The position numbers and the translations under genes were made by a program. A stretch of 64,000 bases of DNA. It comes from an uncultured Candidatus Saccharibacteria bacterium. Its GTDB lineage: Bacteria; Patescibacteriota; Doudnabacteria; UBA920. Position 1 is the first letter of the stretch. The number at the start of each line of letters is the position of its first letter. This document shows positions 1 to 64,000 of this stretch, piece after piece. Under the pieces are notes generated by a model. It searched no databases and was not told the DNA's origin. It saw only the letters and a list, made by a program, of their open reading frames with translations. The stretch covers positions 407,253 to 471,252 of the forward strand of contig CAYQEU010000001.1 in NCBI GenBank assembly GCA_964416765.1. Reading direction: 5' to 3'.

Positions 1-51
1 CGGCCGCTGACGTTCTTCGGAGCGCTGTTTAACATTTGTTATTATACCGGT

Positions 52-2091
52 TTGACCCTTATTTACACCTTGCTTTCGCCGTTTCTAGCATTGCGGTTTA
101 CTATCAAGGAGTTTATCCGAGACATTAGAAGGACAAGCCAAGATTTGGCCAAGAAGGCAGCAAATTTTAACAAGATCGGCTGGCGAAAATCCATGGCGGT
201 CTTTTTGCTTTTGGTAGTGGTCGGGTGGGGTGGCCTCCATTCGTTGCTGCTGGCAGCTGAAGGGCAGCAGCTTAAAAGCCGCGTACTGGGTGATGCCGAC
301 CTTGGTATTTCTTCCCTGAAAACCGGCAGTCTTCTCATTAACAGCGAGGATCCGGGTGAAGCGCAAAAACATTTCCAAAAGGCGTTGCAAAACTTCGACC
401 AGATCCAAAATGACCTCGAAACTAACAGCGTGGTTTTAAATGGCCTGCTCAAGGTTGTGCCGCAGCGGGGTGACGCGGATAAGCTCACCCAAAGTGCCGA
501 GCTGGTTACGCAAGCTGCCAGCCATATTGCGAACCTATACCAATCAAGCAAAGGGCTAAAAATCACAGCCCAGGGAATTTCGGGCGCCGGGGACAACGGG
601 GAGAGTCTCCGCTCCATACTCGATGAATTTAAGATAGCGAACCAGCAAATTTCCGCCGCCGCGGGATTGCTTCAGGACGTTAACCCTTCGCTTATCCCAG
701 GCGATAAGAAAGAAATTTTTTCACAGGTACAATCCCAGATTAACGACATTCGTGGGACTTTGTCCGTAGCGGGCGAATTGGCAGACCTCGCTGGCAATAT
801 GCTACTGGGGCAAAAGAACATTTTAATCTTATTCGAAAATTCCAACGAACTGCGTCCAACGGGGGGGTTCTTGGGCACGTTCGGCGCAATGGCTCTGGAA
901 AATGGAACCATAAAGCAACTGCATATCTCCAGTATTTATGATTTAGACGGCCAATTGCACGAAGTCATCAACCCGCCGCGCCCCGTGTACGCGGTAAATG
1001 ACCGCTGGTATTTGCGCGATTCTAACTGGTTTGCCGATTTCCCCACAACCGCCAAAAAGATGTCAGAATTTTACCAAAAAGAGGGTGGCAATACTCCGGA
1101 CCAAGTTTGGGCCCTCACCCCTAGCATTGTTGTTGACCTATTGCGCATAACCGGACCCGTGACCCTAACCAATTATGGTGTCACTTTGGATAGCAGTAAT
1201 TTTATCCAACAGACCCAGGTTGAAACTTCGATTAACTATGACAAGAAGCTAAACAAGCCGAAACAATTTTTGGCGGACTTTTTCCCATTGTTTTTGCAAA
1301 AACTTTCCACCTTAAACCCGGAACAAACCATACAGGTTTTAGGGGCGTTTCAGAAGAACCTGGCCGCCAAAGAAATCCTAATGTATTCCTATGATCCCGA
1401 AACACAGAAGCAACTAAGCGCTTTCCACTGGAGCGGGGAAGTGGTTGATACTGACCGCGACTACTTGTCTATTATTAGTGCTAACCTTGGTGGAACTAAA
1501 ACGGACCTGGCCATCCGCCAAACAGCCAGCGTTGTTTCACACATTAGCGATGAGGGGGAAATTATCAATACAGTTACGCTCACGCGGGATAATCCATTTC
1601 CAAAACAGGATACTTTTACAAATAAAAGCTTTGTCCGGTTTTTGGTCCCAAAAGGTTCGACTTTAATTTCAGCTGAGGGTTTTTCCCCTTCGCCCTTGCC
1701 CGATAATCTGCCGAATAAAGGCAGTGTTGACTCCGACGTGGCGCAATGGGAAAGTGGCATGCTGCAAAACGTCGGCAGTGGAACCCTAATAGGCAACGAG
1801 GGCAGTAAAACCTTTTTTGGCAATTGGGTCGTTATAAAGGGAGGGGAGAGAAGCCGGGTAACGCTTACCTATAAACTGCCGTTTACCATTTCATCAACTG
1901 ACCATTATAGCTTATTGTTCCAGCGTCAGACCGGTGTGCCCGAGTACCCTCTCGGCTACCAAGTCTATTACCCCAAGCGTTCAGTCGGGTTTTCAACCAA
2001 AAACCCGAACAACACCGACAGCACATCTTCTACCTATAATCTAATAACCAATTCCGACCTGTTTGTTGGCCTGGTAATAAATAAAAATTGA
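52..2091 (+). CDS. Large membrane-anchored extracytoplasmic protein (DUF4012-like); frame is open to the window edge so the 5' end may lie upstream, or the start may be the ATG at ~193
   Basis: 679-aa ORF with one N-terminal TM helix (AVFLLLVVVGWGGLHSLLLAA) and a conserved-looking GGFLGTFGAMALENG block. TGA stop overlaps the murJ start (ATGA). Confidence 0.55.
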   Translation: MTLIYTLLSPFLALRFTIKEFIRDIRRTSQDLAKKAANFNKIGWRKSMAVFLLLVVVGWGGLHSLLLAAEGQQLKSRVLGDADLGISSLKTGSLLINSEDPGEAQKHFQKALQNFDQIQNDLETNSVVLNGLLKVVPQRGDADKLTQSAELVTQAASHIANLYQSSKGLKITAQGISGAGDNGESLRSILDEFKIANQQISAAAGLLQDVNPSLIPGDKKEIFSQVQSQINDIRGTLSVAGELADLAGNMLLGQKNILILFENSNELRPTGGFLGTFGAMALENGTIKQLHISSIYDLDGQLHEVINPPRPVYAVNDRWYLRDSNWFADFPTTAKKMSEFYQKEGGNTPDQVWALTPSIVVDLLRITGPVTLTNYGVTLDSSNFIQQTQVETSINYDKKLNKPKQFLADFFPLFLQKLSTLNPEQTIQVLGAFQKNLAAKEILMYSYDPETQKQLSAFHWSGEVVDTDRDYLSIISANLGGTKTDLAIRQTASVVSHISDEGEIINTVTLTRDNPFPKQDTFTNKSFVRFLVPKGSTLISAEGFSPSPLPDNLPNKGSVDSDVAQWESGMLQNVGSGTLIGNEGSKTFFGNWVVIKGGERSRVTLTYKLPFTISSTDHYSLLFQRQTGVPEYPLGYQVYYPKRSVGFSTKNPNNTDSTSSTYNLITNSDLFVGLVINKN

Positions 2092-3716
2092 TGTTTAAAC
2101 TCCGTATCCTCGACGATAACTTCTCCATCGGAAAAGCCACCATAATAATCTCCAGCCTCACGCTCTTGTCGCGCGTTGCCGGTTTTGTGCTCAAGCTTTT
2201 ACTTACCCGTGCTTTTGGCGCTGGCGATACCTTAGATATTTACTTAACCGCCTTCCGCATCCCGGACATTCTATATAATCTTCTGATTCTTGGGACCCTA
2301 AGCGCCGCGTTTATTCCCGTGTTCGGGGATTTCCTGCTCAAAGACAAAAGCGAAGCCTACCGAATCGCCAACGGTGTTCTGAACATTTGCCTTGTCGTCA
2401 TGACGTGCATTGCCCTGGTGTTATTCATTTTCCTGCATCCACTGACCCATCTCCTGGTTCCCGGATTTGCCCCAGATAAACTGAACGCCACCGTTTCACT
2501 AACCAGAATAATGTTAATCTCGCCCATTCTGTTCACGGTGTCGAATGTGTTTACCGGCATACTCTCAACTTACAAGCGCTTTTTTATAGTCAACCTCGCG
2601 CCAATTATTTATAACCTCGGAATTATTTTCGGCCTCTTGGTTCTTTACCCTCGTTATGGCCTCACGGGTCTGGGATTCGGCGTATTGATTGGCGCCGCCC
2701 TGCATGGGGCGATTCAAGTGCCCGAACTTTTACGCCATGGTTATTCCTGGCAGCCAGTCTTGCCCTGGAACCATCCAGCTGTAAAAAAGATTTTTAAATT
2801 AATCCTGCCCCGCGTATTTGGACTGGATACTTCTTTTGTTAGCCTAATCGTCGTTTCAGTGATAGGTTCATTCCTTGCCTCGGGATCCATTAGCATTTTT
2901 AACCTGGCTTCCGACTTGCTGGCTTTTCCGGTGGGGATTTTTGCCGTTTCCGTTGCCATAGCGGCTTTCCCTTTATTGACTGAACTCCATAACAAGGGAA
3001 AAGAAGGGGAATTTGTCGCTACTCTGCAAAGAAGCATGCAGCAGATATTATTTTTTGCCGTTCCTTTAACCGTAATTGTATTAATTTTCCGTGCCTATAT
3101 AGTTCGCCTGGCGTATGGCTATGGCCACTTTTCCTGGGAAGATACCACACTAACCTTTACATCCCTGGGTATTTTCAGCCTGGCGTTGTTCAGTCAAAGT
3201 TTAATCCCAATTTTGGCGCGATCATTCTACGCCCGGTACAACACCTGGGTACCTGTCCTAGTAAGCTTATTGAGCTTGGCGGTAAATACTGCGGTGTCAG
3301 CTTTCTTCGCTCCCAAATATGGCGTGACCGGCCTCGCCATGGGGTTTGTTTCCGCCAGCATCTTTAATTGCATAGTACTGCTGGGTTGGCTGCACCATCA
3401 ATTTGCCCAAGACCCCAGGATCCCGGAAGATACGCTGGATAATTTTGATGTGGGGATCATGACTACTATATTAAAATCTGCTTTGGCCAGCATCCCGCTT
3501 GGCCTCGCCAGTTACCTGGTCTTGAAACTGATTGGCCCAAGCTTAGACACCCACAGCATTCTTGGGCTATTTATCCAGTCGGGGTCGGCCGGTCTAGCTG
3601 GGCTGATTGCTTTTTGGCTATCAGCCCGAGCGCTGAAACTGCCCCAAATTGCGACTTTTGAGGGTTATGTAAGGGCAGGCTGGAAAAGATTTGCTCCAAA
3701 AGGTAAAATAGCCTAA
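2088..3716 (+). CDS. murJ: Lipid II flippase MurJ (MviN family)
   Basis: 542-aa polytopic membrane protein. The N-terminus (ATIIISSLTLLSRVAGFVLKLLLTRAFGAGDTLDIYLTAFRIPDILYNL) is typical of MurJ/MviN. ~14 TM segments. Confidence 0.85.
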   Translation: MMFKLRILDDNFSIGKATIIISSLTLLSRVAGFVLKLLLTRAFGAGDTLDIYLTAFRIPDILYNLLILGTLSAAFIPVFGDFLLKDKSEAYRIANGVLNICLVVMTCIALVLFIFLHPLTHLLVPGFAPDKLNATVSLTRIMLISPILFTVSNVFTGILSTYKRFFIVNLAPIIYNLGIIFGLLVLYPRYGLTGLGFGVLIGAALHGAIQVPELLRHGYSWQPVLPWNHPAVKKIFKLILPRVFGLDTSFVSLIVVSVIGSFLASGSISIFNLASDLLAFPVGIFAVSVAIAAFPLLTELHNKGKEGEFVATLQRSMQQILFFAVPLTVIVLIFRAYIVRLAYGYGHFSWEDTTLTFTSLGIFSLALFSQSLIPILARSFYARYNTWVPVLVSLLSLAVNTAVSAFFAPKYGVTGLAMGFVSASIFNCIVLLGWLHHQFAQDPRIPEDTLDNFDVGIMTTILKSALASIPLGLASYLVLKLIGPSLDTHSILGLFIQSGSAGLAGLIAFWLSARALKLPQIATFEGYVRAGWKRFAPKGKIA

Positions 3717-5512
3717 TGAATTCACAAGCCCATACCCGAAATTTCTGCATTATCGCCCATATCGACCACGGTAAAAGCACGCTGGCTGACCGTCTTTTGG
3801 AGATGACCAAGACCGTTACCCAGCGCGAAATGAAAGAACAACTCCTCGACCAAATGGATTTAGAGCGCGAACGAGGCATAACCATTAAACTCCAGCCGGT
3901 CCGTATGAATTATGAGTTCGAAGGGCAGGATTACACCCTTAACCTCATCGACACACCAGGCCACGTTGATTTCAGTTACGAAGTCTCACGGAGTTTGGCC
4001 GCCTGCGAAGGGGCTATTTTGGTTGTGGACAGTACGCAGGGCATTGAAGCGCAGACTTTGGCCAACGCGTACTTGGCTATAGAACACGACCTTACCCTTA
4101 TTCCTGTGGTTAACAAGATTGACCTACCTAATTCTGATCGGCAAAAAACCGCTGCCGAACTTATCAAAGTATTTGGGTTTAAGGAAGAAGAGATTATTTA
4201 CACATCCGGCAAAACCGGCGAAGGCGTGGAAGACCTGATAGTTGAAATTATCCGGCGCGTACCCAAACCAACTGGTGACCCGAGCAAGCCGACACGGGCC
4301 CTGATATTTGATTCTGTCTATGATATCCACCGCGGCGTGATTGCCTTTGTTCGCATGATGGACGGGCAAATTTCCAGCAATCAAAAGATTTTTATGATGG
4401 GTAGCCAAACTAACGCCGAAAGCCTGGAAGTGGGAAATTTCCGGCCGCGCATGGAAAAGTCTAAGGATCTTCCTACGGGATCTGTCGGTTATATCGTAAC
4501 TGGCCTACGTGAGGTAAGCAAAGCGCGGGTAGGAGACACGGTCACTCTTTTTGAAGAGCGGCAGAAAACCACTCCTCTTCCCGGTTACCAGGAAGTCAAA
4601 CCAATGGTGTACGCGGGGATATTCCCAATATCCGGTGATGACTATCCTTTACTGCGGGATGCCATGGAGAAATTAAAGTTAAACGACGCGGCATTAGTGT
4701 TTGACCCTGAAAACATCCCCAGTATTGGTTTTGGGTTTCGTTGTGGGTTTTTGGGACTGCTCCATATGGATATCGTGCAAGAGCGGCTGTCCCGGGAATA
4801 CGACCTTAACCTCATCCTCACTTCACCGAGCGTCGCATACAAAATCATCAAAACCAATGGAGACACTCTTACTATTACCAACCCGGCGCAAATGCCGGAC
4901 CCTACGGTAATCGACGAAATCCAGGAGCCTTGGATGAAAGTCGCCATTCTAACTCCATCCGATTTTATTGGCCCAATTATGGAAATAGTGACCCAGCGCC
5001 GCGGCATCAGCACCACCATAAACTACCTAGGCAGCGACCGGGTGGAAATGCTGTTTGAAATGCCCCTCGCTAATATTATCGTGGATTTTTATGACAAGCT
5101 TAAAAGCGTATCCAGCGGTTACGCCTCACTTAACTATGACTTTATAGAATTGCGCAAAGGCGATTTGGTAAAGATTGATATCTTAATCGGCGGCGAGAAA
5201 GTGGAGGCTTTGTCGGCAATCCAACATAGCGCCACAGCCGACACCACCGCGCGGGAACTTGTCGCCAAACTCAAGACCTTGATTCCCCGGCAGCAGTTCG
5301 AAATTGCCATTCAAGGAGCAATTGGCAGTAAGATCATTGCTCGGGAAACCATCTCAGCCTTGCGCAAAGACGTTACCGGATACCTGTATGGAGGGGACGT
5401 GACCCGTAAAATGAAACTTTTGAATAAACAGAAGGCGGGAAAGAAAAAAATGAAAAAAATCGGCAAAGTGGATATTCCACAAGAGGCTTTCTTGGCAGTA
5501 TTAAGAAAATAG
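3716..5512 (+). CDS. lepA: Elongation factor 4 (LepA)
   Basis: G1 motif NFCIIAHIDHGKSTLADRLL, DTPGHVDF and NKIDLP GTPase motifs, and the LepA C-terminal domain. 598 aa. Confidence 0.95.
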   Translation: MNSQAHTRNFCIIAHIDHGKSTLADRLLEMTKTVTQREMKEQLLDQMDLERERGITIKLQPVRMNYEFEGQDYTLNLIDTPGHVDFSYEVSRSLAACEGAILVVDSTQGIEAQTLANAYLAIEHDLTLIPVVNKIDLPNSDRQKTAAELIKVFGFKEEEIIYTSGKTGEGVEDLIVEIIRRVPKPTGDPSKPTRALIFDSVYDIHRGVIAFVRMMDGQISSNQKIFMMGSQTNAESLEVGNFRPRMEKSKDLPTGSVGYIVTGLREVSKARVGDTVTLFEERQKTTPLPGYQEVKPMVYAGIFPISGDDYPLLRDAMEKLKLNDAALVFDPENIPSIGFGFRCGFLGLLHMDIVQERLSREYDLNLILTSPSVAYKIIKTNGDTLTITNPAQMPDPTVIDEIQEPWMKVAILTPSDFIGPIMEIVTQRRGISTTINYLGSDRVEMLFEMPLANIIVDFYDKLKSVSSGYASLNYDFIELRKGDLVKIDILIGGEKVEALSAIQHSATADTTARELVAKLKTLIPRQQFEIAIQGAIGSKIIARETISALRKDVTGYLYGGDVTRKMKLLNKQKAGKKKMKKIGKVDIPQEAFLAVLRK

Positions 5513-5526
5513 CCAATAATATAGAT

Positions 5527-5913
5527 ATGGCACTCGGGCAAAGGTCAAAAACCAAACAAATACTCTTTTCAAAACCGGTCATCATAGCTTTGGTAATCAT
5601 GGTTATATTTGTTGGCACCTTGGAATTCCAGCAAATCCGCAAACGGCAGCAGTTCAACCGCGAAGTTGCAGCGCTCAAAAAACAGGAGGCGGACCTTATT
5701 CAAAAGAACCAAACCCTGCAAAACGGGTTGGCTTATTTCAATAACGACCAGTATAAGGATATGGTAGCCCGGCAACAGCTAAACCTGCGCAAAGACGGGG
5801 AAATAGTGGTTAATTTCCCGCCCGCCGTGGAACAACAGTCCCAAGCGCCCGCCCCAGCGCCAAAAACTTCGAACCCAACCAAATGGTGGAATTATTTTTT
5901 TAATAAACAGTAA
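5527..5913 (+). CDS. Small bitopic coiled-coil protein, FtsB/DivIC-like septum formation initiator candidate
   Basis: 128 aa with an N-terminal TM helix then coiled-coil heptads (EVAALKKQEADLIQKNQTLQN). Confidence 0.45.
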   Translation: MALGQRSKTKQILFSKPVIIALVIMVIFVGTLEFQQIRKRQQFNREVAALKKQEADLIQKNQTLQNGLAYFNNDQYKDMVARQQLNLRKDGEIVVNFPPAVEQQSQAPAPAPKTSNPTKWWNYFFNKQ

Positions 5914-5918
5914 TTAGC

Positions 5919-6860
5919 ATGAAAAAGCCTCTACACCAACACATTAGAGAAAGTATGACTAAGAAACGACTGCTTCTCGCCGGGGGAATTTTGTTGCTGG
6001 TCATCGCGGTTTTGGTGTCGGGAGGGTTTTGGCTCTATTCCGCTCCTTATTCCTCCGCAAAGATAAAGGCATTTAAAAAATTTGACCTTCCCATAGCCCG
6101 GGTAGGTTCTTACCTTATCGGGGGCCGTGAATTATTTGACCGCTATGATCTGGCCGAACAACTTTATAATGGTTCATCCGGATATGATTCAAGTCAGTCT
6201 CAAGCCCAGATTCTCGACCGTTTGATCGAAATTAAAAAAATGGAAATTATTGCCGGCCAGCGGGGCGTCAAAGTAACCGAAGCGGAACTGGATGCGGAGT
6301 ACGACCGGTTAGCGGGCCAGGCGGGCGGGAACGACGCTTTTGCCGCCACCCTTAAGGACAAGTACCATTTTACCGTTGAGCAGTTTAAGCAAAAAGCCCT
6401 AAAACCCGACGTTGTTAAAACCAACCTCCAGATTAATTTTTACGACGATAAATCTTTAAACCCTGAATTGTATGCCACGCTGGATAAGGTGAATGCCGCG
6501 TTAAGAAGCAATACAGACTTTGCGGAAGTGGCAAAGACTTATTCCGAGGATCCCGCCACCAGCCAGTTCGGCGGCGATAGCGGCATGATTCCGCTCAAAG
6601 ACCTTGCTCCGGAGTTCCAGAAAGAACTTTTGGGAAAACAGCCCAATGATGTCGTAACTGCTAACACAAGGTTCGGGGTATACGTGATCAAGGTAATTAA
6701 CCGTAAGGGCGACGACGGAAATGGGGGAGGCAGTATCCACTTCCAATCCATCTACCTGAACTACGGGAAATTTAGCGCAAAGGAAACCGAATCAGCATTT
6801 TCTAAATGGTATAAAAACCAAACAGCCGCGGTAAAAGTTCAAAAATTTATCAATTTATAA
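5919..6860 (+). CDS. Parvulin-type peptidyl-prolyl cis-trans isomerase (PrsA/SurA-like), membrane anchored
   Basis: N-terminal TM helix. C-terminal parvulin block FAEVAKTYSEDPATSQFGGDSGMIPLKDLAPEFQKELLGKQPNDVVTANTRFGVYVIKV. Confidence 0.7.
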   Translation: MKKPLHQHIRESMTKKRLLLAGGILLLVIAVLVSGGFWLYSAPYSSAKIKAFKKFDLPIARVGSYLIGGRELFDRYDLAEQLYNGSSGYDSSQSQAQILDRLIEIKKMEIIAGQRGVKVTEAELDAEYDRLAGQAGGNDAFAATLKDKYHFTVEQFKQKALKPDVVKTNLQINFYDDKSLNPELYATLDKVNAALRSNTDFAEVAKTYSEDPATSQFGGDSGMIPLKDLAPEFQKELLGKQPNDVVTANTRFGVYVIKVINRKGDDGNGGGSIHFQSIYLNYGKFSAKETESAFSKWYKNQTAAVKVQKFINL

Positions 6861-6866
6861 AAAGCC

Positions 6867-8384
6867 ATGGACGACAACATGTTTCCGCCTGAGCCATACA
6901 AGGGCCCCGACGAACCCAGCGCCAAGCTGGAGATAGAGACCCCTAACGCAATTCCTAATATAGACCCGGCCGCAACGCCGCAACCGGTTAGCGGCTCAAT
7001 ATTCACCCGCATGGGCTGGAAAATACCTACCGCTATAGGTGTGGCTATCTTGCTTTTGGTGGGCTCCGTGGGGTTTGCATATAGCCGGGGTTACACCCTA
7101 AGCGGGTTTAGGTTACTTTCCCCCGAAGCGGTGTGGAATAAATTTTACACTAAGGAATCGTCAAAAATTTACCATGCTAAGTTTACTGCGCAGTATGAGG
7201 ACCCGGAAAGTACTGGTGAGTCCCAGCAAGATTTCGGTTTTACCCTAAAAAACGTCAGACTGTCTTTAGAAGGGAACGCATATGCTGATCTCACGGAAGA
7301 AGATAATCCGGCCATAGACGGCACGGTTAAGTTCACCGCCGGAAGCGGCAGTACTAGCTTTACTAGCGGGGTGGATTACCGAGCTAAAGATGGCGTCTTC
7401 TACTACAAACTCGGCGACATCCCAATTATTAGTGATTTCCTAAAGGGTGATAGCGGACAGAATATAGACTGGGTGAAAGTTAATAGCAAAGATTTGGACA
7501 AATTGTCCGGGGACGATGGTTCTGATATTTTCAAAGACCTAAATAACAACCAAGAATTACAGCAGAAGATCAGACAAATTTGGGTAGACAACCGGGCAAT
7601 ACGTCTCGGAAAATACGTTGGGCGGGAAAAGTTAAATGGCGTAAACACCATGCATTTCCAGGCCGAGTTGGATAGGGGAGCCGCAAAAAAAGCAGTGCTG
7701 GACACCATTACCGCTTTGACCGAGAGTGATAAGGGCAAAATCACCGAAGACGACAAAGCATTAGCCGAAGAAATCACCGACCGGTTCTTTAACAAAATTG
7801 AGATAAAGGAGCTTGACGCTTGGATTGGCAGCGCCGATGATAACCTATACCGATTGCATATGCTAAGCAACGCGCCCTCAGTAGCTTCATTGTTTAAATT
7901 AGCTGCGGACCCCGCTCTGCAAAACGAACCCACGACCCTGGACGAAAAGAAAAAAATGATTGACCAAGTGTTCGATAAGATATCCTTTGATGCCACCTTC
8001 AAGCTCGATGTTGACTACAGTGATTACGGGAAATCCCAGGAGGTGCAGGTGCCGGAAAACGCGTATGACATTTTGGGACAGGCCCAAACCGCTGCCGGGG
8101 ATGCCAAGCGCCTCGCGGATGTACGCCAAATAGCCAGCGCGCTGGAGCTCTACTATAACGACAACAACTGGTATCCTTACGGTTTAAATGACTTGGCACC
8201 GACATACCTAAATACCATACCAACCGCTCCCACCCCCGCAGGGGGCAGTTGCACGGAGACTGATAATACCTATAATTATAAGTACTTTGACTCCAACCAT
8301 TACGAACTTCACTTCTGCTTAGGGGCAAAAACCGGCGGTCTTGAGAAGGGAGCCCACACCTTAAGCCAGGCCGGCATCCAATAA
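6867..8384 (+). CDS. Hypothetical membrane-anchored protein with a C-terminal pseudopilin-like globular domain
   Basis: 505 aa with a single TM helix (~res 55-75). The C-terminal segment AKRLADVRQIASALELYYNDNNWYPYG..LNTIPTAP resembles the GspG/type IV pilin head region. Confidence 0.55.
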   Translation: MDDNMFPPEPYKGPDEPSAKLEIETPNAIPNIDPAATPQPVSGSIFTRMGWKIPTAIGVAILLLVGSVGFAYSRGYTLSGFRLLSPEAVWNKFYTKESSKIYHAKFTAQYEDPESTGESQQDFGFTLKNVRLSLEGNAYADLTEEDNPAIDGTVKFTAGSGSTSFTSGVDYRAKDGVFYYKLGDIPIISDFLKGDSGQNIDWVKVNSKDLDKLSGDDGSDIFKDLNNNQELQQKIRQIWVDNRAIRLGKYVGREKLNGVNTMHFQAELDRGAAKKAVLDTITALTESDKGKITEDDKALAEEITDRFFNKIEIKELDAWIGSADDNLYRLHMLSNAPSVASLFKLAADPALQNEPTTLDEKKKMIDQVFDKISFDATFKLDVDYSDYGKSQEVQVPENAYDILGQAQTAAGDAKRLADVRQIASALELYYNDNNWYPYGLNDLAPTYLNTIPTAPTPAGGSCTETDNTYNYKYFDSNHYELHFCLGAKTGGLEKGAHTLSQAGIQ

Positions 8385-8407
8385 ATCCAGTCCCGCAAGG
8401 GACTCTC

Positions 8408-8481
8408 GCGGGTATCGTATAGTGGTAGTACGCAACCTTCCCAAGGTTAAAGCACGGGTCCGATTCCCGTTACCCGCTCCA
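8408..8481 (+). tRNA. tRNA-Gly (anticodon CCC), CCA encoded
   Basis: Cloverleaf folded by hand. Acceptor gcgggta/tacccgc, anticodon loop ttCCCaa, T-arm gggtccgattcccg, 3' tCCA. Confidence 0.85.
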
Positions 8482-8495
8482 TAAAATATTCAAAT

Positions 8496-9098
8496 ATGAG
8501 ATTAGAAACAGCAGCGGACCGTAATTACGGCGAGTATAAACAAAAAGTTCTAATAGAACAATTGCAGCAACCTGAATACCAGCAGGAGATTGAAGGCAAT
8601 GCGAGGGTTGTTAACTTAGGGAGAGAAACCCCCAATATGCCGGAACACGAAGAGAAGTCCAACGAGCTGGGAAAGGAAATAGTAGATCGCAGACGGCAAA
8701 TCGAAGCGTTAAGGAAAGAGATTGAGCAATTGGAAAATGAACAGCGGGCTATAAGAAACGTACCCGTACTATTTGATACCCCTGATTTTGAAAGCATTTC
8801 CGAGAGCTTGCGTAATCTGGACGCCGCGAACGTTAAGGAAGTCAAGGTCGGGGAAACTGTATATTCCGTGGCCTCTTTACGGGATATTGTGGGCACCGTT
8901 GATGCCTTTTCGCGCCAAATTCGCCAAGATTTCCAGAGCATAACCGATGAAGAGATTGAGACATACTTAGCCCGTAATCAGATCACCCGGCAAAAGATTT
9001 CACCGCACAGCAAGCTGGGTTTTAGGGAATCAATGAAACAGGCTATTCGCAATGACTCCCGCGCCGTAAGAGTGGGATTTGATAAGCTAAAGCATTAA
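8496..9098 (+). CDS. Hypothetical coiled-coil protein
   Basis: 200-aa ORF, charged/coiled-coil rich, no recognisable motif. Confidence 0.45.
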   Translation: MRLETAADRNYGEYKQKVLIEQLQQPEYQQEIEGNARVVNLGRETPNMPEHEEKSNELGKEIVDRRRQIEALRKEIEQLENEQRAIRNVPVLFDTPDFESISESLRNLDAANVKEVKVGETVYSVASLRDIVGTVDAFSRQIRQDFQSITDEEIETYLARNQITRQKISPHSKLGFRESMKQAIRNDSRAVRVGFDKLKH

Positions 9099-9123
9099 CT
9101 ATTACAAACTAGAAAATCCCGAT

Positions 9124-9552
9124 ATGCGGAAAGGCTATGATTACCCCGGTGTGGCAATAGTTTTTTACTGCCATGATGGCAACGGAAACTTTGTTATGTC
9201 TAAGCGTAGCCTGCAAGCTCGTGATGAAAATGGACGTTGGGATATTGGCGGGGGAGGCCTGGAGTTTGGAGACACCGTTGAACAAACTTTGCGCAATGAA
9301 ATTAAACAGGAATATTGCGCCGAGGTCCTAAAATTTGAGTTTCTCGGGTACCGTGATGTTCACAGAGAGCACGAAGGCCAAGCCACCCATTGGATAGCAC
9401 TGGATTTTAAGGTTTTGATTGACCCGGTACAGGTTAAAAACGGGGAGCCCAATAAGTTTGAAGAAGTTAAATTCTTCCGGCTGGAAAGCCTGCCGGAAAA
9501 CATCCATTCACAATTACCCAATTTTCTGCAAATATATAAAGACCTGCTATGA
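9124..9552 (+). CDS. NUDIX hydrolase
   Basis: Nudix box GGGLEFGDTVEQTLRNEIKQEYCAEV (GX5EX7REUXEEXGU pattern). Confidence 0.7.
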   Translation: MRKGYDYPGVAIVFYCHDGNGNFVMSKRSLQARDENGRWDIGGGGLEFGDTVEQTLRNEIKQEYCAEVLKFEFLGYRDVHREHEGQATHWIALDFKVLIDPVQVKNGEPNKFEEVKFFRLESLPENIHSQLPNFLQIYKDLL

Positions 9553-10154
9553 GCCGAGATTTAGAATTCTTATATGAAATAGGGTGCTTGCGGCGCCAGC
9601 AACGAAGCTGGAGCCAATTTTTGTACCCAGACGCAGCTTCCAACACCGATCATACCTTTCGGGTACTTTGGACTTCTTTGATATTGGCAAAGAAAGAGAA
9701 CATTAAGGATACTGAGAAGGTCATGAAAATGGCTTTGGTGCATGATGTCCCGGAAAGCAGGACCGGCGACACCAACTACCTCAGCAGGCAGTATGTGAAA
9801 GAGAATAATCCCCAGGCCTTTGCCGATATCTTTGCCGGAACTATCCTGGAAAAGGAGTTTACGGACCTATGGCATGAGTACGAGACCAGGGAAACCATGG
9901 AGGCCAAGATCGTAAAGGATGCCGATACCCTGGATATTGATTTGGAACTCGCTGAGGCCATGGCCCTAGGAAACCCTCTGGGAGAAATATTCCGAGACCA
10001 TCGCAAACTGGTTGCCAAGATGCTAACCACAAAAGCGGCCAAAGAAATGTGGCAGGAAATTCAGACCTCCGATCCGCACGCATGGCACCTCAACAGTCGC
10101 AACCGGTTTAACGCGGGGGACTGGAATGAATTCAAAATAAATAATAACCTGTAG
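9549..10154 (+). CDS. HD-domain phosphohydrolase (YfbR-like 5'-deoxynucleotidase candidate)
   Basis: H..HD motif (ALVHDVPESRTGD) and a downstream D (KDADTLDIDLE). Start overlaps the upstream stop (ATGA). Confidence 0.7.
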   Translation: MSRDLEFLYEIGCLRRQQRSWSQFLYPDAASNTDHTFRVLWTSLILAKKENIKDTEKVMKMALVHDVPESRTGDTNYLSRQYVKENNPQAFADIFAGTILEKEFTDLWHEYETRETMEAKIVKDADTLDIDLELAEAMALGNPLGEIFRDHRKLVAKMLTTKAAKEMWQEIQTSDPHAWHLNSRNRFNAGDWNEFKINNNL

Positions 10155-10175
10155 TAAGTACAATCAATAAGCCTA

Positions 10176-10251
10176 GCCGGCTTAGCTCATCCGGTAGAGC
10201 AGCGGTATCGTAAACCGCAGGTGGTCGGTTCGAGTCCGACAGCCGGCTCCA
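10176..10251 (+). tRNA. tRNA-Thr (anticodon CGT), CCA encoded
   Basis: Acceptor gccggct/agccggc, anticodon stem-loop gcggt-atCGTaa-accgc, T-loop ggttcgagtcc, 3' tCCA. Confidence 0.85.
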
Positions 10252-10260
10252 TTTTTATCC

Positions 10261-10833
10261 ATGAAAAAGCCAACTTTTATTCCCAATAACGCCAAGCGAG
10301 CCTATCAAAGCCAGGAATTCGACGTTTGGGAATGGAAGCAAAAAATGTTTGATGGGACGTTTAAAATCTTTAGACGGGTAGTCCAAATGCCTGGAGTATC
10401 CGTACTTGCCGCCGTAGGAAACAAAGTTTTGCTAATTAAAGAACAGCAACCCGGAACTCCTTGGTACTTCTCGCTGCCGGGTGGCGCCATAGACAAGCCG
10501 GGTGAGCCTGTAGTCCAGACCGCGGCCCGTGAACTTGTGGAAGAAACAGGATATGAAGCGGGAAAAATAAAACTCTGGAAAGTATTAGTCCATAATGGAC
10601 GTTTTTACCACGAGCGCTACTTTTATTTGGCCCAGGATTGCCGCTTGGTGGGAAAACCCCAGCCTGATGGCGGAGAGAAAATTAAGGTAAATTTGCTCAG
10701 CTTCGATGAACTCCTAAAAACTATTGACCACCCTCACTTTTTTAAAGGCGATACCTACGCAGAACTACTAAGGGCTAAATCAGATCCAAAACTAAAAAAT
10801 AAGCTTAAACAAGCCCTTTTCGGCAAAAAATAA
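10261..10833 (+). CDS. NUDIX hydrolase (ADP-ribose pyrophosphatase-like)
   Basis: Nudix box LPGGAIDKPGEPVVQTAARELVEETGYEAG. Confidence 0.75.
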   Translation: MKKPTFIPNNAKRAYQSQEFDVWEWKQKMFDGTFKIFRRVVQMPGVSVLAAVGNKVLLIKEQQPGTPWYFSLPGGAIDKPGEPVVQTAARELVEETGYEAGKIKLWKVLVHNGRFYHERYFYLAQDCRLVGKPQPDGGEKIKVNLLSFDELLKTIDHPHFFKGDTYAELLRAKSDPKLKNKLKQALFGKK

Positions 10834-10932
10834 TAAAACCCTTTCATAAGTCCACAAAGTCAAGAGCCTCTATTTTGGCCAGCCTTGTCAGAAGGGTGTT
10901 TTTCTGTTAAACTCCTAGCGTTAATTTTAAAA

Positions 10933-11208
10933 ATGACCAATATTTCTGAGGAAAATCCGAAATCAGTGCCGGAGAGTGAAGGGAACAAAAAATCCCTTTA
11001 CATGAAGACTTTTAGTTTCGCCCTGGAATTTGGCTTCATTATCGCGCTGCCATTGCTGGCTTTTGTCTATCTAGGCAAATACCTCGACGGCCGCTACCAC
11101 ACCAATAACAAAATTTTCCTTTACTCCGGTATAATTTTGGCCCTGGTTACGACTTGTCTGCTTTTTGTCCGGCGGATAAAAGACATTATGAAGGACATGG
11201 AAAAATAA
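10933..11208 (+). CDS. Small membrane protein preceding atpB, AtpI/AtpZ-like
   Basis: Two TM helices, positioned immediately 5' of ATP synthase subunit a. Start chosen at the internal Met (MTNISEEN); the ORF track starts at 10885. Confidence 0.45.
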   Translation: MTNISEENPKSVPESEGNKKSLYMKTFSFALEFGFIIALPLLAFVYLGKYLDGRYHTNNKIFLYSGIILALVTTCLLFVRRIKDIMKDMEK

Positions 11209-12066
11209 ATGCTAGCAATCCCACCTTTAGCCGCAGAACCAATATTCACCATAGCTCAGTTTCCCGTTACCAACAGCTATATTAACTCCACGCTTACCGC
11301 GTTGGGCTTCATTGTGTTTGCGTTAGTGCTTAGCTTCGGGATTAGGAAGTATTATTGGCAAGGCAAAGCTCCCCGAGGCCTCCTGAACTTCTTTGAGGCA
11401 ATTTTGGAGTTCCTGTATAAATACATGGACCAGGTAACCGGTGACCGCAAAAAATCCATCAAATTTTTGCCTTTGGTTGGCAGTCTATTCTTCTTTATCC
11501 TAGTTTCTAACTGGATCGGTTTGCTTCCCGGTATCGGTTCCATAGGAACAAACCAAATCCACGAAGGCGTGGTGGAATTTATCCCGCTGTTCCGGCCTGC
11601 CAACACCGATTTAAACATGACTCTGGCCATGGCAATTCTTGTGGTTATTTCTTCCCACGTCATTGGTATCGCGGCCATTGGGTTCTTCAAATACGCCAAC
11701 AAGTTTGTTAAGCTCGGTGACCTGTGGCACGCCGCCAAAAGCCTAAACCCCATGAATATTATCATCGCGGTAGTGGAATTTTTGGTTGGTCTGCTCGAAA
11801 TCGTGTCTGAAGTCGCAAAAATGGTATCTCTTAGCCTTCGACTTTTTGGTAACATTTTCGCCGGTGAAGTTTTGCTTACGGTAATCGGTTCCATCCTGGC
11901 TTTTTTCCTGCCCCTTCCATTCATGGGTTTGGAAATCATAGTCGGGTTGATTCAATCCGTGGTGTTTTCCATGTTGGCCCTGGTCTACCTGACCATTGCG
12001 ACCACTGAGATTAAATCGCACGACAAAGCGCACGAAGAAGACCTGGAGCCCACTCCGACGGTATAG
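11209..12066 (+). CDS. atpB: F0F1 ATP synthase subunit a
   Basis: Signature LSLRLFGNIFAGEVLL with the essential Arg. Polytopic. Confidence 0.9.
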   Translation: MLAIPPLAAEPIFTIAQFPVTNSYINSTLTALGFIVFALVLSFGIRKYYWQGKAPRGLLNFFEAILEFLYKYMDQVTGDRKKSIKFLPLVGSLFFFILVSNWIGLLPGIGSIGTNQIHEGVVEFIPLFRPANTDLNMTLAMAILVVISSHVIGIAAIGFFKYANKFVKLGDLWHAAKSLNPMNIIIAVVEFLVGLLEIVSEVAKMVSLSLRLFGNIFAGEVLLTVIGSILAFFLPLPFMGLEIIVGLIQSVVFSMLALVYLTIATTEIKSHDKAHEEDLEPTPTV

Positions 12067-12146
12067 TTAGTGTTGAAGGGCTGGCGCTTAGCGGACTAAG
12101 CTTCAGCTTTTCAGCATTACGCTGGATTTAACAAGATTATTAGTAA

Positions 12147-12398
<252 letters not shown>

Positions 12399-12471
12399 TC
12401 ATCAAGTTCAGTTCCAATTTTCAATTGCGCCACGCTTTCGAGCCAGCCGATTGAAAATTGCATAGTGAGCA

Positions 12472-13035
12472 TTGATTAATATTTTTATGGACATCATACA
12501 CATTGCAAAAGCCGCGGAGGTGGCACATGAAGCAGCGCAGGCCGGACCGGTCCAGCTTTTTGGTTTAAATTGGAAATTATTCCTGGCCCAACTCATTAAC
12601 TTTAGCGTGGTCCTGTTTGTTCTCTGGAAGTGGGTATTCCGGCCCGTAGCCAAAGGCTTGGCTGACCGCACCACCAAGATTGAAAACTCACTGGCGGAGG
12701 CGGAAAGGATCGCCGCTGAACGCGAAACCTTTGACTCTTGGAAAGACAAGGAAATGGCCCAGGTACGCCAGGAAGCCAGCCAAATTATAGTTGAAGCCAA
12801 GGCTGCGGCTGAACAGGCTCGAAGTGAAATTACCAAGACCGCCATGGATGAGTCAGCTCGAATACTGGAACGGGGCAAACAGCAACTCGAAGAGGAAAAG
12901 AACAAGGCTGTCCAAGAGATCAAGTCGGAGGTAGCTGGCATGGTAGTAACCGCGACGGAAAGCATTTTGAAGAAAAAGGTTGACTCTAATACCGACAAAG
13001 AATTAATTAACGAAGCCATCGCTAAGCTCAAGTAA
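12472..13035 (+). CDS. atpF: F0F1 ATP synthase subunit b
   Basis: N-terminal TM helix then a long charged helix. Sits between atpE and atpH. Confidence 0.8.
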   Translation: MINIFMDIIHIAKAAEVAHEAAQAGPVQLFGLNWKLFLAQLINFSVVLFVLWKWVFRPVAKGLADRTTKIENSLAEAERIAAERETFDSWKDKEMAQVRQEASQIIVEAKAAAEQARSEITKTAMDESARILERGKQQLEEEKNKAVQEIKSEVAGMVVTATESILKKKVDSNTDKELINEAIAKLK

Positions 13036-13036
13036 C

Positions 13037-13429
13037 ATGAAATTTTCCGTAACACAATACGCGCAGGCTTTGCACCAGACTCTGAGCGAATCCAAAGCCG
13101 GGGATTATGACCGGGTGATCGACAACTTTATCCGCATCCTCAACACCAACGGCGACCTCCCATACTACGAAACAATCATCCACGAATACGAACGGATAGA
13201 CCGGGAGGAGCGGGGAATAACGGAGGTTGAGGTCACTACCGCCGGTAACGTCACGATCAACAAGGAAACCATCCAAGCCCTGAACGACGCGGTAGACGGC
13301 GACATAGAACTCCGCGAAAAAGTGGACGAAAGCCTGATCGGCGGGGTAATCGTGAAGATCGAAGACACGATGATAGACGCAAGCGTTAAAGGTCAACTCA
13401 AGCATTTAAAAGATAAACTTAGCCAATAA
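13037..13429 (+). CDS. atpH: F0F1 ATP synthase subunit delta (short, 130 aa)
   Basis: C-terminal delta/OSCP block [26 protein letters not shown]. Located between atpF and atpA. Confidence 0.65.
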
Positions 13430-13439
13430 CTTAAACCAT

Positions 13440-14939
13440 ATGATTAAAACTGATGCAATAATTGCCCAGCTCAAAGAGCAGATCGCCGGATTCCAGCCCG
13501 ATGCCAGCGTCGAAAAAGTCGGCACCGTAGTTGAAGTCGGTGACGGTATTGCCCGCATTGCCGGCTTGTCCCAGATTGCCAGCATGGAAATGATCGATTT
13601 CGGCAACGATATTTTGGGGGTAGCTTTAAACCTGGAAGAAGCCACCGTGGGCGCCATTATTCTTGGCGATTACTCCGAAGTTAAGCAGGGCGACACTGTC
13701 CGCGCTACCGGACGAACGCTGTCCGTGCCAGTGGGCGACGCGTTAATTGGCCGCGTTGTCGGTGCTTTGGGCAACCCAAAGGACGGCAAGGGTGAAATCA
13801 AACAGGCTGACTTTTACCCGGTTGAAAAAGTTGCCCCTGGTGTAATTACCCGTAAAGGGGTAAGCCAGCCGGTACAAACCGGCATCATGGCCATTGATGC
13901 CTTAATTCCAATCGGCCGCGGCCAGCGTGAACTTATCATTGGTGACCGCCAAACTGGTAAGACCGCGGTAGCGATCGACACCATTTTGAACCAAAAAGGC
14001 CAGGACATGATCTGCGTTTACGTGGCGGTGGGACAAAAGGAAAGTAAAATCGCGAAAATTGTCGCCACTTTGGAAGAACGCGGCGCCATGGACTACACCA
14101 TTGTTGTTTCCGCCGGCGCTTCTGAACCAGCCGCTTTGTCATACATTGCTCCTTACGCCGGTTGCGCCATGGCCGAATACTTCATGGACCAAGGCAAGGA
14201 CGTGCTGATCATTTATGATGATTTGTCCAAGCAAGCAGTTGCCTACCGCGAAATTTCTTTACTCCTTCGCCGCCCGCCAGGACGTGAAGCATATCCAGGA
14301 GATGTTTTCTATCTACACTCCCGCTTGCTGGAACGAGCGGCCCGTTTAAATGAAGATTACGGCGGGGGCAGTATTACCGCCTTGCCGGTTATTGAAACCC
14401 AGGCAGGAGATATTTCCGCGTACATTCCGACCAATGTAATCTCCATTACCGATGGTCAGGTGTTCCTAGAAAGCGATTTGTTCTACAAGGGTATCCGTCC
14501 GGCCGTGAACGTCGGTACATCCGTTTCCCGCGTGGGATCCGCCGCTCAGACGAAAGCCATGAAGAAAGTTGCCGGCAAGTTGAAAATCTCCCTGGCGCAG
14601 TTCCGCGAATTGGAAGCTTTTGCCCAATTCGGTTCTGACCTTGATGAAGCCACGAAGAAACAGTTGGACTTGGGAAACCGCTTGGTTGAAGTTTTGAAAC
14701 AGCCGCAATACAGTCCGCTCGCGCTCGAAAAGCAAGTGGTCATTTTGTACGCTGTTAACAACGGTTATTTGGATGACGTCCCCGTAGAAAAAGTCAAAGA
14801 ATTCCAGAACAAATTGTATGACTACATGGAAGCATCAGGTAAAGACGTTATGACGGCGATAGCCGGTTCCGGACAGCTCGAAGAATCCACTGAAGATACT
14901 TTGAAAAAGCACTTGGAAACCTTTAAGAAAACTTTCTAA
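13440..14939 (+). CDS. atpA: F0F1 ATP synthase subunit alpha
   Basis: Walker [14 protein letters not shown]. Alpha signature throughout. Confidence 0.97.
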
Positions 14940-14944
14940 CATAG

Positions 14945-15811
14945 ATGCCAGGAACAAGAGAACTAACCAGACGCATAAAGTCAGTTAAAAGCACGCGCAA
15001 AATTACCCGCGCGATGCAGCTGATTTCCGCCGCCAAAATGCGCAAGGCACAGGCCGCTACCATGGCGAGCCGCACTTACGCTGATTTGGCGTGGGAGCTT
15101 ATCAGTTCTCTGGGCACCGAAGCCGCCGCCAATTCTCCGCTGATAAACAAGTTTCCGGACGCCAAAAAAGTTGGGGTAGTCATAATCTCCTCCAACCGCG
15201 GCCAAGTCGGCGGGTTTAACAACAACCTGTTTAAGAAGATTAAGGAATTTGAATCCAGCGAACCAGAGCTCATTAGCGAAATGGTTGTGCTCGGCAAAAA
15301 GGCCCGAGACAACGCGGTCCGCCTGAAACGGAACATCATGGCCGAGTTCACAAAACTGGATACCACTATACCAGTGGAAAACATCTATCCACTTGTACGG
15401 ACGTTGACCGACGCATATTCCACGGGACAGTATAAAAAAATAATAATAGTCTATAACCACTTCGCTTCCACGCTTTCCCAGGTGCCTACGGTAAAAACGT
15501 TATTGCCCTTTACCACTGAGCCACGGGCAGGAACGGATACGGCAGCCGCCGAAAGCCTGTTTGAACCCTCGCCCAAAGAAGTTGCCGAACATCTGCTCCC
15601 GCGCATACTGGAAAGCCAAGTGTATCAAGCAATTCTGGAAAGCGACGCTTCTGAACACTCCGCCCGCATGGTCATGATGAAAAACGCCACGGAAAATGCC
15701 GGCGAACTCATAGACGACCTAACCCTAACATTTAACCAACTCCGCCAAACCAAGATTACCACCGAGCTTTCAGAAATTACCGCCGGTAAACTAGCCCTAG
15801 AAAATTCATAA
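14945..15811 (+). CDS. atpG: F0F1 ATP synthase subunit gamma
   Basis: N-terminal RIKSVKSTRKITRAMQLISAAKMRKAQ and C-terminal ITTELSEITAGKLALE gamma motifs. Confidence 0.9.
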   Translation: MPGTRELTRRIKSVKSTRKITRAMQLISAAKMRKAQAATMASRTYADLAWELISSLGTEAAANSPLINKFPDAKKVGVVIISSNRGQVGGFNNNLFKKIKEFESSEPELISEMVVLGKKARDNAVRLKRNIMAEFTKLDTTIPVENIYPLVRTLTDAYSTGQYKKIIIVYNHFASTLSQVPTVKTLLPFTTEPRAGTDTAAAESLFEPSPKEVAEHLLPRILESQVYQAILESDASEHSARMVMMKNATENAGELIDDLTLTFNQLRQTKITTELSEITAGKLALENS

Positions 15812-15814
15812 TGA

Positions 15815-17254
<1,440 letters not shown>

Positions 17255-17273
17255 TTATCCTATTTATACCTTA

Positions 17274-17738
17274 ATGGCCCAGATTCACTTACAATTAGTT
17301 ACCCCACAGCGCAAAGTGCTGGATGAGGAAGTCCAAAGCCTCACCTGCCCTACCGCTATGGGGGAGATCACAATTTTGCCGGAACACGTCGACTTGGTGG
17401 CTACTTTAGAGGTAGGAGAGTTAGTGGCCCGTACTGGCTCCGGACAGGAGCATAATATCCACGTGGCCGGGGGTTTTGTCCAGGTAAAAGCAGGGAAGGA
17501 AATAATCGTACTGGCTGACGCCGCGGAACACCACCACGAGATTGACGAGACAGAGACCGAACAGGCCAGACAGCGCGCCGAGGAAACCATGAAGCGTTCC
17601 AATGTGTCCGCCGAAGACTACGCCCTGGCCGCCGCCGCCCTAGAACGCAGTGTGAGCAAACTGAACTTAGTACGCAAATACCGCCATCGCGCGCCGCAGG
17701 TCAGCAACCTGGAAAGAGATCTGTCGTCAGAAGAATAA
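17274..17738 (+). CDS. atpC: F0F1 ATP synthase subunit epsilon
   Basis: 154 aa at the end of the operon. Beta-sandwich plus helical C-terminus. Followed by a terminator hairpin. Confidence 0.85.
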   Translation: MAQIHLQLVTPQRKVLDEEVQSLTCPTAMGEITILPEHVDLVATLEVGELVARTGSGQEHNIHVAGGFVQVKAGKEIIVLADAAEHHHEIDETETEQARQRAEETMKRSNVSAEDYALAAAALERSVSKLNLVRKYRHRAPQVSNLERDLSSEE

Positions 17739-17743
17739 TTTAC

Positions 17744-17775
17744 CAGCCTGCTTCACCGCAGGCTTTTATATTTTT
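17744..17775 (+). terminator. Rho-independent terminator after the atp operon
   Basis: Hairpin agcctgc-ttcacc-gcaggct followed by TTTTATATTTTT. Confidence 0.6.
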
Positions 17776-17780
17776 AAATT

Positions 17781-18458
17781 ATGAAGTTAAATTTTCACGC
17801 AGAATCAGAACTTGAATTAACAGCAGTTCGGGTAATGGAAGCGGTTGCGAAAGAATTTCCGCAAACTTTTTTTGTCGGCGGTTTTGTTCGTGACTTGTTA
17901 CTTTCCCGCGAAGTACACGATATAGATATTGCAACGAGCGCGACACCGGAACAAGTTGCGCAATGTTTAAACACAGACTTTGACGTTGATGACGAGGCAA
18001 AAAACTTTGGCGTTTTGAAGATTAACAACCAGCTCGAGATTACCACTTTCCGCGAGGAAACTTACAGTGGGTCCCGGTATCCAAAAGTTAATTTTATCGA
18101 CTCTCCGGAAATAGACAGCCGCCGCCGCGACTTTACCATAAACGGCTTGTATATGAGCCTGGAAGGCGAAATCCTGGACTTCCACGGGGGGATAGCAGAT
18201 TTAGGGGCCGGCCTGATCCGGTTCATCGGTGACCCCCAGACTCGCATAGACGAAGACCCGTTACGGCTCCTTAGGGCTATCCGCTTGTCCTTACAATTAG
18301 ACTTCACCATAGAAGAACAGACGCGCCAAGCGATTCAAAAAAACTTTTCCGCCCTTACAACTTTAAAACAATCACAAATTGAAACGGAAATAAAAAAATT
18401 GGATCCAAACGTGCAAAAATCGTTTGTGGATATCATCAACGCAAAAGACTTGACTTAG
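17781..18458 (+). CDS. Minimal tRNA nucleotidyltransferase (CCA-adding / poly(A) polymerase head domain only, 225 aa)
   Basis: Class II NTase motif FFVGGFVRDLLLSREVHDIDIATSATPEQV (GG..RD...D.D). Confidence 0.7.
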   Translation: MKLNFHAESELELTAVRVMEAVAKEFPQTFFVGGFVRDLLLSREVHDIDIATSATPEQVAQCLNTDFDVDDEAKNFGVLKINNQLEITTFREETYSGSRYPKVNFIDSPEIDSRRRDFTINGLYMSLEGEILDFHGGIADLGAGLIRFIGDPQTRIDEDPLRLLRAIRLSLQLDFTIEEQTRQAIQKNFSALTTLKQSQIETEIKKLDPNVQKSFVDIINAKDLT

Positions 18459-18633
18459 ATTTGACAAATTCTTTATAATTATCTTGTATAAAAATTTCCG
18501 CACTTCTGTAGAAACGAAAACAAATCAGGAAAACAGAAAAACTAAATTACATTACTACTGACCTTGGAACAAAAAGTTTCAAGTAGTAGAAAATTAAGAA
18601 GCGAAAATATTCGCTTCAGGGAGACTAGCCAAA

Positions 18634-18840
18634 ATGGCAACCAAAAGAAAAGTAGCAAAGCGCAAGCCTGCTGCTAAGAAAGCTGCTCCAAAGCGCAAGA
18701 CCGCTGCTAAGAAGCCAGCTCGCAAACCAGCTCGTCGCAAGACCGCTGCTCGCAAGCCTGCTGCTAAGAAGCGCACTGCTGCTCGCAAGCCAGCTGCTAA
18801 GCGCAAGCCAGCTCGCCGCAAGGCCGCTAAAAAGCGTTAA
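18634..18840 (+). CDS. Histone H1-like lysine/alanine-rich DNA-binding protein (KAPA/AAKK repeats)
   Basis: 68 aa, >40% K/R, repeated AAKKPARKPA units. SD AGGGAG lies 8 nt upstream. The 5' UTR carries two hairpins. Confidence 0.7.
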   Translation: MATKRKVAKRKPAAKKAAPKRKTAAKKPARKPARRKTAARKPAAKKRTAARKPAAKRKPARRKAAKKR

Positions 18841-18985
18841 GCTCAAAACTCCACAAGGAGAAACGTAACCGCCCCAAAACTAGGGCGGTTATTGTTTTCC
18901 CCAAACGCCTGGAAAGTGCAGAAAATGCCTCCAAACCCTTGCGTTTTGGGGCCATAAATGGTATACTTTGCAAGTTAAGAAATGA

Positions 18986-19061
18986 CGCGGGGTAGAGCAA
19001 TTGGCAGCTCGCAAGGCTCATAACCTTGAGGTTCCCGGTTCGAATCCGGGCCCCGCAACCA
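18986..19061 (+). tRNA. Initiator tRNA-fMet (anticodon CAT), CCA encoded
   Basis: Begins CGCGGGG and ends CCCCGCAACCA, giving a C1xA72 mismatch as in bacterial initiators. Anticodon loop ctCATaa. Confidence 0.8.
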
Positions 19062-19092
19062 AAAAATTTAAGTTATTTAATTAGTACACCGC

Positions 19093-19169
19093 GCCGGCGT
19101 AGCTCAGTTGGTTAGAGCGGAGGACTCATAAGCCTCAGGTCGTTGGTTCAATTCCAACCGCCGGTACCA
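19093..19169 (+). tRNA. tRNA with CAT anticodon (elongator Met or lysidine-modified Ile2), CCA encoded
   Basis: Acceptor gccggcg/cgccggt, anticodon loop ctCATaa, T-arm gttggttcaattccaac. Confidence 0.75.
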
Positions 19170-19198
19170 ATTTGGCCTCGCGGCCACCAATAAATCAT

Positions 19199-19275
19199 GG
19201 ACTGGTAGCTCAGTTGGTTAGAGCGTCCGCCTGTCACGCGGAAGGTCGCGGGTTCGAGTCCCGTTCAGTCCGCCA
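19199..19275 (+). tRNA. tRNA-Asp (anticodon GTC), CCA encoded
   Basis: Acceptor ggactgg/tcagtcc, anticodon stem-loop tccgc-ctGTCac-gcgga, T-loop ggttcgagtcc. Confidence 0.85.
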
Positions 19276-19298
19276 TTATAACTTTCAGTAATCCACAA

Positions 19299-19325
19299 TT
19301 GACTACGAAAAAGTTATGCTATAAT
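19299..19325 (+). promoter_or_regulatory. Sigma70-like promoter, TTGACT-N15-TGcTATAAT (extended -10)
   Basis: Lies between tRNA-Asp and a terminator ~45 nt downstream, so it would drive a ~65-nt transcript. Confidence 0.4.
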
Positions 19326-19365
19326 GGCTTATAAGCATTTCGGTGCTTAATATTTAGTTTTTCAG

Positions 19366-19395
19366 AAACAGGCCATCTAGAGGGGCCTGTTTTTG
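19366..19395 (+). terminator. Rho-independent terminator
   Basis: 7-bp stem acaggcc/ggcctgt plus TTTT. Could also serve as the terminator of the tRNA operon. Confidence 0.6.
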
Positions 19396-19493
19396 CTTAT
19401 GCCCAGAATTAACCGCTTCGAACAAGAAATTCTTCCCGGATTGACATTTTGCCTTATTTATGGTCAAATACGCCAAAGGGAGGAATTACTGGA

Positions 19494-19913
19494 ATGAGAT
19501 ATCTGTTTGGAATGGCAGGCATAATGGTATTGCTTGTCTTGTTCGCGGCTGGGCTTTTTGCCCTGGCACTCTATGAAGGCTGGGATTACCCGACACTCCG
19601 TATCGCTTTACTGGTTTTTGGAGCGTACGGGGTAATCGAGCTTTTCGCGCGGCGGGGCAGAGTCCCACACCGCGTGGAGTTCAATAACCTTAAGTGCGAA
19701 TACGATCCCGGAAGGGAAAAGTATCAGGAACTGTCGGTTTACTGTCTGGCTAACTCGCCGATAGCGGCGTCAGAGGAAGCCAAACGGCTTTACCGTAAAA
19801 CAAGGGGAGTGTTCGACTTTGACCCGGACCATAAAGTCCGCGAAACTCTATGGGTCACCTATCTTCTGCGATTGGTGAGCCATAAAACAATCATCCTGCG
19901 AAACATCGCGTAA
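19494..19913 (+). CDS. Hypothetical membrane protein
   Basis: Start set at MRYLFGMAG because SD AAAGGGAGG lies 9 nt upstream. Two TM helices. GC-richer than neighbours. Terminator follows. Confidence 0.5.
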   Translation: MRYLFGMAGIMVLLVLFAAGLFALALYEGWDYPTLRIALLVFGAYGVIELFARRGRVPHRVEFNNLKCEYDPGREKYQELSVYCLANSPIAASEEAKRLYRKTRGVFDFDPDHKVRETLWVTYLLRLVSHKTIILRNIA

Positions 19914-19947
19914 TCACCATCATCACTCTCATCCTCCAACAACATAA

Positions 19948-19982
19948 AAGAGAAGCACCGCGCCGGCACTGCTTCTCTTTTA
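19948..19982 (+). terminator. Rho-independent terminator
   Basis: 10-bp stem aagagaagca/tgcttctctt followed by a T-run. Confidence 0.55.
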
Positions 19983-20014
19983 AATATGATTGAAAAAGGT
20001 GTCGGGGATCGCTA

Positions 20015-20043
20015 TTGACAAAACCCTAAATTCGTGCTATAAT
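20015..20043 (+). promoter_or_regulatory. Consensus sigma70 promoter TTGACA-N17-TATAAT with TG extension
   Basis: Perfect -35 and -10 hexamers at optimal spacing. An 8-bp hairpin (ttccaggc/gcctggaa) sits in the leader. Confidence 0.6.
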
Positions 20044-20103
20044 TGTATAAATTCCAGGCTTTGTGCCTGGAAAATTTATAGATAGCAGGAGTGAACTAAT
20101 AGT

Positions 20104-20301
20104 ATGGGATGGTTAGATCCTAACGACGAAAGAAACTACGATAGACCCTCGGTTAAACCAACTGAGAACACGGCAACGGCGGCGGCACAGAGAAACGACA
20201 GCGACCGCGAAACAGCGGTCCACGAAAACGGACTCAACCCCAAACCACTACCAAAGGACATCGGCAAAGCGTCAGACGACGCCAAAGACATCGCCGGTTA
20301 A
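20104..20301 (+). CDS. Small hydrophilic acidic protein (65 aa), hypothetical
   Basis: Own consensus promoter, SD AGGAG ~13 nt upstream, and a terminator at 20319-20353. Confidence 0.5.
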   Translation: MGWLDPNDERNYDRPSVKPTENTATAAAQRNDSDRETAVHENGLNPKPLPKDIGKASDDAKDIAG

Positions 20302-20318
20302 TCCAGCGGAACGACGAG

Positions 20319-20353
20319 AACGGGAAGTGCTGCATAAGCTCTTCCCGTTTTCC
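20319..20353 (+). terminator. Rho-independent terminator
   Basis: Stem aacgggaag/cttcccgtt followed by TTCCCATTTT. Confidence 0.55.
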
Positions 20354-20409
20354 CATTTTGGGCTATTGCTTATTAGTTTAACCGCCTTAAACCTGATATA
20401 ATTACCTAT

Positions 20410-21495
20410 ATGAACACCGTTTTATATATAATTATCGGGATTTTACTGGCGGGATTTGGAATACTTTTATATATGATAAGCCGGCTGCGGGCCGGTAACG
20501 CCAACCCGGAAACCGACGAGAAATCTCTGGCTTTGCTTCTTAATCAAATGAACGAGCTTTCCCGCGTCGTAGACCGAAAAATGGGCGAGGCATCACAAAA
20601 TTTGGTCAAAACCCAAGACCGGATGGCGGAAACCATGAAGACTCAGTTTTCCGAAAGTTCCAAGCTTATAAAAGACGTTACTGAAGGACTGGTTAAGCTG
20701 GATGAGACCAACAAGCAGGTGGTTTCTTTCGCCGACCAGCTCAAGAACCTCCAGGATATTTTGAAAAACCCGAAACAGCGCGGGACCTTGGGTGAGTACT
20801 ACCTGGAAACCACTTTAAAGAATGTATTGGGGCCGGGCATGTACCAAATGCAGTACCCGTTTAAGAACAAAGAAATCGTGGACGCGGTTGTATTCGTCAA
20901 AGGAAAAATCATTCCAATCGACTCCAAGTTTTCTCTGGAAAATTATAACCGCCTTTCAGGAACTAACGATGCGGGAGAAAAAGCGCGCCTCGAAAAAATC
21001 TTTGTTAATGACCTGAAGCTCCGTATTACCGAAACTTCCAAATACATCCGACCCCAGGAAAACACTATGGACTTTGCTTTCATGTTTATCCCGCATGAAG
21101 CGATTTACTATGACCTGCTGACCAATAAAATCGGCGGGGTCAGCGATGACGACGAAAACCTCATCCAGCGGGCCGCGGGCAAGTACAAGGTTATAATAGT
21201 ATCACCAACCTCTTTCCTGGCTTACTTGCAGACAGTACTGCAGGGGCTTAAGGCCATGCAAATTGAAGAGTCGGCCAAACAGATCCGCGCCAACGTTGAA
21301 AACCTGCAAAAACATTTAAAATCCTACGAAGAATACCATACCAAACTGGGTTCTTCGCTTGGTACCGTGGTTAACCACTTCAATGCTTCCAGCAAGGAAT
21401 TTAAGAAAGTCGACAAGGACATGCTTAAAATCACCGACGAAAGTGTCCTGGAAGACTTGCCGCTCTTGGAAAAACCCGAGAACGAAACTGTTTAA
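20410..21495 (+). CDS. rmuC: DNA recombination protein RmuC
   Basis: N-terminal TM helix, long coiled-coil, C-terminal RmuC-like block (FAFMFIPHEAIYYDLL, VIIVSPTSFLAYLQTV). Confidence 0.6.
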   Translation: MNTVLYIIIGILLAGFGILLYMISRLRAGNANPETDEKSLALLLNQMNELSRVVDRKMGEASQNLVKTQDRMAETMKTQFSESSKLIKDVTEGLVKLDETNKQVVSFADQLKNLQDILKNPKQRGTLGEYYLETTLKNVLGPGMYQMQYPFKNKEIVDAVVFVKGKIIPIDSKFSLENYNRLSGTNDAGEKARLEKIFVNDLKLRITETSKYIRPQENTMDFAFMFIPHEAIYYDLLTNKIGGVSDDDENLIQRAAGKYKVIIVSPTSFLAYLQTVLQGLKAMQIEESAKQIRANVENLQKHLKSYEEYHTKLGSSLGTVVNHFNASSKEFKKVDKDMLKITDESVLEDLPLLEKPENETV

Positions 21496-21512
21496 CAAAT
21501 TAATTTAATTTT

Positions 21513-22034
21513 ATGTCTATAAGAAACCCGGATCAGCGCGTTGGTGTGTTCATCGACGTGCAGAACCTGTACTACTCGGCCCGCAATATTTACGGCGCCC
21601 GGGTAAACTTTAACGAAATATTAAAAGAGGCCGTGGCCGGACGAAAGCTCATCCGCGCCATCGCTTATGTTGTTCAGGCCGACATGCCCGAAGAACACAC
21701 TTTTTTCGAAGCCCTCGAAAAGGCCGGTTTCGAAGTAAAGAAGAAAGAGCTCCAGACTTTTGCCGGCGGCCACCAAAAAGGGGACTGGGATGTCGGAATC
21801 GCCATGGACATCATCAAACAAATGAGCAAGCTCGATGTAGTTGTGCTAGCCTCCGGCGACGGTGACTTTGTCCCATTGCTCGAATACCTACAAATGACCG
21901 GACAGCTGACGGAGACCGTGGCGTTCGGCAAGTCATGCAGCGGCAAAATCAAAGAATTGACCGATCATTTCATTGACCTGGACGAGGCGCCCAAGAAATT
22001 CTTAATTCCCATGAAACCGTCCAAGCGCCGCTAA
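21513..22034 (+). CDS. NYN-domain (LabA/YacP-like) putative RNase
   Basis: VGVFIDVQNLYYSARN and D-rich core (VVLASGDGDF) typical of the NYN/LabA fold. Confidence 0.7.
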   Translation: MSIRNPDQRVGVFIDVQNLYYSARNIYGARVNFNEILKEAVAGRKLIRAIAYVVQADMPEEHTFFEALEKAGFEVKKKELQTFAGGHQKGDWDVGIAMDIIKQMSKLDVVVLASGDGDFVPLLEYLQMTGQLTETVAFGKSCSGKIKELTDHFIDLDEAPKKFLIPMKPSKRR

Positions 22035-22474
22035 TGAAAGTTGTCCTTGATACCAATGTTTTAATAGACGGGTTCCGTGATGACTATTCCTACGAGAAGC
22101 AGATTATCGACGAGATCCGCACGGGCAAGATTGAAGCTTACGCGAACCGCCAAACCATCCAGGAAAACAAATTGATCCTCGGCCGACTGGTGGACAATTC
22201 GGATTACGAAAGGGAACTGAACGATTTTTTTAGCCAAATCACTTTGGTCGTTAACCGGCACCAAATCCACGTTGTCCGCGACCCGGAAGACAACAAAATT
22301 CTGGAAAGCGCGGTGGAGGCTGAAGCGGACTATCTCATCACACGGGATAACGACCTGCTCGAACTCAAAAAATATAAAGAAGTAGAAATTTTAAGCCCAC
22401 AGGCTTTCTGGGTCCGCTACAAAGACGAAGGCAACGACCTTTGGCAGGCATGGGCGAATTTTATAAAGTCATAA
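22034..22474 (+). CDS. PIN-domain protein
   Basis: N-terminal MKVVLDTNVLID, acidic residues at conserved PIN positions. Overlaps the NYN stop (TAATG). Confidence 0.65.
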   Translation: MKVVLDTNVLIDGFRDDYSYEKQIIDEIRTGKIEAYANRQTIQENKLILGRLVDNSDYERELNDFFSQITLVVNRHQIHVVRDPEDNKILESAVEAEADYLITRDNDLLELKKYKEVEILSPQAFWVRYKDEGNDLWQAWANFIKS

Positions 22475-25419
22475 TGTCCCAGCTGCTCGAAAACCTAAAC
22501 AAAGAACAGCTCCAAGCCGTCACTCACAATGACGGGCCTTTGTTAATTGTAGCCGGGGCGGGGACAGGTAAAACCACGGTAATTACGCGGCGAATTGCTT
22601 ATCTCATAGAGCAGAAATTGGCCCAGCCCGATGAAATCCTCGCGTTAACATTTACTGAAAAGGCGGCCGGGGAAATGGAGGAGCGCGTAGACCAGCTCCT
22701 TCCCTTGGGCAATTACGACTTGTGGATTTCAACGTTCCACAGCTTCTGCGAGCGGCTCATTAAACAGCACGGACTGGATATAGGGATATCCAACGATTTC
22801 AAGATCCTGGATGACATTAAGCGCTGGATTTTGCTGTTTGAAAATTTTGATAAGTTTAAGCTGGACTACTACAAACCGCTAGGTTCACCCAATAAATTTA
22901 TTGATGCTTTGCTTGACCATTTTAATAAATGCAAAGACGAGCTTATAACACCGGAAGAATACTTAGCGTACGCCGAAAACCTGGCGCTGCAGTCGGGCGC
23001 CGCTGAGCTTCTGCCCAGCAAGGAACAGTCCGAGGAAGCCGTGGAAGCGAGCCGCGCGCGCGAAGTAGCGGAGGCATACCATGTGTACCAAAAATTGCTG
23101 CTCGACAACGAGTACCTTGATTTCGGCGACCTCATCAGCTATGCCATCCGCATGTTTGAACAGCGGCCAAATATTCTCGCCGGTTACCGAAAAAAGTTTA
23201 AGTACGTTCTCATAGATGAATTCCAGGATACCAACTACGCCCAGTATAAGCTAATCAAACTCCTTACTGAAAGACGGGACGGGCAAAGCGCTCCCAACCT
23301 CGTGGTGGTGGGTGACGACGACCAGTCGATTTATAAGTTCCGCGGAGCCAGCGTGTCCAACATCATGAACCTGAAGAAGGACTTTCCGGGGACGGCCGAA
23401 ATAACCCTGACGCAAAATTACCGCAGCAGCCAGGAGATTTTGGATTTGGCATACAACTTCATCCAGGCCAATAACCCTAACCGTTTGGAAACAGAACTCG
23501 GCATCGACAAGCACCTTCACGCCAACACAAAAAACAAGGCGGTCATAGAAGTGCTGGAAGGCAAAGACCTCAGCGAAGAATTAGATATGGTAGTCAAAAA
23601 GGTTTTGCAGCTTAAAACCAGCCAAAAAAAATCCACCTGGAATGATTTTGCCATTCTCATCCGGGCCAACTCGGCGGCGGAAGAAATTTTGCCGCGCCTG
23701 GACAGTGCCGGCATTCCCTACAATTTTGTGGCGAACCGGGGCCTTTACCGCAAACGCTTAATCGCTGATTTGATTAATTACCTAATGCTTCTTGATAATC
23801 ACCATGAATCGGCCAGCCTTTACCGGATCCTGAATTTCCCTAAGTTTCAGGTCAATCACGAAGACCTGGCTCATTTAACGCAGTATTCCAACAAGCATAC
23901 CTTGTCGCTTTACCAGACATTGGGAACCGCTGAGGCGCTCGCGGAAGTGAGCAGCACGACCAGGAAAAAGGTAGAAGAACTTTTGGCTCTCATAGAAAAG
24001 CACAGCAAGCTTAGCCCCGAAGTGTCAGCCGTGGAATTATTCGTGCGCATAGTCGAAGATCTGGGCATTGTTCAAATGGTCGAGGAAGACACACTCGAAA
24101 ACGCGGAGCGGCGTGAGCATTTGGAACAGTTCTATAAAAGAATAGAAGCATACACCCAGGAGAATGCCAACCATACTTTGCGAGGATTCATAAATTACCT
24201 GAACCTTGAACTAAAAGCAGGGGAGGAAGGCCCTATAAAATTTGACCCCAATTCTGGACCCGAATCCCTTAAGATAATGACGATCCATGCCGCCAAAGGC
24301 CTGGAGTTTGAAAATGTTTTCCTGGTGAACCTTGTAGATCAGCGTTTTCCCACCCGAAGCAAGCGCGATACCATAGAAGTGCCGGAACCGCTCATCAAGG
24401 ACATTTTGCCGGAAGGTGATTTCCATATGCAGGAAGAGCGCCGGTTGTTTTACGTTGCCATAACACGCGCGAAAACAAATTTGTTCCTCAGCTGGGGCCG
24501 CGATTACGGCGGCTCAAAATTAAAGAAGCCTTCGGTCTTTCTCCAGGAAACCAACCTGGTCCCCAGTGAAAAAGTTAACACCGCCACGGGCAAGGTAGTA
24601 TTCACTAAGCCGAAAGGCAACCCCAAAAAAGTCGCCTACAAGCAGCTGCCAACCTCTTTCTCCTACAGCGCCATTACCCAATTTTTAAATTGTCCGCTGG
24701 ATTATAAATACCGGTACTATCTAAGGCTGCCTATGCCAGGCGCGCCTCAGCTTTCTTTCGGAGTAACAATGCACGCGACCTTCCAGAAATTTATGGAGCA
24801 GTACCTTGCGGCCGCGCAGTCCCCCCAGCAAGACCTGTTTTCCGGCGAAGCAAAGCTGGCCCTCCCCACTATGGATACCCTTGAGTCGCTTTACTCACTC
24901 TGCTGGGTGGATGAATGGTATGAAAACCCAGCCCAAAAGGAACTATTCCGAAAAAAGGGACGCGACTTCCTAAAAATATTCTACGACCAAACCACTAAGA
25001 CAAAGCCGCAGCCCAAATATATAGAGAAGTTTTTTCAAATGAAGTTAAAAGACGGGAAAGACGAATTTTCCTTTGTTGGCAAAATTGACCGGGCCGATGA
25101 AGGCAAGGCTGGGCTCGACATCATAGATTACAAAACCGGCAAGGTCCCATCGAAAAAGGGAAATATAGACCAATTGCGGGTTTACCAATGGGCGGCCGAG
25201 GAATATTTCCAGGAAAAAGTAGAGTCATTATGCTATTGGTACCTCGACGGTAATGAAACTATTTCGGTTCCTTTGGGCACTCCTGAAGAGATCAACAAAC
25301 TAAAAAGTTCCATGCTTGAAACAATCAAGGAAATTCGACACGCCATCAAGTATGACCTCTTCGCCGACCTTCATAAAAAGACCAAACAGCACCAGTGCAA
25401 TTTTGCTGATACGCTTTAA
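22441..25419 (+). CDS. UvrD/PcrA-family superfamily-1 helicase with a C-terminal PD-(D/E)XK (RecB/Cas4-like) nuclease domain
   Basis: Walker A AGAGTGKTT, DEFQDTN (motif II), QNYRS (motif IV), and a C-terminal nuclease DIIDYKTGK with flanking Cys residues. 992 aa. Confidence 0.85.
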   Translation: MAGMGEFYKVIMSQLLENLNKEQLQAVTHNDGPLLIVAGAGTGKTTVITRRIAYLIEQKLAQPDEILALTFTEKAAGEMEERVDQLLPLGNYDLWISTFHSFCERLIKQHGLDIGISNDFKILDDIKRWILLFENFDKFKLDYYKPLGSPNKFIDALLDHFNKCKDELITPEEYLAYAENLALQSGAAELLPSKEQSEEAVEASRAREVAEAYHVYQKLLLDNEYLDFGDLISYAIRMFEQRPNILAGYRKKFKYVLIDEFQDTNYAQYKLIKLLTERRDGQSAPNLVVVGDDDQSIYKFRGASVSNIMNLKKDFPGTAEITLTQNYRSSQEILDLAYNFIQANNPNRLETELGIDKHLHANTKNKAVIEVLEGKDLSEELDMVVKKVLQLKTSQKKSTWNDFAILIRANSAAEEILPRLDSAGIPYNFVANRGLYRKRLIADLINYLMLLDNHHESASLYRILNFPKFQVNHEDLAHLTQYSNKHTLSLYQTLGTAEALAEVSSTTRKKVEELLALIEKHSKLSPEVSAVELFVRIVEDLGIVQMVEEDTLENAERREHLEQFYKRIEAYTQENANHTLRGFINYLNLELKAGEEGPIKFDPNSGPESLKIMTIHAAKGLEFENVFLVNLVDQRFPTRSKRDTIEVPEPLIKDILPEGDFHMQEERRLFYVAITRAKTNLFLSWGRDYGGSKLKKPSVFLQETNLVPSEKVNTATGKVVFTKPKGNPKKVAYKQLPTSFSYSAITQFLNCPLDYKYRYYLRLPMPGAPQLSFGVTMHATFQKFMEQYLAAAQSPQQDLFSGEAKLALPTMDTLESLYSLCWVDEWYENPAQKELFRKKGRDFLKIFYDQTTKTKPQPKYIEKFFQMKLKDGKDEFSFVGKIDRADEGKAGLDIIDYKTGKVPSKKGNIDQLRVYQWAAEEYFQEKVESLCYWYLDGNETISVPLGTPEEINKLKSSMLETIKEIRHAIKYDLFADLHKKTKQHQCNFADTL

Positions 25420-25455
25420 TCTGTGGTATAATTAACGCGTTAAAACAAAAATTGG

Positions 25456-25824
25456 ATGCCTGAAAAAACCCTACGCTACATACCAACTATTGGCATAAGC
25501 ACAGCTGTCTGCCTAGCATCATTCATATCTATCCTATACCTCTCGGATCCTTTCCAGGATGGCATTGTAGCCCATATTTTCTTCCATCTAAGCCTTTTTT
25601 TGACAATCACCGGCCTAGCGACCATTTTCGGCCTTTTGATACGCCAGCGCTTCAGTAGCGGCCTGTACATCCAAAACCTGTCCGTCAGCTTCCGCCAAGG
25701 GTTGTTCCTAGGTGTACTCCTTATCGGCTCACTACTCCTGCAATCGTACGGCATCCTGTTCTGGTGGGTAGAGCTGGCCTTAATCCTATTCCTTATCTTT
25801 TTTGAATTATTCCTCAACCTCTAA
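25456..25824 (+). CDS. Hypothetical polytopic membrane protein
   Basis: 122 aa with 3-4 TM helices. A TGgTATAAT promoter-like element lies upstream (25434-25442). Confidence 0.45.
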   Translation: MPEKTLRYIPTIGISTAVCLASFISILYLSDPFQDGIVAHIFFHLSLFLTITGLATIFGLLIRQRFSSGLYIQNLSVSFRQGLFLGVLLIGSLLLQSYGILFWWVELALILFLIFFELFLNL

Positions 25825-25827
25825 CTA

Positions 25828-27279
25828 ATGGCTGAGCCAAACCAAAATACACCAACTTCCGGCAACGAAGAACCAGCTTTCTATAATGTAATGCCTCGCG
25901 GCAAACGCGATGCCCAGGTTTTTTCGACACCGGTAGTTAAGACTTCCAGTTCAACCCTTTCAGATGCCCCGGATTTGACTCCCGACAAGTCAGCTTTTGC
26001 CGTACCCCGGTCGGGTCGTCGCATTGGCATGATTATCGGTTTGGCTATCGCGGTTTTGGTGTTGGTAGCTTTTGGCTATCTCGGCTACCGCTATGCCAAG
26101 CAGCGCCAAAACACCGCGAAGTCTAACAACAACGAGAATGTTGAACCCGCCAACAATTCCAACACCGATCAGCAGATCAGCGGAGTCACGACTCCGCCGG
26201 AATGGCAACAGCGCTATTTCAGTTCCGCTACTTGCAGCGACATAAACGTGTGCGGAGATACCGCTGACCCTGACCGGGACGGTTTAAATAATCTTGACGA
26301 GTACAATACCAAGACTGACCCGAACAACAACGATAGTGACGGTGATGGTTTAGCCGATGGGGACGAAGCGCACATTTTTGGCGGCAGCCCCCTAACTCAG
26401 CGCACAAACTCCTCAGTTGAATACACTGACGCTGATTTCGCAAAAGGCGGATACGACGTTAACACGAATGAAAAATTTACTGCCGACCGCTTAAGTGAAA
26501 TCAAAACGAAGATCAAAGACAAAGGGTTGCACCAGCCAACTATTAAAACTTTAGGCGCTGATGCGTTAAAGCAATATGACTTTACCGATGTCTCGGCAAC
26601 CAACGACAACTCCGACAGCTCAAGCATAGACAGCTCAATTGACCAGTCCCCATCAGCGAAATTGGCGCGGGATACTCGCCGTGCCGATACCATCAAAAAA
26701 GTTGGGGGCGCATTGCTTAAATACAAAGATGCCAACCACGGAACTTTCCCGGACGCGACTGATTTCCCAAGTATGGTCCAAAAAATTAAGCCATATCTTT
26801 CGGTTGCCACCAACTTTGACGACCCCATTAACAAGGACAAGTATGTCTATGGTTACGTCAGCACGAACAGCAACCAGGATTTCACGTTGATGTACTACAG
26901 CGAAACCCAAAACCTGCTCATCAAGTATACCGCTCAGCAGGCCCAGCTTGACCAGGTAAAGGACAACGCCAGCGCCAACGACAACATCCGCCTCCACGAT
27001 ATTCAAAACATAGCTACGGCCCTGGGAATTTACTCTGACGCCCACACTTCCGCGAATGGAACCAATGAAAAAGTTTTCCCTCCGCAGGACAGCTGGAAAC
27101 AAGAATTGATTAACGGCCACTTCATCAGCCAAATTCCAACCGACCCTCGGACCGGCCAGGACTATGACTACCAGGTGGGCGACCACTTTGACACATTCAC
27201 GCTTAAAGCCACTTACGACAATCCGCCCCGAGGACAAACAGGCTACATGTGCAACCAGATCGAGTGTAAGAATTACTAG
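25828..27279 (+). CDS. Membrane-anchored extracellular protein with thrombospondin-type-3-like Ca-binding D-rich repeats and two tandem pseudopilin-like domains
   Basis: TM helix (IGMIIGLAIAVLVLVAFGYLGY), then DPDRDGLNNLDEYNTKTDPNNNDSDGDGLADGDE. Two pilin-head-like segments (RRADTIKKVGGALLKYKDANHGTFPD; IRLHDIQNIATALGIYSDAHTS..FPP). Confidence 0.6.
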   Translation: MAEPNQNTPTSGNEEPAFYNVMPRGKRDAQVFSTPVVKTSSSTLSDAPDLTPDKSAFAVPRSGRRIGMIIGLAIAVLVLVAFGYLGYRYAKQRQNTAKSNNNENVEPANNSNTDQQISGVTTPPEWQQRYFSSATCSDINVCGDTADPDRDGLNNLDEYNTKTDPNNNDSDGDGLADGDEAHIFGGSPLTQRTNSSVEYTDADFAKGGYDVNTNEKFTADRLSEIKTKIKDKGLHQPTIKTLGADALKQYDFTDVSATNDNSDSSSIDSSIDQSPSAKLARDTRRADTIKKVGGALLKYKDANHGTFPDATDFPSMVQKIKPYLSVATNFDDPINKDKYVYGYVSTNSNQDFTLMYYSETQNLLIKYTAQQAQLDQVKDNASANDNIRLHDIQNIATALGIYSDAHTSANGTNEKVFPPQDSWKQELINGHFISQIPTDPRTGQDYDYQVGDHFDTFTLKATYDNPPRGQTGYMCNQIECKNY

Positions 27280-27281
27280 AC

Positions 27282-27740
27282 ATGATGAACTTCCTAAAAA
27301 AGTTGTTTGGTTCCGGCACACTGGCTGGGACCGCTTCCGCCACTCCTGAACCGCCAATCAGCCAAACCCAGCAGGGTTCCGGCAAAATCATCGCGGCTAA
27401 AGCCGTTAAAGTTGAAAAGCACCCTAACGCCGACCGCCTTAGGGTTATTACCCTTGATGCCGGCAGTTTCGGCACCATTGAACCGGTTGTATGCGGCGCT
27501 TTTAACTTTGACGTGGGGGACATGGTAGTACTGGCCCTCCCAGGAGCGCAAATTGCCCACAATATCCACTCGGAAGAACATGAACCCTTTACGCTGGGCA
27601 AGGCCAAGATCCGGGGCATAGAAAGCCACGGAATGATCTGCGCGGCATTTGAGGTTGGAGCTTCCCCCGAAGTAGGCGACAAACCCGAAATCATGGTCTT
27701 GCCCCCAAACACCGTACCTGGTACAATTCTACCTTACTAA
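27282..27740 (+). CDS. Stand-alone tRNA-binding (Myf/Trbp111/CsaA-like OB-fold) protein
   Basis: KIIAAKAVKVEKHPNADRLRVITLDAGS...VVCGAFNFDVGDMVVLALPGAQI is the tRNA-binding domain found at the PheT N-terminus and in CsaA. Confidence 0.75.
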   Translation: MMNFLKKLFGSGTLAGTASATPEPPISQTQQGSGKIIAAKAVKVEKHPNADRLRVITLDAGSFGTIEPVVCGAFNFDVGDMVVLALPGAQIAHNIHSEEHEPFTLGKAKIRGIESHGMICAAFEVGASPEVGDKPEIMVLPPNTVPGTILPY

Positions 27741-27750
27741 CAAGACCCAT

Positions 27751-28887
27751 ATGGAAATTGATATTGACCTCAGCCAGGAGCAAGAGCTCCTAAAACATTT
27801 AGCTACCCGAACCGACGCCGAAGCGCGCCGTATTGAACGTTACCTAAACATGCCGGACCTCTCCCGGACGGCTGGCAACCCGTTGAATGAAATAGTAAAG
27901 CGGGTTATTGCCCAGCCGGCTTTTAAGGGCTTTGACATCATCAAGGTTCCGGAGATTGTCCCGACTGACATAACCTTTGATCTGTTTGATTTCGCCGCGG
28001 ACCATCCCGCCCGCTCCAAGAGCGATACCTATTATGTAGACGAAACCAATATTCTCCGGACTCACACCACAGTGATGTGGCACTACTACTTAAATGACCC
28101 CGATGTTAAGCGCCGCATGGAAGCAGGGGAGCCGGTCGGCTGTTTCTGCTTTGGCAAGGTTTACCGCAAAGACGAAATCGACCGCAACCACATGAACGTG
28201 TTCCACCAAATGGACGCTTGGTACTTGGCCCCTAAAGGCGATGCTAACTTGACTATTGACCACCTTAAGGAAGCCTTATTGCAATTCGCGCAGGCTGTAT
28301 TCGGTAAAGACGTGGAAGTAAGATTCAACCCCGATACTTTCCCTTACACGGACCCTTCCCTGGAAATGGAAGTAAAAAAAGGCGACCAATGGCTTGAAGT
28401 CGTGGGCGCTGGCATGGTTAAAGACACCGTACTCCAAAAACTTGGTATTGATTCCGATAAGTGGCACGGTTGGGCCTTCGGCCCCGGTCTCGAGCGTTTT
28501 GCCATGATCTCCATGGAATTGCCTGATATCCGTTTGCTTTGGAGTGACGATGAGCGCGTTAAGAAACAGATGCAACTGGGCCACAAGTTTGTGGAAGTTA
28601 GCAAATACCCGCCGATTATCCGCGACATCTCTTTCATTGTAAAAAAGGATTTTATTCCAAACGACTACTTTGACCTGATCCGTGATATTGGCGGCGACCT
28701 GGTCGAAGAAGTCCAACTCCTCGACAAGTACGAGAATGATGAAAAATTTGGCCCCGATCGTATGAGCTACACCTACCGCATCTTCTACCGCAGTCCGGAC
28801 AAAACCCTCCAGGCTGAAGAAATTGATCCACTCCAGGACCAGGTTTACAAGCAAACCGCTGAAATTTACCAGGCTGAACTGCGCTAA
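27751..28887 (+). CDS. pheS: Phenylalanine--tRNA ligase alpha subunit
   Basis: Class II aaRS motifs (FDxxDHPAR...RTHTT, motif 3 GWAFGPGLERFAMI). 378 aa. Confidence 0.9.
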   Translation: MEIDIDLSQEQELLKHLATRTDAEARRIERYLNMPDLSRTAGNPLNEIVKRVIAQPAFKGFDIIKVPEIVPTDITFDLFDFAADHPARSKSDTYYVDETNILRTHTTVMWHYYLNDPDVKRRMEAGEPVGCFCFGKVYRKDEIDRNHMNVFHQMDAWYLAPKGDANLTIDHLKEALLQFAQAVFGKDVEVRFNPDTFPYTDPSLEMEVKKGDQWLEVVGAGMVKDTVLQKLGIDSDKWHGWAFGPGLERFAMISMELPDIRLLWSDDERVKKQMQLGHKFVEVSKYPPIIRDISFIVKKDFIPNDYFDLIRDIGGDLVEEVQLLDKYENDEKFGPDRMSYTYRIFYRSPDKTLQAEEIDPLQDQVYKQTAEIYQAELR

Positions 28888-28922
28888 TTTTTGTAACAAA
28901 AAGTAGTCTTCAAAATGTGTCT

Positions 28923-28955
28923 AAATCCCTCTTACTTTAGAGGGATTTTCTTTAT
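28923..28955 (+). terminator. Rho-independent terminator after pheS
   Basis: 9-bp stem aaatccctc/gagggattt followed by TCTTTAT. Confidence 0.55.
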
Positions 28956-28963
28956 AAAAACGC

Positions 28964-28992
28964 TCGAAAAATCACCTAAAAAATGCTATAAT
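28964..28992 (+). promoter_or_regulatory. Extended -10 promoter (TGcTATAAT) upstream of gyrB
   Basis: TGnTATAAT at 28984-28992 with a weak -35. Confidence 0.35.
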
Positions 28993-29024
28993 TAAGAGGT
29001 AAAAATAACGCAAAAATCTAGTAA

Positions 29025-31130
<2,106 letters not shown>

Positions 31131-31141
31131 ATCTATGCAAA

Positions 31142-31181
31142 TAAAAAGGGCGCGCTTTGATATACAAAGTGCGTCCTTTTT
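31142..31181. terminator. Bidirectional hairpin terminator between convergent gyrB and lipoprotein genes
   Basis: A-run, imperfect 12-bp hairpin (agggcgcgctttg...caaagtgcgtcct), T-run. Confidence 0.5.
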
Positions 31182-31214
31182 ACGTGAGGAATACATTCGT
31201 TGTTTAGCGTTTTG

Positions 31215-32078
31215 CTACGCGCCTTCCTTGGTCGGTTGGTAGCGGGCGAAGTTCTGCCGCTGTCCGAGCAAGGTGTTAACCTTGAAGATGATGGCTTTCC
31301 CGGTGTCGTCCATGGGGATGTCCGGTATTTCCAAATCACTTTTGGGGTTAACGGCGGGCTTCAGTACGCCCTGCTTTTCCAACTCGCCGACATGAGCGAA
31401 CAATTCGTCGAAAGTCTCGAACAAATTCACTAGGAACTTGTCGGGGCTTTTTAGCGGATAAAGCGCGACGAGGTTGTCGGTTGGAACGAGATAGCCGTAA
31501 GTCTGCTTGTCCGGCTTGCCGTTCATGCGGATGCCGTAGACCCGCTCATATTCCGTGGCACATTCGGGACCGTGCCAAACTTTGATAGTTACGAGGGAAG
31601 AGTCGAGGACGGAGTTCTGGTAAACCACATCATCGGTCTTGCCGTCGCCGTCGTGGTCGCTGGCTCGGAAAATCTCACCCACGCTTTCGCGGTTCTTGTT
31701 CTGGACGTAATACTCGATGGCGTGGAATTTTCCATCCGCGTAATCGAGAGCGACAATGGAAGCGGTCAAATTGCCGTCAACCTTAGGTGCCGGAATGGCA
31801 ACCGGTTTGGGCTTGGCGGAAGGACGGGGCGATGGTGCCTGTCTGACCGGCTTGTCATTGGGGACTATTAGCGACAGGTTGTACTGCGGAGGACCCGCAG
31901 GTTCTGCGCTAGGGGCGGGGGATGGCTGCACCGGAGCCGGAGAAGGAGAGGCTTTAGAAACCTCGACCTGTACCGAAGTCGGTGCCGAATTGGTTGAATC
32001 AGACGATGCCGTCTGACTATTACGAGAGCAGCCTAAAAAGGCCGCCACAGCTAAAAGCAACAGTATTCTGAATTTCAT
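31215..32078 (-). CDS. Secreted lipoprotein with Pro-rich linker, hypothetical
   Basis: Lipobox LLLAVAAFLGC. Pro/Ser-rich low-complexity N-terminal third. GC-rich relative to flanks. Confidence 0.6.
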   Translation of the reverse strand: MKFRILLLLAVAAFLGCSRNSQTASSDSTNSAPTSVQVEVSKASPSPAPVQPSPAPSAEPAGPPQYNLSLIVPNDKPVRQAPSPRPSAKPKPVAIPAPKVDGNLTASIVALDYADGKFHAIEYYVQNKNRESVGEIFRASDHDGDGKTDDVVYQNSVLDSSLVTIKVWHGPECATEYERVYGIRMNGKPDKQTYGYLVPTDNLVALYPLKSPDKFLVNLFETFDELFAHVGELEKQGVLKPAVNPKSDLEIPDIPMDDTGKAIIFKVNTLLGQRQNFARYQPTKEGA

Positions 32079-32258
32079 TCAATTTCCTCGCGTTCAAAGA
32101 TTCTCACGCCCGGGGCGTGATTTCCATAATTATTCCGATATTGGCCCCAAAAGTCAATGGGCAAGCAACTTGCGGGTCACCTCAATATATGCAAGAATAG
32201 CGTGGCTTGCCCTTTAATAGGGTACTGCTATTCCAAGAACGGAGGCTCCAGGCTAACT

Positions 32259-32438
32259 ATGCTTTGGACAATAATCATACTACTGTTGGTTCTTTGGTTA
32301 CTCGGCTTTGTCGGCGGCATTGGCGCGGCGGCACTAGGAAACTTCGTCCACCTCTTTATCGCGGCGGCGGTTATCCTCCTTGTCGTCAAGTTCGCGACCG
32401 GCAGCGGCGGCAATCGCAACACCGGTCTCGGTCTGTAG
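32259..32438 (+). CDS. Small two-helix membrane protein (59 aa), hypothetical
   Basis: MLWTIIILLLVLWLLGFVGGIGAAALGNFVHLFIAAAVILLVV. SD GGAGG lies 13 nt upstream of the chosen ATG. Confidence 0.45.
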   Translation: MLWTIIILLLVLWLLGFVGGIGAAALGNFVHLFIAAAVILLVVKFATGSGGNRNTGLGL

Positions 32439-32523
32439 AAGACAACCGGGCGGGCGCCCTCACAACCAACTTTTGCATTACCAGGATACCAGAAAGAGAA
32501 GGAGGCTCTTTCTGGTATTTTAT

Positions 32524-32553
32524 TTGACTTAGCACAAAATAATGCGGTATAAT
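32524..32553 (+). promoter_or_regulatory. Sigma70-like promoter TTGACT-N18-TATAAT upstream of secE-nusG
   Basis: Near-consensus hexamers, followed by hairpin ccccagaagggg + TTTT at 32561-32580. Confidence 0.45.
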
Positions 32554-32634
32554 TAATGCAAAGCCCCAGAAGGGGTTTTAAAAAAGCCTTAAATTTTATC
32601 AAAAACAGGCTTATTTAAAAGGAAAATAAGAAAC

Positions 32635-32820
32635 ATGTCCTCAATTTTCAATTTCTTTCGTGAAGTAAAAGCTGAACTTTTTAAGGTAGTTTGGCCTAGC
32701 CGCCGCGATACTATCCGTTACACAGTAACCGTTATCATCTTTAGTATCGGCGTAGCGCTTATTCTGGGCGCGGCTGACTTTGGCCTGCTCAAGGCTTTCG
32801 AAGCCATTTTAAACAAGTAA
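32635..32820 (+). CDS. secE: Preprotein translocase subunit SecE
   Basis: 61 aa with a single C-terminal TM helix. FFREVKAELFKVVWPSRRD matches SecE. Precedes nusG. Confidence 0.8.
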   Translation: MSSIFNFFREVKAELFKVVWPSRRDTIRYTVTVIIFSIGVALILGAADFGLLKAFEAILNK

Positions 32821-32836
32821 TTCTTCCGCCACCAAC

Positions 32837-33382
32837 ATGAGTAAACAACAAGTTACAGGCCAAAGACATTGGTACGTACTGCACACTTACAGCGGCTACG
32901 AAGATTCCGTTGCCTGGAACCTCAAACAGCGTATCGAAAACATGGGGATGCAGGAGAAGATCTTCGACGCGATTGTGCCGAAAGAGAAAAAGATAAAGAT
33001 CCACAACGGCAAACGTACCACCGTGGAAGAAAAGATTTTCCCTGGCTACGTACTCGTTGAAATGATTGTTACTGATGATTCCTGGTACGTGGTGCGTAAT
33101 ACCCCTAATGTAACCGGGTTCGTCGGAAGCGGAACAATCCCAACCCCAATCTCTGACGAAGAAATCCAGTACCTCCAGAAACGCATGGGTATTGAAGAAC
33201 CGAAGTTTAAAGTTGATTTCCTTCTGAACGACTTGGTGCGCATTACCGATGGTCCATTCAAAGATTACGAAGGCAAGGTTGGCGAAATTGACGAAGCCAA
33301 GGGCAAAGTCAAAGTCATGGTTACCATCTTTGGCCGCGAAACCCCCGTTGAATTAGATTTCTTACAGGTTAAAAAAGTTTAA
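32837..33382 (+). CDS. nusG: Transcription termination/antitermination factor NusG
   Basis: NGN domain (WYVLHTYSGYE) and C-terminal KOW (VRITDGPFKDYEGKVGEID). Confidence 0.9.
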   Translation: MSKQQVTGQRHWYVLHTYSGYEDSVAWNLKQRIENMGMQEKIFDAIVPKEKKIKIHNGKRTTVEEKIFPGYVLVEMIVTDDSWYVVRNTPNVTGFVGSGTIPTPISDEEIQYLQKRMGIEEPKFKVDFLLNDLVRITDGPFKDYEGKVGEIDEAKGKVKVMVTIFGRETPVELDFLQVKKV

Positions 33383-33449
33383 GTTTATTAATTAAAGTAG
33401 TTGGCTTGCGGATACGTCCGCGGTCCCTAAAGAAAGGATTACTACTACA

Positions 33450-33875
33450 ATGGCTAAAAAAGTCAAAGCTATAGTCAAGCTCCAGCTTCCAGCTGGTAAA
33501 GCGACTCCGGCCCCCCCGGTCGGTACCGCCCTCGGGCCCCATGGTTTAAACATCGCGGAATTTACCACGGCGTTTAACTCCCAGACCGCCCAGATGGGTG
33601 ACATGATTATCCCGGTTGAAATGACGATCTTCGAAGACCGTACTTTCACCTTCATTTTGAAGACCCCACCGGCGGCAAACCTGATCATGAAAGCAATCAA
33701 CCTACCGAAGGGTTCCCCGAACCCTTTGACCACTAAGGTTGGCAAAATTTCCGCCGCTCAGATTCGTGAGATCGCGGAAAAGAAAATGCCCGACCTCAAC
33801 GCCACCAGTTTGGAAGGCGCTGAAAAGATCATCCGCGGAACCGCCCGTTCCATGGGTGTCGAAGTAACCGACTAA
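33450..33875 (+). CDS. rplK: 50S ribosomal protein L11
   Basis: [35 protein letters not shown] is the canonical L11 N-terminus. Confidence 0.95.
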
Positions 33876-33885
33876 TTATAAACAT

Positions 33886-34647
33886 ATGGGAATTCTCATT
33901 GTCTTGGTTCTTGTGGTGCTGTTCGTGGTTTTGCCCGGACTTCGGGTGATCCAGCAGTACCAACAGGGTGTGGTGTTCCGATTGGGGCGCGTTGTCCGCG
34001 TCCAAAAGCCTGGCCTTAACTGGGTGATCCCTTACCTGGAATGGGTAAAGAAGGTGGACATGCGTACCATTACCATGCCCATCCCGCCGCAGAAAATCAT
34101 CACCAAGGATAACGTTTCGGTTGATGTTTCCGCGGTCGCTTATTTCAAGATTGTCGATCCGGTTAAGAGTATCGTCGGTATTGAAAGCGTAGTCAGCGCG
34201 ATCAACCAAATTGCCCAGACTTCTGTCCGCAACATCGTGGGCAAATTCCAACTGGATGAAATCCTGTCCGAACGCGAAAGCATTAACTCCGAGATCACCA
34301 AGGTATTGGATTCCCATACCGAAGATTGGGGAGTGGTAGTGCCTGTTGTTGAGATCAAAGACATTGAATTACCCGAAGGAATGCAGCGGGCCATGGCCAA
34401 ACAGGCCGAGGCTGAACGCGAAAAACGCGCCAAGATAATTGCCGCTGAAGGTGAATTCCTATCTTCCCAAAAACTGGCTGATACCGCGGATGTCATGGCA
34501 GCCCACCCGATTGCCCTCCAGCTCCGCAACCTGCAGACTATGGCGGAAATCAGTGTGGAAAAAAACTCTACTATTATTTTCCCAGCTCAATTCATGAGCA
34601 CCATTAAGGACATCAAGAACTTTCTTGAGTCGGAAAATATAAAATAA
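33886..34647 (+). CDS. SPFH/band-7 (stomatin/prohibitin-like) membrane protein
   Basis: N-terminal TM helix. SPFH core (VDMRTITMPIPPQKIITKDNVSVDVSAVAYFKIVDP...), Ala/Glu-rich coiled coil (AMAKQAEAEREKRAKIIAAEGE). Confidence 0.8.
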   Translation: MGILIVLVLVVLFVVLPGLRVIQQYQQGVVFRLGRVVRVQKPGLNWVIPYLEWVKKVDMRTITMPIPPQKIITKDNVSVDVSAVAYFKIVDPVKSIVGIESVVSAINQIAQTSVRNIVGKFQLDEILSERESINSEITKVLDSHTEDWGVVVPVVEIKDIELPEGMQRAMAKQAEAEREKRAKIIAAEGEFLSSQKLADTADVMAAHPIALQLRNLQTMAEISVEKNSTIIFPAQFMSTIKDIKNFLESENIK

Positions 34648-34648
34648 C

Positions 34649-35017
34649 ATGCAGCACATCAAGAAAATTTACTTGTACGCTGTTTCGTTGATTTCACTGA
34701 TTATTGTTGTAGTGGCCGGCATCATGCTCATTAACATGGCGCTCAAGGCCTTGATCTTTAAGAAAGCTGACCAGGGCATTTACTACGGTCCACAAATCGC
34801 TTGTGATATGCCAGCAACCGCCCCATCAGGGGACGCTTCCAACTACAAAGTACCGCCTGAGTGCAACGATCCCGATTACGCCAAAAAGCAGGAGCAACAG
34901 GAAAATGAAGCCCGCAGTGCCCAGCGCCAACGCGATGCCTCCCAGTCCCTGGCCATGATAATTGTTGCAGCACCGATCTTCCTGTACCACTGGCGCCTAG
35001 CCCGAAAAGAGTCCTAA
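34649..35017 (+). CDS. Hypothetical small membrane protein (candidate SPFH partner)
   Basis: 122 aa with N- and C-terminal TM helices. Starts immediately after the SPFH stop. Confidence 0.4.
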   Translation: MQHIKKIYLYAVSLISLIIVVVAGIMLINMALKALIFKKADQGIYYGPQIACDMPATAPSGDASNYKVPPECNDPDYAKKQEQQENEARSAQRQRDASQSLAMIIVAAPIFLYHWRLARKES

Positions 35018-35071
35018 CCTATTTATTAATTTGTGGGAGAGTTAAAAGCTCGACTACCACGAAAGGAAATT

Positions 35072-35755
35072 ATGTCCAAGCAGTCCAAGCGCGTCCGCGC
35101 TAACGCCGAAAGCGTTGAAAAAGACAAAGTTTACACCCCGGAAGAAGCAATAGAGCTGGCAAAGAAAACTGCCACTACTAAATTCACCGGGTCCATTGAA
35201 GTGCACGTTCGCACTAATATTGAGTCAAAGAAAACCGACCAAGCCATTCGCGGCACGGTAACTTTGCCCCATGGTACTGGAAAGACCAAGCGCATTGCCG
35301 CTTTCGTCAGCGATGCCAAAGCAGCCGAAGCAAAAGCCGCTGGAGCGGCGATTGTCGGCGGCGAAGAACTGATTAAGCAAATTAAGGAATCTGAAAAAAC
35401 TGATTTTGATGTTGCTGTAGCCGAACCGGCTATGATGGCAAAGCTGGCCCAGATCGCCAAGATCCTCGGTACCCGCGGCCTAATGCCTAACCCAAAGACC
35501 GGTACTGTTTCTGAAAACATCTCCCAGGCAATTAAGGAAATCGCCGGGGGTAAAGTTAACTTCAAAAACGATGACTCCGGCAACGTTCACCTCACCATTG
35601 GCAAAAGCGATTTTGATTCCGCCAAGTTAGTGGAAAATCTGAAGACTTTCTATGACGCGCTCATGGCCAGCAAGCCAGCCGCCGTCAAAAAGCAATTCAT
35701 TGCCTCCATGACCTTGAACTCAACCATGGGTCCCGGCATCAAACTGAAAATGTAA
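35072..35755 (+). CDS. rplA: 50S ribosomal protein L1
   Basis: Start set at MSKQSKRVRANAE (SD AAAGGAAA). L1 motifs (GTVTLPHGTGK, ARGLMPNPKTGTV). Confidence 0.9.
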   Translation: MSKQSKRVRANAESVEKDKVYTPEEAIELAKKTATTKFTGSIEVHVRTNIESKKTDQAIRGTVTLPHGTGKTKRIAAFVSDAKAAEAKAAGAAIVGGEELIKQIKESEKTDFDVAVAEPAMMAKLAQIAKILGTRGLMPNPKTGTVSENISQAIKEIAGGKVNFKNDDSGNVHLTIGKSDFDSAKLVENLKTFYDALMASKPAAVKKQFIASMTLNSTMGPGIKLKM

Positions 35756-35767
35756 CCTTTTGATAGC

Positions 35768-35797
35768 AAAAACCCCCTTATAGGGGGTTTTTATTTT
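35768..35797 (+). terminator. Rho-independent terminator after rplA
   Basis: Perfect hairpin acccccttatagggggt flanked by A-run and T-run. Confidence 0.7.
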
Positions 35798-35920
35798 GCC
35801 CGGCCAACCCCTTGATTTTTAAGCTGATTTATCGTATTATTATATGCTACTATGGCAGTGCCTTAGTGCTTATAGCGGAATAATCCGTTGTAACATCCAT
35901 AATAAAGGGGGACTAAGAAG

Positions 35921-36184
35921 TTGGGAGATTTTCATGACAATTCACTAGCGACGCTGGACAAGGTGCAAATAGACACCCGTATCAGCGCGAAACTGAAAGC
36001 CTTCGACCCCCAGTTGTCGCAGCAATACGACAGCCTGGGAGCCGCGGCTCTCGACATCGCCCGCGGCGAAATACCGCGAGCATTCAAGGAGTTCCGGGAA
36101 ACGGTGCAAAGTATTCTGCGCAACGCTTCCGAAGGGAAAACCACTTATCCGCCCACAACCGAACCGGAGGAGGCAACGAAATGA
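35921..36184 (+). CDS. Hypothetical small protein (TTG start)
   Basis: 87-aa ORF in a GC-rich patch. SD-like AAGGGGGA lies upstream. Weak support. Confidence 0.3.
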   Translation: MGDFHDNSLATLDKVQIDTRISAKLKAFDPQLSQQYDSLGAAALDIARGEIPRAFKEFRETVQSILRNASEGKTTYPPTTEPEEATK

Positions 36185-36320
36185 ATCATTGCCTCCACAA
36201 CTTACCGCCTGGTATCTTTGAGCAGTTTACTGCGAGAAGACACCGGGCGTTTTCTTTTCATATAAAAACAAGGCCAACCGCAATCGCAGTCAGCCCTGTA
36301 GTCCAAGTGTTAGGTAAAAG

Positions 36321-37016
36321 TTAATATTTTCGAGTGGTAAAGTGCGGCAGGTGTTTGATAATTCTGACCTTGCGGTCTTCGCCCATGCCCAGGGCGACCC
36401 CCTCAAGTTCTCCGTAAACCTTCATCCCGCTCTCGTGCTGCCCGAGCAAACGCCACACCAGTAATTCCACAAACGGGGAGTGAAAGAACCCTATACCTTG
36501 CACCGGCAAGTCATATAGCCTTTTTTCACTGTGGTTTGCCACTACCTCAAGCATCTCTTGGGCGGTCCTTTCGGCAATTTCTCCGTAAGGAACCACCAAG
36601 GGTCGGTGCGCCTCCACGAACGACTGTAGCGGAGTACGCCGCGCGCCGCGAAGTGCCTGGTAATGCGGCTGGGCGTGAATAGAGTCAATGCTGTCCGAAG
36701 CTCCTAGCCCCAGGACAGGCAAATGGGATCGCAGGGGCGTTTGCAGATGTTCCGAGTAGCCGCTAAAAAATCCGAGGGCCGTGGACATAGACCGCGGCTG
36801 GTCGCTGTTAAAAATGTGGGTCGGCAGAAACATATCCTGCATCAAGAAGATGCCGGTATGCCGCCCGAACTCCACAGCCGCTTCAAAGCCCTTCTTGCTT
36901 AAGCAGGGCCGGTTGCCGTCCCGGGATGAGTTGCGGTAAATATGCAACTCCGCCACCAGCAGTTTATCCTCTCCTTTTTCTTTCCTTCCATCCGTCGTCT
37001 TATCAACCATCAGCAA
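36321..37016 (-). CDS. Hypothetical protein (GC-rich patch)
   Basis: 231-aa ORF with no motif I can assign. Compositionally distinct from its surroundings. Confidence 0.45.
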   Translation of the reverse strand: MLMVDKTTDGRKEKGEDKLLVAELHIYRNSSRDGNRPCLSKKGFEAAVEFGRHTGIFLMQDMFLPTHIFNSDQPRSMSTALGFFSGYSEHLQTPLRSHLPVLGLGASDSIDSIHAQPHYQALRGARRTPLQSFVEAHRPLVVPYGEIAERTAQEMLEVVANHSEKRLYDLPVQGIGFFHSPFVELLVWRLLGQHESGMKVYGELEGVALGMGEDRKVRIIKHLPHFTTRKY

Positions 37017-37176
37017 TTGTCTCCTTTTCCTAAACTAATTCCTCCTTGTAGAACACCAGATTATGTCATATTTAAGCCTGATTGTCAACAACTCAAGGAT
37101 AAAGTGGGGTTTTTGTAAAAGTAACTAAACCATAGTAAAATAAATGGAGTAAACCTAAACTAAAACCCCAAAAGTA

Positions 37177-37767
37177 ATGATTTTATCTGACCGTGACCTC
37201 AAAAAGTCGCTTGAATCCGGAGAAATAAAAGTCGAGCCATTGTTCCCCAATTCCATCCAGCCAGCCAGCATTGACGTGCACCTCGGAGCTGATTTTTTGA
37301 TATTCAAAAGCACCAACAATGTCTGCATTGATCCGAAAGAACCGGTAGACGACATGATGGAACCGACGGTAATTGATGAAAACAAGCAGTTCATTCTGCA
37401 CCCGGGTGAGTTCGCCCTTGGCATGACCTATGAAACCGTAAGCGTGCCAAACAACATGGTGGCGCAACTGAACGGTAAATCCTCTTTGGCACGCATGGGA
37501 CTTGTAGTGCACGCTACTGCCGGTTACATCGACCCGGGCAACAGCCTTAAGATCACCCTGGAATTTCACAATTTGGCCAACTTGCCGCTCAAGCTATATT
37601 ACAAAATGCCGATTGCGCAGGTTGCTTTCGTAAAACTGACGAGCGAGGTTGACACTTTATACGGTAAGGACAGCCTGAATAGCAAATACTACGGAGCGGT
37701 TAAGCCACAGGCCAGCCAATACTACAAAAACTTCCTGAAAAATAACGAGTGGATTGATTTTAAATAG
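37177..37767 (+). CDS. dcd: dCTP deaminase
   Basis: MILSDRDLKK...EPLFPNSIQPASIDVHLG... is the dCTP deaminase/dUTPase-fold N-terminus. Confidence 0.85.
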   Translation: MILSDRDLKKSLESGEIKVEPLFPNSIQPASIDVHLGADFLIFKSTNNVCIDPKEPVDDMMEPTVIDENKQFILHPGEFALGMTYETVSVPNNMVAQLNGKSSLARMGLVVHATAGYIDPGNSLKITLEFHNLANLPLKLYYKMPIAQVAFVKLTSEVDTLYGKDSLNSKYYGAVKPQASQYYKNFLKNNEWIDFK

Positions 37768-38316
37768 ATGAAGCTGCTTCTTGGTATTGTCGGCGAGCAA
37801 TTTTCCGGCAAAGACACTGTCGCTGAATACCTGGAACAAAAGTATGGTGCTTTCCATATCCGCCAGAGCCACATCCTGGACGAAATCCTAAATACGCTAG
37901 GGATTGAAATCTCACGGCGAAACGAAATGGACCTGGGGATGGCGCTGCGCAAAACATTTGGTACCCAAACGGTAGGGGAAGCGGTGAGGAAGCGACTCGA
38001 CGCGGCAAACGAAGAGATCAAAGTAGTGCAGGGCATAAGATTCCGGGAAGAATTTGATATTTTCAAAACAATGGGAGCAAAAATGTTGTACGTTACAGCG
38101 CCCGCCGAGATTCGCTACCAACGGGCTTTGAAACGGAACGAGAAATCGGACGACCAAAACCAAAGCTTTGAAGAATTTACCACCCGCGAAGTTACCGAGC
38201 CAACGGAAATTAATATAGCAATGCTCGGCGGCCAGGCGAACTACCGAATTGAGAACGACGGCACCCTGGAACAGCTTTATCAAAAAATAGAACAACTGAT
38301 TCATGGCCAAGACTAA
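37768..38316 (+). CDS. P-loop kinase, phage-T4-gp1-like deoxynucleoside monophosphate kinase candidate
   Basis: Walker A GEQFSGKDT near the N-terminus, 182 aa. Sits between dcd and tmk. Confidence 0.5.
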   Translation: MKLLLGIVGEQFSGKDTVAEYLEQKYGAFHIRQSHILDEILNTLGIEISRRNEMDLGMALRKTFGTQTVGEAVRKRLDAANEEIKVVQGIRFREEFDIFKTMGAKMLYVTAPAEIRYQRALKRNEKSDDQNQSFEEFTTREVTEPTEINIAMLGGQANYRIENDGTLEQLYQKIEQLIHGQD

Positions 38317-39001
38317 AACTCCCAAAACTAAAGGCAAGCTCATTGTCCTCGATGGCACTGACGGAGCAGGGAAAACCACCCAGACCAACATGCTGGTGGA
38401 TACTTTGCGTGAGGAAGGATACGACGTGGAAGTGGCTGATTTTCCAAAATATGGGTCAAAGTCCGCCGGACCGCTCGAAGAGTATCTTGATGGGAAGTAT
38501 GGCGACCTAAATCCTTACGCCTCCTCCGTTTTCTACGCCGTGGATCGCCTAGATGCTTCAGCCCAGCTTTACCAGTGGCTCGACGAAGGCAAGATTGTCA
38601 TTTCCAACCGCTACGTTACCGCCAACGCCGGGCACCAGGGAGGGAAGATTATGGACCGGCTGGAACGGCTAAAGTTTTTCAAATGGCTTAACGACCTCGA
38701 ATACAACATCTTTGGAATTCCAAAACCAGACTTGAACATTATTCTCCATGTCCCGGCAAAAGTAGGACAAGCCCGGACACTGCAGCAAAACAAGAAAAAG
38801 GATATGCACGCCCTGAACCTGCAGCATTTGGAAAACGCCGAAAAGGTTTACCTGGAAATTGCCCAGCTTTTGCCCAATACCCGGCTCGTAGAATGCGCGG
38901 AAGGCGACGCCATGTTGACCCCGCAGGAGGTCCATAACCAAGTGTGGGAGTATGTGCGCCGCATTGCCCTTAAAGATTTTCCCTCGCCCCAAGCCAAATA
39001 G
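38303..39001 (+). CDS. tmk: Thymidylate kinase
   Basis: [18 protein letters not shown]-loop, DRY-like FYAVDRLD. Confidence 0.9.
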
Positions 39002-39017
39002 CATTAACAAAACGAAA

Positions 39018-39845
39018 ATGAAAAACCCAACCGACGAACAATACCTGAATATGCTCCGCCATATCCTGGAACATGGCACCGGCAAAGACGACCGTACTGG
39101 CACCGGGACCAGAAGCATTTTCGGTTATCAAATGCGTTTTAATTTGGCTGAAGGGTTTCCGCTTTTAACAACCAAAAAAGTCCATCTTAAATCTATTATC
39201 TACGAGTTGCTTTGGTTCCTGAAAGGGGATACCAATATCAAATGGCTCAATGACCACGGGGTGACCATATGGGACGAATGGGCGGATGAGAACGGCGACT
39301 TGGGTCCGATTTACGGAAAACAATGGACCGCTTGGGAAGCGAAGGACGGCACGAAAATAAACCAGATCGCCAACGCCGTTGACCTCATTAAAAACAATCC
39401 TGATACCAGGCGCATCATGGTTTCCGGGTGGAATGTGGGGGATTTGCAAACTTTGATCAAGGGAAAAAAAACGGCACCGCCACCGTGCCATACCATGTTC
39501 CAATTTTACGTGGCGGATAATAAACTTTCTTGCCAGCTGTACCAGCGCAGCGCTGATACATTTTTGGGCGTTCCGTTTAACATCGCGTCTTACGCACTCC
39601 TTACCATGATGATGGCGCAGGTTACGGGCCGCGAACTTGGCGATTTCGTCCACACTTTTGGTGATGCCCATATTTATAACAACCACGTTGAGCAGGTTAA
39701 TCTCCAGCTGTCCCGCGAACCGCGGGCCATGCCGACCATGAAGATTAACCCCGAAGTCAAAGACATCTTTGGTTTCCAGTTTGAAGACTTTACCCTGGAA
39801 GGTTACGACCCGCACCCGGGCATTAAAGCGCCGATTGCCATATGA
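39018..39845 (+). CDS. thyA: Thymidylate synthase (ThyA type)
   Basis: Start at [36 protein letters not shown]. Catalytic Cys context [11 protein letters not shown]. Confidence 0.95.
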
Positions 39846-40321
39846 TCATTCTAGGACCGGTCGCGGTCGCACAAAACGGAATCATTGGCGGTGACAACGA
39901 CCTGCCGTGGTATTTTCCCGAAGACCTAAAGCACTTTAAAGAAATAACCACCGGCCAAACGGTGCTCATGGGGCGAAAAACTTACGACTCAATAGTTAAG
40001 CGGTTGGGCAAGCCCTTGCCCAACCGGGTTAACGTTGTCATCACGCGCCAGCAGGATTTTGCTCCTTTGCCTGGAGTGCTGGTATTCCACGACTTGGACC
40101 AGGCGTTGGATGCACTGAAAGAAACTGACGTCTATATAATAGGCGGAGCGCAGATTTTTGCGGCAAGCCTGCCTCGGGCCGAAAAGATGTACATGACCCA
40201 CATCCACGACGAATATAGAGGTGATGTCTATTTCCCCAAAGTTGACTGGAGGGAATGGGATAAAATCGAAGAAGAACCACATGAAGAATATACTTTCGCA
40301 ACCTATGTGCGAAAAAATTAA
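39842..40321 (+). CDS. folA: Dihydrofolate reductase
   Basis: [43 protein letters not shown]. Overlaps the thyA stop (ATGA). Confidence 0.9.
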
Positions 40322-40323
40322 TT

Positions 40324-41415
40324 ATGAATAACTTAATTGAGCGCCTCGAAGCGCTCATTTCACAAATTAGCGAATTAAAATCACATTTAAACCTTTCTGA
40401 AAAAGAACGGCGGCTTTCTGAATTGGACAAAAAAATGCAGGAGCCGGATTTTTGGTCAGATAACGAGTCTGCTCAAAAAACCAGCCAGGAATATACCCAA
40501 ACCAAGAACTTTTATGATTTTTGGACCGGCCTGGAAAACGATACCCAAGAACTGCTAGATATCGCTAAAGCCAATACAGACGAGTCGGAGGAAACCATAT
40601 CATATATAGAAAGCCAGGTCGGAGCTCTTGAAGAAAAATACCAAAAGAACCGTTTCGTGGCTTTGTTGTCAAAAAAGTTTGATGACCACAACGCTATTTT
40701 TGCCCTGCATGCCGGGGCCGGGGGAGTAGACGCGCAAGACTGGACTGAAATTTTGCTCCGCATGTACCTGCGTTTTGCCGAACGCCGCGGGTTTAAAACT
40801 GAAGTACTGGAAATGAGTCGGGGGAATGACGCGGGTATAAAATCCGTTCTGGTCAGCGTCGCCGGGCCATACGCGTATGGGCTACTTAAAAGCGAAGCCG
40901 GAGTGCACCGACTGGTTAGACAAAGTCCATTTAATCCTGCCCATACCCGCGAAACTTCTTTTGCCCTCCTTGAGTTGCTTCCTGAATTGGAAGAACAGGA
41001 ACAGGTAAAGCTCGACCCCAAAGATCTAAAAATTGAAGCTACCACATCTTCGGGACATGGGGGACAGAGCGTAAATACCACTTACTCTGCAATCCGTATA
41101 ACCCACATCCCAACTGGACTTAAGGTTAGCATCCAGAATGAGCGCAGCCAGGCACAGAACAAGGAACTGGCCATGAAGATTTTGGCCGCCCGGGTTCAGG
41201 AAGTAGAGGACCAGAAATTAAGCGACGAAAAAAAAGAATTGCGCGGTGAATTCAAATCCGCCGAGTGGGGAAACCAAATTCGCAGCTACGTACTGCATCC
41301 CTACAAACTGGTAAAAGACCACCGGACCGATTATGAAGAAACCGACCCTGACAAGGTACTAGATGGAGAAATAGACGAATTCATAGAGAAGTATTTAGAG
41401 CAAAACGCTAAATAA
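40324..41415 (+). CDS. prfB: Peptide chain release factor 2 (single ORF, no frameshift)
   Basis: SPF tripeptide (RQSPFNPAH) and GGQ (SGHGGQSVNT). 363 aa contiguous. Confidence 0.9.
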   Translation: MNNLIERLEALISQISELKSHLNLSEKERRLSELDKKMQEPDFWSDNESAQKTSQEYTQTKNFYDFWTGLENDTQELLDIAKANTDESEETISYIESQVGALEEKYQKNRFVALLSKKFDDHNAIFALHAGAGGVDAQDWTEILLRMYLRFAERRGFKTEVLEMSRGNDAGIKSVLVSVAGPYAYGLLKSEAGVHRLVRQSPFNPAHTRETSFALLELLPELEEQEQVKLDPKDLKIEATTSSGHGGQSVNTTYSAIRITHIPTGLKVSIQNERSQAQNKELAMKILAARVQEVEDQKLSDEKKELRGEFKSAEWGNQIRSYVLHPYKLVKDHRTDYEETDPDKVLDGEIDEFIEKYLEQNAK

Positions 41416-41423
41416 AAGAATTG

Positions 41424-41432
41424 TGGTATAAT
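41424..41432 (+). promoter_or_regulatory. Extended -10 element TGgTATAAT upstream of ftsE
   Basis: TGnTATAAT 19 nt upstream of the ftsE ATG. Confidence 0.3.
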
Positions 41433-41450
41433 TAATATACCTATTTCTTC

Positions 41451-42128
41451 ATGATTGAATTCCAAAACGTAACTAAATATTACGGCGACAGCAAAGCCCT
41501 AAATGATATCAACCTGACCATAAATCAGGGTGAATTTATTTCACTGGTGGGAATGTCGGGAGCCGGAAAATCAACTTTAATGAAGCTGATTTTCGGCGAA
41601 GAAACCATTGATGAAGGAAAAATCCTGATTGATGATATTGACCTATCCAGCGTGCGCAAAGCCGACTTGCCTTACCTGCGCCGCAAAATTGGGATTGTGT
41701 TCCAGGACATCAAATTACTGCCCCGCCTGACCGCGTTTGAAAACGTAGCTTTCGCCATGGAAGTCTCCGGCCACAGCAAGCAGAAAATTGACAAGGATGT
41801 CCCACGGATTTTGGAATTGGTTGGCCTGCTCCATAAGCGCCACAACTTCCCGCACGAGATGTCCGGCGGGGAGATGCAGCGCGTGGCGATTGCGCGCTCA
41901 TTGGCCCACCGCCCAGTTTTGCTCCTCGCTGACGAACCCACCGGCAACCTCGACGAAGTAAACGCCAATGAAGTGTTAGACCTTCTGACTAAAATCAATA
42001 AACTTGGAACGACTGTTATTTTGGCCACCCACGCGGCGGACTTGGTCAATAAGATCAACAAGCGCGTGGTTACCATTGAAGGCGGCCAGATCACTTTGGA
42101 GCAGCAGCAAGGAAAGTACAAACTCTAA
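41451..42128 (+). CDS. ftsE: Cell division ATP-binding protein FtsE
   Basis: Walker A GMSGAGKST, ABC signature MSGGEMQRVAIARS, Walker B LLLADEPT. Confidence 0.9.
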   Translation: MIEFQNVTKYYGDSKALNDINLTINQGEFISLVGMSGAGKSTLMKLIFGEETIDEGKILIDDIDLSSVRKADLPYLRRKIGIVFQDIKLLPRLTAFENVAFAMEVSGHSKQKIDKDVPRILELVGLLHKRHNFPHEMSGGEMQRVAIARSLAHRPVLLLADEPTGNLDEVNANEVLDLLTKINKLGTTVILATHAADLVNKINKRVVTIEGGQITLEQQQGKYKL

Positions 42129-43042
42129 TGAACTTTATTTCCCTCGGGCGCATTATCCGCAATGGTGCCACCAATTTTTACCGAAACCGCTGGCTCTCAG
42201 TAGCCGCCACTTTGATTATGGTAGTAACTTTGATAATCCTGTCCGTAATGTTCTTGCTGTTTGTGATTACCAGTTTTTCGGTCAGCAGCATTCGCGAGCG
42301 AGTGGACATTAGCGCCTACTTCAAACAGGGACTGAACGAAAACCAGATTTTAGCGGTTAAGGCTGATTTGGAAAATGACAGTAAGGTCAAAGAAGTCACT
42401 TACGTTTCCTCCGACCAGGCGCTGGAAGACTTTAAGAAACGACATGCTGATACCCCGCTGTTAGTTGACTCAATTAAGGAGCTAAGTGAGAACCCGTTCC
42501 CGGCAACCTTGCAGGTCAAAGGCAACAATCTGGATGACTACCCGGCGATTGCCCAGCAACTGCAGGGGGACAAGTACAAAAACAGCATCGAAAAAGTTAA
42601 CTATGAAGATAACCGCACCACCATTGAACGGCTGCGCGTTTTGCTTCGTTTCGTAATTATCGGCGGGATTGGCCTAATTAGCGTATTCTCCATAATCGCT
42701 ATTTTGGTAATTTTCAACACCATCACCCTCACAATCTACAACCGCCGCGAAGAAGTGGAAATCATGCGGCTCGTTGGCGCGACCAACTGGTACATCCGGG
42801 GACCGTTCCTAATGGAAGCCATGATGTACAGCATAGTTGCCACTATCCTGACCAGTGCTTTGCTGGTGCCATTTTACGTAAAAATTGTTCCAGCCATAAA
42901 CACCTACCTGAATCCCGGCGGAACGGTATTTAGTTCCACTTTCATTAGTTTCCCGGTTTTGGTGGCGCTTCAATTGGGCATAGCCCTGCTCTTGAGCATT
43001 GTTTCCTCCATGCTAGCCATCCGCCGCTACTTGAGAATATAG
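42128..43042 (+). CDS. ftsX: Cell division permease FtsX
   Basis: 4-TM topology with a large periplasmic loop. Immediately follows ftsE with an overlapping stop/start. Confidence 0.8.
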   Translation: MNFISLGRIIRNGATNFYRNRWLSVAATLIMVVTLIILSVMFLLFVITSFSVSSIRERVDISAYFKQGLNENQILAVKADLENDSKVKEVTYVSSDQALEDFKKRHADTPLLVDSIKELSENPFPATLQVKGNNLDDYPAIAQQLQGDKYKNSIEKVNYEDNRTTIERLRVLLRFVIIGGIGLISVFSIIAILVIFNTITLTIYNRREEVEIMRLVGATNWYIRGPFLMEAMMYSIVATILTSALLVPFYVKIVPAINTYLNPGGTVFSSTFISFPVLVALQLGIALLLSIVSSMLAIRRYLRI

Positions 43043-43191
43043 GCCGGGAGGCAGCTTCCTGGCGCCAGCTCTTGCAATATTTCCCAAACCTTATATACTA
43101 AAAAAGAGCCGTTATTTTCCTCCGGGTTTTGGAGGCGAAAACCGGACCAGACTCTCAATTCGGGAGTTTTTTTGTTGTTTAAATCACATAT

Positions 43192-43644
43192 ATGAAAGTC
43201 ATTTTGAGCAAGTCCGTACCCGGAGTCGGGAAGGCCGGCGAAATAAAGGAAGTTTCCGAGGGGTACGGCAATAATTTCATACTAAAAAAGGGCTTTGGGC
43301 GGCTAGCCACGGCGCAGGAACTCACGCGCCAGGTAAAAGAAGCCAAGGAGGCGGCAGGAAAACAGGAACGCCAAGTCGGCCAGGCCAAAGGCTTAAAGCA
43401 AAAACTGGAAACCCAAAAATTTACCGCTGTAGTTAAAGTGGGGGAACAGGGGCAGGTTTTTTCGGGGGTGCACGAAAAGGATATTGCCGAACTGCTGAGC
43501 CAGAAACTACACGTGACTATAGAAAAGAGCCAGATCCACACGCCACCACTCAAAACACTGGGAGAGCATAAGATAAAAGTAAAACTCGGACACGGGTTGT
43601 CCGCCGAAACCACGTTAATAATTCAAGCTGAACAAACAAAATAA
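43192..43644 (+). CDS. rplI: 50S ribosomal protein L9
   Basis: MKVILSKSVPGVGKAGEIKEVSEGYGNNFILKKGFG is the canonical L9 N-domain. Confidence 0.9.
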   Translation: MKVILSKSVPGVGKAGEIKEVSEGYGNNFILKKGFGRLATAQELTRQVKEAKEAAGKQERQVGQAKGLKQKLETQKFTAVVKVGEQGQVFSGVHEKDIAELLSQKLHVTIEKSQIHTPPLKTLGEHKIKVKLGHGLSAETTLIIQAEQTK

Positions 43645-43646
43645 CC

Positions 43647-45341
43647 ATGTCATACCACGTTAAACCGCGCAAAGCCGGAAAACTTCATACCAAATTTATC
43701 TTTATCTCAGGAGGTGTTATTTCCTCCGTGGGCAAAGGTGTTACCACTTCTTCCATTGCCGCCCTCCTCGAATCCCGCGGTTATACCGTAGCTCCGGTTA
43801 AATGCGACGCCTATCTAAACGTTGACGCCGGCACCATCCGCCCCCAGGAACATGGCGAAGTGTTCGTAACTGATGATGGCATGGAAACCGACCAGGACAT
43901 CGGCAACTACGAGCGCTTCATGAACGATGACCTGTCTTCCGCTAACTACCTGACCAACGGGCAGATCTACAAAAAAATTATTGAGAAAGAACGCAATTTT
44001 GAGTACGACGGCGAAGACGTGGAAGTTGCCATGCACGTACCGGAAGAAATGATTCGCCGGTTCGAACTGGCAGCCAAGAAGCGCAAGGCTGATTTTGTGA
44101 TTGTGGAAATTGGCGGTACGGTAGGCGAATACCAGAACATTTTATTCATTGAAGCCAACCGCATTATGAAGTACCGCGATAACCGTGATGTCATCCACAT
44201 TCACGTCGGATATTTACCAACCCCGCCGAGCGTGGGGGAGATGAAATCCAAACCGGTACAGAACTCAGTAAAGCAATTGATTGCTTCCGGCATTCAGCCG
44301 GACTTCCTCATCGCGCGCGCCGAACAAACCATGGATGATCGCCGCAAGGAAACCCTGGCGTGGACCACGAATGTGCCCAAAGAAAACATCATTGCCGCTC
44401 CTAATGTTGATTCCATTTACCGCGTTCCGCTGAACTTTGATTCCCAAGGACTTACCGACAAGATCCTCAAAAAATTCAACATGACTGCCCGCCGCAAAGA
44501 CACCAGCGGCTGGAAAAAATTGGCCGACCGGATTACCAGCCTGCGCCGCTCCAAGAAAGCGGTGAAAATCGCTGTTGTGGGCAAATACTTCGAAACCGGC
44601 GCCTATAAGCTGGCTGATGTCTATATTTCCGTGGTAGAGGCCATCAAACACGCCAGTTGGGCCCAAAATACAGCTTTTGAGCTGGAATGGGTATCGAGCC
44701 TGCGAATAGAAAAAGAGGGCGCTAAAGCGGTTTTAGGAGGTTTTAACGGCATAGTAGTGCCAGGCGGGTTTGGCAGCCGCGGCACAGAGGGGATGATAGA
44801 AGCCATCAAATACGCCAGAACCAACAAAGTCCCTTATTTAGGGCTTTGCTACGGCATGCAAATGGCCACCATTGAATTTGCCCGCAACGTGGCCAGGCTC
44901 CGAAAGGCCAACACCACTGAAGTCGATGACGACAGCCCGCACCCGGTCATCCACATCATGCCTGACCAGGAAAAGAAATTGCTGAATCGGGAATACGGAG
45001 CGACCATGCGTCTTGGTGCCTGGGACTGTTTAATCAAGCGTGGCACTGTAACTGAAAAAGCTTACACCGCCGGCAAGTGGATTAAGAAGGGCGGCTCACC
45101 GAAAATTTCCGAACGCCACCGCCACCGTTTCGAGTTCAATAACACCTACCGCGAGCGCCTGGAAAAAGCCGGGCTTACTGTTTCGGGAACTTCCATGGAC
45201 GGACAACTGGTTGAAATCATTGAGCTGAAAGACCATCCGTTCTTTGTCGGTACTCAGTTCCATCCGGAATTCAAATCCAGACCGTTTGCACCGCACCCTC
45301 TGTTCACGGCGTTTATTGCCGCCACAGCAAAGCGAAAGTAG
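43647..45341 (+). CDS. pyrG: CTP synthase
   Basis: KFIFISGGVISSVGKG. GATase domain with catalytic GLCYGMQ and HPEF. Confidence 0.97.
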   Translation: MSYHVKPRKAGKLHTKFIFISGGVISSVGKGVTTSSIAALLESRGYTVAPVKCDAYLNVDAGTIRPQEHGEVFVTDDGMETDQDIGNYERFMNDDLSSANYLTNGQIYKKIIEKERNFEYDGEDVEVAMHVPEEMIRRFELAAKKRKADFVIVEIGGTVGEYQNILFIEANRIMKYRDNRDVIHIHVGYLPTPPSVGEMKSKPVQNSVKQLIASGIQPDFLIARAEQTMDDRRKETLAWTTNVPKENIIAAPNVDSIYRVPLNFDSQGLTDKILKKFNMTARRKDTSGWKKLADRITSLRRSKKAVKIAVVGKYFETGAYKLADVYISVVEAIKHASWAQNTAFELEWVSSLRIEKEGAKAVLGGFNGIVVPGGFGSRGTEGMIEAIKYARTNKVPYLGLCYGMQMATIEFARNVARLRKANTTEVDDDSPHPVIHIMPDQEKKLLNREYGATMRLGAWDCLIKRGTVTEKAYTAGKWIKKGGSPKISERHRHRFEFNNTYRERLEKAGLTVSGTSMDGQLVEIIELKDHPFFVGTQFHPEFKSRPFAPHPLFTAFIAATAKRK

Positions 45342-45372
45342 CAAAAGTCCAGCAAAATACCATAACAATTAC

Positions 45373-45398
45373 AGCCGGTTGCCAAAACCGGCTTTTTG
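45373..45398 (+). terminator. Rho-independent terminator after pyrG
   Basis: agccggtt-gccaa-aaccggct + TTTTT. Confidence 0.65.
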
Positions 45399-45459
45399 TT
45401 GTATAATGCCGAAAGTTGAGAACAAAGATAGAAGTACGAATTTCGAAAGGGAGGACGGA

Positions 45460-46233
45460 ATGAAATACAGAAGAAAACGTAAAAGCAATGAATACCAGAA
45501 GCGTTCCCATATCAAATCCGCTGTTCCCGAACGGCGGCGCGACCCCGGCAAGGCAGGGGATTATTTTCAGAAGGCGGTAATCGAACTCGGCGAAGCCAGG
45601 GTGAGGAAAGCCATTGATTTACTCAAGGCATCCCTCTTTCACGACCGCGAGTTCGCCGAATCACACGCCCTGCTCGGCATGGCGTATATCTGCCTGGACC
45701 GTAACCGTCTAGGTATCAACCACTGCAACGAGGCGAACCGTCTTGGGCTGGCAAACTCCATGTGCATGCTGCACCTAATAGCGGCGCATGGCAGGCTCGG
45801 ACACATTGGAATGCAGCGCACCCTGATGTTCGTCGCGCTACAACGCTTCCCCGAAATCCGGGAAGACGTGGTAAACTGCTGCCTTGGGGTTTTTTACCAC
45901 CACTGGCACGATCATAACTTCCCCTTGGCGAAGTCCTGCGTTGAAACGCTTATCCAGCTCGACGGCTCGAGCATTCACTGGACGATGTACGCCCAATGCT
46001 GTCTGCGGATGGGACTTTACCAGGAGGCGTACGAGAACGCGTCGCTCGCCATAAACATGGACCCCTCGAACGGCGCGGCGTACCAAATTCGCGGCAAGCT
46101 TCTCCTACAGCTCGGTTATGCCGACCAGGCGATCCTGGAATTTTCCACGGCTCGCGCGAACGGTTATCACCACGAGGTGACGGACCTTTTGAGAACGTCG
46201 GTCAAAAACTGGGCGGCGCAAAACATCAACTAA
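45460..46233 (+). CDS. TPR-repeat protein, hypothetical
   Basis: Start set at MKYRRKRKS (SD AAGGGAGG 6 nt upstream). TPR-like helices (AIDLLKASLFHDREFAESHALLGMAYI...). GC-rich. Confidence 0.55.
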   Translation: MKYRRKRKSNEYQKRSHIKSAVPERRRDPGKAGDYFQKAVIELGEARVRKAIDLLKASLFHDREFAESHALLGMAYICLDRNRLGINHCNEANRLGLANSMCMLHLIAAHGRLGHIGMQRTLMFVALQRFPEIREDVVNCCLGVFYHHWHDHNFPLAKSCVETLIQLDGSSIHWTMYAQCCLRMGLYQEAYENASLAINMDPSNGAAYQIRGKLLLQLGYADQAILEFSTARANGYHHEVTDLLRTSVKNWAAQNIN

Positions 46234-46249
46234 TTTTTTCTGTTTGGAT

Positions 46250-46288
46250 AAAAAAATACCCTGTCATGGAGGAGACAGGGTATTTTTA
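46250..46288. terminator. Bidirectional terminator between the TPR gene (+) and rpmA (-)
   Basis: 10-bp stem ataccctgtc/gacagggtat flanked by A- and T-runs. Confidence 0.6.
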
Positions 46289-46293
46289 ATTGA

Positions 46294-46668
46294 TTACTTC
46301 GCGGCGGCGGCTTTCGCTTTTGGAGCAGCAGTTTTAGCCGGAGCCTTCGCGGCTGCTTTAGCGGCTGGCTTGGGAGCGGCTTTCGCTTCGCCGAGAGGGA
46401 CAACACTTACGACGCGAGTGCGGCGCAGGCCGCCATGGAACTTAGTCATCATTTTCTTCTGGAACTTGACGGTGCCGTCGATTACAGAATAGATGGTGGA
46501 ATCATCCGCCAGGCGGACATTCTTTCCTGGGTAGAATTTAGTACCGTGCTGGCGAATAATAATTTCGCCTTTGTTCACGCGCTGGTCGCCAAATATTTTG
46601 ACACCGAGGCGCTTGGAAACTGAGTCACGGCCAAGGGAGGTAGAGCCTCCCGCTTTCTTATGAGCCAT
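46294..46668 (-). CDS. rpmA: 50S ribosomal protein L27 with a C-terminal Ala/Lys-rich (AKAP-repeat) extension
   Basis: [24 protein letters not shown]...[11 protein letters not shown] is L27. A ~35-aa tail [30 protein letters not shown] follows. Confidence 0.9.
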
Positions 46669-46680
46669 AGAATAACTTAA

Positions 46681-47973
46681 TTAAACTTTTTCAAATCGTA
46701 TGATTTCCCTGGCAACAATCTGGTCTTTCCGGTCATAGATAGCGGATCCGCGCTCTGTGAGCTTCAAAAATGGAAGCGAACCGGCCAAATTAGAAGGAAT
46801 CAAACTTGTAATATTGTACCCCAAATCCGCCATAAAGTCAAGGCTGGGGAACATTTCGTATTCCGTAGCGGTCTTTTTGTAGGCCGGCAGGCAGAGGATA
46901 ACGGAGCCTTTTTTCGGAAGAAATTTTGCCCATTCCTGGAAAGAGTTTTTGTACAGTTGGGTGAGAGCCTTAAAATTCTCTTCAATATCTTTTTTGTCGG
47001 GGTATTTGGAGTACATGGGACCGAGATTGCCTTCAGTAACAATGGCGCCAATCTGCTTAAACGCCTGGATGCCAATGAGTTTTTGCACAGTCTCGCTGAC
47101 TTTCTGGGCGTCCGAAATTTCCAAGTGGTATTTGCCTTTGGGAATCTTGTAGCGGTTACGGAACCACTCCAGGTTTTTTTCGCTGCCGGCAATGGCGACG
47201 GGGTCAATGTCAGTGCCAAGCATCTTGTGTCCCTGCAGAACGCCTTCCTGGACTAAAGTGCCAAGACCGCAGAACGGGTCGAGCATGGCGTCCGAAATTT
47301 TTGCGTCCGCGTAATTGAGCATCATCTGGGCAACCTTGGGGGGAATCATGCCGCGGCGGTCATCGCGCACCGGACGCTGGTAATCACGGCGGCCGTAATC
47401 CTCAAAGTCCTGGACCACCAAAGTCTTGGCGGCGTAAATCTTTTCGGAAGCAGCGAGGATGCAAATTTCAGCGCCTTTGTTTAGCAGGCCATTCTTGGTT
47501 ACAACCACGGAAGCAAGTGCCAACGAATTGAACTCGGGCAGGACTAGACGAATAGAGGAGCCGTTGTCCTGCATGGCGCGCTTAATGAACATGCCAATGC
47601 GCTTCGGTTCGCCGAACGCTTTAGCCTCCATGTCTATTAGGTACACGCTAACACCAAACTGGATCTTACCAGTGTAATTTTTTAGAAAATCCTTTTTGAT
47701 GCGTGACGGGCGGAAGTAATGCTGCAAAGCGAAATTGATGGAGTCCTGGGGCCGCTTGCGTAGCGTGTCTACGACTTTCAATATCTTAATAGTGCCGCCG
47801 AGCATCTTCTGCCACTTTTCCGGGTCGAGCGTGCTCTCTGATTCAACCACCAACACTTCGGGTGACGCGTCAACAACCTTAACTTCGAAATTATGCTTCT
47901 TAAACAGGGTGAACAACTCAGCGAGGGATAGAGTATGAACCCGTCCCAAAACAAAAGCGTAAGTGTTAGTCAT
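46681..47973 (-). CDS. THUMP-domain class I SAM-dependent RNA (tRNA/rRNA guanine-N2) methyltransferase
   Basis: N-terminal THUMP-like region. Methylase motif I LDPFCGLGTL and catalytic-region features. 430 aa. Confidence 0.7.
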   Translation of the reverse strand: MTNTYAFVLGRVHTLSLAELFTLFKKHNFEVKVVDASPEVLVVESESTLDPEKWQKMLGGTIKILKVVDTLRKRPQDSINFALQHYFRPSRIKKDFLKNYTGKIQFGVSVYLIDMEAKAFGEPKRIGMFIKRAMQDNGSSIRLVLPEFNSLALASVVVTKNGLLNKGAEICILAASEKIYAAKTLVVQDFEDYGRRDYQRPVRDDRRGMIPPKVAQMMLNYADAKISDAMLDPFCGLGTLVQEGVLQGHKMLGTDIDPVAIAGSEKNLEWFRNRYKIPKGKYHLEISDAQKVSETVQKLIGIQAFKQIGAIVTEGNLGPMYSKYPDKKDIEENFKALTQLYKNSFQEWAKFLPKKGSVILCLPAYKKTATEYEMFPSLDFMADLGYNITSLIPSNLAGSLPFLKLTERGSAIYDRKDQIVAREIIRFEKV

Positions 47974-48061
47974 ATAACTTAAGTGTGCCTCTTATAAATT
48001 TCAGTGGTTATTCTTTATAAATTATAGCACTTTTGCCGTGTTTTTGTTACCATTTATACAT

Positions 48062-49309
48062 ATGGAAAAACTTAGTCCCGCCAAGAAATTAATCTATTTG
48101 GACAATGCCGCAACAACCCCGATTGACCGGGCGGTTTTGCGCGCAATGCAGCCGTATTTAACCGAACAATACGGCAACCCTTCCAGCCTTTACCGAATCG
48201 GCCAGCAGGCACAGGAAGCCATAAGCAAGTCTAGAAAAGCGATTGCTGATATTTTGCAGGCCCAGCCAAGGGAAATTATCTTTACCGCGGGCGGTACGGA
48301 AAGCGTAAATCTCGCTATTCTGGGCGTAGCGCACGAATATGAATTAAAGAATAAGAAAAAGGGCCACATGATAACTAGCGCCATTGAACACCACGCCGTA
48401 TTGCATACGGTCGGCGCACTTAAAGAGGAAGGGTGGGCAGTCACTTTAGTAGATTCGGATAAAAACGGTCTGGTAAGTGTGGAGAGCATAAAGAAGGCCA
48501 TACGGAAGGACACCGTACTTGTTTCTATAATGTACGCGAACAATGAAGTCGGAACTATCCAAAATATACCAGACATTGGCAAGCTAGTTGCCGGAGTGAA
48601 CAGGGTACGGTTAAGCAAAAAGTTACCGCGCATATTTTTTCACAGTGATGCCTGCCAAGCAGGCAATAGCCTTGACCTAAATACTTTCAAACTCGGTGTG
48701 GACTTGCTATCCGTCAACGGCAGCAAGATTTACGGACCGAAACAAATTGGATTTCTTTACGCGCGTTCGGGTACGCCCTTGCGGCCCATAGTATTTGGGG
48801 GCGGCCAGGAAAAAAATATGAGAAGCGGAACGGAGAACGTCGCGGGCGTAGTAGGTTTGGCAAAAGCTTTGGAACTGGCACAGAGGAATAGACTTCAGGA
48901 AAATGCACGGACGAAAAAACTAAGGGACACTTTTCTTACGCAACTTCTTAAATCTGTTTCCGGGGTAACATTGAACGGACCGGATGACCATAAATTGAAA
49001 CTGGATAAACAAAAATTCAACGAAGGGATGCAGCGTTTACCAAATAACATAAATGTTTCGGTAAAAGGAATAGAAGGGGAAGTGCTTTTATTTTACTTAG
49101 ACGGATACAACATTGCGGTGTCTACGGGCAGCGCCTGCTCATCATCTTCACCCGACCCCTCGCATGTAATTTTGGGTTTGGGCAAAAAAAAGGCGGATGC
49201 GTTCAGCAGCCTTCGCATCACCCTGGGAAAGCAAACCATGAAGAACGAACTGGATTACGTGCTGAAAGTTATCAAAGCTATCGTTAAGCAGGAAAGGGAA
49301 CTGAAATAA
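48062..49309 (+). CDS. Cysteine desulfurase (IscS/NifS family, PLP class V)
   Basis: LIYLDNAATTP, SAIEHHAV, PLP-Lys region SVNGSKIYGPKQIGFLY, active-site Cys loop STGSACSS. Confidence 0.85.
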   Translation: MEKLSPAKKLIYLDNAATTPIDRAVLRAMQPYLTEQYGNPSSLYRIGQQAQEAISKSRKAIADILQAQPREIIFTAGGTESVNLAILGVAHEYELKNKKKGHMITSAIEHHAVLHTVGALKEEGWAVTLVDSDKNGLVSVESIKKAIRKDTVLVSIMYANNEVGTIQNIPDIGKLVAGVNRVRLSKKLPRIFFHSDACQAGNSLDLNTFKLGVDLLSVNGSKIYGPKQIGFLYARSGTPLRPIVFGGGQEKNMRSGTENVAGVVGLAKALELAQRNRLQENARTKKLRDTFLTQLLKSVSGVTLNGPDDHKLKLDKQKFNEGMQRLPNNINVSVKGIEGEVLLFYLDGYNIAVSTGSACSSSSPDPSHVILGLGKKKADAFSSLRITLGKQTMKNELDYVLKVIKAIVKQERELK

Positions 49310-49310
49310 C

Positions 49311-49472
49311 ATGCCGATAGACAACAACCTACCTCCCTTTCTGCGAGACGAACTAAAACGAATAGAGGAGGAAGCCCGGGAAAACTTAAGGGAACTAGCG
49401 GAAGAACGGCTTCGTTTAACCCATAATTTTGATGATGCCGCCATGGATAGCATTAGAAAACAACTCTCATGA
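49311..49472 (+). CDS. Small hypothetical protein (53 aa), translationally coupled
   Basis: ATG overlaps the upstream stop (TAACATG) and its stop overlaps the next ATG (ATGA). Charged helical peptide. Confidence 0.4.
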   Translation: MPIDNNLPPFLRDELKRIEEEARENLRELAEERLRLTHNFDDAAMDSIRKQLS

Positions 49473-51313
49473 AGGAAACCGAACTCCACGAACCGGGGAG
49501 CGATTTTGAGCAGGAGCTAGAAACTCCGGAAACTGCCGAAACCACAGAAACGGCGGAGACTTTAGATGCGGCCGAAGGAAAAGAACGGATCGGCACGGTA
49601 CGATCCTGGGTGGGCCAAAAATTTGGGGAACTGGCCAATGTTTTGCGCAAAGACGTTCAATTGAACGAGGAGATGTTTGAAAAGCTTAAGCCCCAAATCG
49701 AAGAAAACAGACGAGCCCAAATAGCGGAATTAAACGGAAGAGTGTTAGCATTGCTGGAACGGACGGAGAATGTGGAAAAGTATTACGACGAACAGTTGGA
49801 TGAGCTGGAGCGGCTAAGCGCGCTTAAAGCCGAAGAATACGTAAACATTTCGCCGGAGGATTTCAAAAATCTGCCCCGCATGGACAAACGGGTTTTAGTC
49901 AGCGAAGGCTTGCTCAGCAAAATTATTGATCAAACTGACGATCCAGAAGCACTCATTGGGTGGACCGGGGTAACCATGGCTTACGAAAGAAAATATATTG
50001 ACCAGATTACAGAGAAGATAGCGCGGCAAGCGGCCAAAGAATATGGTGAACCAAATACCCGGGACGATTGGAAGCTATTGTCTAACCCCGCGTACGAAAA
50101 ACTTAAAGTCATGAGAGGAAGCTCTCATGACAAGGAGAAGGCAATCTACCGCCGGGAAGCCAATGAAAAAATGGATAAGGAAACAGCCGCCCAATTCTTC
50201 CAATGGCAATTTGAAGATGGAAATTATAACGGCGATTTACGCACACTGGGGAATTACATAAAATACGTGCCCGAAGCAGAGAGGGACCCCGAACTTATAG
50301 CGCAAGCCAAGGCGGCCATAAATGAAAAGTACTGGAATATACATTCCGGGAACAGAAACTACGAGCAGCTGGTAGAGCAGATAGACAACTTGGATTCGCC
50401 GGTATCAAAAGTGTTGCAGGCGTTGTGGCAAGGTGAAATGGGCATTCAGCCCTTTGGATCACGCATGGACACAATGGGAAAACAGGTGCGGTTAATTGAA
50501 CGGATGAGAGAGATTATTGGAGACCCGGAACGTGGCCCAAAATATTTGGATTATTTTGTAAAAAAATGCGGCATCACCAACCTAGACCGTTACCCCATGA
50601 GTATGCTGGATGGGGTATACAAAGACCGTGACAATAAAGACAAGCCGTATGGCCTCATGGTGCTGGCGCGGGCGGACGAAAACCAGGCGTTCAGCAAAGA
50701 CAACGAAACATACGAGGAGTTCTATAAGTCCCTGGAAGCAAATGGGCAGCGGTTGCTTTTGGCAGAAGCGGGGAGTGACCGTGAATTGCTGGCAGCCATT
50801 AAGAACGCAACCACTCGGCAGGGAGGAAAAAAAATCGGGTTTATGCTGGTCGGCGGCCACGGCAGCCCGGATAGCATCCAACTTGGCGAAGGCGAAACGG
50901 TTTACCGGCAAACCCCAAAGCGCCGCTTTGATTATGAACAAGATAATGACACCCACATTCGCATGACAGTCCGCGCCGCCCGAAAGTACGTGGAACCAGG
51001 AGCGGAAGTTATGGCTTTGTCATGCTCCACCGGAGCCAAAACTGACAAATACACTTATCCCATTGCCGAATCCACCGCCCGCCGAACTGGCTGGACCACT
51101 CACGGATTTAGCAGGCCCTTAGGGTTTAATAACTTAAAATCCCACATCAAGGAAGACGGCAGAGTAGGGCTTACCGTAGATGTACACGATGGCCCTCTCT
51201 CTATCCATGAAAGGGAAAAGTTCAAGGGAGCTCCCGCGCGGGTTAATACCTTCAAATACGAAAACTTCAAGGCCGAAAGCTACGATTACCTAGCCAAAGC
51301 GGACAAAAAATAA
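49469..51313 (+). CDS. Hypothetical 614-aa protein with a C-terminal caspase-like (C14/CHAT-type) His-Cys dyad candidate
   Basis: N-terminal acidic/coiled-coil region. C-terminal KIGFMLVGGHGSPD ... (55 aa) ... AEVMALSCSTGA gives hydrophobic strand-HG and strand-C spacing like the caspase fold. Confidence 0.55.
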   Translation: MKETELHEPGSDFEQELETPETAETTETAETLDAAEGKERIGTVRSWVGQKFGELANVLRKDVQLNEEMFEKLKPQIEENRRAQIAELNGRVLALLERTENVEKYYDEQLDELERLSALKAEEYVNISPEDFKNLPRMDKRVLVSEGLLSKIIDQTDDPEALIGWTGVTMAYERKYIDQITEKIARQAAKEYGEPNTRDDWKLLSNPAYEKLKVMRGSSHDKEKAIYRREANEKMDKETAAQFFQWQFEDGNYNGDLRTLGNYIKYVPEAERDPELIAQAKAAINEKYWNIHSGNRNYEQLVEQIDNLDSPVSKVLQALWQGEMGIQPFGSRMDTMGKQVRLIERMREIIGDPERGPKYLDYFVKKCGITNLDRYPMSMLDGVYKDRDNKDKPYGLMVLARADENQAFSKDNETYEEFYKSLEANGQRLLLAEAGSDRELLAAIKNATTRQGGKKIGFMLVGGHGSPDSIQLGEGETVYRQTPKRRFDYEQDNDTHIRMTVRAARKYVEPGAEVMALSCSTGAKTDKYTYPIAESTARRTGWTTHGFSRPLGFNNLKSHIKEDGRVGLTVDVHDGPLSIHEREKFKGAPARVNTFKYENFKAESYDYLAKADKK

Positions 51314-51609
51314 TCCCCAAATACCCCTTGCCAAAACTAATAGGTATGGCATAATCCTCCATAGCATATCCAGGAACTGTCCTGGGTAGGCGAGAAAGGG
51401 ACTTCGTCTTCAGACGTTAACTAAGGGGGATTATCGTATTAACAAAACGGATGACTTGCTTGTGCTTGCGGCGTTAGCCGTTGTGGTTGTCTTGTCACTT
51501 TTCTTGCTCATAAAATTTTTGGTCGCACCCAGCCGACCCGTCGAAACCACCAAATGGTGGAAAAAGCTTGAAGAGCGATACGGCAACAAAGACTGATTGT
51601 TATTACCCG

Positions 51610-51646
51610 AAAACGGTTTCCACTTCCCGGAGACCGTTTTCTTTTT
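51610..51646 (+). terminator. Rho-independent terminator
   Basis: 8-bp stem aaaacggt/accgtttt followed by CTTTTT. May terminate a tiny hydrophobic peptide ORF (~51390-51597, no ATG). Confidence 0.45.
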
Positions 51647-51756
51647 GTATCCGCCGACGATTGACCAGGCGGGGGAAATAGGGTAGAATATCCCCAATCC
51701 AAAGAAGGGTTAATGGCTTGCGCAAGTGGGTCATATTTTTTGATGAGGTGAAAATT

Positions 51757-52257
51757 ATGTTTATCAGACTGAAAATATTTACCAGCTTCGGCATGAACGC
51801 CGCCGCCTTGGGCTTCCTGAAAGGCTCAACGCTGGTAAACCGCATTAAGGAAGAAGTATTGCCTGTGTTGCTCGACATCCCAGTCGAGCAAGCCAAGCAA
51901 CTGACTGATGCCGACTTCATGGTCGTCGTCGAACCATCCGCCAACCCCAGCCTGCCGCACGGCATCCGCGACCCCAAGCACGTCCCGGTTATCGTCGCCA
52001 GAATGAACGGGGTTCCCGCCCGTCCTGAAGATAACGCCGCCGCCCGCGCGCTCCATAATATCATCCTCTCCGGGGTTGCCGAGAACATCTCGACGAACCA
52101 GGAGGTGGAAGTAAAAACCATCTTGAAGAAGGATGGGGAACGCGAAGCCCCGGAACTCAAAGACCGGGTCAAAGGCAAGATAAACCACAACTCCGCCGGC
52201 GCCTTCGGCTGGCGAAGCCGTGGTTCAACCAACAAGGAGCGAGAACGGGTCTCCTAA
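51757..52257 (+). CDS. Hypothetical protein
   Basis: Start at MFIRLKIF with SD GAGGTG 6 nt upstream. GC-rich. No motif. Confidence 0.45.
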   Translation: MFIRLKIFTSFGMNAAALGFLKGSTLVNRIKEEVLPVLLDIPVEQAKQLTDADFMVVVEPSANPSLPHGIRDPKHVPVIVARMNGVPARPEDNAAARALHNIILSGVAENISTNQEVEVKTILKKDGEREAPELKDRVKGKINHNSAGAFGWRSRGSTNKERERVS

Positions 52258-52312
52258 CCCTCACGCAAGCAATAACGATAAAGAGCAAGACACTACGGTG
52301 ACTTGCTCTTTA

Positions 52313-52627
52313 TTATTCGAGAAGGACTAACTGATGTTCGCTAATGCCATATTCGGCTTCGCAAGAATCGCACACGAGCGTAGGTTCCGTCACGCGTTCG
52401 AAACTGACTTGTTCCAAATTGCCATCTAGGCACATCACACATTCTCGTCCAATGTTATCGGTTAGCTCCACGAAACAGGTAAGGCTGATCGTGGAGACTT
52501 CGTCGTCCGAACGGGCGATATACAACAATTTGTTTGCCTTATCAGCTTTGAGCAGAATTGTCCGCTCTGGCCCGACATCAAACGACGTCCATCCTCCTGC
52601 CTCGTCTTTCATACCCAATACCTCCAA
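52313..52627 (-). CDS. Hypothetical Cys-containing small protein
   Basis: 104 aa with CVMC...CDSC (possible zinc ribbon). Confidence 0.4.
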   Translation of the reverse strand: MEVLGMKDEAGGWTSFDVGPERTILLKADKANKLLYIARSDDEVSTISLTCFVELTDNIGRECVMCLDGNLEQVSFERVTEPTLVCDSCEAEYGISEHQLVLLE

Positions 52628-52769
52628 GTATGAGTAAGTATAGGGAAAAACCCTAAACTTGACAAATCCTCTATAATGTGTTTAAATACTATGTTGAGTG
52701 CGCGTGCATTCAATTTTTTACAAACAAAAAGCAATACACAACAAAACTAGACTTGGAGGGTCATAGAGT

Positions 52770-53504
52770 ATGTTTAGATTTGGAAAGCGTAAGAAAAATC
52801 CTACGCTAACCGTTGAAGTAGAAATTTTGTCGGAAACAGTATTCCCGACATTCGCCGTCATCAATTTCGACCTCGGGGGAGATAAGGTTTCCCGGGACAT
52901 CCCGTTCGCCAACAAATCCAATTTGTTAGCTTACTTAAATTGGATTAAGGAGCAAAACGGGCTGGATATTTTGAAAGCGATAACGATAGACACGGAGTCG
53001 GTGGACCGGGCAATTAAAAAGGTTCAGGATTCAAAACTCCCGGACGACCCGTTTTCGTTTACCTCGCCCTTCTTCGCTACTGGCTCAGCCAGCGCGTATG
53101 AGGAGCGTGAGCCGCAACCCATCTCGGTTCGGCAATGCGAAAGCGACCGCAACGACAGTTGGAAACACGCCTACCTTTACAACGCCTACGGCGACAAACT
53201 GCGGAACACCCAGTTCTCAAGCCTCGTCTCAGGTCGCGGATTACTCGATAAGCTGGCAACCGCCGGTCTCATCAGCAAAGAGGAAGACGCGGAATTGCGC
53301 GTCCAGCTCGAAAAGCTCGACCTGCCCGAATCCGAACAGGAAGAAGGCGAGTGCGACCGGCAACAGCAACGGTTTGCGGAACTTTGTTCCGAAGACCAGC
53401 GCGAGGATTTCGCCGACAGCATCCGGTCGTCATCGGAGCAGGGTTCGCCCTTCATCGGCGGATTCACGATAGTCATCACCAGCAGCGAGGACAACATCTT
53501 TTAA
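52770..53504 (+). CDS. Hypothetical protein
   Basis: 244 aa. SD GGAGGG 8 nt upstream. Acidic C-terminal half. No motif. Confidence 0.5.
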   Translation: MFRFGKRKKNPTLTVEVEILSETVFPTFAVINFDLGGDKVSRDIPFANKSNLLAYLNWIKEQNGLDILKAITIDTESVDRAIKKVQDSKLPDDPFSFTSPFFATGSASAYEEREPQPISVRQCESDRNDSWKHAYLYNAYGDKLRNTQFSSLVSGRGLLDKLATAGLISKEEDAELRVQLEKLDLPESEQEEGECDRQQQRFAELCSEDQREDFADSIRSSSEQGSPFIGGFTIVITSSEDNIF

Positions 53505-53614
53505 CCTCGTTCGACATTACCCGCCATATTTCCTTCATACCTAAATACTCACAAACCGAAAACAGCCAAGTCATACCCCTTTGACCTGGCTGTTTTTCAT
53601 TTATCACCCCGGTA

Positions 53615-53643
53615 AACAAAAATGCCCCCTTGCGGGGGCATTC
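53615..53643 (-). terminator. Rho-independent terminator of cspA (minus strand)
   Basis: 9-bp hairpin aatgccccc/gggggcatt with a T-run on the minus strand. Confidence 0.65.
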
Positions 53644-53649
53644 TAACGA

Positions 53650-53850
53650 TTATGCTCGTTTAACGTTTATCGCGTTTTTTCCTTTAGGAGAATCCTCAGT
53701 ATCGAAGGTGACTTTGTCGCCTGGCTTGAGTTCTTCTAATGTCAGATCAGCGAGAGAATTTCTGTGGAAGAAAAGATCCTTATCTTCGCCGTCTACGCTT
53801 ATAAAGCCGAAGCCTTTATCTTCTACAACTTTCTTGATCGTACCGTTCAT
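53650..53850 (-). CDS. cspA: Cold-shock protein (CspA family)
   Basis: MNGTIKKVVEDKGFGFISVDGEDKDLFFH has RNP1/RNP2 motifs. A long AT-rich 5' UTR (~180 nt) lies upstream on the minus strand. Confidence 0.9.
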   Translation of the reverse strand: MNGTIKKVVEDKGFGFISVDGEDKDLFFHRNSLADLTLEELKPGDKVTFDTEDSPKGKNAINVKRA

Positions 53851-54034
53851 AGTTGAAATATTAGTGAGTTAAAGCAATTAAATATGTTGGCGAAACTCGA
53901 CTAAATTTCAAATCATATAACTTTGCTTTTTAATAATACCAAATATTTATAAAAAAGTCAAGTATAGGTTGAATAGCCTCAATAGCTATTATACTCATTA
54001 AAAGCTATACTTACCCTATAAAGGAAAGGATAAT

Positions 54035-54220
54035 ATGGCTTTTGAATCAATTGTGTTTCCGTTTGATAAGGATTTTAAGGATTTCGAAAGGGCAGTAGGG
54101 GAGATTATAGCATTGCGGGCTGAAGTAGAAATGATTCGAAGCGTGCTTATGGAAAATGGCCAGAGGGATGTAATCAAAAAAGCGGAACGGAATATGTATA
54201 AGCGTTTGGGTAGCAAATAG
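54035..54220 (+). CDS. Small hypothetical protein (61 aa)
   Basis: SD AAGGAAAGGA upstream. A strong terminator lies immediately downstream. Confidence 0.5.
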   Translation: MAFESIVFPFDKDFKDFERAVGEIIALRAEVEMIRSVLMENGQRDVIKKAERNMYKRLGSK

Positions 54221-54251
54221 AAAAACCCGCCCTTGGAGGGCGGGTTTTTAA
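54221..54251. terminator. Rho-independent (bidirectional) terminator
   Basis: aaaaacccgccc-ttggag-ggcgggttttt. Confidence 0.7.
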
Positions 54252-54462
54252 TTTAGGCAGCAGTGGCACCATCTGCGGGCTTTTGTTCCGCAGGAGTGTT
54301 CGGCGTAGCCGGGGTGGGGTTAGTATTTTCTTCAGCCATAACGTTCCTTTCGCTGCAATACCTCTATCCACGGCAGGCAGTATTAAGTTGTAAGGGTCCC
54401 ATTGGATAATGAACCAGTACCTTAATTATGGCATACATATGGGCTAGTGTCAAAGGGGCCAC

Positions 54463-54478
54463 CGTCGCACAATGTATG
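54463..54478. repeat. Left copy of 16-bp direct repeat CGTCGCACAATGTATG flanking the AT-rich island
   Basis: Exact match to 57611-57626. Embedded in a local palindrome (catac...gtatg). Confidence 0.5.
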
Positions 54479-54499
54479 CAAGGTATCGTTGTGGAAAAA

Positions 54500-54727
54500 C
54501 TAAATTCTTTCTAAACCTCTCAGCTTTCTCAACTCATTTATCTTGTTGCGTCTATCTTTGATCTTCTTAAAATTACGAGTAGTAGGATCAATATTTGAAC
54601 GCAATAAATACTCTAAGTAGTTACAACTTTTACAAGTCCAAATCCAAAGCGGGGGATTATAGGCAATGTGATATTTTACCCAACCACCGTGGTTATTTAC
54701 GTGCTGGTTACAAATATAACACTCCAT
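54500..54727 (-). CDS. Small Zn-ribbon protein (CxxC...CxxC), hypothetical, last gene of island operon
   Basis: 75 aa. CYIC and CKSC pairs. Starts 8 nt after the NTase stop. Confidence 0.5.
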   Translation of the reverse strand: MECYICNQHVNNHGGWVKYHIAYNPPLWIWTCKSCNYLEYLLRSNIDPTTRNFKKIKDRRNKINELRKLRGLERI

Positions 54728-54735
54728 GTAGTAAT

Positions 54736-56076
54736 TTATTTATACTTAGGTAATATCCAGCTATCAAGAACAACATTTTGCCGTGCTCTAACGACACAAA
54801 CATTGTTCCTTATTCCATAGCATTCAACATAATGATTTCCATTAAACTTCGTGTTTTCGGGCTGGTGTAAAGTATGATGATCAGTTATTTCACCTCTTGG
54901 TTGCGGCGACCTGTTATCATTCTTAACTTTCCATTTGATGATATCTAGTTCGCTTTCAGTTTCAGCTGAAAAATCTATCTTTCTGTCTGTTTCTATAATC
55001 CCGGCTGCGTCTAAAATAGTATGGCCGAAACCGTTTCTCGCTAAAGCCCTTGCTATAATCTTGATTTTTTCATTTTTCTCGATTAAGACAGGTATCTTTT
55101 TATCAAAAAGGTATTCTTCAGATTCACTTTTTCTAGTGTAATAATTTCCATCAAGCAAATCATCTATATTAGATTCTTCGGACAAATCTTCTAGCTTAAT
55201 CAAAAAGTTGTCTGCTGCATTTAAAATCTTTTCTTTCTCAGCTTCCGTCATGTCTTCAATGTAAGCATCAATGTACTTCGTGCTATCAGCGCGATCCGTT
55301 ATTTGGGGAGAACTTATGTGTTTTGGAAGATCACAAAAGAAATGAAATATCGCTGAATATATATCCATTTGGACGTTTTGGAAAAAGTACTGAATTACTA
55401 TCTGTTCTATGTGAAAAGATTTAAACTTAAAATTTGAATCTTTAGTTTTTACTGCATGTTTCCAGCCCTTTATGAACTTAACAGTCTTTCTAAAATCGGA
55501 GTTTTGGTCGTTTATTGTACGAGACATTTCAATATAACCCCGGGGGTCAGTAGGAATCCATCCCATTTCTTTATGATCTTGAGATAGTTCTTGATATAAG
55601 TGCTTACGTCTGGATGGTCGCACCTTTAGAAGCTCAGGAACTAGGTACTTATCTAAACCGAATTCGTTAACTTCGTGTTTAATAGCAGGTACTATATCTA
55701 ATGAAAATAGAACATCGTCACCATCATTCTCAAAAAAAAGAATAGTTATTGAGTGCGTTTGATATTCAATTTTTACGTTATGAGAAGTGGGCGATTGGTA
55801 TTCTTCGTTTAGTCTGTTATATAGATCATTTAATACTTCCTGAGAAGTCGCAATACTAGACTGAGTGTCACCAATAATATATAAAACATCAAGATCGTGT
55901 AATGGTGTAATGGCTGTGAACCTCGGGTAAGATCCAATTTGTAAACAATTAGATTCACCCAATATTATTTTTAGTGAATCGTATAGATTAGAAATTAATA
56001 ACCTTTCTGCATCTTTAGGAGACAGATTGTTTCTAACATAATCCCTCAAAAGCTTACTAATGGTTTCTTGCGTCAT
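54736..56076 (-). CDS. Pol-beta-superfamily nucleotidyltransferase, CD-NTase/SMODS-like (candidate second-messenger synthase) with a ~200-aa C-terminal domain of unknown function
   Basis: hGS-x12-DLD (QIGSYPRFTAITPLHDLDVLYII) plus a third acidic strand LFSLDIVPA ~65 aa later, the [DE]h[DE]h...hDhVPA pattern of cGAS/DncV-like NTases. 446 aa. AT-rich codon usage. Confidence 0.65.
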   Translation of the reverse strand: MTQETISKLLRDYVRNNLSPKDAERLLISNLYDSLKIILGESNCLQIGSYPRFTAITPLHDLDVLYIIGDTQSSIATSQEVLNDLYNRLNEEYQSPTSHNVKIEYQTHSITILFFENDGDDVLFSLDIVPAIKHEVNEFGLDKYLVPELLKVRPSRRKHLYQELSQDHKEMGWIPTDPRGYIEMSRTINDQNSDFRKTVKFIKGWKHAVKTKDSNFKFKSFHIEQIVIQYFFQNVQMDIYSAIFHFFCDLPKHISSPQITDRADSTKYIDAYIEDMTEAEKEKILNAADNFLIKLEDLSEESNIDDLLDGNYYTRKSESEEYLFDKKIPVLIEKNEKIKIIARALARNGFGHTILDAAGIIETDRKIDFSAETESELDIIKWKVKNDNRSPQPRGEITDHHTLHQPENTKFNGNHYVECYGIRNNVCVVRARQNVVLDSWILPKYK

Positions 56077-56573
56077 ATGCTTGTTGTTATCATAGAAGTA
56101 ACAACATCGTTCAAAAGCCTTCCTCTAAAGTTTGTAACTGCTCCGTTTCTTTGGTTGTCAACGAGATTCATTTGATCTTCGGGCATTGGCCCCTCGGAAC
56201 GAGGAGCGTATACAACTAAAGCGCAAGAATCAGGTTTCTTTTGTATTATAGCTGAAACATCAGTTTTCCAATCAGGCCAATACACCAGATATAATGAACA
56301 TGATTCAGCCTTGCCGATATCACTTATAGAAGAAACTTCAACAATATTTCTTTCCTTAAAAAGATGGGAATCAATCAATAAATCCCTAAGACTGTTAAAA
56401 TGTGAATCTTTTGCGAAAATGGCAATCTTTCGTTTAGATAGACCATTCCCTAATCTGTACAAAGCGGGACTGACTCCATTCAACCAAAGATATATTGCCC
56501 AAATAATTCCTCCGAGCAAAAATAAAGAATCAATAGTTCCTACCACCGTTAAAATGTTTATTGCTATATTCAT
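56073..56573 (-). CDS. N-terminal transmembrane protein with a ~130-aa cytoplasmic alpha/beta domain (candidate effector/sensor)
   Basis: TM segment(s) IAINILTVVGTIDSLFLLGGIIWAIYLWL, then alternating beta-alpha pattern (KIAIFAKDSHFNSLRDLL..LYLVYW..ALVVYAP). Stop overlaps the NTase start (ATGA). Confidence 0.6.
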   Translation of the reverse strand: MNIAINILTVVGTIDSLFLLGGIIWAIYLWLNGVSPALYRLGNGLSKRKIAIFAKDSHFNSLRDLLIDSHLFKERNIVEVSSISDIGKAESCSLYLVYWPDWKTDVSAIIQKKPDSCALVVYAPRSEGPMPEDQMNLVDNQRNGAVTNFRGRLLNDVVTSMITTSI

Positions 56574-56618
56574 TTATAAAAATTAGATCTATTTAGGTGC
56601 CTTATATAACTGGCTTAA

Positions 56619-56918
56619 TCATACACCTTTTTCGCTTTCTGTATAAGTTCCACCCAAACTTTCTACAATCCTTTTCTTTAATGCAGGAATAGGGGAGACT
56701 AGCCATTGCTTAGGCTCTTCTTGGACACATAATCCAGCTGACAGCCCAAACTCATCAACAATATCCCTAAGGTCTCCGAGACGAATCAGAATCGGTTGTT
56801 TGCAACCACATGAGCAATAACCAACTTTATAACCCATTGATCCGGTTTCAGGATCAGCATCAAGAGGGTAGCCTTTAAGTGGCCAACCACCTTTAGGATT
56901 TTGTCTGACTAGGAGCAT
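56619..56918 (-). CDS. Hypothetical small Cys-containing protein (99 aa)
   Basis: GYCSCGCKQP. Overlaps the upstream ORF by 26 nt in another frame. Confidence 0.4.
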   Translation of the reverse strand: MLLVRQNPKGGWPLKGYPLDADPETGSMGYKVGYCSCGCKQPILIRLGDLRDIVDEFGLSAGLCVQEEPKQWLVSPIPALKKRIVESLGGTYTESEKGV

Positions 56919-57258
56919 AAGGTTTCTTCTTCTTGGTTTGTTCGTAATCTACCCGCCGTAAGAACTTCTTATGACTTTCTTCTAATTCCACAAATACAGG
57001 GTCGGGAGTGTAAATGGACCTAATATATTTCTTAGCCTCGCTAAAGGCAATCTGAGGTGTTTTACCAACTAGCTGAGGGGTATGAATAGACTCACGTCGC
57101 ATAAAGTTAGAATCTTGGTCATACTCATGAATTGATACTTGGTATTCCTTATGGCCGTCAGCTGATAAAATAGGCAAAGCTTTAAGGTAAAACCTCAAAT
57201 CGTAGTATTCAAAGAGATCTTCATAAAAATATACTTTTTTACGCTTTATTCGATTCAT
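56893..57258 (-). CDS. Hypothetical small basic protein (121 aa), first gene of island operon
   Basis: AT-rich, Lys-rich C-terminus. No motif. Confidence 0.4.
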   Translation of the reverse strand: MNRIKRKKVYFYEDLFEYYDLRFYLKALPILSADGHKEYQVSIHEYDQDSNFMRRESIHTPQLVGKTPQIAFSEAKKYIRSIYTPDPVFVELEESHKKFLRRVDYEQTKKKKPYAPSQTKS

Positions 57259-57610
57259 ACAGATATCTTATAACTAGGAGCTTAACCATACCAGCAATAA
57301 ACTAAAGAAAATTATAAAACCCAATAAAAATAAATATAAAATAATAACTTATAACGATATGTGATACACAGGTCGAGCTTACCAGCGGGGGAGGCCCCCG
57401 CTCTCTCCGGCTTTTTGGCGGCCGATCGAGCGCGGGCCTCACACCCGTTTCTGTCTTAAACCACATACTAACTCGTTAAAAGAACTTATAACGCTTAGAA
57501 ACGATCCTAGTGCAATACAACTATAACGGAGTAGTGGGGAACTAGTTGTTAAAAGACTACTCTGCTATACCTGAAACCCTGGGGAATAGGCATAAACGCA
57601 ATATATCATA

Positions 57611-57626
57611 CGTCGCACAATGTATG
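57611..57626. repeat. Right copy of 16-bp direct repeat CGTCGCACAATGTATG
   Basis: Exact match to 54463-54478. Confidence 0.5.
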
Positions 57627-57896
57627 TTATACGACATACTATATTGATCAATTAATGAATCCGGATTTAACAAATATATTTATTGATTACTAGATTGTGC
57701 ATGTAACCACATATTTATATAAATTTATAATCGCGCTCTCCTGCTTGATTAACAATGTTAGATAATTGTTAAGATAATGATTTAATACTCCCTTTTCACC
57801 CCCTCTCTATTTCATGCCTATATCTCTATCTATCGACGATCGTCACGAATAAAAATATCTTCCCTTTTATCATATTTAGCCATGAATTTTGATAGA

Positions 57897-57925
57897 AACA
57901 AAAACCCGGGTTTGCACCCGGGTCA
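57897..57925 (-). terminator. Rho-independent terminator of the minus-strand hydrolase/pilin locus
   Basis: Palindromic hairpin acccgggt-ttgc-acccgggt with a T-run on the minus strand. Confidence 0.6.
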
Positions 57926-57956
57926 AATTACAGCTTTTTCTAAACGTTTAACTTCG

Positions 57957-58541
57957 CTAATCTACGTCACCATTACCAGGAGCGTTGTTATTAGTATCAC
58001 TGTTCGTATCCCCGATTTTGGTACCCGCACATGTCGCGTTACCCACAATATAATCAATGGGGCAACGGAATATGCCAGCAGGCACCCCATTGATTGTGGG
58101 GTTTCCGGCTAATAAAGGTTTTCCGTTTGGTAGGACTCTGCCACCAAAAATCAAAAAGTTAGTTAAAGAAAATGCTGCCAGCACGAGAAAGAAACCAATG
58201 ACCGCGTTCACCAATAGTTTTTTTGCTGATGTAACAGCTTCGGCGTTTCCGGCCGCAACTACAAAAGAGTAGCCAGCAAAAACTATCATGAACACCGCGA
58301 TGATACCGGCCATATCTATCAAAAAGTTCGTCACTATAATAACCAGGTTAAACAGGTCGGTAAGTTGGCAGGGATTGTCTGAAAAACTGCCGCACGGGAC
58401 AAACCCCTGGCCTGCGTTAGGGTCAGCTGCCTGAACCAAGGTTGGCATAATTAGCATAGTTGTAGCCACAACCAAGAATAAGACGTAAAAAACCTTATTT
58501 AATATTTTCATGTCTGGGATCATTAATTTTATTTTATTCAT
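57957..58541 (-). CDS. T4SS-pilin-like (TrbC/VirB2-type topology) secreted two-TM hairpin protein
   Basis: Signal peptide ...LVQA/ADP, a Cys pair (PCGSF..NPCQ), two long hydrophobic helices split by a short polar loop, and a Gly/Asn-rich C-terminus. Confidence 0.6.
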   Translation of the reverse strand: MNKIKLMIPDMKILNKVFYVLFLVVATTMLIMPTLVQAADPNAGQGFVPCGSFSDNPCQLTDLFNLVIIVTNFLIDMAGIIAVFMIVFAGYSFVVAAGNAEAVTSAKKLLVNAVIGFFLVLAAFSLTNFLIFGGRVLPNGKPLLAGNPTINGVPAGIFRCPIDYIVGNATCAGTKIGDTNSDTNNNAPGNGDVD

Positions 58542-59636
58542 TTATCTGCCTATGTAATTAATATGAAGGTTAGGTCCCGTAGTCGTGGGGAATACTTTGT
58601 AGTCTTTAATGGCCGTGCATTTTGGATCCTTAGAGGCTTCGTTGGCAAAGTTAACTTTACCCAATGAAATGATTGCTTCACAAAGGGTGGGCCAGTTAGG
58701 GTTAGTTGAACCTGCCTCTTTGGAATAACTAGGAGAACGTCCCCCGTTTAGCGCCAAATCCACGCAATTTCCACCCCGTGGATCCCCTGTCTTATGGCAA
58801 CCGCTAATGTGGGTTCCACTAATGCTGGAAGTAAGTATCCAACTTATACCAGGGGTTTTAGCTTTTAATCCGGCCAGTTGATCAGCCAAATCCTTGCATA
58901 GCTTACTCGCGCCGGCAGCATGCGGTATGCTGGCGGGAGTATCTACAATACCTCCGGAACAATTCACAGCAGTACCGGGCTTTGATCCGGTGGAAACGGT
59001 ATCGTCATTAGCACCGTGGCTGACCGCGGTATCGCAGTCGTCCGTTTCCCCTAGCCCCAAATCTTTGCATCCGGGCAACTCGTAATTGCCCAACAACTGC
59101 GGTGGCTGGATGCTCCTGAAGGCCACTAAGGTAGGGTTGATTTGTCTGAGTAAGACGTAGGAAGACAGCATGATCAGGAAACCTGCCAATACAGAGACCA
59201 GTATCTCCTTGGCCTGTTCTTTGCCATGCTCTCCTCCCACCATGTACATATACCCTGCCAGGACCACAAAGAAGACGGAAGCTACCGCTCCAAAAGCTAG
59301 GGCAAAGCGGTAACCCTTGTTGACACAGGTAGCCAGGTCCCCTGCTGATTGGTTGTCGGTTACCTGGGCGTTCTCCTGGAAAGTACCAGTGTTGGTGACG
59401 GTGGCGTTGGAAGGGGTGGGGGCACAAAGCAGGGCCCTGATGGAGCTTTCTACTCCCCTGCCTACATAGGTGGCTCCCGGTGACTTGGTGGGCGCGTTGT
59501 TGGCTGGGGCGTTGTTGGTGGGGGGAACCGGGTTAGGAATAAGCTGGGCGTTGGCTGGGGCAGCGTAGGCAAAAACCATTTCCACAAAAGCAATGGAAAG
59601 GATTATCAATTTTAAAGTATTGGTTTTGGTTTTCAT
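58542..59636 (-). CDS. Paralog A: shared signal-peptide + two-TM pilin-like module fused to an unknown C-terminal domain (possible LAS/M15-like peptidase)
   Basis: N-terminal 190 aa nearly identical to paralogs B and C. The C-terminus has HKTGDPRGGNCVDLAL and LHINY, which could form a metal site. 364 aa. Confidence 0.6.
   Translation of the reverse strand: MKTKTNTLKLIILSIAFVEMVFAYAAPANAQLIPNPVPPTNNAPANNAPTKSPGATYVGRGVESSIRALLCAPTPSNATVTNTGTFQENAQVTDNQSAGDLATCVNKGYRFALAFGAVASVFFVVLAGYMYMVGGEHGKEQAKEILVSVLAGFLIMLSSYVLLRQINPTLVAFRSIQPPQLLGNYELPGCKDLGLGETDDCDTAVSHGANDDTVSTGSKPGTAVNCSGGIVDTPASIPHAAGASKLCKDLADQLAGLKAKTPGISWILTSSISGTHISGCHKTGDPRGGNCVDLALNGGRSPSYSKEAGSTNPNWPTLCEAIISLGKVNFANEASKDPKCTAIKDYKVFPTTTGPNLHINYIGR
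59097..59526. repeat. Repeat copy A (~430 bp) of the shared 5' pilin-like module
   Basis: Near-identical to 60861-61326 and 62121-62586, with 2 mismatches seen by eye. Confidence 0.8.
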
Positions 59637-59646
59637 ATATTTAAAA

Positions 59647-60189
59647 TTACTCTGTTGGGCAAAAGCTTAAGCCAACGTTATATGGATTAGGTCGATAGTC
59701 ATCAGGCGGGGATTTGTAAACATAAATCGGCAATTGGCAAAGGTCGGCTTTGGGTGCGCCAAATAACTCAACCAGAGCCTGCTCCGCCGCTTTCTTTGCT
59801 GAATCCACGTCATTTTGGTCAGTGATCCACAGTTCGAACTGGTCCCCATCCGGCTGATAATCTATCTTGTACTGGTCTGTTTGCGAGAGAAGCAACGGAG
59901 TAGAAGCCGATGGACTATAATCTTTAGGAAATACATTCCTGATTTTAATGGACCCGTTAACCGTTTTGTAATAAATCCATTCTTGGGTGATGTCCTTTTG
60001 CGGGCTATTGGGGTAGTTTAATTTCTTTGACAGGGCGTTTGTCTGGTCTGTCCTGGTACCCGGGTTGTTGGAATTGGTGACACCCTGCCTTTGACCGGAC
60101 AAAATAAAGACCACAATAATTACCAGGATAATTAACAATACCGCCCCAATGGCAACGTATATTTTATTTTCCTTAATTAAATTCCACAT
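59647..60189 (-). CDS. Hypothetical membrane-anchored protein
   Basis: N-terminal TM helix IYVAIGAVLLIILVIIVVFIL then a soluble domain. Start overlaps the upstream gene's end. Confidence 0.5.
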   Translation of the reverse strand: MWNLIKENKIYVAIGAVLLIILVIIVVFILSGQRQGVTNSNNPGTRTDQTNALSKKLNYPNSPQKDITQEWIYYKTVNGSIKIRNVFPKDYSPSASTPLLLSQTDQYKIDYQPDGDQFELWITDQNDVDSAKKAAEQALVELFGAPKADLCQLPIYVYKSPPDDYRPNPYNVGLSFCPTE

Positions 60190-61406
60190 TGTGTTTTATA
60201 CTCGTTATAAACACGGGACATTCTAACCACATAGTCTCGGGTTTGCTCCAAAGAGTTAGCTCCTACAATGCAAGCAGTTTGGGCGGCATCCTTGAACGGA
60301 CACAGCGCCACTATCATGCCCGGACATATGCTACTGGGTCCTATCCTCCCCTCTCCGGCATTGTAGCCAGCCGCAATTTTTACGTAATCAACTCCGCCCG
60401 CTTTTTGCGCGATGTACTTCATGTATTTGGCGGCGCAGGGAATTTCCGCGATCCCGTTGGTTTGCCACCCATTGTTAGTGCAGCCAAACCGCGCGGCGGT
60501 GTCATTGCTCATTTGCATTAGCCCCTTACAGCATCCAGTCCAGCTGACTAGGGTTTGGTTTAAGTTGCTCTCAATTGTAGCTATGGTCTTAATAAAATTT
60601 GGGTCAATTCCATTAGCTTGCCCGGCCGCTTTGAACGCGGCATCAAAAGTCTTGTTACTGCATAGGGTTTTAAGCTTTGGACTGTCCTTTCCCAAACTGC
60701 AAACTTTCCCGCTTTTCCCCGTCATTGTTCCGCCCTGAGGTGGAATTCCTGTACCGTCGCCATTACTGACCCCGGGGGTGCCATCGGCAAGGGCGCAATC
60801 GTCCCCCTGGCCCAGATGCACGTCGCTACAGCTGGGAAGGTCACTATACTTCCCCAACAGCTGCGGTGGCTGGATGCTCCTGAAGGCCACTAAGGTAGGG
60901 TTGATTTGTCTGAGTAAGACGTAGGAAGACAGCATGATCAGGAAACCTGCCAATACAGAGACCAGTATCTCCTTGGCCTGTTCTTTGCCATGCTCTCCTC
61001 CCACCATGTACATATACCCTGCCAGGACCACAAAGAAGACGGAAGCTACCGCTCCAAAAGCTAGGGCAAAGCGGTAACCCTTGTTGACACAGGTAGCCAG
61101 GTCCCCTGCTGATTGGTTGTCGGTTACCTGGGCGTTCTCCTGGAAAGTACCAGTGTTGGTGACGGTGGCGTTGGAAGGGGTGGGGGCACAAAGCAGGGCC
61201 CTGATGGAGCTTTCTACTCCCCTGCCTACATAGGTGGCTCCCGGTGGCTTTGTGGGCGCGTTGTTGGCTGGGGCGTTGTTGGTGGGGGGATCAGCTAAGG
61301 CAGGGGTAGTGAAGGCGAGGAATTGGAGAGGGATTAGCACCAAAATATAAACCAAAAACACTACTTTGCCGTATCGCGTTTTGTTTCTGGATCGAAAAAT
61401 ATTCAT
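60177..61406 (-). CDS. Paralog B: pilin-like module fused to a family-1 lytic transglycosylase (SLT) domain
   Basis: The C-terminus carries the SLT triad ES (TIATIESNLN), GLMQ (CKGLMQMS) and AYNAG (AAGYNAGEG). Shared N-terminal module. Confidence 0.7.
   Translation of the reverse strand: MNIFRSRNKTRYGKVVFLVYILVLIPLQFLAFTTPALADPPTNNAPANNAPTKPPGATYVGRGVESSIRALLCAPTPSNATVTNTGTFQENAQVTDNQSAGDLATCVNKGYRFALAFGAVASVFFVVLAGYMYMVGGEHGKEQAKEILVSVLAGFLIMLSSYVLLRQINPTLVAFRSIQPPQLLGKYSDLPSCSDVHLGQGDDCALADGTPGVSNGDGTGIPPQGGTMTGKSGKVCSLGKDSPKLKTLCSNKTFDAAFKAAGQANGIDPNFIKTIATIESNLNQTLVSWTGCCKGLMQMSNDTAARFGCTNNGWQTNGIAEIPCAAKYMKYIAQKAGGVDYVKIAAGYNAGEGRIGPSSICPGMIVALCPFKDAAQTACIVGANSLEQTRDYVVRMSRVYNEYKTQCGI
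60861..61326. repeat. Repeat copy B (466 bp)
   Basis: Identical by eye to 62121-62586. Confidence 0.85.
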
Positions 61407-61421
61407 ACAGTTATTGTAACA

Positions 61422-62645
61422 CTAACAACCCGAAGTTTTATATGATGTCCACACTGCCTTGGCCCACACGCCATAACCATCCCCTCCCGGGTGGATCCCA
61501 TTATATTTTTGTGGGAAGATATTTAAATTCTTGGAATAAGTATCGTAATAGCAACCGCTTTGCCCGCTCTTTATACCGGCTATTACAGTTTGGACAGTAG
61601 TGTTATTTACGTTCGGGGTATCAGTACGCGATCCTCCCTCAGATGTAGTAGAAGTAAATTTCGGAGGGCCAATCCAAATTATTTTACCCACACCTTTGCT
61701 CTGGAGTACTTGAATTAACTTCGCGGTATCAGTTTTTACCTGTTGTTGATTGTGTTGGCCATTTGCGTCATTCGTCCCCAACGAAATCACTACAATACTT
61801 GGTTTATTGCTAGCATAATAATCCAAAGATTGCGCGGCAAAAGAATTCGCCCATTGTGTAATGGTAGTACCTCCTCTGTTATCAGGATCCTCACCCATCC
61901 CCCTATTAACCAGAACGCCACCATCCGCCGCGATAAGAGTTTTAAATTGTGGCTTGAGGCCCACAGAAAGCGAATCTCCAATAATTAGAAACTTTATCCC
62001 CTGGGTTTGTCCTGGCCCCCCATTACTGCCCCCTCCTGTAGTGGTGTTCCCTTGTGCATCAACACAGTTCTCCCCGAGTCCCGCATCAGCACAGCTTGGG
62101 AGGCTGTATTTGCCGACTAGCTGCGGTGGCTGGATGCTCCTGAAGGCCACTAAGGTAGGGTTGATTTGTCTGAGTAAGACGTAGGAAGACAGCATGATCA
62201 GGAAACCTGCCAATACAGAGACCAGTATCTCCTTGGCCTGTTCTTTGCCATGCTCTCCTCCCACCATGTACATATACCCTGCCAGGACCACAAAGAAGAC
62301 GGAAGCTACCGCTCCAAAAGCTAGGGCAAAGCGGTAACCCTTGTTGACACAGGTAGCCAGGTCCCCTGCTGATTGGTTGTCGGTTACCTGGGCGTTCTCC
62401 TGGAAAGTACCAGTGTTGGTGACGGTGGCGTTGGAAGGGGTGGGGGCACAAAGCAGGGCCCTGATGGAGCTTTCTACTCCCCTGCCTACATAGGTGGCTC
62501 CCGGTGGCTTTGTGGGCGCGTTGTTGGCTGGGGCGTTGTTGGTGGGGGGATCAGCTAAGGCAGGGGTAGTGAAGGCGAGGAATTGCAGCGCTAAAACAGC
62601 GGCTGTAAACCCGATCCTAAAGTATTTTGGTTTTTGTTTCCACAT
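61422..62645 (-). CDS. Paralog C: pilin-like module fused to a GDSL/SGNH hydrolase domain
   Basis: SGNH blocks: GDS (LIIGDSLSVG), GxND (VVISLGTNDANG), DxxH region (NGIHPGGDG). Shared N-terminal module. Confidence 0.7.
   Translation of the reverse strand: MWKQKPKYFRIGFTAAVLALQFLAFTTPALADPPTNNAPANNAPTKPPGATYVGRGVESSIRALLCAPTPSNATVTNTGTFQENAQVTDNQSAGDLATCVNKGYRFALAFGAVASVFFVVLAGYMYMVGGEHGKEQAKEILVSVLAGFLIMLSSYVLLRQINPTLVAFRSIQPPQLVGKYSLPSCADAGLGENCVDAQGNTTTGGGSNGGPGQTQGIKFLIIGDSLSVGLKPQFKTLIAADGGVLVNRGMGEDPDNRGGTTITQWANSFAAQSLDYYASNKPSIVVISLGTNDANGQHNQQQVKTDTAKLIQVLQSKGVGKIIWIGPPKFTSTTSEGGSRTDTPNVNNTTVQTVIAGIKSGQSGCYYDTYSKNLNIFPQKYNGIHPGGDGYGVWAKAVWTSYKTSGC
62121..62586. repeat. Repeat copy C (466 bp)
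   Basis: Identical by eye to 60861-61326, 1260 bp apart. Confidence 0.85.
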
Positions 62646-63920
62646 TTATTTTCCGAGGAAATCTAAAGGATTGTAGGTGTAACCGCTGGGGACGGAATAT
62701 GAACCGTAAGTGCTTTGGTAAGCGCCCGGGGTAATAGTAAACCCGTTCGCGTCAAACACGGTGAAGTGCAAATGGAACCCATGGTCAGGACCATACAATA
62801 AGGCGGAAGTATTTCCCGTGTTTCCTTCGTAGCCAACAATGTCACCGCGTTTTACGGTTTGCCCGCTGCTGAGGATAAACTTTTTCATGTGACCGTACAA
62901 AGTGACAATATTGCGGTTGCCGCTTTTAGTCGAAATAGTATGTTTGATAGCGCACCAATTGCCGTACGCGGCGGCGCCAGTAGCGCATTTCACAACAACA
63001 CCATCAGCGGCGGCATAAATAGTAGTCCCTGCGGGACCGGCAAGATCTATTCCGTTATGGAAAGAATAGCCTAAAGAAGTAAAACCGGTGTTGCCGTAAC
63101 CCTGTGTCATGACACCGTTTAATGGCCACGCCAGTACTCCTTTGCTTGCCGCAATGGAATGGTTGCCGCTATTCCGGGCTTTATTATCAAGATTGTAAAT
63201 TTCCTGCTGGATATCAGCCTGTTCACTGCGGGTGCTGTTCAAAACTTGCTGATATTTGCTTTCCTGGCCCTGGGTCTGCTGTAATAACGACTCTTTGGCC
63301 AGACGTTGGTCGTTCAACGCATCCTGGTTTTGACTTAGCTCATCCTTAAGTTCAGAAAGGCGTTGCAACTGCGCTTTGAGGTCGGATTGCTGTTGCTCCA
63401 GTTTTTTCTTAACTTCTTTGATGCGGTTTACCAAATCAAGAACCTGCTTGTTTACGCTCTGAGTGTATTCAACCTGGTCCAAAAACGCGGAAAAATTATC
63501 GCTGCCCATGGTTAGGGTCAGGAAAGAATTGTTATCCAATTCGTTCAGCTGGACTACAAGTTCGGCCAGAATTTTCCGGTTGTCCGCGATTTCCGCTTCG
63601 CGGCGGTCAATTTCCGTTTGCAAATCCTGGATTTGCAGGGTGGTATCGTCGATGCGGGTATTATTAGCCTGGATTTCGAGCTCGGTTGACTGGATCTGGG
63701 AATCATAAATGCCGATCTCATTTTGAAGTGAGGCGCTCTGTCCCCTTAACCGGCCGATATTCTGGTTAAGGCCATTAATCTGATCATTCAGGTTTTTTAG
63801 CTTGTTCTGCAGGTCGGTGCGGGTGTCTGCTCCGGCAGGTGAAATAAATAAAAGGCTCAACCCTAATCCCAGGATTGCCGCCAATATTTTTGTTTTTGTT
63901 TCAGCAAACTTCGATTTCAT
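62646..63920 (-). CDS. Coiled-coil M23 family metallopeptidase (EnvC/NlpD-like peptidoglycan DD-endopeptidase)
   Basis: Signal peptide, ~230-aa coiled coil, M23 motifs HxxxD (FHNGIDLAG) and HxH (GFHLHFTVF). Confidence 0.85.
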   Translation of the reverse strand: MKSKFAETKTKILAAILGLGLSLLFISPAGADTRTDLQNKLKNLNDQINGLNQNIGRLRGQSASLQNEIGIYDSQIQSTELEIQANNTRIDDTTLQIQDLQTEIDRREAEIADNRKILAELVVQLNELDNNSFLTLTMGSDNFSAFLDQVEYTQSVNKQVLDLVNRIKEVKKKLEQQQSDLKAQLQRLSELKDELSQNQDALNDQRLAKESLLQQTQGQESKYQQVLNSTRSEQADIQQEIYNLDNKARNSGNHSIAASKGVLAWPLNGVMTQGYGNTGFTSLGYSFHNGIDLAGPAGTTIYAAADGVVVKCATGAAAYGNWCAIKHTISTKSGNRNIVTLYGHMKKFILSSGQTVKRGDIVGYEGNTGNTSALLYGPDHGFHLHFTVFDANGFTITPGAYQSTYGSYSVPSGYTYNPLDFLGK

Positions 63921-63924
63921 GCTT

Positions 63925-63955
63925 AGTTATTATAGCACAAAATCCGAATTTATGC
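63925..63955 (-). promoter_or_regulatory. Extended -10 promoter (TGcTATAAT on minus strand) for the M23/hydrolase locus
   Basis: The minus-strand reading ...ttgtgctataataactaagcATG places TGnTATAAT ~8 nt before the start, suggesting a short or leaderless mRNA. Confidence 0.35.
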
Positions 63956-64000
63956 CAATTTTTAGGTGAATTTAGTTAGAGCGATGCTGCTGCTGAATTT

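Follow-up and report, generated by a model that had tools for sequence, protein, structure and literature searches.

A predicted two-gene type I CBASS, with an AGS-C cyclase and a Cam2-like one-helix membrane protein, carried as cargo in an AT-rich island of a CPR-like genome

The 166- and 446-residue proteins encoded on the minus strand of a small AT-rich island very probably form a two-gene type I CBASS, and sequence comparisons predict an anti-phage role for them. The island lies in a 64,000-nucleotide stretch of DNA from a CPR-like genome, the whole of which is here called the window. The pair is horizontally acquired cargo of this island, which is bounded by 16-nt direct repeats. An earlier note on the same DNA had taken a nucleotidyltransferase (NTase) and the transmembrane (TM) protein upstream of it for partners in a candidate defence system that signals through nucleotides, and the conserved co-occurrence of the two genes and their matches to PADLOC CBASS models argue that this is correct. 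The note had also proposed a five-gene system of unusual layout, possibly a new variant. The combination of effector and AGS-C cyclase is a standard system and not a new kind. The features, in window coordinates, are:

57611..57626, no strand: direct repeat copy 1 (CGTCGCACAATGTATG), island border on the pilin side, perfect copy
57259..57610, minus: island leader, non-coding, containing a promoter-like site at 57340..57311 and a GC-rich hairpin at about 57385-57450
57258..56893, minus: island 'backbone' gene A, 121 aa, fast-diverging, homologue in L085
56918..56619, minus: island 'backbone' gene B, 99 aa, conserved CxCxC motif
54490..56642, minus: variable cargo segment (effector, cyclase and Zn-ribbon gene), swapped in L085, GC 34.6%
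56573..56073, minus: predicted CBASS effector, 166 aa (Cam2-like, PADLOC '1TM'), with an N-terminal TM helix, conserved linker and REC/CheY-like soluble domain
56076..54736, minus: predicted CBASS cyclase, 446 aa, CD-NTase core at residues ~1-310, then a C-terminal AGS-C domain
54769..55098, minus: AGS-C domain (cyclase residues 327-436), Pfam PF18134
54727..54500, minus: Zn-ribbon protein, 75 aa, two CxxC pairs, starting 8 nt downstream of the cyclase
54463..54478, no strand: direct repeat copy 2, island border on the cspA side, the same 16-mer being present in L085 at 2051-2066

Sequence and predicted structure mark the 446-residue protein as a cGAS/DncV-like nucleotidyltransferase fused to an AGS-C domain, and as a predicted cyclic oligonucleotide synthase. 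It matches the PADLOC Cyclase model PDLC00785 over its full length (E = 4e-174), scores 105 bits against NCBIfam CBASS_cyclase_b (4.5e-30, cut-off 200) and reaches 25.2 bits with Pfam SMODS, just below the cut-off of 26.5. Gly48-Ser49, Asp61-Leu62-Asp63 and Asp127, the last in the segment LFSLDIVPA, do not vary across an alignment of 35 family members, and the catalytic residues align with their equivalents in PaCdnD. The GS, DxD and distal aspartate described in the earlier note are thus all present, with the correction that the spacing is GS-x11-DxD and not x12. The AF2 model (pLDDT 91.2) displays a bilobed cGAS-like fold with an NTase core and a helical lobe, for which the top Foldseek matches are EcCdnC (3e-11), PaCdnD (1e-9) and human and mouse cGAS (~1e-9); EcCdnC and PaCdnD are also the nearest solved relatives at the level of sequence. 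The full-length PADLOC match, invariant motifs and predicted CD-NTase fold together bear out the proposed CD-NTase/SMODS identity with an intact catalytic triad.

An extension beyond the CD-NTase core does exist, as had been claimed, but it is about 140 residues in length, not about 200, and it can be assigned. Residues 327-436 match Pfam PF18134, AGS_C (E = 4.8e-14; score 52.9 bits, cut-off 26.7), and residues 338-437 of the AF2 model consist of β strands only, with pLDDT of about 90. AGS-C is described as an Ig-like fusion of approximately 18 kDa on about 40% of type I CBASS CD-NTases and specific to type I (bioRxiv 10.1101/2023.05.21.541620). The domain is accordingly given here as all-β and Ig-like, the β content being that of the predicted model and the likeness to Ig taken from the literature.

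The 166-residue protein matches the PADLOC '1TM' profile PDLC00664 with E = 2.4e-58, residues 6-165 covering profile positions 11-170 of 174, and the PADLOC profile C3a59 at 1.3e-46. It has a single hydrophobic segment, residues ~3-31, and fold searches assign the soluble domain to the REC/CheY-like fold. The relatives suggested in the earlier note (SLATT, Cap15, TM-STING and TIR) gave neither a profile nor a fold match, and no PDB chain is matched by sequence. The literature searched yielded no experimental work on the '1TM'/Cam2-like family and no follow-up to Cam2.

How firmly is this protein tied to a cyclase? The effector stop and cyclase start overlap as ATGA, which the earlier note took to imply stoichiometric co-expression; the overlap is present in the sequence and suggests that translation of the two genes is coupled. 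A survey of 80 species-representative loci carrying the effector family places a CD-NTase within 3.5 kb in 63 of them and, as in the island, an AGS-C cyclase directly downstream on the same strand in 20. In the reverse direction, an effector gene directly precedes the cyclase homologue in L002, L003/4, L088 and L090, and the pairing extends across phyla. The gene order considered unusual in the earlier note is therefore recurrent, and a small TM effector gene immediately upstream of an AGS-C cyclase is also listed for lactococcal type I CBASS (PMC11381338). Six of the 80 loci are type III CRISPR, including Cmr3-Cmr4-Cmr6-effector operons in L076 and L068, and the family terminates type III-B/III-D CRISPR operons as well as type II and III CBASS operons. 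The effector gene is coupled to a cyclase or Cas10 system in about 86% of loci; ten of the 80 carry no recognizable signal generator and four of these ten are at contig ends. At least 23 of the 80 come from Patescibacteria/CPR genomes, at odds with the remark that such systems are rarely described there.

By definition a type I CBASS has no Cap2/Cap3, HORMA/TRIP13 or SAVED partner, so their lack, which had been read as a sign of a possible new variant, is simply what defines the type. Searches with Pfam, PADLOC and NCBIfam models detected no Cap2/Cap3, HORMA/TRIP13 or type IV ancillary genes among the 75-, 99- and 121-residue ORFs, and the same models do pick up E1-E2, JAB, HORMA and TRIP13 in other loci. 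The classification of CBASS is reportedly that of Millman and colleagues in 2020.

The identity of the signal is approached through partner exchange. An AGS-C cyclase 49% identical to that of the island pairs with NucC instead, in L089, and a cyclase of the PDLC00803 type, the commonest partner family of the effector, pairs with NucC in L049. NucC is cA3-specific (PMC11229360). Because both cyclase families that partner the effector also partner NucC elsewhere, we lean slightly, by analogy, towards cA3 as the product. Cam2, itself a bioinformatic prediction, has been independently predicted to sense cA3 (PMC11229360). We caution that the cyclase may make another oligonucleotide and can be placed in a clade only tentatively, since the nearest solved relatives are CdnC and CdnD, yet in a published survey none of the type I cyclases of clades C and D is fused to AGS-C (bioRxiv 10.1101/2023.05.21.541620); in carrying AGS-C the island enzyme differs from these.

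A mechanism can be proposed. Phage infection would switch on the cyclase, the AGS-C domain probably tuning which phages are sensed, and the active enzyme would make a cyclic oligonucleotide, most likely cA3. The signal would be bound by the cytoplasmic REC domain of the 166-residue protein, which a single helix at the N terminus anchors in the membrane, and binding would cause the effector to oligomerize or change conformation such that the membrane is breached or depolarized. The infected cell would die or arrest ahead of phage release. Translational coupling through the ATGA overlap would link production of the two proteins. We infer the trigger, the membrane disruption that serves as output and the activity in defence.

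The direction of the signal might in principle be the opposite, with a constitutive product of the cyclase keeping the effector off until phage sponges or nucleases deplete it, a guard logic like that of Panoptes. In type II Panoptes, cA3 is described as keeping a TM effector inactive (PMC13577387), and an activating ligand is indistinguishable from a repressing one on the basis of sequence alone. Nevertheless we consider such guarding very unlikely. Panoptes employs mCpol minimal polymerases, not CD-NTases (PMC13577387). The nuclease NucC, with which the cyclase family also pairs, is activated by its ligand, and the effector occurs too in CBASS operons under HORMA/TRIP13 control and in those of type III CRISPR, both of which make their signal in response to infection. 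Moreover, type I CBASS operons bearing AGS-C act as conventional inducible defences (bioRxiv 10.1101/2023.05.21.541620).

The island is 3.1 kb in length with five co-directional, closely packed ORFs, all on the minus strand and all as the earlier note described them (121, 99, 166, 446 and 75 aa). The 16-nt direct repeat CGTCGCACAATGTATG occurs in two perfect copies, at 54463-54478 and 57611-57626, with 0.03 expected by chance in the window. The coordinates given in the note, 54463-57626, match the outer ends of these repeats exactly; the repeat itself is not mentioned there. The flanks are also as claimed, with cspA (Pfam CSD) on one side and pilin-fused hydrolases (T4SS_pilin, SLT, GDSL, M23) on the other. 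The composition of the island is foreign. Its GC content is 36.4%, compared to 47.7% for the window and within the lowest 1% of windows of the same size, and GC3 is 0.28-0.38 for genes of the island and 0.54-0.65 for those of the host. The claim of an AT-rich island is thus well founded, although the borders assigned to it are too narrow in terms of composition, low GC spanning roughly 53500-58000. In the leader, the promoter-like site is a 10/12 match in a promoter scan and the hairpin has an RNA fold z of -2.2; no Rfam family matched, and the leader shares 79% identity with positions 1-175 of L085.

L085 is a near-identical relative with a flank 97% identical; blastn against the window and alignment of the junction place the resumption of homology about 10 nt inside repeat copy 2. 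It retains the first two island genes, followed by a ClpP-like protease (Pfam CLP_protease, 1e-20) and a 93-residue gene that replace the effector, cyclase and Zn-ribbon cargo. The 121-residue protein matches only itself among 5.8 billion proteins, and shares 36% identity (E = 4e-20) with a 111-residue protein of L085; the 99-residue protein is 72% identical to a 93-residue protein there, which stands ahead of the different cargo. The Zn-ribbon family is rare, with 22 representatives, and the closest relative (79%) adjoins a serine recombinase with no cyclase beside it. Homologous effector-cyclase pairs elsewhere adjoin integrases or transposases.

These comparisons bear on the suggestion that all five genes form one new or minimal NTase and membrane-effector system, in which the small ORFs are integral and the C-terminal extension is novel. 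In its favour, the genes are close-packed and co-directional, a promoter and terminator scan of the island detected no internal terminator or promoter between the CBASS pair and the three other ORFs, and the 121-, 99- and 75-residue proteins have no match in Pfam, PADLOC, NCBIfam or PHROG. None of the 80 effector loci holds a homologue of any of these small ORFs, the first two of which accompany non-CBASS cargo in L085, and for these reasons we place all three outside the CBASS. The 75-residue gene, whose closest relative has a recombinase and no cyclase beside it, is part of the variable cargo and not a conserved CBASS component. The extension is AGS-C, common in type I CBASS, and each core protein has a full-length match among the CBASS models of PADLOC. 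A five-gene system is on these grounds highly improbable, and we retain the two-gene assignment. The three other ORFs may be co-transcribed with the CBASS pair and hence may have some regulatory role in the host genome.

Might the REC-like domain be a genuine receiver, phosphorylated by a kinase, in a membrane protein that acts independently of the cyclase product? Of the phospho-acceptor pocket of receivers only the aspartate that follows β3, Asp101, is kept. By strand register, and with no superposition, the other positions are Ala54-Lys55 for the acidic pair after β1, Tyr122 for the Thr/Ser after β4 and Asn148 for the Lys after β5. There is no histidine kinase in the island and none recurrently nearby, and the gene keeps the coupling to nucleotide cyclases or Cas10 systems noted above. 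A true receiver is scarcely credible; the domain has the fold common to receivers and is not a functional two-component member.

That the 446-residue protein is a housekeeping or antibiotic nucleotidyltransferase (KNTase, GlnE-like, or an MNT antitoxin with HEPN) merely beside a membrane protein has negligible probability and is rejected, for although the Pol-β GS...DxD fold is common to all, there is no Pfam or NCBIfam match to KNTase, GlnE or MNT and the significant matches are all to CBASS cyclase, SMODS or AGS_C, the structural neighbours are CdnC, CdnD and cGAS, the third aspartate, on which the earlier note had set weight, is invariant, and in place of a HEPN partner there is a conserved pairing with the TM effector.

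The CBASS pair closely resembles type I systems with a CD-NTase-AGS-C fusion, which are two-gene operons that lack Cap2/Cap3 and HORMA/TRIP13 genes (Richmond-Buccola et al., bioRxiv 10.1101/2023.05.21.541620). It departs from known type I CBASS in being 53-62% identical to its nearest database relatives, and from those with tested effectors (2TM, 4TM, SLATT, Cap15) in that the effector is of the '1TM' class and the host genome CPR-like. Matched by description, the effector is like Cam2, which has an N-terminal TM helical domain and a C-terminal REC-like domain (Hoikkala et al. 2024, PMC11229360). Occurrence in type III CRISPR loci is a property shared by the effector family and not by the island gene, which serves a CD-NTase and not Cas10; the Cam2 paper mentions no role in CBASS (PMC11229360). 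There is likeness also to NucC-type signalling, that of type III CBASS with CdnC/CdnD and NucC, in the nearest solved relatives of the cyclase and in having an effector common to CBASS and type III CRISPR. The output here is, in contrast, a membrane protein and not a nuclease, and HORMA/TRIP13 regulators are lacking. By analogy, the architecture of N-terminal membrane segment, cytoplasmic nucleotide-sensing domain and membrane output would be that of the cA4-activated type III CRISPR effectors Cam1 and Csx23 and of the CBASS effectors Cap15 and Cap14, with REC as the predicted sensor fold rather than CARF (Cam1), a novel fold (Csx23), a β-barrel (Cap15) or SAVED (Cap14); structures of these four are not among the effector fold matches listed.

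There is nothing exceptional about the system, which PADLOC and other standard defence finders would label type I CBASS, and no new category is needed. What it offers is a link between the CBASS '1TM' effector class and the proposed CRISPR effector Cam2, together with independent genomic evidence, from the swapping of NucC partners, for cA3 as ligand; with these two a REC-domain nucleotide receptor becomes directly testable. Members of the effector family are frequent in CPR/Patescibacteria, a group in which defence systems have received little study. We suggest, tentatively, that the 166-residue protein represents an experimentally unexplored class of immune receptor, in which a repurposed REC domain binding cA3 would gate a one-helix membrane-disrupting assembly, and that it is among the main nucleotide-signalling effectors of CPR/Patescibacteria; on this reading the CBASS pair would be replaceable cargo behind two fast-evolving genes, and the recombinase-free direct-repeat island a possible new miniature carrier of defence cassettes. 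The comparison with L085 documents strain-level replacement of cargo in a CPR-like genome, where one fixed site holds CBASS genes in one case and ClpP-like genes in the other.

All five minus-strand open reading frames reported for the AT-rich island are present exactly as listed, and the ATGA overlap of the 166- and 446-aa genes is confirmed in the sequence. In island order, the first two frames overlap by 26 nt, the second and third lie 45 nt apart, the third and fourth share 4 nt, and 8 nt separate the last two.

Open reading frames called in the island
57258..56893, minus strand, 121-aa ORF
56918..56619, minus strand, 99-aa ORF
56573..56073, minus strand, 166-aa ORF (effector)
56076..54736, minus strand, 446-aa ORF (cyclase)
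54727..54500, minus strand, 75-aa ORF (Zn-ribbon)

The island is indeed AT-richer than its surroundings: its GC content of 36.4% is in the lowest 1% for segments of that size, the window as a whole having 47.7%, and GC3 is 0.28-0.38 in its genes but 0.54-0.65 in their neighbours. This composition marks the region as foreign. The borders proposed in the earlier note, 54463 and 57626, are the positions of a perfect 16-nt direct repeat (copies at 54463-54478 and 57611-57626; 0.03 chance matches expected), but the low-GC stretch is wider, from about 53.5 to 58.0 kb. The flanks are also as described, with cspA on one side and pilin-fused hydrolases (T4SS_pilin, SLT, GDSL, M23) on the other. The latter, named the pilin/hydrolase locus, is a five-gene run on the minus strand at 57957-63920; its products have a hydrophobic segment like that of T4SS pilins, hydrolase domains for peptidoglycan or lipid (SLT, GDSL lipase, M23 peptidase) or, in several cases, both. 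In a cluster look-up all five island proteins are singletons without names, and PHROGs returned no match to any of them save one PHROG of unknown function for the cyclase. An Rfam scan of 53300-58700 gave sub-threshold terminator-like noise only.

The cyclase aligns over residues 1-438 with positions 1-442 of 443 in the PADLOC CBASS cyclase model PDLC00785 (E=4e-174) and matches NCBIfam CBASS_cyclase_b (4.5e-30); its Pfam SMODS score falls just under threshold. Pfam AGS_C is matched at residues 327-436 (52.9 bits, cut-off 26.7). Gly48, Ser49, Asp61, Asp63 and Asp127 are invariant in an alignment of 35 homologues, and the catalytic positions line up with those of P. aeruginosa CdnD. The GS...DxD motif noted previously is present, with the spacing GS-x11-DxD rather than x12, and there is a C-terminal addition, of about 140 aa rather than approximately 200. 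The AlphaFold model (pLDDT 91.2, pTM 0.89) consists of an NTase core with a helical lobe, followed by an all-beta domain at residues 338-437. In structure it comes closest to E. coli CdnC (3e-11), followed by P. aeruginosa CdnD (1e-9) and cGAS, a ranking with which a sequence search using the family profile agrees.

The AGS-C fusion is described as an Ig-like domain of about 18 kDa, present in about 40% of type I CBASS CD-NTases and in that type only, and correlated with the phage families restricted (bioRxiv 10.1101/2023.05.21.541620). The same survey confines it to clades B, H and parts of F and G, yet our AGS-C-bearing cyclase has its nearest solved structures in clades C and D. One review uses the term AGS-C for the helical lobe of DncV; we judged this not to be the Pfam AGS_C beta domain and set it aside. 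The sole low-confidence internal stretch of the model (pLDDT ~62) comprises residues ~151-170, encoded at 55567-55626, and is basic: VRPSRRKHLYQELSQDHKEM. Because of the low model confidence we take it to be flexible and exposed, and it is partly helical in the secondary-structure assignment of the model. A protease-cleaved activation loop was recently described in clade A, D and G CD-NTases (PMC12991175); that residues ~151-170 could be its equivalent is pure speculation.

For the effector, the PADLOC CBASS model 1TM gives a full-length match (E=2.4e-58), and C3a59, the PADLOC model of a type III CRISPR accessory transmembrane protein, a match at 1.3e-46. It has one hydrophobic segment, at residues ~3-31, and belongs to a highly conserved family of 918 homologues with the motifs RLGNGLxKR and VTNFRGRLLND. 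When the phospho-acceptor pocket of a CheY-like receiver (REC) domain is placed in register with the predicted strands, the β3 aspartate (Asp101) alone survives, the other positions being Ala54-Lys55, Tyr122 and Asn148. There is no kinase gene nearby and the effector is therefore a REC fold serving something other than phosphotransfer. The conserved residues form a cluster on α5 and at the C-terminal ends of β-strands (Asp101-Trp102, Tyr122-Ala123-Pro124 and Asn148-Phe149-Arg150-Gly151-Arg152). The cluster would correspond to the classical REC active-site face, a plausible phosphate-binding site. By analogy with Cam1, Csx23 and Cap15 the output may be membrane disruption. The effector is a worthwhile experimental target.

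A scan with the effector alignment, taking one genome per species, gave 80 loci from Patescibacteria (at least 23), Acidobacteriota, Proteobacteria, Chloroflexota, Bacteroidota and one Methanosarcinales archaeon, the neighbours being classed with HMMs built for this analysis. An AGS-C-type cyclase lies directly downstream on the same strand, the arrangement of the window, in 20 of the 80, and a different CD-NTase accompanies the effector in 43, in most of these a 255-aa enzyme of the PDLC00803 type placed directly downstream. Type III CRISPR genes stand beside the effector in six. Ten loci have no recognisable neighbour, four of these being at contig ends, and in one, at a contig end, the effector ORF was not called. 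In the reverse search, a 169-173-aa effector was found immediately upstream of cyclase homologues in an ENA metagenome contig (L002), a Verrucomicrobiia MAG, Maritimibacter and Magasanikbacteria; the pairs in the last two adjoin integrases or transposases. The possibility raised in the earlier note, that homologues never co-occur with the membrane protein, is therefore contradicted and the pairing is solid. In the Verrucomicrobiia contig (L003/L004, 2295-7344) a complete type III CBASS (AAA/TRIP13, Cap8, HORMA2 and a 294-aa cyclase) is directly followed by genes for a 1TM effector and an AGS-C cyclase, with a 68-aa ORF between these two. The lone effector gene thus has a different cyclase on either side, and the two cyclases may share it.

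By every criterion that can be tested in sequence, the system is assigned to type I CBASS. It has a CD-NTase with intact triad and a fold like that of cGAS, an effector next to it and the AGS-C fusion specific to type I, and no ancillary genes of types II-IV occur in the window system. The suggestion of an unusual layout or new variant does not hold, as PADLOC already models this class; a transmembrane effector followed by an NTase/AGS-C gene is also the order in a lactococcal type I CBASS (PMC11381338). The window system is 53-62% identical to its nearest relatives. Three points go beyond re-annotation: the shared effector family; partner swapping with NucC, which supports cA3, a cyclic trinucleotide signal, as the effector ligand; and the finding that the CBASS pair varies between strains as cargo of a very small island, bounded by repeats, in a CPR-like genome.

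With respect to the first, members of the effector family are encoded at the end of Cmr3-Cmr4-Cmr6 operons in a gammaproteobacterium as well as an archaeon, of type III-D-like operons from Ktedonobacterales, and of type II (E1-E2/JAB) and type III (HORMA/TRIP13) CBASS operons. Cam2, known from 26 type III CRISPR loci, has an N-terminal transmembrane helix and a REC-like domain, and its binding of cA3 is a prediction only (PMC11229360). Our effector fits the published description of Cam2 in architecture and genomic context. CBASS 1TM and CRISPR Cam2/C3a59 appear to be one REC-fold family, spanning CBASS types I-III and type III CRISPR.

NucC is a cA3-specific nuclease. In one comparison locus, L089, an AGS-C cyclase 49% identical to that of the window is partnered with NucC (E=5e-107) and not with the transmembrane effector. 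In another, L049, a PDLC00803-type cyclase, of the family most commonly partnered with the effector, is likewise paired with NucC and adjoins a 1TM-effector/PDLC00785-type pair. Given this swapping and the specificity of NucC, these cyclases would most economically be producers of cA3, with the REC-like domain as its sensor, an explanation we hold slightly more likely than not. At L089 (2385-5317) a LexA/S24-like repressor precedes the cyclase-NucC pair, and the locus looks like a defence island as an AbiE toxin-antitoxin pair lies next door. At L049 (6001-9836, Rhodospirillales) one CBASS module follows another on the same strand: the first consists of a 1TM effector, a PDLC00785-type cyclase lacking AGS-C, and an E2, the second of a PDLC00803-type cyclase and NucC.

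The 121-, 99- and 75-aa ORFs, previously counted in the same operon, are not system components on this evidence: the 80 effector loci contain no homologue of any of the three. Their products have no match in Pfam, PADLOC, NCBIfam or PHROGs, and a deep search of 5.8 billion sequences with the 121-aa protein found only itself. A near-identical relative from another sample, L085, has a CspA identical to that of the window and aligns at 97% identity from 53172 up to 54488, about 10 nt inside the cspA-side repeat copy, a repeat that L085 carries too. Upstream, the leader (79% identical in DNA), the 121-aa gene (36% amino acid identity, E=4e-20) and the 99-aa gene (72% amino acid identity) all have divergent counterparts in L085. 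Between the 99-aa homologue and the repeat, the effector, cyclase and Zn-ribbon genes give way to two others, encoding a protease of the ClpP type (Pfam 1e-20) and a protein of 93 aa. Since L085 has other genes in the same place, 56642..54490 reads as a replaceable cargo slot behind two backbone genes. A scan of JGI metagenomes with an alignment of the 99-aa protein and its 93-aa L085 homologue confirmed no further island variants.

The L085 cargo (740-2040) is AT-rich (33.5% GC), its ClpP-family protease has 180 residues, and it could be either another defence module or a phage remnant. Phage prohead (ClpP-like) proteases are reported to activate CBASS cyclases (PMC12991175). The Zn-ribbon family is rare, with 22 representatives. 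The two closest relatives of the 75-aa protein (L086, 276-1232, and L087) are encoded on short contigs, and in both cases a larger gene converges with theirs. For L086, the closest, this neighbour is a large serine recombinase (Pfam Recombinase, 2e-19), with no cyclase beside the Zn-ribbon gene, a hint that the latter travels with mobile elements.

That the 16-nt repeats are att-like sites we only infer, since no recombinase gene lies within the island and no empty site was found: exact patterns of repeat plus flank, empty or occupied, gave 0 matches in JGI metagenomes and a look-up of the pilin-side flank protein returned the same genome only. It is less likely that the repeat is a shared operator and not an insertion scar; a strong -35 box does follow the cspA-side copy at a distance of 9 nt, but the pilin-side copy has no comparable promoter after it.

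The region's top-scoring promoter match (TTGACA-17-CATAAT with TG, 11/12) lies just outside the cspA-side repeat, on the minus strand; behind it come a leader of about 85 nt, a 28-aa ORF (MAEENTNPTPATPNTPAEQKPADGATAA, 54339..54253) and a strong terminator with a 13-bp stem (54249..54221). The minus-strand segment 54253-54453 is a small, well-punctuated transcription unit, situated in the flank that aligns at 97% with L085. The otherwise AT-rich island leader contains a GC-rich hairpin (GGCCCGCGCUC...GAGCGGGGGCC, 57370-57450), overlapping a probably spurious 54-aa ORF. As a candidate structured regulatory RNA the leader was rejected; it folds modestly better than shuffles (z=-2.2) and has no Rfam match. 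The L085 contig end falls inside this hairpin.

Follow-up and report, generated by a model that had tools for sequence, protein, structure and literature searches.

A pilin-type membrane module shared by different peptidoglycan-hydrolase heads in an apparent operon of Patescibacteria, with a possible role in pilus-linked wall opening

Why should the genome of an ultrasmall bacterium of the Patescibacteria/Saccharibacteria type carry three neighboring genes in which nearly the same pilin-like membrane module is joined each time to a different wall-cleaving domain, and whose wall would such enzymes open? A large part of bacterial diversity belongs to the Patescibacteria, which live attached to other microbes. 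Their type IV secretion system (T4SS) and VirB2-like pilins are essential in the only species tested, and the function of this apparatus has been called "completely unknown" (PMC11665869, PMC12857230). In the literature that we searched there was no description of an operon with hydrolase heads on a common pilin-type module. We analyzed a 64,000-nucleotide stretch of DNA (the window) in which the preliminary description had placed six tightly packed minus-strand genes at 57957-63920, and all six open reading frames are present there, with intergenic spacing (overlaps and gaps) of -13 to +15 nt. The genes form one apparent operon, as judged from the following layout, given in the direction of reading:

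63958-63929, minus strand: promoter-like site, TTGGCA-18 nt-TATAAT with TG (11 of 12 consensus matches; a consensus match only), 9 nt upstream of the M23 start codon
62646-63920, minus strand: M23 zinc endopeptidase, 424 aa (PF01551, 79 bits)
61422-62645, minus strand: paralog C, 407 aa, pilin-type module and SGNH/GDSL esterase head (PF13472, 36.2 bits; cut-off 32.9)
62119-62585, minus strand: module block in paralog C, 467 nt, 0 mismatches to the B copy
60177-61406, minus strand: paralog B, 409 aa, pilin-type module and SLT (family-1 lytic transglycosylase) head (PF01464, 47.5 bits; cut-off 21.3)
60859-61325, minus strand: module block in paralog B, 0 mismatches to the C copy
59647-60189, minus strand: single-pass transmembrane (TM) protein, 180 aa, no known family matched
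58542-59636, minus strand: paralog A, 364 aa, pilin-type module and LAS-fold zinc peptidase head
59097-59526, minus strand: module block in paralog A, 430 nt, 2 mismatches to the B and C copies
57957-58541, minus strand: headless pilin-like protein, 194 aa (PF18895, 33.2 bits)
57924-57903, minus strand: terminator-like hairpin, 9-bp stem with 6 GC pairs and a T run (a pattern match only), 33 nt past the stop codon of the last, pilin-like gene

The common module claimed for paralogs A, B and C is borne out by these near-identical blocks of 430-467 nt. Similarity among the three genes falls off sharply on either side of the block, and full-length identity of the paralogs is 55%; the likeness of the three copies is far beyond chance. 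Hydropathy and motif analysis agree with the topology proposed beforehand, namely a cleavable-type signal peptide (ending TTPALA/DPP or AAPANA/Q, the slash marking the cleavage site), a Cys pair whose first member lies about 30 residues further on, and a pair of TM helices joined by a basic loop, after which comes an INP..IQPP motif. The helices, at residues 97-133 and 135-174, have a pLDDT of 80-90 in an AF2 single-sequence model. A signal peptide followed by a two-TM hairpin is the characteristic topology of VirB2/TrbC pilins, and the module has precisely this order, with two hydrophobic helices around a short basic loop.

Kinship with T4SS pilins was examined against the Pfam family T4SS_pilin (PF18895, gathering cut-off 26.6 bits), where the expectation of a match held in part. 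The 194-aa protein passes the cut-off, but the three paralogs of the window score 16.8-18.0 bits and fall below it. Orthologous module proteins of the same locus do pass (L005, 33.6 bits; L014, 34.5; L016, 32.5; L006, 30.5; L004, 29.2), and 87 of 128 module homologs match the family at E ≤ 1e-3, the best at 9.5e-19. The module HMM further retrieves, at 4e-12, a true TrbC/VirB2 pilin (PF04956/PF18895) encoded beside VirB6, PrgI, VirB4 and VirD4 in locus L019, which upholds the relationship to VirB2/TrbC pilins first suggested from topology. The module is thus predicted to belong to the VirB2-like T4SS_pilin lineage.

The M23, GDSL/SGNH and SLT assignments stand at the Pfam scores listed above. 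The esterase head of paralog C has the motifs GDS223 and GTND, and its block V reads NGIH; no solved or curated relative points to a substrate, for which O-acetyl peptidoglycan and lipid are the candidates. In paralog B the head belongs to the SLT family, its catalytic E279-S280 placing the Glu in alignment with the catalytic Glu of the transglycosylase domain of phage T7 gp16, the closest solved relative; EmtA is matched as well. What had been described as an unknown LAS-like domain in paralog A (residues ~222-363) is indeed of the LAS fold, the Hedgehog/DD-peptidase fold of MEROPS M15-like enzymes, with invariant C-H281, D, NE and H358 and with the zinc ligands His, Asp and His all conserved. 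Four cysteines peculiar to this head are conserved as well, and one of the four directly precedes the first His that binds metal. Since this head has no match in Pfam or NCBIfam (Peptidase_M15, M15_3, M15_4, VanY, HH_signal), and its best PDB profile match, ShhN at E=0.014, falls short of significance, it represents a separate, new subfamily without a Pfam model; the known LAS zinc peptidases (MepA, VanX/VanY, LdcB, the T5/Ply500 L-Ala-D-Glu peptidases and ShhN) give no significant sequence-family match. Throughout the set examined this head was always joined to the pilin-type module, in 46 of the 155 module homologs. Catalytic motifs are intact in all heads, as had been anticipated, except that in block V of paralog C the His is kept but the Asp is replaced by Asn.

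The architecture is widespread, with 2334 representative clusters retrieved at E ≤ 1e-3, and a C-terminal head is present in 147 of the 155 close homologs. Those heads that Pfam can assign are all from cell-wall hydrolase or esterase families (SLT, SLT_3, M15, VanY, M23, Amidase_2, CHAP, C39_2 and GDSL). Related loci in which both the M23 and the module genes are readable number 21, and in all 21 the M23 ortholog lies directly upstream of one to three module-head genes, among housekeeping neighbors such as gltX, WecG/NUDIX, a cysteine desulfurase and a methyltransferase. In 9 of the 11 loci with more than one copy, modules of one genome are 0.78-0.99 identical while their heads are unrelated; between genomes the median module identity is 0.37. 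The number and type of heads differ even among close relatives, and some genomes have SLT only or LAS only. The arrangement is conserved clade-wide as an apparent operon in which the module is homogenized within each genome and the heads are exchanged like cassettes; it clearly illustrates how a targeting module can evolve in concert while catalytic domains are exchanged. A VirB4/VirB6/VirD4 locus, sought as a companion to the pilin-like proteins, failed to appear either in the scan of window ORFs, which took in all those of at least 400 aa, or within 10 kb on either side of the related loci; L019, the positive control, does show such a cluster.

The first gene of the operon encodes a protein with a signal/anchor helix, a coiled coil of ~250 aa and an M23 domain in which the catalytic motifs H288xxxD and H383xH are intact. 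Its residues 20-250 match several coiled-coil families, and it aligns over its full length with the EnvC-type chains 8tzk_E and 8hd0_E, taken from FtsEX-EnvC structures; the predicted architecture is EnvC/PcsB-like. FtsE, whose TIGR02673 match exceeds the cut-off, and FtsX, which includes an extracellular domain, are encoded in the same window at 41451-43042, and no other coiled-coil hydrolase lies beside them in the window. With an EnvC/PcsB-like partner in a housekeeping setting, remodeling of the cell's own wall would fit as well as a toolkit for attack.

Two smaller proteins complete the operon. The 180-aa TM protein has an external domain of ~140 aa with one Cys pair, and in L002 and L003 an ortholog follows the SLT fusion; it may inhibit or assist the glycosidase head. 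In 8 loci an SLT- or glucosaminidase-type head is immediately followed by a small TM protein, and these proteins are of three unrelated families; none follows the LAS, SGNH and CHAP heads or the SLT heads of L013-L015 and L006. The terminal 194-aa protein has the signal peptide, Cys pair and two TM helices of the paralogs, with a divergent module that is 27% identical to theirs. Headless homologs of 179-198 aa end the array in two other genomes, and the homolog in L002 bears a head of 290 aa.

Taken together, we tentatively favor, with a probability of roughly 0.4, a battery of wall-breaching hydrolases carried on a pilin-derived module and linked to a T4SS-type pilus, acting first on the cell's own wall and possibly on that of the host. 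The operon would supply a set of extracytoplasmic peptidoglycan-cleaving enzymes, headed by an EnvC/PcsB-type coiled-coil M23 endopeptidase. Following Sec export and signal-peptide cleavage, the module would form a two-helix hairpin in the membrane, with the disulfide-bonded N-terminal segment outside and the short basic loop in the cytoplasm. The chain would then leave the membrane through the conserved INPxLxxFxxIQPP and pass into a disulfide-bonded linker bearing one head, whether SGNH esterase, family-1 lytic transglycosylase or LAS zinc peptidase. The module may serve as a common device for insertion and targeting, and possibly for oligomerization too, with gene conversion keeping its copies identical in each genome and the heads acting as exchangeable cassettes. 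The M23 enzyme and the heads are expected to act on glycan strands and on stem peptides or cross-links, and the SGNH head may strip O-acetyl groups that block lytic transglycosylases, such that the enzymes jointly could make a local hole in the sacculus. We infer a role in making space or breaching the wall at the symbiont surface, tied to the T4SS-type pilus apparatus of Patescibacteria, in which pilin-type subunits would carry a VirB1-like function; the cell's own wall would be the first target and the host wall, at the contact site, possibly another. Most Patescibacteria with VirB2-like pilins have no recognizable VirB1 near virB4 (PMC12102498), and pilin modules fused to lytic transglycosylase, LAS peptidase, CHAP/C39 or esterase domains are candidates for the missing wall-opening activity.

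Several observations argue for this pilus-linked reading. A signal peptide with a full pilin-like hairpin and highly conserved TM residues goes beyond the demands of an anchor, heads that vary among close relatives are typical of space-making enzymes for which any bond will do, and an M23/LytM, SLT and Cys or LAS peptidase set parallels the hydrolases of monoderm T4SS such as PrgK. There is a further parallel in Southlakia epibionticum, where the essential genes SEML1_0006/0007, adjoining VirB4, encode a lysozyme-like and Cys protease protein and a Hedgehog/DD-peptidase protein (PMC12102498). Against it stand the want of a T4SS cluster in the regions scanned, the sub-threshold PF18895 scores of the three modules, and the estimate that a head of ~20 kDa per subunit would be hard to fit into a canonical VirB2 polymer. 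The invariant M23 partner, together with FtsE and FtsX in the window, points rather to division. Here the M23 protein would be an FtsEX-coupled hydrolase or activator of the EnvC/PcsB/RipC type, the module-head proteins would split the cell's own septal wall, and the pilin-derived hairpin would serve only as an anchor or a divisome docking element. Such an explanation, which we regard as somewhat unlikely, draws on the adjacency of M23 in every readable related locus within a vertically conserved housekeeping neighborhood, on the full-length alignment to EnvC chains, on FtsE/FtsX having no other coiled-coil hydrolase beside them, on a short tether that would put the heads beside the cell's own wall, and on S. 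epibionticum, in which a MacB/FtsX-type permease gene is followed by that of a coiled-coil CHAP protein whose best structural matches are M23. However, core division enzymes do not usually vary in head type and copy number among close relatives, no link between the module and FtsEX is known, the module's full pilin-like build exceeds what an anchor requires, and a coiled-coil M23 protein is not specific to FtsEX partners. Were division nonetheless the right reading, the locus would exemplify a previously unrecognized type of autolysin anchoring.

The same variability may instead reflect a host-directed toolkit resembling polymorphic toxins, an unlikely reading in our estimation, in which the module would be a trafficking or display domain, exposed at the surface or in a VirB2-type fiber, the heads would digest the wall of the host (prey) where the episymbiont touches it, and the small single-pass proteins after glycosidase heads would give self-protection as immunity proteins or inhibitors. 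A constant N-terminus under concerted evolution with variable C-terminal cassettes, heads so diverse that every class of peptidoglycan bond is covered, and small TM proteins of three families at 8 loci would all suit such a role, as would the kinship of the SLT head with T7 gp16. This phage enzyme acts on a foreign wall from outside. Secreted lytic transglycosylases have also been proposed to compromise host envelopes (PMC11665869). Yet the short linker tethers the heads to the producer's own membrane, with any release or processing site hypothetical; the absence of small TM proteins after LAS, SGNH, CHAP and some SLT heads leaves no one-to-one toxin-immunity pairing; and the locus is core and syntenic rather than mobile, with no relatives found in viral contigs. 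Display of the heads on a fiber and the host wall as their target are pure conjecture. A bolder reading, less probable again, would make the fusions minor subunits of a VirB2-type filament, an enzymatically armed pilus boring the epibiont's feeding channel through the host wall. If that were true, the patescibacterial T4SS would extract the fusions from the membrane and position them at the filament's tip or on its shaft, glycosidase, peptidase and esterase would be carried to the host wall, module homogenization would follow from the requirement that every subunit fit a common lattice, and the producer would be shielded by the small TM proteins. Finally, the pilin likeness could be spurious, the module being no more than a common lipoprotein or hydrophobic anchor, or else the locus a prophage lysis cassette, and we disfavor this as highly improbable. 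The scores of the window's paralogs under the PF18895 cut-off and the bias to which HMM scores of hydrophobic hairpins are liable would allow it, but the same-locus orthologs above the cut-off, the breadth of PF18895 matches and the pilin retrieved from a VirB4/VirB6/VirD4 cluster speak against it, as do the viral contigs, which yielded no relatives, and the surroundings of the locus, in which no phage genes were found. A lipoprotein anchor was rejected because the lipobox (L-x-x-C) is absent at the signal-peptide cleavage site.

Compared with known systems, the operon resembles FtsEX-EnvC, FtsEX-PcsB and FtsEX-RipC in the coiled coil and catalytic domain of its first gene product and in the presence of FtsE and FtsX in the same window. 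The M23 domain of EnvC is degenerate, whereas the one described here retains its catalytic residues, and to our knowledge pilin-module hydrolases are part of no FtsEX system. Polymorphic toxins and the peptidoglycan-hydrolase effectors of T4SS and T6SS share the constant N-terminal and variable C-terminal design and, at some loci, small adjacent membrane proteins. The present proteins differ from them in being integral to the producer's membrane and encoded at a core, syntenic locus, without strict toxin-immunity pairing or recognized T4SS or T6SS targeting signals; their small TM proteins follow glycosidase-type heads only.

Closer in repertoire are the VirB1-like hydrolases PrgK of pCF10 (TM, LytM, SLT and CHAP), TraG of pIP501 (SLT and CHAP) and CwlT of ICEBs1, which likewise combine membrane-anchored glycan- and peptide-cleaving activities (plus LytM/M23). 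In monoderm T4SS such hydrolases open the peptidoglycan for the envelope-spanning machine (PMC12102498). In each of them one polypeptide combines several domains behind a simple N-terminal TM helix, and its gene lies within the T4SS cluster, whereas here the same activities are divided over several proteins with a common pilin-type hairpin, outside any T4SS cluster. The module itself is most like the VirB2/TrbC pilins and the PF18895 pilin arrays, with which it shares signal peptide, two-helix hairpin, basic loop and PF18895/PF04956 homology, and with the arrays also tandem pilin-like genes and restriction to Patescibacteria-type genomes. VirB2/TrbC pilins are set apart by their place in a T4SS cluster, which the present genes lack in the window ORFs scanned and within 10 kb of the related loci. 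Such pilins are also small proteins that polymerize into an extracellular pilus, compared with fusions of 364-409 aa that bear globular heads. Of pilin arrays, 441 have been reported, SEML1_0014-0019 of S. epibionticum among them, with an average identity of 25% and a maximum of 54% (PMC12102498). In contrast, the modules here are 78-99% identical within the array, bear a catalytic head of 150-230 aa, adjoin an M23 gene away from virB4, and have an extra YLCxP...CINKxYRF before TM1 and INPxLxxFxxIQPP after TM2. The published maximum of 54% is near the 55% of the window's paralogs, and we speculate that some published arrays may be such fusions.

ORF analysis recovered all six minus-strand genes at 57957-63920 in the order claimed for them by the preliminary description, with intergenic distances of -13 to +15 nt. 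Three of their products (paralogs A, B and C) share a module, made up of a signal peptide, a cysteine pair and a two-TM hairpin, and differ in their C-terminal catalytic domain, or head. The six genes apparently form a single predicted transcription unit, in which the M23 gene would be co-transcribed, framed by a consensus-type promoter and terminator:

63958-63929, minus strand: promoter-like site, sigma-70-like with extended -10 (11 of 12 consensus matches), 9 nt 5' of the M23 gene
62646-63920, minus strand: M23 peptidase, first gene of the operon
61422-62645, minus strand: paralog C, module and SGNH/GDSL head
60177-61406, minus strand: paralog B, module and SLT head
59647-60189, minus strand: 180-aa single-pass membrane protein
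58542-59636, minus strand: paralog A, module and LAS head
57957-58541, minus strand: 194-aa pilin-like protein, headless, last gene
57924-57903, minus strand: terminator-like hairpin, 9-bp GC-rich stem and T run (pattern match), 33 nt past the last stop codon

Hydropathy and motif analysis places the end of the module's signal peptide between PALA and DPP, and an N/P/A-rich stretch and a conserved cysteine pair follow. A short loop containing two lysines (GGEHGKEQAKE) connects the hydrophobic helices of paralog B (113-131 and 147-165 by hydropathy); the second helix is followed by the motif INPTLVAFRSIQPPQL, then by a linker that includes another cysteine pair, and last by the head. The number of cysteines is even in every external segment. 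By the positive-inside rule the loop is predicted to be cytoplasmic, with both termini outside; VirB2/TrbC propilins have their loop inside and both ends outside. A lipoprotein anchor was ruled out, the signal peptide being without a lipobox.

The proposed membership of the module in a pilin family held for its homologs and orthologs but not, at Pfam cut-offs, for the window's own copies. These three score 16.8-18.0 bits against T4SS_pilin (PF18895), under the gathering cut-off of 26.6 bits, and are likewise sub-threshold for TrbC/VirB2 (PF04956); the 194-aa protein exceeds the PF18895 cut-off at 33.2 bits. A HMMER search with the module over 1.84 billion representative proteins returned 2334 clusters at E<=1e-3, 253 of them at E<=1e-10. 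In a Pfam scan that took in 128 close homologs, PF18895 was matched by 87 (best 9.5e-19) and TrbC by 6, and orthologous module proteins at the same locus in other assemblies also pass the PF18895 cut-off (33.6 bits in L005, 34.5 in L014, 32.5 in L016, 30.5 in L006 and 29.2 in L004). At 4e-12 the module HMM finds a 113-aa protein of contig L019, which itself matches PF04956 at 4e-16 and PF18895 at 9e-14. This TrbC/VirB2 pilin comes first in a T4SS cluster of a Saccharibacteria-labelled MAG (L019:1150-9002), and behind it come a 483-aa protein that joins a PF18895 domain to TrbL/VirB6, then PrgI, a VirB4-type ATPase of 593 aa and a VirD4-like protein of 864 aa; the 483-aa pilin::VirB6 protein constitutes a second kind of pilin-module fusion. 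Because homologs and same-locus orthologs match PF18895 and the module HMM finds the L019 pilin, we accept the module as a probable homolog of the VirB2-like T4SS_pilin lineage, in which it would form a distinct subfamily. Conserved elements specific to this subfamily are YLCxP...DLxxCINKxYRF ahead of TM1 and INPxLxxFxxIQPP past TM2.

The C-terminal domains retain their catalytic motifs, as had been anticipated, apart from one Asp-to-Asn replacement in the SGNH head. The SLT domain of paralog B (47.5 bits in Pfam) has the catalytic Glu-Ser and can be aligned to EmtA and to the lytic transglycosylase domain of gp16 from phage T7. That of paralog C is over the Pfam cut-off for SGNH/GDSL, with GDS and GTND present and block V reading NGIH, with Asn in place of Asp; no solved or curated relative points to its substrate. 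It is attractive, and nothing more, to infer that this head removes peptidoglycan O-acetyl groups, as lytic transglycosylases need. The head of paralog A was modelled from a 45-sequence head alignment, AF2 without an alignment having given a head pLDDT of <40. In a word-indexed protein search this head alone found 2 relatives, and in the same type of search the module profile found 24 short ones. The head of paralog A has the LAS fold and belongs to a subfamily without an existing family model. The M23 protein has intact HxxxD and HxH motifs and a coiled coil of ~250 aa, and aligns over its full length with the EnvC chains of FtsEX-EnvC structures.

Related loci were sought in one genome per species (18 loci), and exact-protein look-ups added further ones; the scan was seeded with a tighter module alignment (A6) of close relatives and is thus biased to one clade, mostly MAGs whose record titles read uncultured Candidatus Saccharibacteria or Patescibacteria group. 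One to three module::head genes lie directly downstream of an M23 ortholog (E 1e-123 to 1e-205) in L001-L018, L020-L022 and L023, that is, on 22 contigs, of which L020-L022 carry the same protein, leaving at least 20 independent loci. M23 adjacency played no part in the search criteria. A further contig, L024, has the same flanking genes and is too fragmented for its M23 gene to be read. The conserved order runs through WecG/NUDIX, glutamyl-tRNA synthetase, M23 with the fusions, cysteine desulfurase, UPF0020 methyltransferase, L27 and CTP synthase. The association between M23 and the fusions is established within one clade, labelled Saccharibacteria in record titles. No T4SS genes were found within +-10 kb of the related loci, and no VirB4-, VirB6- or VirD4-type gene among the window ORFs of >=400 aa, all of which were Pfam-scanned. 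Head content differs between close relatives:

Heads in the window and in related loci
Window: SGNH, SLT, LAS, and the headless pilin-like protein
L002: SLT, C39_2, and a 486-aa homolog of the 194-aa protein bearing a 290-aa head
L001: SLT, LAS
L010: SLT, CHAP, LAS
L007 and L008: M15-motif head (SQHKIGCAVD...HLH, by eye) and a weakly glucosaminidase-like type as in L009
L006: SLT and LAS on one chain
L013 and L014: SLT only

This architecture is widespread, and 147 of the 155 closest module proteins continue for >=60 aa beyond the module. All Pfam-named heads among the 128 homologs belong to cell-wall hydrolase or esterase families (SLT 13, C39_2 5, M23 5, M15 4, Amidase_2 3, M15_4 3, GDSL_2 3, SLT_3 3, VanY 2, CHAP 1), and about one third of heads have no family assignment. 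Some homologs combine LAS and a second domain in one head, and single-linkage clustering of heads yielded one component because linkers are shared and some heads have two domains. Others carry three or four tandem modules ahead of an SLT head; among the profile-search proteins, P0063 and P0145 have four pilin-type modules and then an SLT head, and P0122 has three and an unassigned head.

Within genomes the module is homogenised while the heads are swapped. Module DNA shows zero differences over 467 nt between C and B, and 2 of 430 nt differ between A and B/C; the edges of the repeat are abrupt, the flanking sequences of the three paralogs being unalignable directly beyond the block, and the heads are ~21% identical. 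Zero synonymous divergence over ~143 codons beside unrelated heads indicates recent gene conversion or cassette exchange and not purifying selection. In 9 of the 11 loci with at least two fusions, the N-terminus and module are 78-99% identical within the same genome (99% in L007 and L012), against ~15-24% for within-genome heads and a median of 37% for modules between genomes. L026, from an independent short-read assembly, is 100% identical to window 47957-59126 and stops within the repeat, and a JGI contig (L025, 1-972) begins within a module; both contigs break there because the exact repeat breaks short-read assembly. A 430-467-nt exact repeat splits assemblies in this way, and MAGs probably contain too few of these arrays or have them in fragments.

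The 180-aa membrane protein has no relative in Pfam, NCBIfam or PDB, and L002 and L003 carry orthologs of it 3' of their SLT fusions. The corresponding position belongs to two other families of small single-pass proteins in L001 and L010, where the preceding head is of SLT type, and in L007-L009, where it is glucosaminidase-like; profile comparison of the three families found no relationship. Outside the window these two families are encoded as follows:

L001:6787-7314, small single-pass protein
L010:8269-8784, small single-pass protein
L007:11970-12410, small single-pass protein
L008:11883-12317, small single-pass protein
L009:10822-11304, small single-pass protein

Such proteins come directly after glycan-cleaving heads and not after peptidase or esterase heads, and they are missing after the SLT heads of L006 and L013-L015. 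Purely as a hypothesis, they might inhibit the glycosidase, confer immunity to it or act as its chaperone. The 194-aa protein is pilin-like and genuinely lacks a head, and on two other large contigs headless homologs of 179-198 aa likewise come last in the array. Its homolog in L002 (L002:12807-14267) has a C-terminal domain of ~290 aa without Pfam match, in which Cys/His motifs (AGCGMISMIHA, GNHFILIY) resemble papain- or C39-like peptidases by eye. This homolog prompted the idea that the 194-aa gene had once been a fusion and lost its head to the low-GC island beside it; the idea was largely abandoned because two other genomes have headless homologs in the same place and because a terminator-like hairpin lies directly 3' of the gene.

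The remainder of the window is ordinary chromosome (ATP synthase, MurJ, LepA, GyrB, PheS, RF-1, FtsE/FtsX, CTP synthase and five tRNAs), with a tight tRNA-Met, tRNA-Met, tRNA-Asp cluster at 18986-19275 and three large plus-strand ORFs without Pfam match at the thresholds used (49469-51313, 614 aa; 6867-8384, 505 aa; 25828-27279, 483 aa). FtsE (TIGR02673, over cut-off) and an FtsX with an extracellular domain are encoded at 41451-43042 on the plus strand; no coiled-coil hydrolase lies beside them, and the sole candidate partner seen in the window is the coiled-coil M23 protein, encoded 20 kb from them. The gap between array and desulfurase, a variable spot among related genomes, measures 8.6 kb here and holds a low-GC CBASS island (53500-57950, 0.31-0.42 vs ~0.48) that abuts the operon terminator and has two small ORFs of unknown kind (56619-57258) next to a type-I CBASS-like pair:

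54736-56076, minus strand: oligonucleotide cyclase (PADLOC PDLC00785, 4e-174; Pfam SMODS and AGS_C)
56073-56573, minus strand: 1-TM effector (PDLC00664, 2e-58)

A phage or lysis-cassette origin of the operon is unsupported, a scan of viral contigs having returned no relatives.

From its motifs and topology, the operon is predicted to encode exported, membrane-inserted hydrolases of peptidoglycan type with intact active-site motifs, three of them built on one pilin-derived module. The module would serve all three proteins for targeting or assembly, and jointly the heads could open a hole in a sacculus. Our tentative preference, at a probability of about 0.4, is a T4SS-linked role in making space in, or breaching, the cell's own wall or that of a host. 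We prefer it because T4SS pilins are the only relatives known for the module, because a signal peptide, a hairpin and strong conservation of the TM residues are more than an anchor requires, and because the head types interchange as in space-making enzymes. The enzyme repertoire also parallels that of PrgK-type hydrolases and mirrors that of two S. epibionticum proteins adjoining VirB4, the essential SEML1_0006 (lysozyme-like/Cys-protease) and the essential SEML1_0007 (Hedgehog/DD-peptidase). VirB1 homologs, moreover, are reported to be mostly missing near virB4 in Patescibacteria (PMC12102498), which adds to this preference.

The invariant EnvC-like M23 partner, the FtsEX pair encoded in the window and the housekeeping neighbourhood would suit division autolysins of the FtsEX/EnvC type, an explanation that we consider somewhat less likely than the preferred one. 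Less likely still is a toolkit that is directed at the host, resembles polymorphic toxins and might be displayed on a fibre.

The operon is relevant to those who study the envelopes of Patescibacteria or the way in which T4SS evolve. It falls short of being categorically new, and its individual elements are already known: VirB1-like hydrolases of monoderm T4SS, FtsEX-EnvC, and LAS, SLT and SGNH enzymes. VirB2-like pilin arrays in Patescibacteria, essential in one species, are known as well (PMC10633639, PMC12102498, PMC12857230). No description of pilin-module::hydrolase fusions was found in the literature library searched, nor, within that literature, of the combination seen here: modules of pilin type joined to wall hydrolase heads that vary from locus to locus, an operon in which an EnvC-like M23 gene is obligatory and which lies outside a T4SS cluster, module homogenisation within genomes, and a LAS subfamily without a model. 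In the published Patescibacterial VirB2 arrays the identity between members averages 25% with a maximum of 54% (PMC12102498), so that those members are far more divergent than the module copies described here (78-99%).

Follow-up and report, generated by a model that had tools for sequence, protein, structure and literature searches.

In a 64-kb window, the whole stretch of DNA analysed here from an uncultured Candidatus Saccharibacteria bacterium, three neighbouring genes carry a nearly identical DNA repeat and end in different enzymatic domains. The locus raises the question of what keeps one part of these genes identical at the nucleotide level. The best overall explanation is a module-restricted concerted evolution by gene conversion, acting on a pilin-like module fused to three peptidoglycan hydrolases. 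We assign this reading a probability of roughly three in four.

Repeat copies and their operon

Copies B and C are identical at 467 of 467 bp, and copy A has 2 mismatches to both in 430 bp (ungapped comparison and blastn, in agreement). An earlier note on this DNA had reported 466 bp for B and C, with limits 1-2 nt off, and about two differences in copy A, with exact coordinates. The mismatches of copy A are located at positions 59483 and 59487; one is synonymous, the other a Ser/Pro exchange. The identity includes synonymous sites, as the note had stated: 0 of 155 codons differ between B and C. A fourth copy was not detected by blastn in the 64-kb window. Chance cannot explain such identity.

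The repeats lie, as noted before, at the 5' ends of three genes (Table 1). According to the predicted reading frames, they are the coding sequence of one module in three tandem genes of a chromosomal operon in an ultra-small bacterium of the Patescibacteria (CPR). All three genes are complete, each with a separate start codon and a signal peptide. The operon, apparently a single one with co-oriented genes, has the order M23 peptidase, C, B, tm180, A and stand-alone pilin. The M23 protein has HxxxD and HxH motifs, and in 21 related loci an orthologue (47-72% amino acid identity) immediately precedes the first fusion gene. The synteny WecG-GltX-M23-fusion is kept in relatives. The tm180 start overlaps the end of gene B by 13 nt. 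This small protein is also kept between fusion genes in the relatives L004, L005 and L029-L031 (44-91% amino acid identity), with weaker matches of about 25% in L006 and L016.

Table 1. Features of the operon and of the repeat, with positions in the 64-kb window.
Feature	Position	Strand	Description
Promoter candidate, sigma-70-like	63929-63958	-	TTGGCA-18-TATAAT, 11/12, with TG; upstream of M23 gene; consensus match only
M23 gene, operon gene 1	62646-63920	-	424 aa; coiled-coil and Peptidase_M23 (Pfam PF01551, E=3e-22)
Gene C	61422-62645	-	407 aa; signal peptide, pilin-like module, SGNH/GDSL tail (PF13472, E=1e-8; T4SS_pilin, E=0.007)
Gene B	60177-61406	-	409 aa; signal peptide, pilin-like module, SLT lytic-transglycosylase tail (PF01464, E=1.5e-12)
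tm180	59647-60189	-	180 aa; small membrane protein, N-terminal anchor
Gene A	58542-59636	-	364 aa; signal peptide, module, LAS/hedgehog-fold Zn-peptidase-like tail
Stand-alone T4SS_pilin, last operon gene	57957-58541	-	194 aa; PF18895, 33.2 bits (cut-off 26.6)
Intrinsic-terminator-like hairpin	57903-57924	-	9 pairs, 6 GC, then T-run; about 30 nt past pilin stop
Repeat copy C	62119-62585	-	467 bp; codons 21-175 of gene C
Repeat copy B	60859-61325	-	467 bp; codons 28-182 of gene B
Repeat copy A	59097-59526	-	430 bp; codons 37-180 of gene A

The limits of the repeat are informative. In the common core, 428-430 of 430 positions are identical, and this identity, synonymous sites included, ends abruptly within homologous DNA, as in a conversion tract. 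Beside the core, identity falls to 30/60-37/60 in the heads and to 40/94-53/91 in the linkers, or 43-62% outside the core overall. The flanks had been described as unrelated. This is correct for the enzymatic C-terminal domains, the sole unrelated part of A, B and C; the signal peptides, like the Cys-containing linker behind the module, are diverged homologues. The last 11 signal-peptide codons are common to B and C and lie within the identical tract, and copy A has a 5' boundary unlike theirs.

A pilin-like module fused to enzymatic tails

In the module, a Cys pair comes after the predicted cleavable signal peptide; the two hydrophobic helices that come next form a hairpin, and its short loop is rich in Lys. 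Read from the sequence, the N-termini of A, B and C are K/R-rich hydrophobic leaders ending in AxA. The AF2 model predicts helices at residues 100-133 and 135-166 with the loop GGEHGKEQAKE (pLDDT 86-94). The predicted arrangement of a signal peptide, two hydrophobic helices and a charged loop is that of a pilin. Profile comparisons indicate that the module is homologous to the Patescibacteria T4SS_pilin/VirB2-like family (PF18895). The window modules A, B and C obtained 16.8-18 bits (E=0.003-0.007; gathering cut-off 26.6), and 74 of 117 family members match PF18895 at E<=1e-3, the best with 3e-15. The module profile aligns with the operon's own above-threshold pilin with an hhalign probability of 93% (E=3e-7), and the identity to this pilin is about 30% across the hairpin.

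The proteins are not small stand-alone subunits of about 70-120 aa in mature form. A, B and C have 364-409 aa, and nearly all of the best 150 relatives are 300-560 aa long, their module lying at residues ~40-190. Sequence comparison matched no solved pilin, and by fold none was present among the top 50 Foldseek matches listed. None of the window's six ORFs of at least 560 aa, all scanned, codes for a VirB4-like protein. VirB4, VirB6, VirD4 or other T4SS genes were not detected among the scanned window ORFs and the checked flanks of relatives. Together with the sub-threshold Pfam scores, this leaves a pilus or T4SS role for the module unsupported.

A Cys-containing, Gly-rich linker leads from the module to an enzymatic C-terminal domain of 180-230 aa, and the junction is conserved (IQPPQL plus the Cys linker). 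Tail A has no Pfam match. Its AF2 model (pLDDT 90-98) found as best Foldseek matches hedgehog N-domains (E~1e-3, probability 1.0, target TM ~0.5), VanXYc and MepA. No substitution of H281, D293 or H358 occurs in 33 homologues. The model thus points to a LAS (lysostaphin / D-Ala-D-Ala peptidase / hedgehog) Zn-peptidase fold with an H...D...H triad, an assignment at fold level only. Across the family, tails are combinatorial and comprise SLT, M15/VanY, M23, C39_2, Amidase_2, GDSL and CHAP types.

Origin of the module identity

Tandem modules are 96-100% identical within at least nine other Patescibacteria genomes: 100% in L002 (536 bp), L013 (485 bp) and L025 (372 bp), 99.8% in L004, 98% in L014, L023 and L024, and 96% in L020. 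L001 and L002 modules share 98% identity. In other assemblies, within-genome identity grades down to 68-90%. Tail type X is common to L011_1, L013_1, L017_2, L025_2 and L024_2, and tail type Y to L011_2, L013_2, L017_1 and L014_2. The modules of these genomes are 86-100% identical within and 34-59% between genomes, a range that excludes the closely related L011 and L013 (81-92%). In these two, the identity of paralogous modules is 86% in one genome and 98% in its relative, an indirect hint of non-reciprocal transfer. Overall, modules are 86-100% identical within genomes versus 34-75% between genomes, and tail types cross genomes. In the window, tail A is 61% identical to the tail of L006_3 and tail B 44-67% to those of L004_1, L005_1 and L006_1, yet the modules share only about 50% identity with those of L006. 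The nearest relative is a paralogue of the same genome for the modules of 23 of 38 genes and for 0 of 36 tails.

This phylogenetic discordance, rather than observed events, favours gene conversion as the probable cause. In the close relative L033, the M23 gene and the head, module and linker of gene C are kept (88% nucleotide identity), but the tail is VanY-like. Over the same core codons, the L033 orthologue and gene C differ by 31 synonymous and 6 nonsynonymous codons. Because the flanks are only 43-62% identical and the core of a relative has acquired 31 synonymous changes, the identity originates from recombination and not from protein-level selection. Ongoing gene conversion, one of three causes proposed in the earlier note, agrees with the clustering of modules by genome, the tail types crossing genomes and the synonymous divergence from the orthologue.

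Selection on the sequence itself, by extreme codon or protein constraint or by an embedded RNA or DNA element, can practically be dismissed as the keeper of the identity. The core has a GC3 of 0.65, higher than the tails (0.40-0.54) and housekeeping genes (0.50-0.60), but this excess is seen too in single-copy and non-homogenised family members. Rfam had no match in the repeat region, and module proteins differ by 40-65% between genomes. The synonymous changes in L033, with the protein kept, effectively refute such selection. Tested over all loci, GC bias of the conversion did not reach significance (p=0.19).

A very recent tandem duplication of one module gene followed by tail replacement would explain the identity by young age without ongoing conversion. 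The 99.5-100% identity is as expected of a young duplicate. L004, the closest multi-copy relative, has no more than two fusion genes after M23, and in the first of them a B-like SLT tail is combined with a C-like head; the extra unit of the window may be a recent insertion or a product of unequal crossover. Yet the diverged heads and linkers on either side of the identical core fit poorly to a young whole-gene duplicate, and the simple form of the recent duplication named in the note is at odds with them. A- and B-type tails predate the split, since orthologues occur in the distant genomes L006, L004 and L005, yet the modules cluster by genome. At least nine other genomes repeat the pattern with tail types X and Y in common, and tail paralogues predating species splits are already indicated in the lineages compared. 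Repeated lineage-specific duplication with tail replacement would produce a similar pattern, but require many more events. A young duplication is therefore unlikely.

Assembly or polishing could also have expanded the copies, mis-joined heads and tails across the repeat or erased copy differences by consensus. The region is assembly-prone, as anticipated: the repeat of 430-467 bp exceeds short-read length, 785-kb and 730-kb contigs of related short-read assemblies end inside the module, and the short contigs L027-L032 begin in the module, of which they retain the final 55-77 nt, the signature of a k=55 graph. Such an artefact is nevertheless quite improbable. Two to three module copies are present on one contig with the same architecture in independent assemblies (L002, L004, L006, L013, L014, L025 and others), and copy A retains 2 SNPs and its own 5' boundary. 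B tail, tm180, A head and A module occur in this order on contig L029 too (85% identity), and L033 confirms GltX, M23 and then a C-like head and module. Consensus polishing with multi-mapping reads could slightly inflate the identity. Exact copy number and head-tail pairing are given as assembled.

Tails are exchanged as well: L033 bears the head, module and linker of gene C on a different tail. The comparison with related strains, recommended in the note, thus revealed that tails are exchanged while head, module and linker stay constant. This might suggest programmed cassette switching, pilE/pilS-like or as C-terminal replacement in polymorphic toxins, which moves tails onto a constant expressed module. 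A constant N-terminal part, the conserved junction, variable C-terminal domains and the combinatorial tails of the family agree with it. However, all copies belong to one operon, and each is a complete gene that has a signal peptide and its own start codon. A tblastn search with family proteins and the L033 tail detected neither orphan or silent tail cassettes nor the L033-type tail in the 64-kb window, and no promoterless tail-only cassette was found. Neighbouring ORFs scanned included nothing similar to a recombinase, invertase or reverse transcriptase. Cognate immunity genes do not follow the tails: C is directly followed by B and A by the pilin, without immunity-like genes, and a small membrane protein is present only after B. 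Rather than toxins, the tails are peptidoglycan hydrolases of housekeeping type. Programmed switching is very unlikely on this evidence. Of the proposed shuffling on a constant module, the tail exchange stands and the literal analogy to polymorphic toxins is not supported: the hydrolase tails are in complete co-oriented genes, and neither immunity genes, silent tail cassettes nor a recombinase were detected in the DNA scanned.

In the favoured reading, recombination between paralogous modules, as intrachromosomal gene conversion or unequal exchange and presumably RecA-dependent, keeps the nucleotide identity. The exchange ends where homology ends, in diverged heads and linkers or at unrelated tails. 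Module-restricted concerted evolution is the outcome of exchange stopping at the core edges, and it is at work in many Patescibacteria lineages, in each independently. On a longer time scale, the linker is where entire tails are replaced.

Proposed function and known systems

The hairpin would place the enzyme outside the membrane: after the signal peptide, the N-terminus would be out, the basic loop inside and the C-terminus out. Anchored in the membrane as a set, the enzymes would attack peptidoglycan jointly with the M23 peptidase transcribed along with them. Their target is most likely the cell's own wall, in remodelling or division. Alternatively, the enzymes may act on a host wall or may, by analogy, be VirB1/PrgK-like partners of a pilin-like system. 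It is a rather doubtful idea that the homogenisation is selected, with modules and stand-alone pilin fitting one common machinery for assembly or export and perhaps co-polymerising to carry exchangeable hydrolases that open a host wall. If so, a VirB2-like surface structure with hydrolases would represent a catalytic pilus or anchor platform. Fast module evolution between lineages and identity within genomes would then reflect co-evolution with the machinery or the host.

Polymorphic toxins such as Rhs, CdiA-CT and MafB resemble the fusion genes by a constant N-terminal part, a demarcation motif, interchangeable C-terminal domains and tail replacement between close strains. In contrast, the fusion genes are full operon genes with wall-hydrolase tails, and neither immunity genes nor orphan cassettes were detected for them in the 64-kb window.

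Patescibacteria have VirB2-like/T4SS_pilin (PF18895) gene arrays (Quinonero-Coronel et al. 2025, PMC12102498), among them the pilin array that is essential in Ca. Southlakia epibionticum (PMC10633639). Phylum, signal peptide and two-helix hydrophobic hairpin are shared, and the window operon has a stand-alone PF18895 pilin to which the module is homologous. The published arrays are highly variable (mean 25%, maximum 54% amino acid identity; PMC12102498), whereas window modules are 100% identical in DNA and each fused to a peptidoglycan hydrolase of 180-230 aa. The window locus follows gltX and the M23 gene, not virB4. A keyword search of PMC12102498 found no pilin-hydrolase fusions.

In Gram-positive conjugation, T4SS-associated hydrolases are membrane-anchored, as cited in PMC12102498 for the VirB1-like PrgK and for TraG/TrsG. 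They share with the window proteins an N-terminal membrane anchor and extracytoplasmic SLT, LytM(M23) or CHAP-type domains. The domain set of the window operon (M23, SLT, peptidases) resembles the composition of the multidomain PrgK, distributed over several polypeptides. The window proteins differ by a VirB2-like hairpin instead of a single TM helix and by one catalytic domain per polypeptide. Hydrolase domain and anchor are present, and the T4SS cluster context, with VirB4, VirB6 and VirD4, was not detected in the scanned window ORFs and the relatives' checked flanks.

Gene conversion of parts of genes is known in paralogous families, for example in duplicated tuf genes and in the constant regions of bacterial surface-protein families. 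Concerted evolution of the tuf type has the same characteristics: paralogues within a genome closer than orthologues, synonymous identity, and sharp tracts with diverged homologous flanks. The module identity is bimodal, 96-100% versus 68-80% once copies escaped. The process is thus known, and the locus is a new instance of it in a protein architecture that has been little described. Unlike in the known cases, the tract is one protein domain common to enzymes of unrelated catalytic folds, and homogenisation confined to this domain is seen again in many lineages throughout a whole radiation.

Repeat modules in a probable operon of putative wall hydrolases

As assembled, genes A, B and C share one layout: a head with a signal peptide, a module with a pilin-like hairpin, a glycine-rich linker and a peptidoglycan-hydrolase tail. 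The repeats cover the module. Ungapped self-comparison and blastn showed no difference between the copies of B and C over 467 bp, and two mismatches, at positions 59483 and 59487, between the 430 bp of copy A and either of the others. A repeat finder grouped the three copies into one family, spaced 1764 and 1260 bp apart, and blastn revealed no further copy anywhere in the 64 kb of the window. The near-identical repeats described in the earlier note are therefore real; its coordinates were correct for A and off by no more than 2 nt for B and C. Across the copies, 428-430 of 430 core positions are identical. The adjacent heads (30/60 to 37/60 identical) and linkers (40/94 to 53/91) are homologous yet diverged. 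This divergence beside a near-identical core indicates a sharply bounded mosaic and does not fit a young whole-gene duplicate as the source of the repeats.

Features of the operon and of its surroundings (window positions)
Feature	Position	Strand	Description
M23 peptidase gene, just before C	62646..63920	-	coiled coil, M23 (Pfam)
Gene C	61422..62645	-	407 aa; repeat = codons 21-175
Repeat copy C	62119-62585		467 bp
Gene B	60177..61406	-	409 aa; repeat = codons 28-182
Repeat copy B	60859-61325		467 bp
tm180, small membrane protein gene	59647-60189	-	180 aa
Gene A	58542..59636	-	364 aa; repeat = codons 37-180
Repeat copy A	59097-59526		430 bp
Stand-alone T4SS_pilin gene, next after A	57957..58541	-	Pfam 33.2 bits, above threshold
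CBASS-like gene pair	54736-56573	-	just downstream of operon
ORF	49469-51313	+	614 aa; no Pfam or PADLOC match
FtsX gene	42128-43042	+	with extracellular domain
ORF	25828-27279	+	483 aa; no Pfam match
Three tRNA genes	18986-19275	+	within 290 bp; two tRNA-Met (CAT), one tRNA-Asp
ORF	6867-8384	+	505 aa; no Pfam match

Pfam identified an SLT lytic transglycosylase in the tail of B (E=1.5e-12) and an SGNH/GDSL hydrolase in that of C (E=1e-8). The tail of A had no Pfam match. An AlphaFold2 model of A, based on a 33-sequence alignment, has a confident C-terminal domain (pLDDT 90-98). Its nearest folds in Foldseek were hedgehog N-terminal domains, VanXYc and MepA, and H281, D293 and H358 are invariant across the family. 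As modelled, the A tail is a LAS Zn-peptidase fold.

The modules had weak, sub-threshold Pfam matches to T4SS_pilin (PF18895) or TrbC (E=0.003-0.009). In hhalign, the alignment of the module profile with the stand-alone pilin spans both hydrophobic helices (93%, E=3e-7), and the model of A has residues 100-166 folded as a helical hairpin (pLDDT 86-94). A sequence search of solved structures with the module profile gave chance matches only. Pilins were absent from the top 50 Foldseek matches listed for the full model of A; matches to the helical hairpin were histidine-kinase helices and non-specific. Size and genomic context, both tested, set the module apart from the functional T4SS pilin class; it is therefore called pilin-homologous, not a pilin.

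The genes adjoin or overlap, with a promoter-like site 5' of the M23 gene and a strong terminator-like hairpin 3' of the pilin gene, which suggests a single operon from 63920 down to 57957. Signal peptides, a basic inter-helix loop and the tail types led us to infer that the enzymes are located outside the membrane with the hairpin as anchor. The start of tm180 overlaps the stop of B. The protein, which had no family match, is kept at the same position in relatives (44-91% amino acid identity); it could work with the transglycosylase, regulate it or inhibit it. The M23 peptidase has the architecture of FtsEX-controlled hydrolase partners (EnvC, PcsB) and retains the HxxxD and HxH motifs. The FtsX gene lies 20 kb away; a link to cell division is possible.

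An Rfam gathering scan detected only tRNAs, all of them away from the repeats, and no RNA element at the repeats. The CBASS-like defence pair encodes an oligonucleotide cyclase (PADLOC PDLC00785, E=4e-174; Pfam SMODS and AGS_C) and a 1-TM effector (PDLC00664, E=2e-58). With a GC content of 0.34 versus 0.477 for the window, it is probably a horizontally acquired islet.

Family and synteny

A word-indexed homologue search found only 6 relatives, and an exact look-up of protein B in the assembly index had no match. An exhaustive HMMER search revealed the family, with 2,560 cluster representatives at E<=1e-3, of which 254 pass E<=1e-10. The top 150 relatives are nearly all 300-560 aa long, with the module at residues ~40-190. 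PF18895 was matched by 74 of the 117 members scanned. Their tails included SLT (13), Peptidase_C39_2 (5), M23 (5), GDSL (4), M15/VanY families (4, 3, 2), Amidase_2 (3), SLT_3 (3) and CHAP (1). The commonest tail is the A-type, undetected by Pfam (33 of ~150).

In species-representative genomes, relatives occurred without exception in Patescibacteria MAGs, labelled Ca. Saccharibacteria, Ca. Doudnabacteria or Patescibacteria group. The window itself is a cellular chromosome, encoding MurJ, LepA, ATP synthase, GyrB, CTP synthase, FtsX and five tRNAs. Distant lineages keep the order WecG, GltX, coiled-coil M23, fusion gene(s) of module and tail, and pilin. An M23 orthologue (47-72% identical) is located directly upstream of the fusion gene in 21 loci. 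The IMG/VR viral contigs contained no module relatives; given this and the conserved chromosomal synteny with gltX and wecG, a phage or mobile origin was rejected.

Probable homogenisation of modules and exchange of tails

Four independent lines of sequence comparison point to a recombinational homogenisation of the modules. B and C have no differences in 155 codons, synonymous sites included. Over the same stretch, C differs from its orthologue in the related strain L033 (88% nucleotide identity) in 31 synonymous and 6 nonsynonymous codons. Tandem modules within one contig are also 100% identical in L002 (536 bp), L013 (485 bp) and L025 (372 bp), all related loci in other assemblies. Elsewhere, identities are 99.8% (L004), ~98% (L014, L023, L024), 96% (L020), 90% and 87% (L011, L017) and 68-80% (L006, L007, L009, L010, L016). 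This spread is expected if conversion reinforces itself at high identity and ceases once copies drift apart. In the close relatives L011 and L013, identity between the paralogous modules is 86% for one genome and 98% for the second, so homogenisation would be episodic and recent.

Tails and modules differ in history. Each of the tail types X and Y is recognisably kept in four or five genomes, yet the modules that carry them share 86-100% identity inside one genome and 34-59% with those of another. Against one Doudnabacteria MAG, the window tails of A and B are 61% and 44% identical to their orthologues, and the modules ~50% between the genomes and 76-100% within each. Single-linkage clustering had lumped unrelated tails via the shared glycine-rich linker and was replaced by linker-trimmed pairwise matrices. 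The nearest relative was in the same genome for 0 of 36 tails and 23 of 38 modules; the latter falls short of 38 because the copies of some genomes are no longer homogenised and the normalisation is skewed by truncated modules.

Among the explanations offered in the earlier note (recent duplication, ongoing gene conversion, or shuffling of heads onto a constant module), gene conversion appears to be the operative one. A diversity-generating retroelement (DGR), a shufflon or an invertase was rejected: the copies are direct repeats, and the two mismatches do not follow an adenine-mutagenesis pattern. The neighbouring ORFs scanned had no match to recombinase or reverse-transcriptase families. In L019 (5764-9159) and L024 (2770-11933), short inverted repeats of 80-170 bp (70-84% identity) flank fusion genes or lie 3' of them.

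GC3 is 0.65 in the repeat core versus 0.40-0.54 in the tails and 0.50-0.60 in housekeeping genes. This was rejected as evidence of GC-biased gene conversion: the module-minus-tail excess (0.097 versus 0.035 and 0.082) was not larger in homogenised genomes (46 family genes, Mann-Whitney p=0.19).

Besides module conversion, the comparisons indicate gain or replacement of entire tails at the glycine-rich linker over short evolutionary distances. L033 (WBZR01014430.1) encodes GltX, M23 and a gene that shares head, module and linker with C (88-90% nucleotide identity). The similarity stops ~84 nt beyond the repeat boundary, and the tail is VanY-like (97% identical to the related protein P0006), not SGNH; such a tail is absent from the window. 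The first fusion gene of L004 carries a C-like head on a B-like SLT tail, and longer family members have two tails in series. The proposed cassette-like shuffling thus holds for tail exchange on a shared head, module and linker; silent cassettes, immunity genes and recombinases were not found in the window sequence and ORFs searched.

Contig breaks, function and known systems

The warning that the region is prone to misassembly was justified. A 785,239-bp JGI contig (3300053153 Ga0500616_0000008) has both ends inside the module (L001 1-972 and L002 1-1295). The end genes P0003 and P0004 both point inward, hence these copies are inverted on the chromosome and could cause large inversions. Their missing heads must be on another contig. 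A 730-kb contig begins in the module, and the short contigs L027-L032 all begin with its last 55-77 nt. L029 is collinear with the window from 60937 down to 59097 (85%) and ends at the equivalent of the repeat boundary. These starts and ends show that related populations have the repeat too and that de Bruijn-graph assemblies break at it. The assembled order B, tm180, A is matched by L029, and GltX, M23 and the head of C by L033. A module-only ORF (P0001, L003 578-1171; 91% nucleotide identity to the window module) departs from the family's frame beyond '...VLLRQ' and closes with unrelated sequence; a pseudogene, a frameshift or a chimeric short contig could account for it. The module is a recurrent contig-breaker in Patescibacteria, with two near-genome-size contigs terminating in it. 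Unless long reads are available, short-read MAGs should not be relied on for the copy number at this locus or for which head goes with which tail.

The operon may encode membrane-anchored hydrolases for the cell's own wall during growth or division (probability about 0.45). Consistent with this are the M23 gene conserved at the head of the operon, the housekeeping synteny and the presence of an FtsX gene in another part of the window. That the enzymes target a host wall at the epibiotic interface is rather unlikely. A VirB1/PrgK-like role, serving a structure of pilin or T4SS type, is improbable. No VirB4-like gene was found among the window ORFs scanned or in the flanks of relatives that were checked. 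Ca. Southlakia epibionticum has an essential pilin series within a T4SS cluster (PMC10633639). The large, almost undescribed family, in which a VirB2-like hairpin bears wall hydrolases in a conserved operon headed by an M23 peptidase, provides concrete candidates for own-wall remodelling or host-wall breach by ultra-small epibionts. It would be a clean, phylum-wide case of concerted evolution confined to one domain, with attached catalytic domains that are old, diverse and exchangeable.

VirB2-like pilin arrays were described in 383 Patescibacteria assemblies, with a mean identity of 25% (PMC12102498); a keyword search of that paper returned no mention of hydrolase fusions. We found no published link between gene conversion and these genes. 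The published arrays are reported as highly divergent (maximum identity 54%), whereas the modules of the window are identical or nearly so. The locus adds a case of gene conversion among tandem paralogues, which is a well-known process, in a protein architecture that has been little described.
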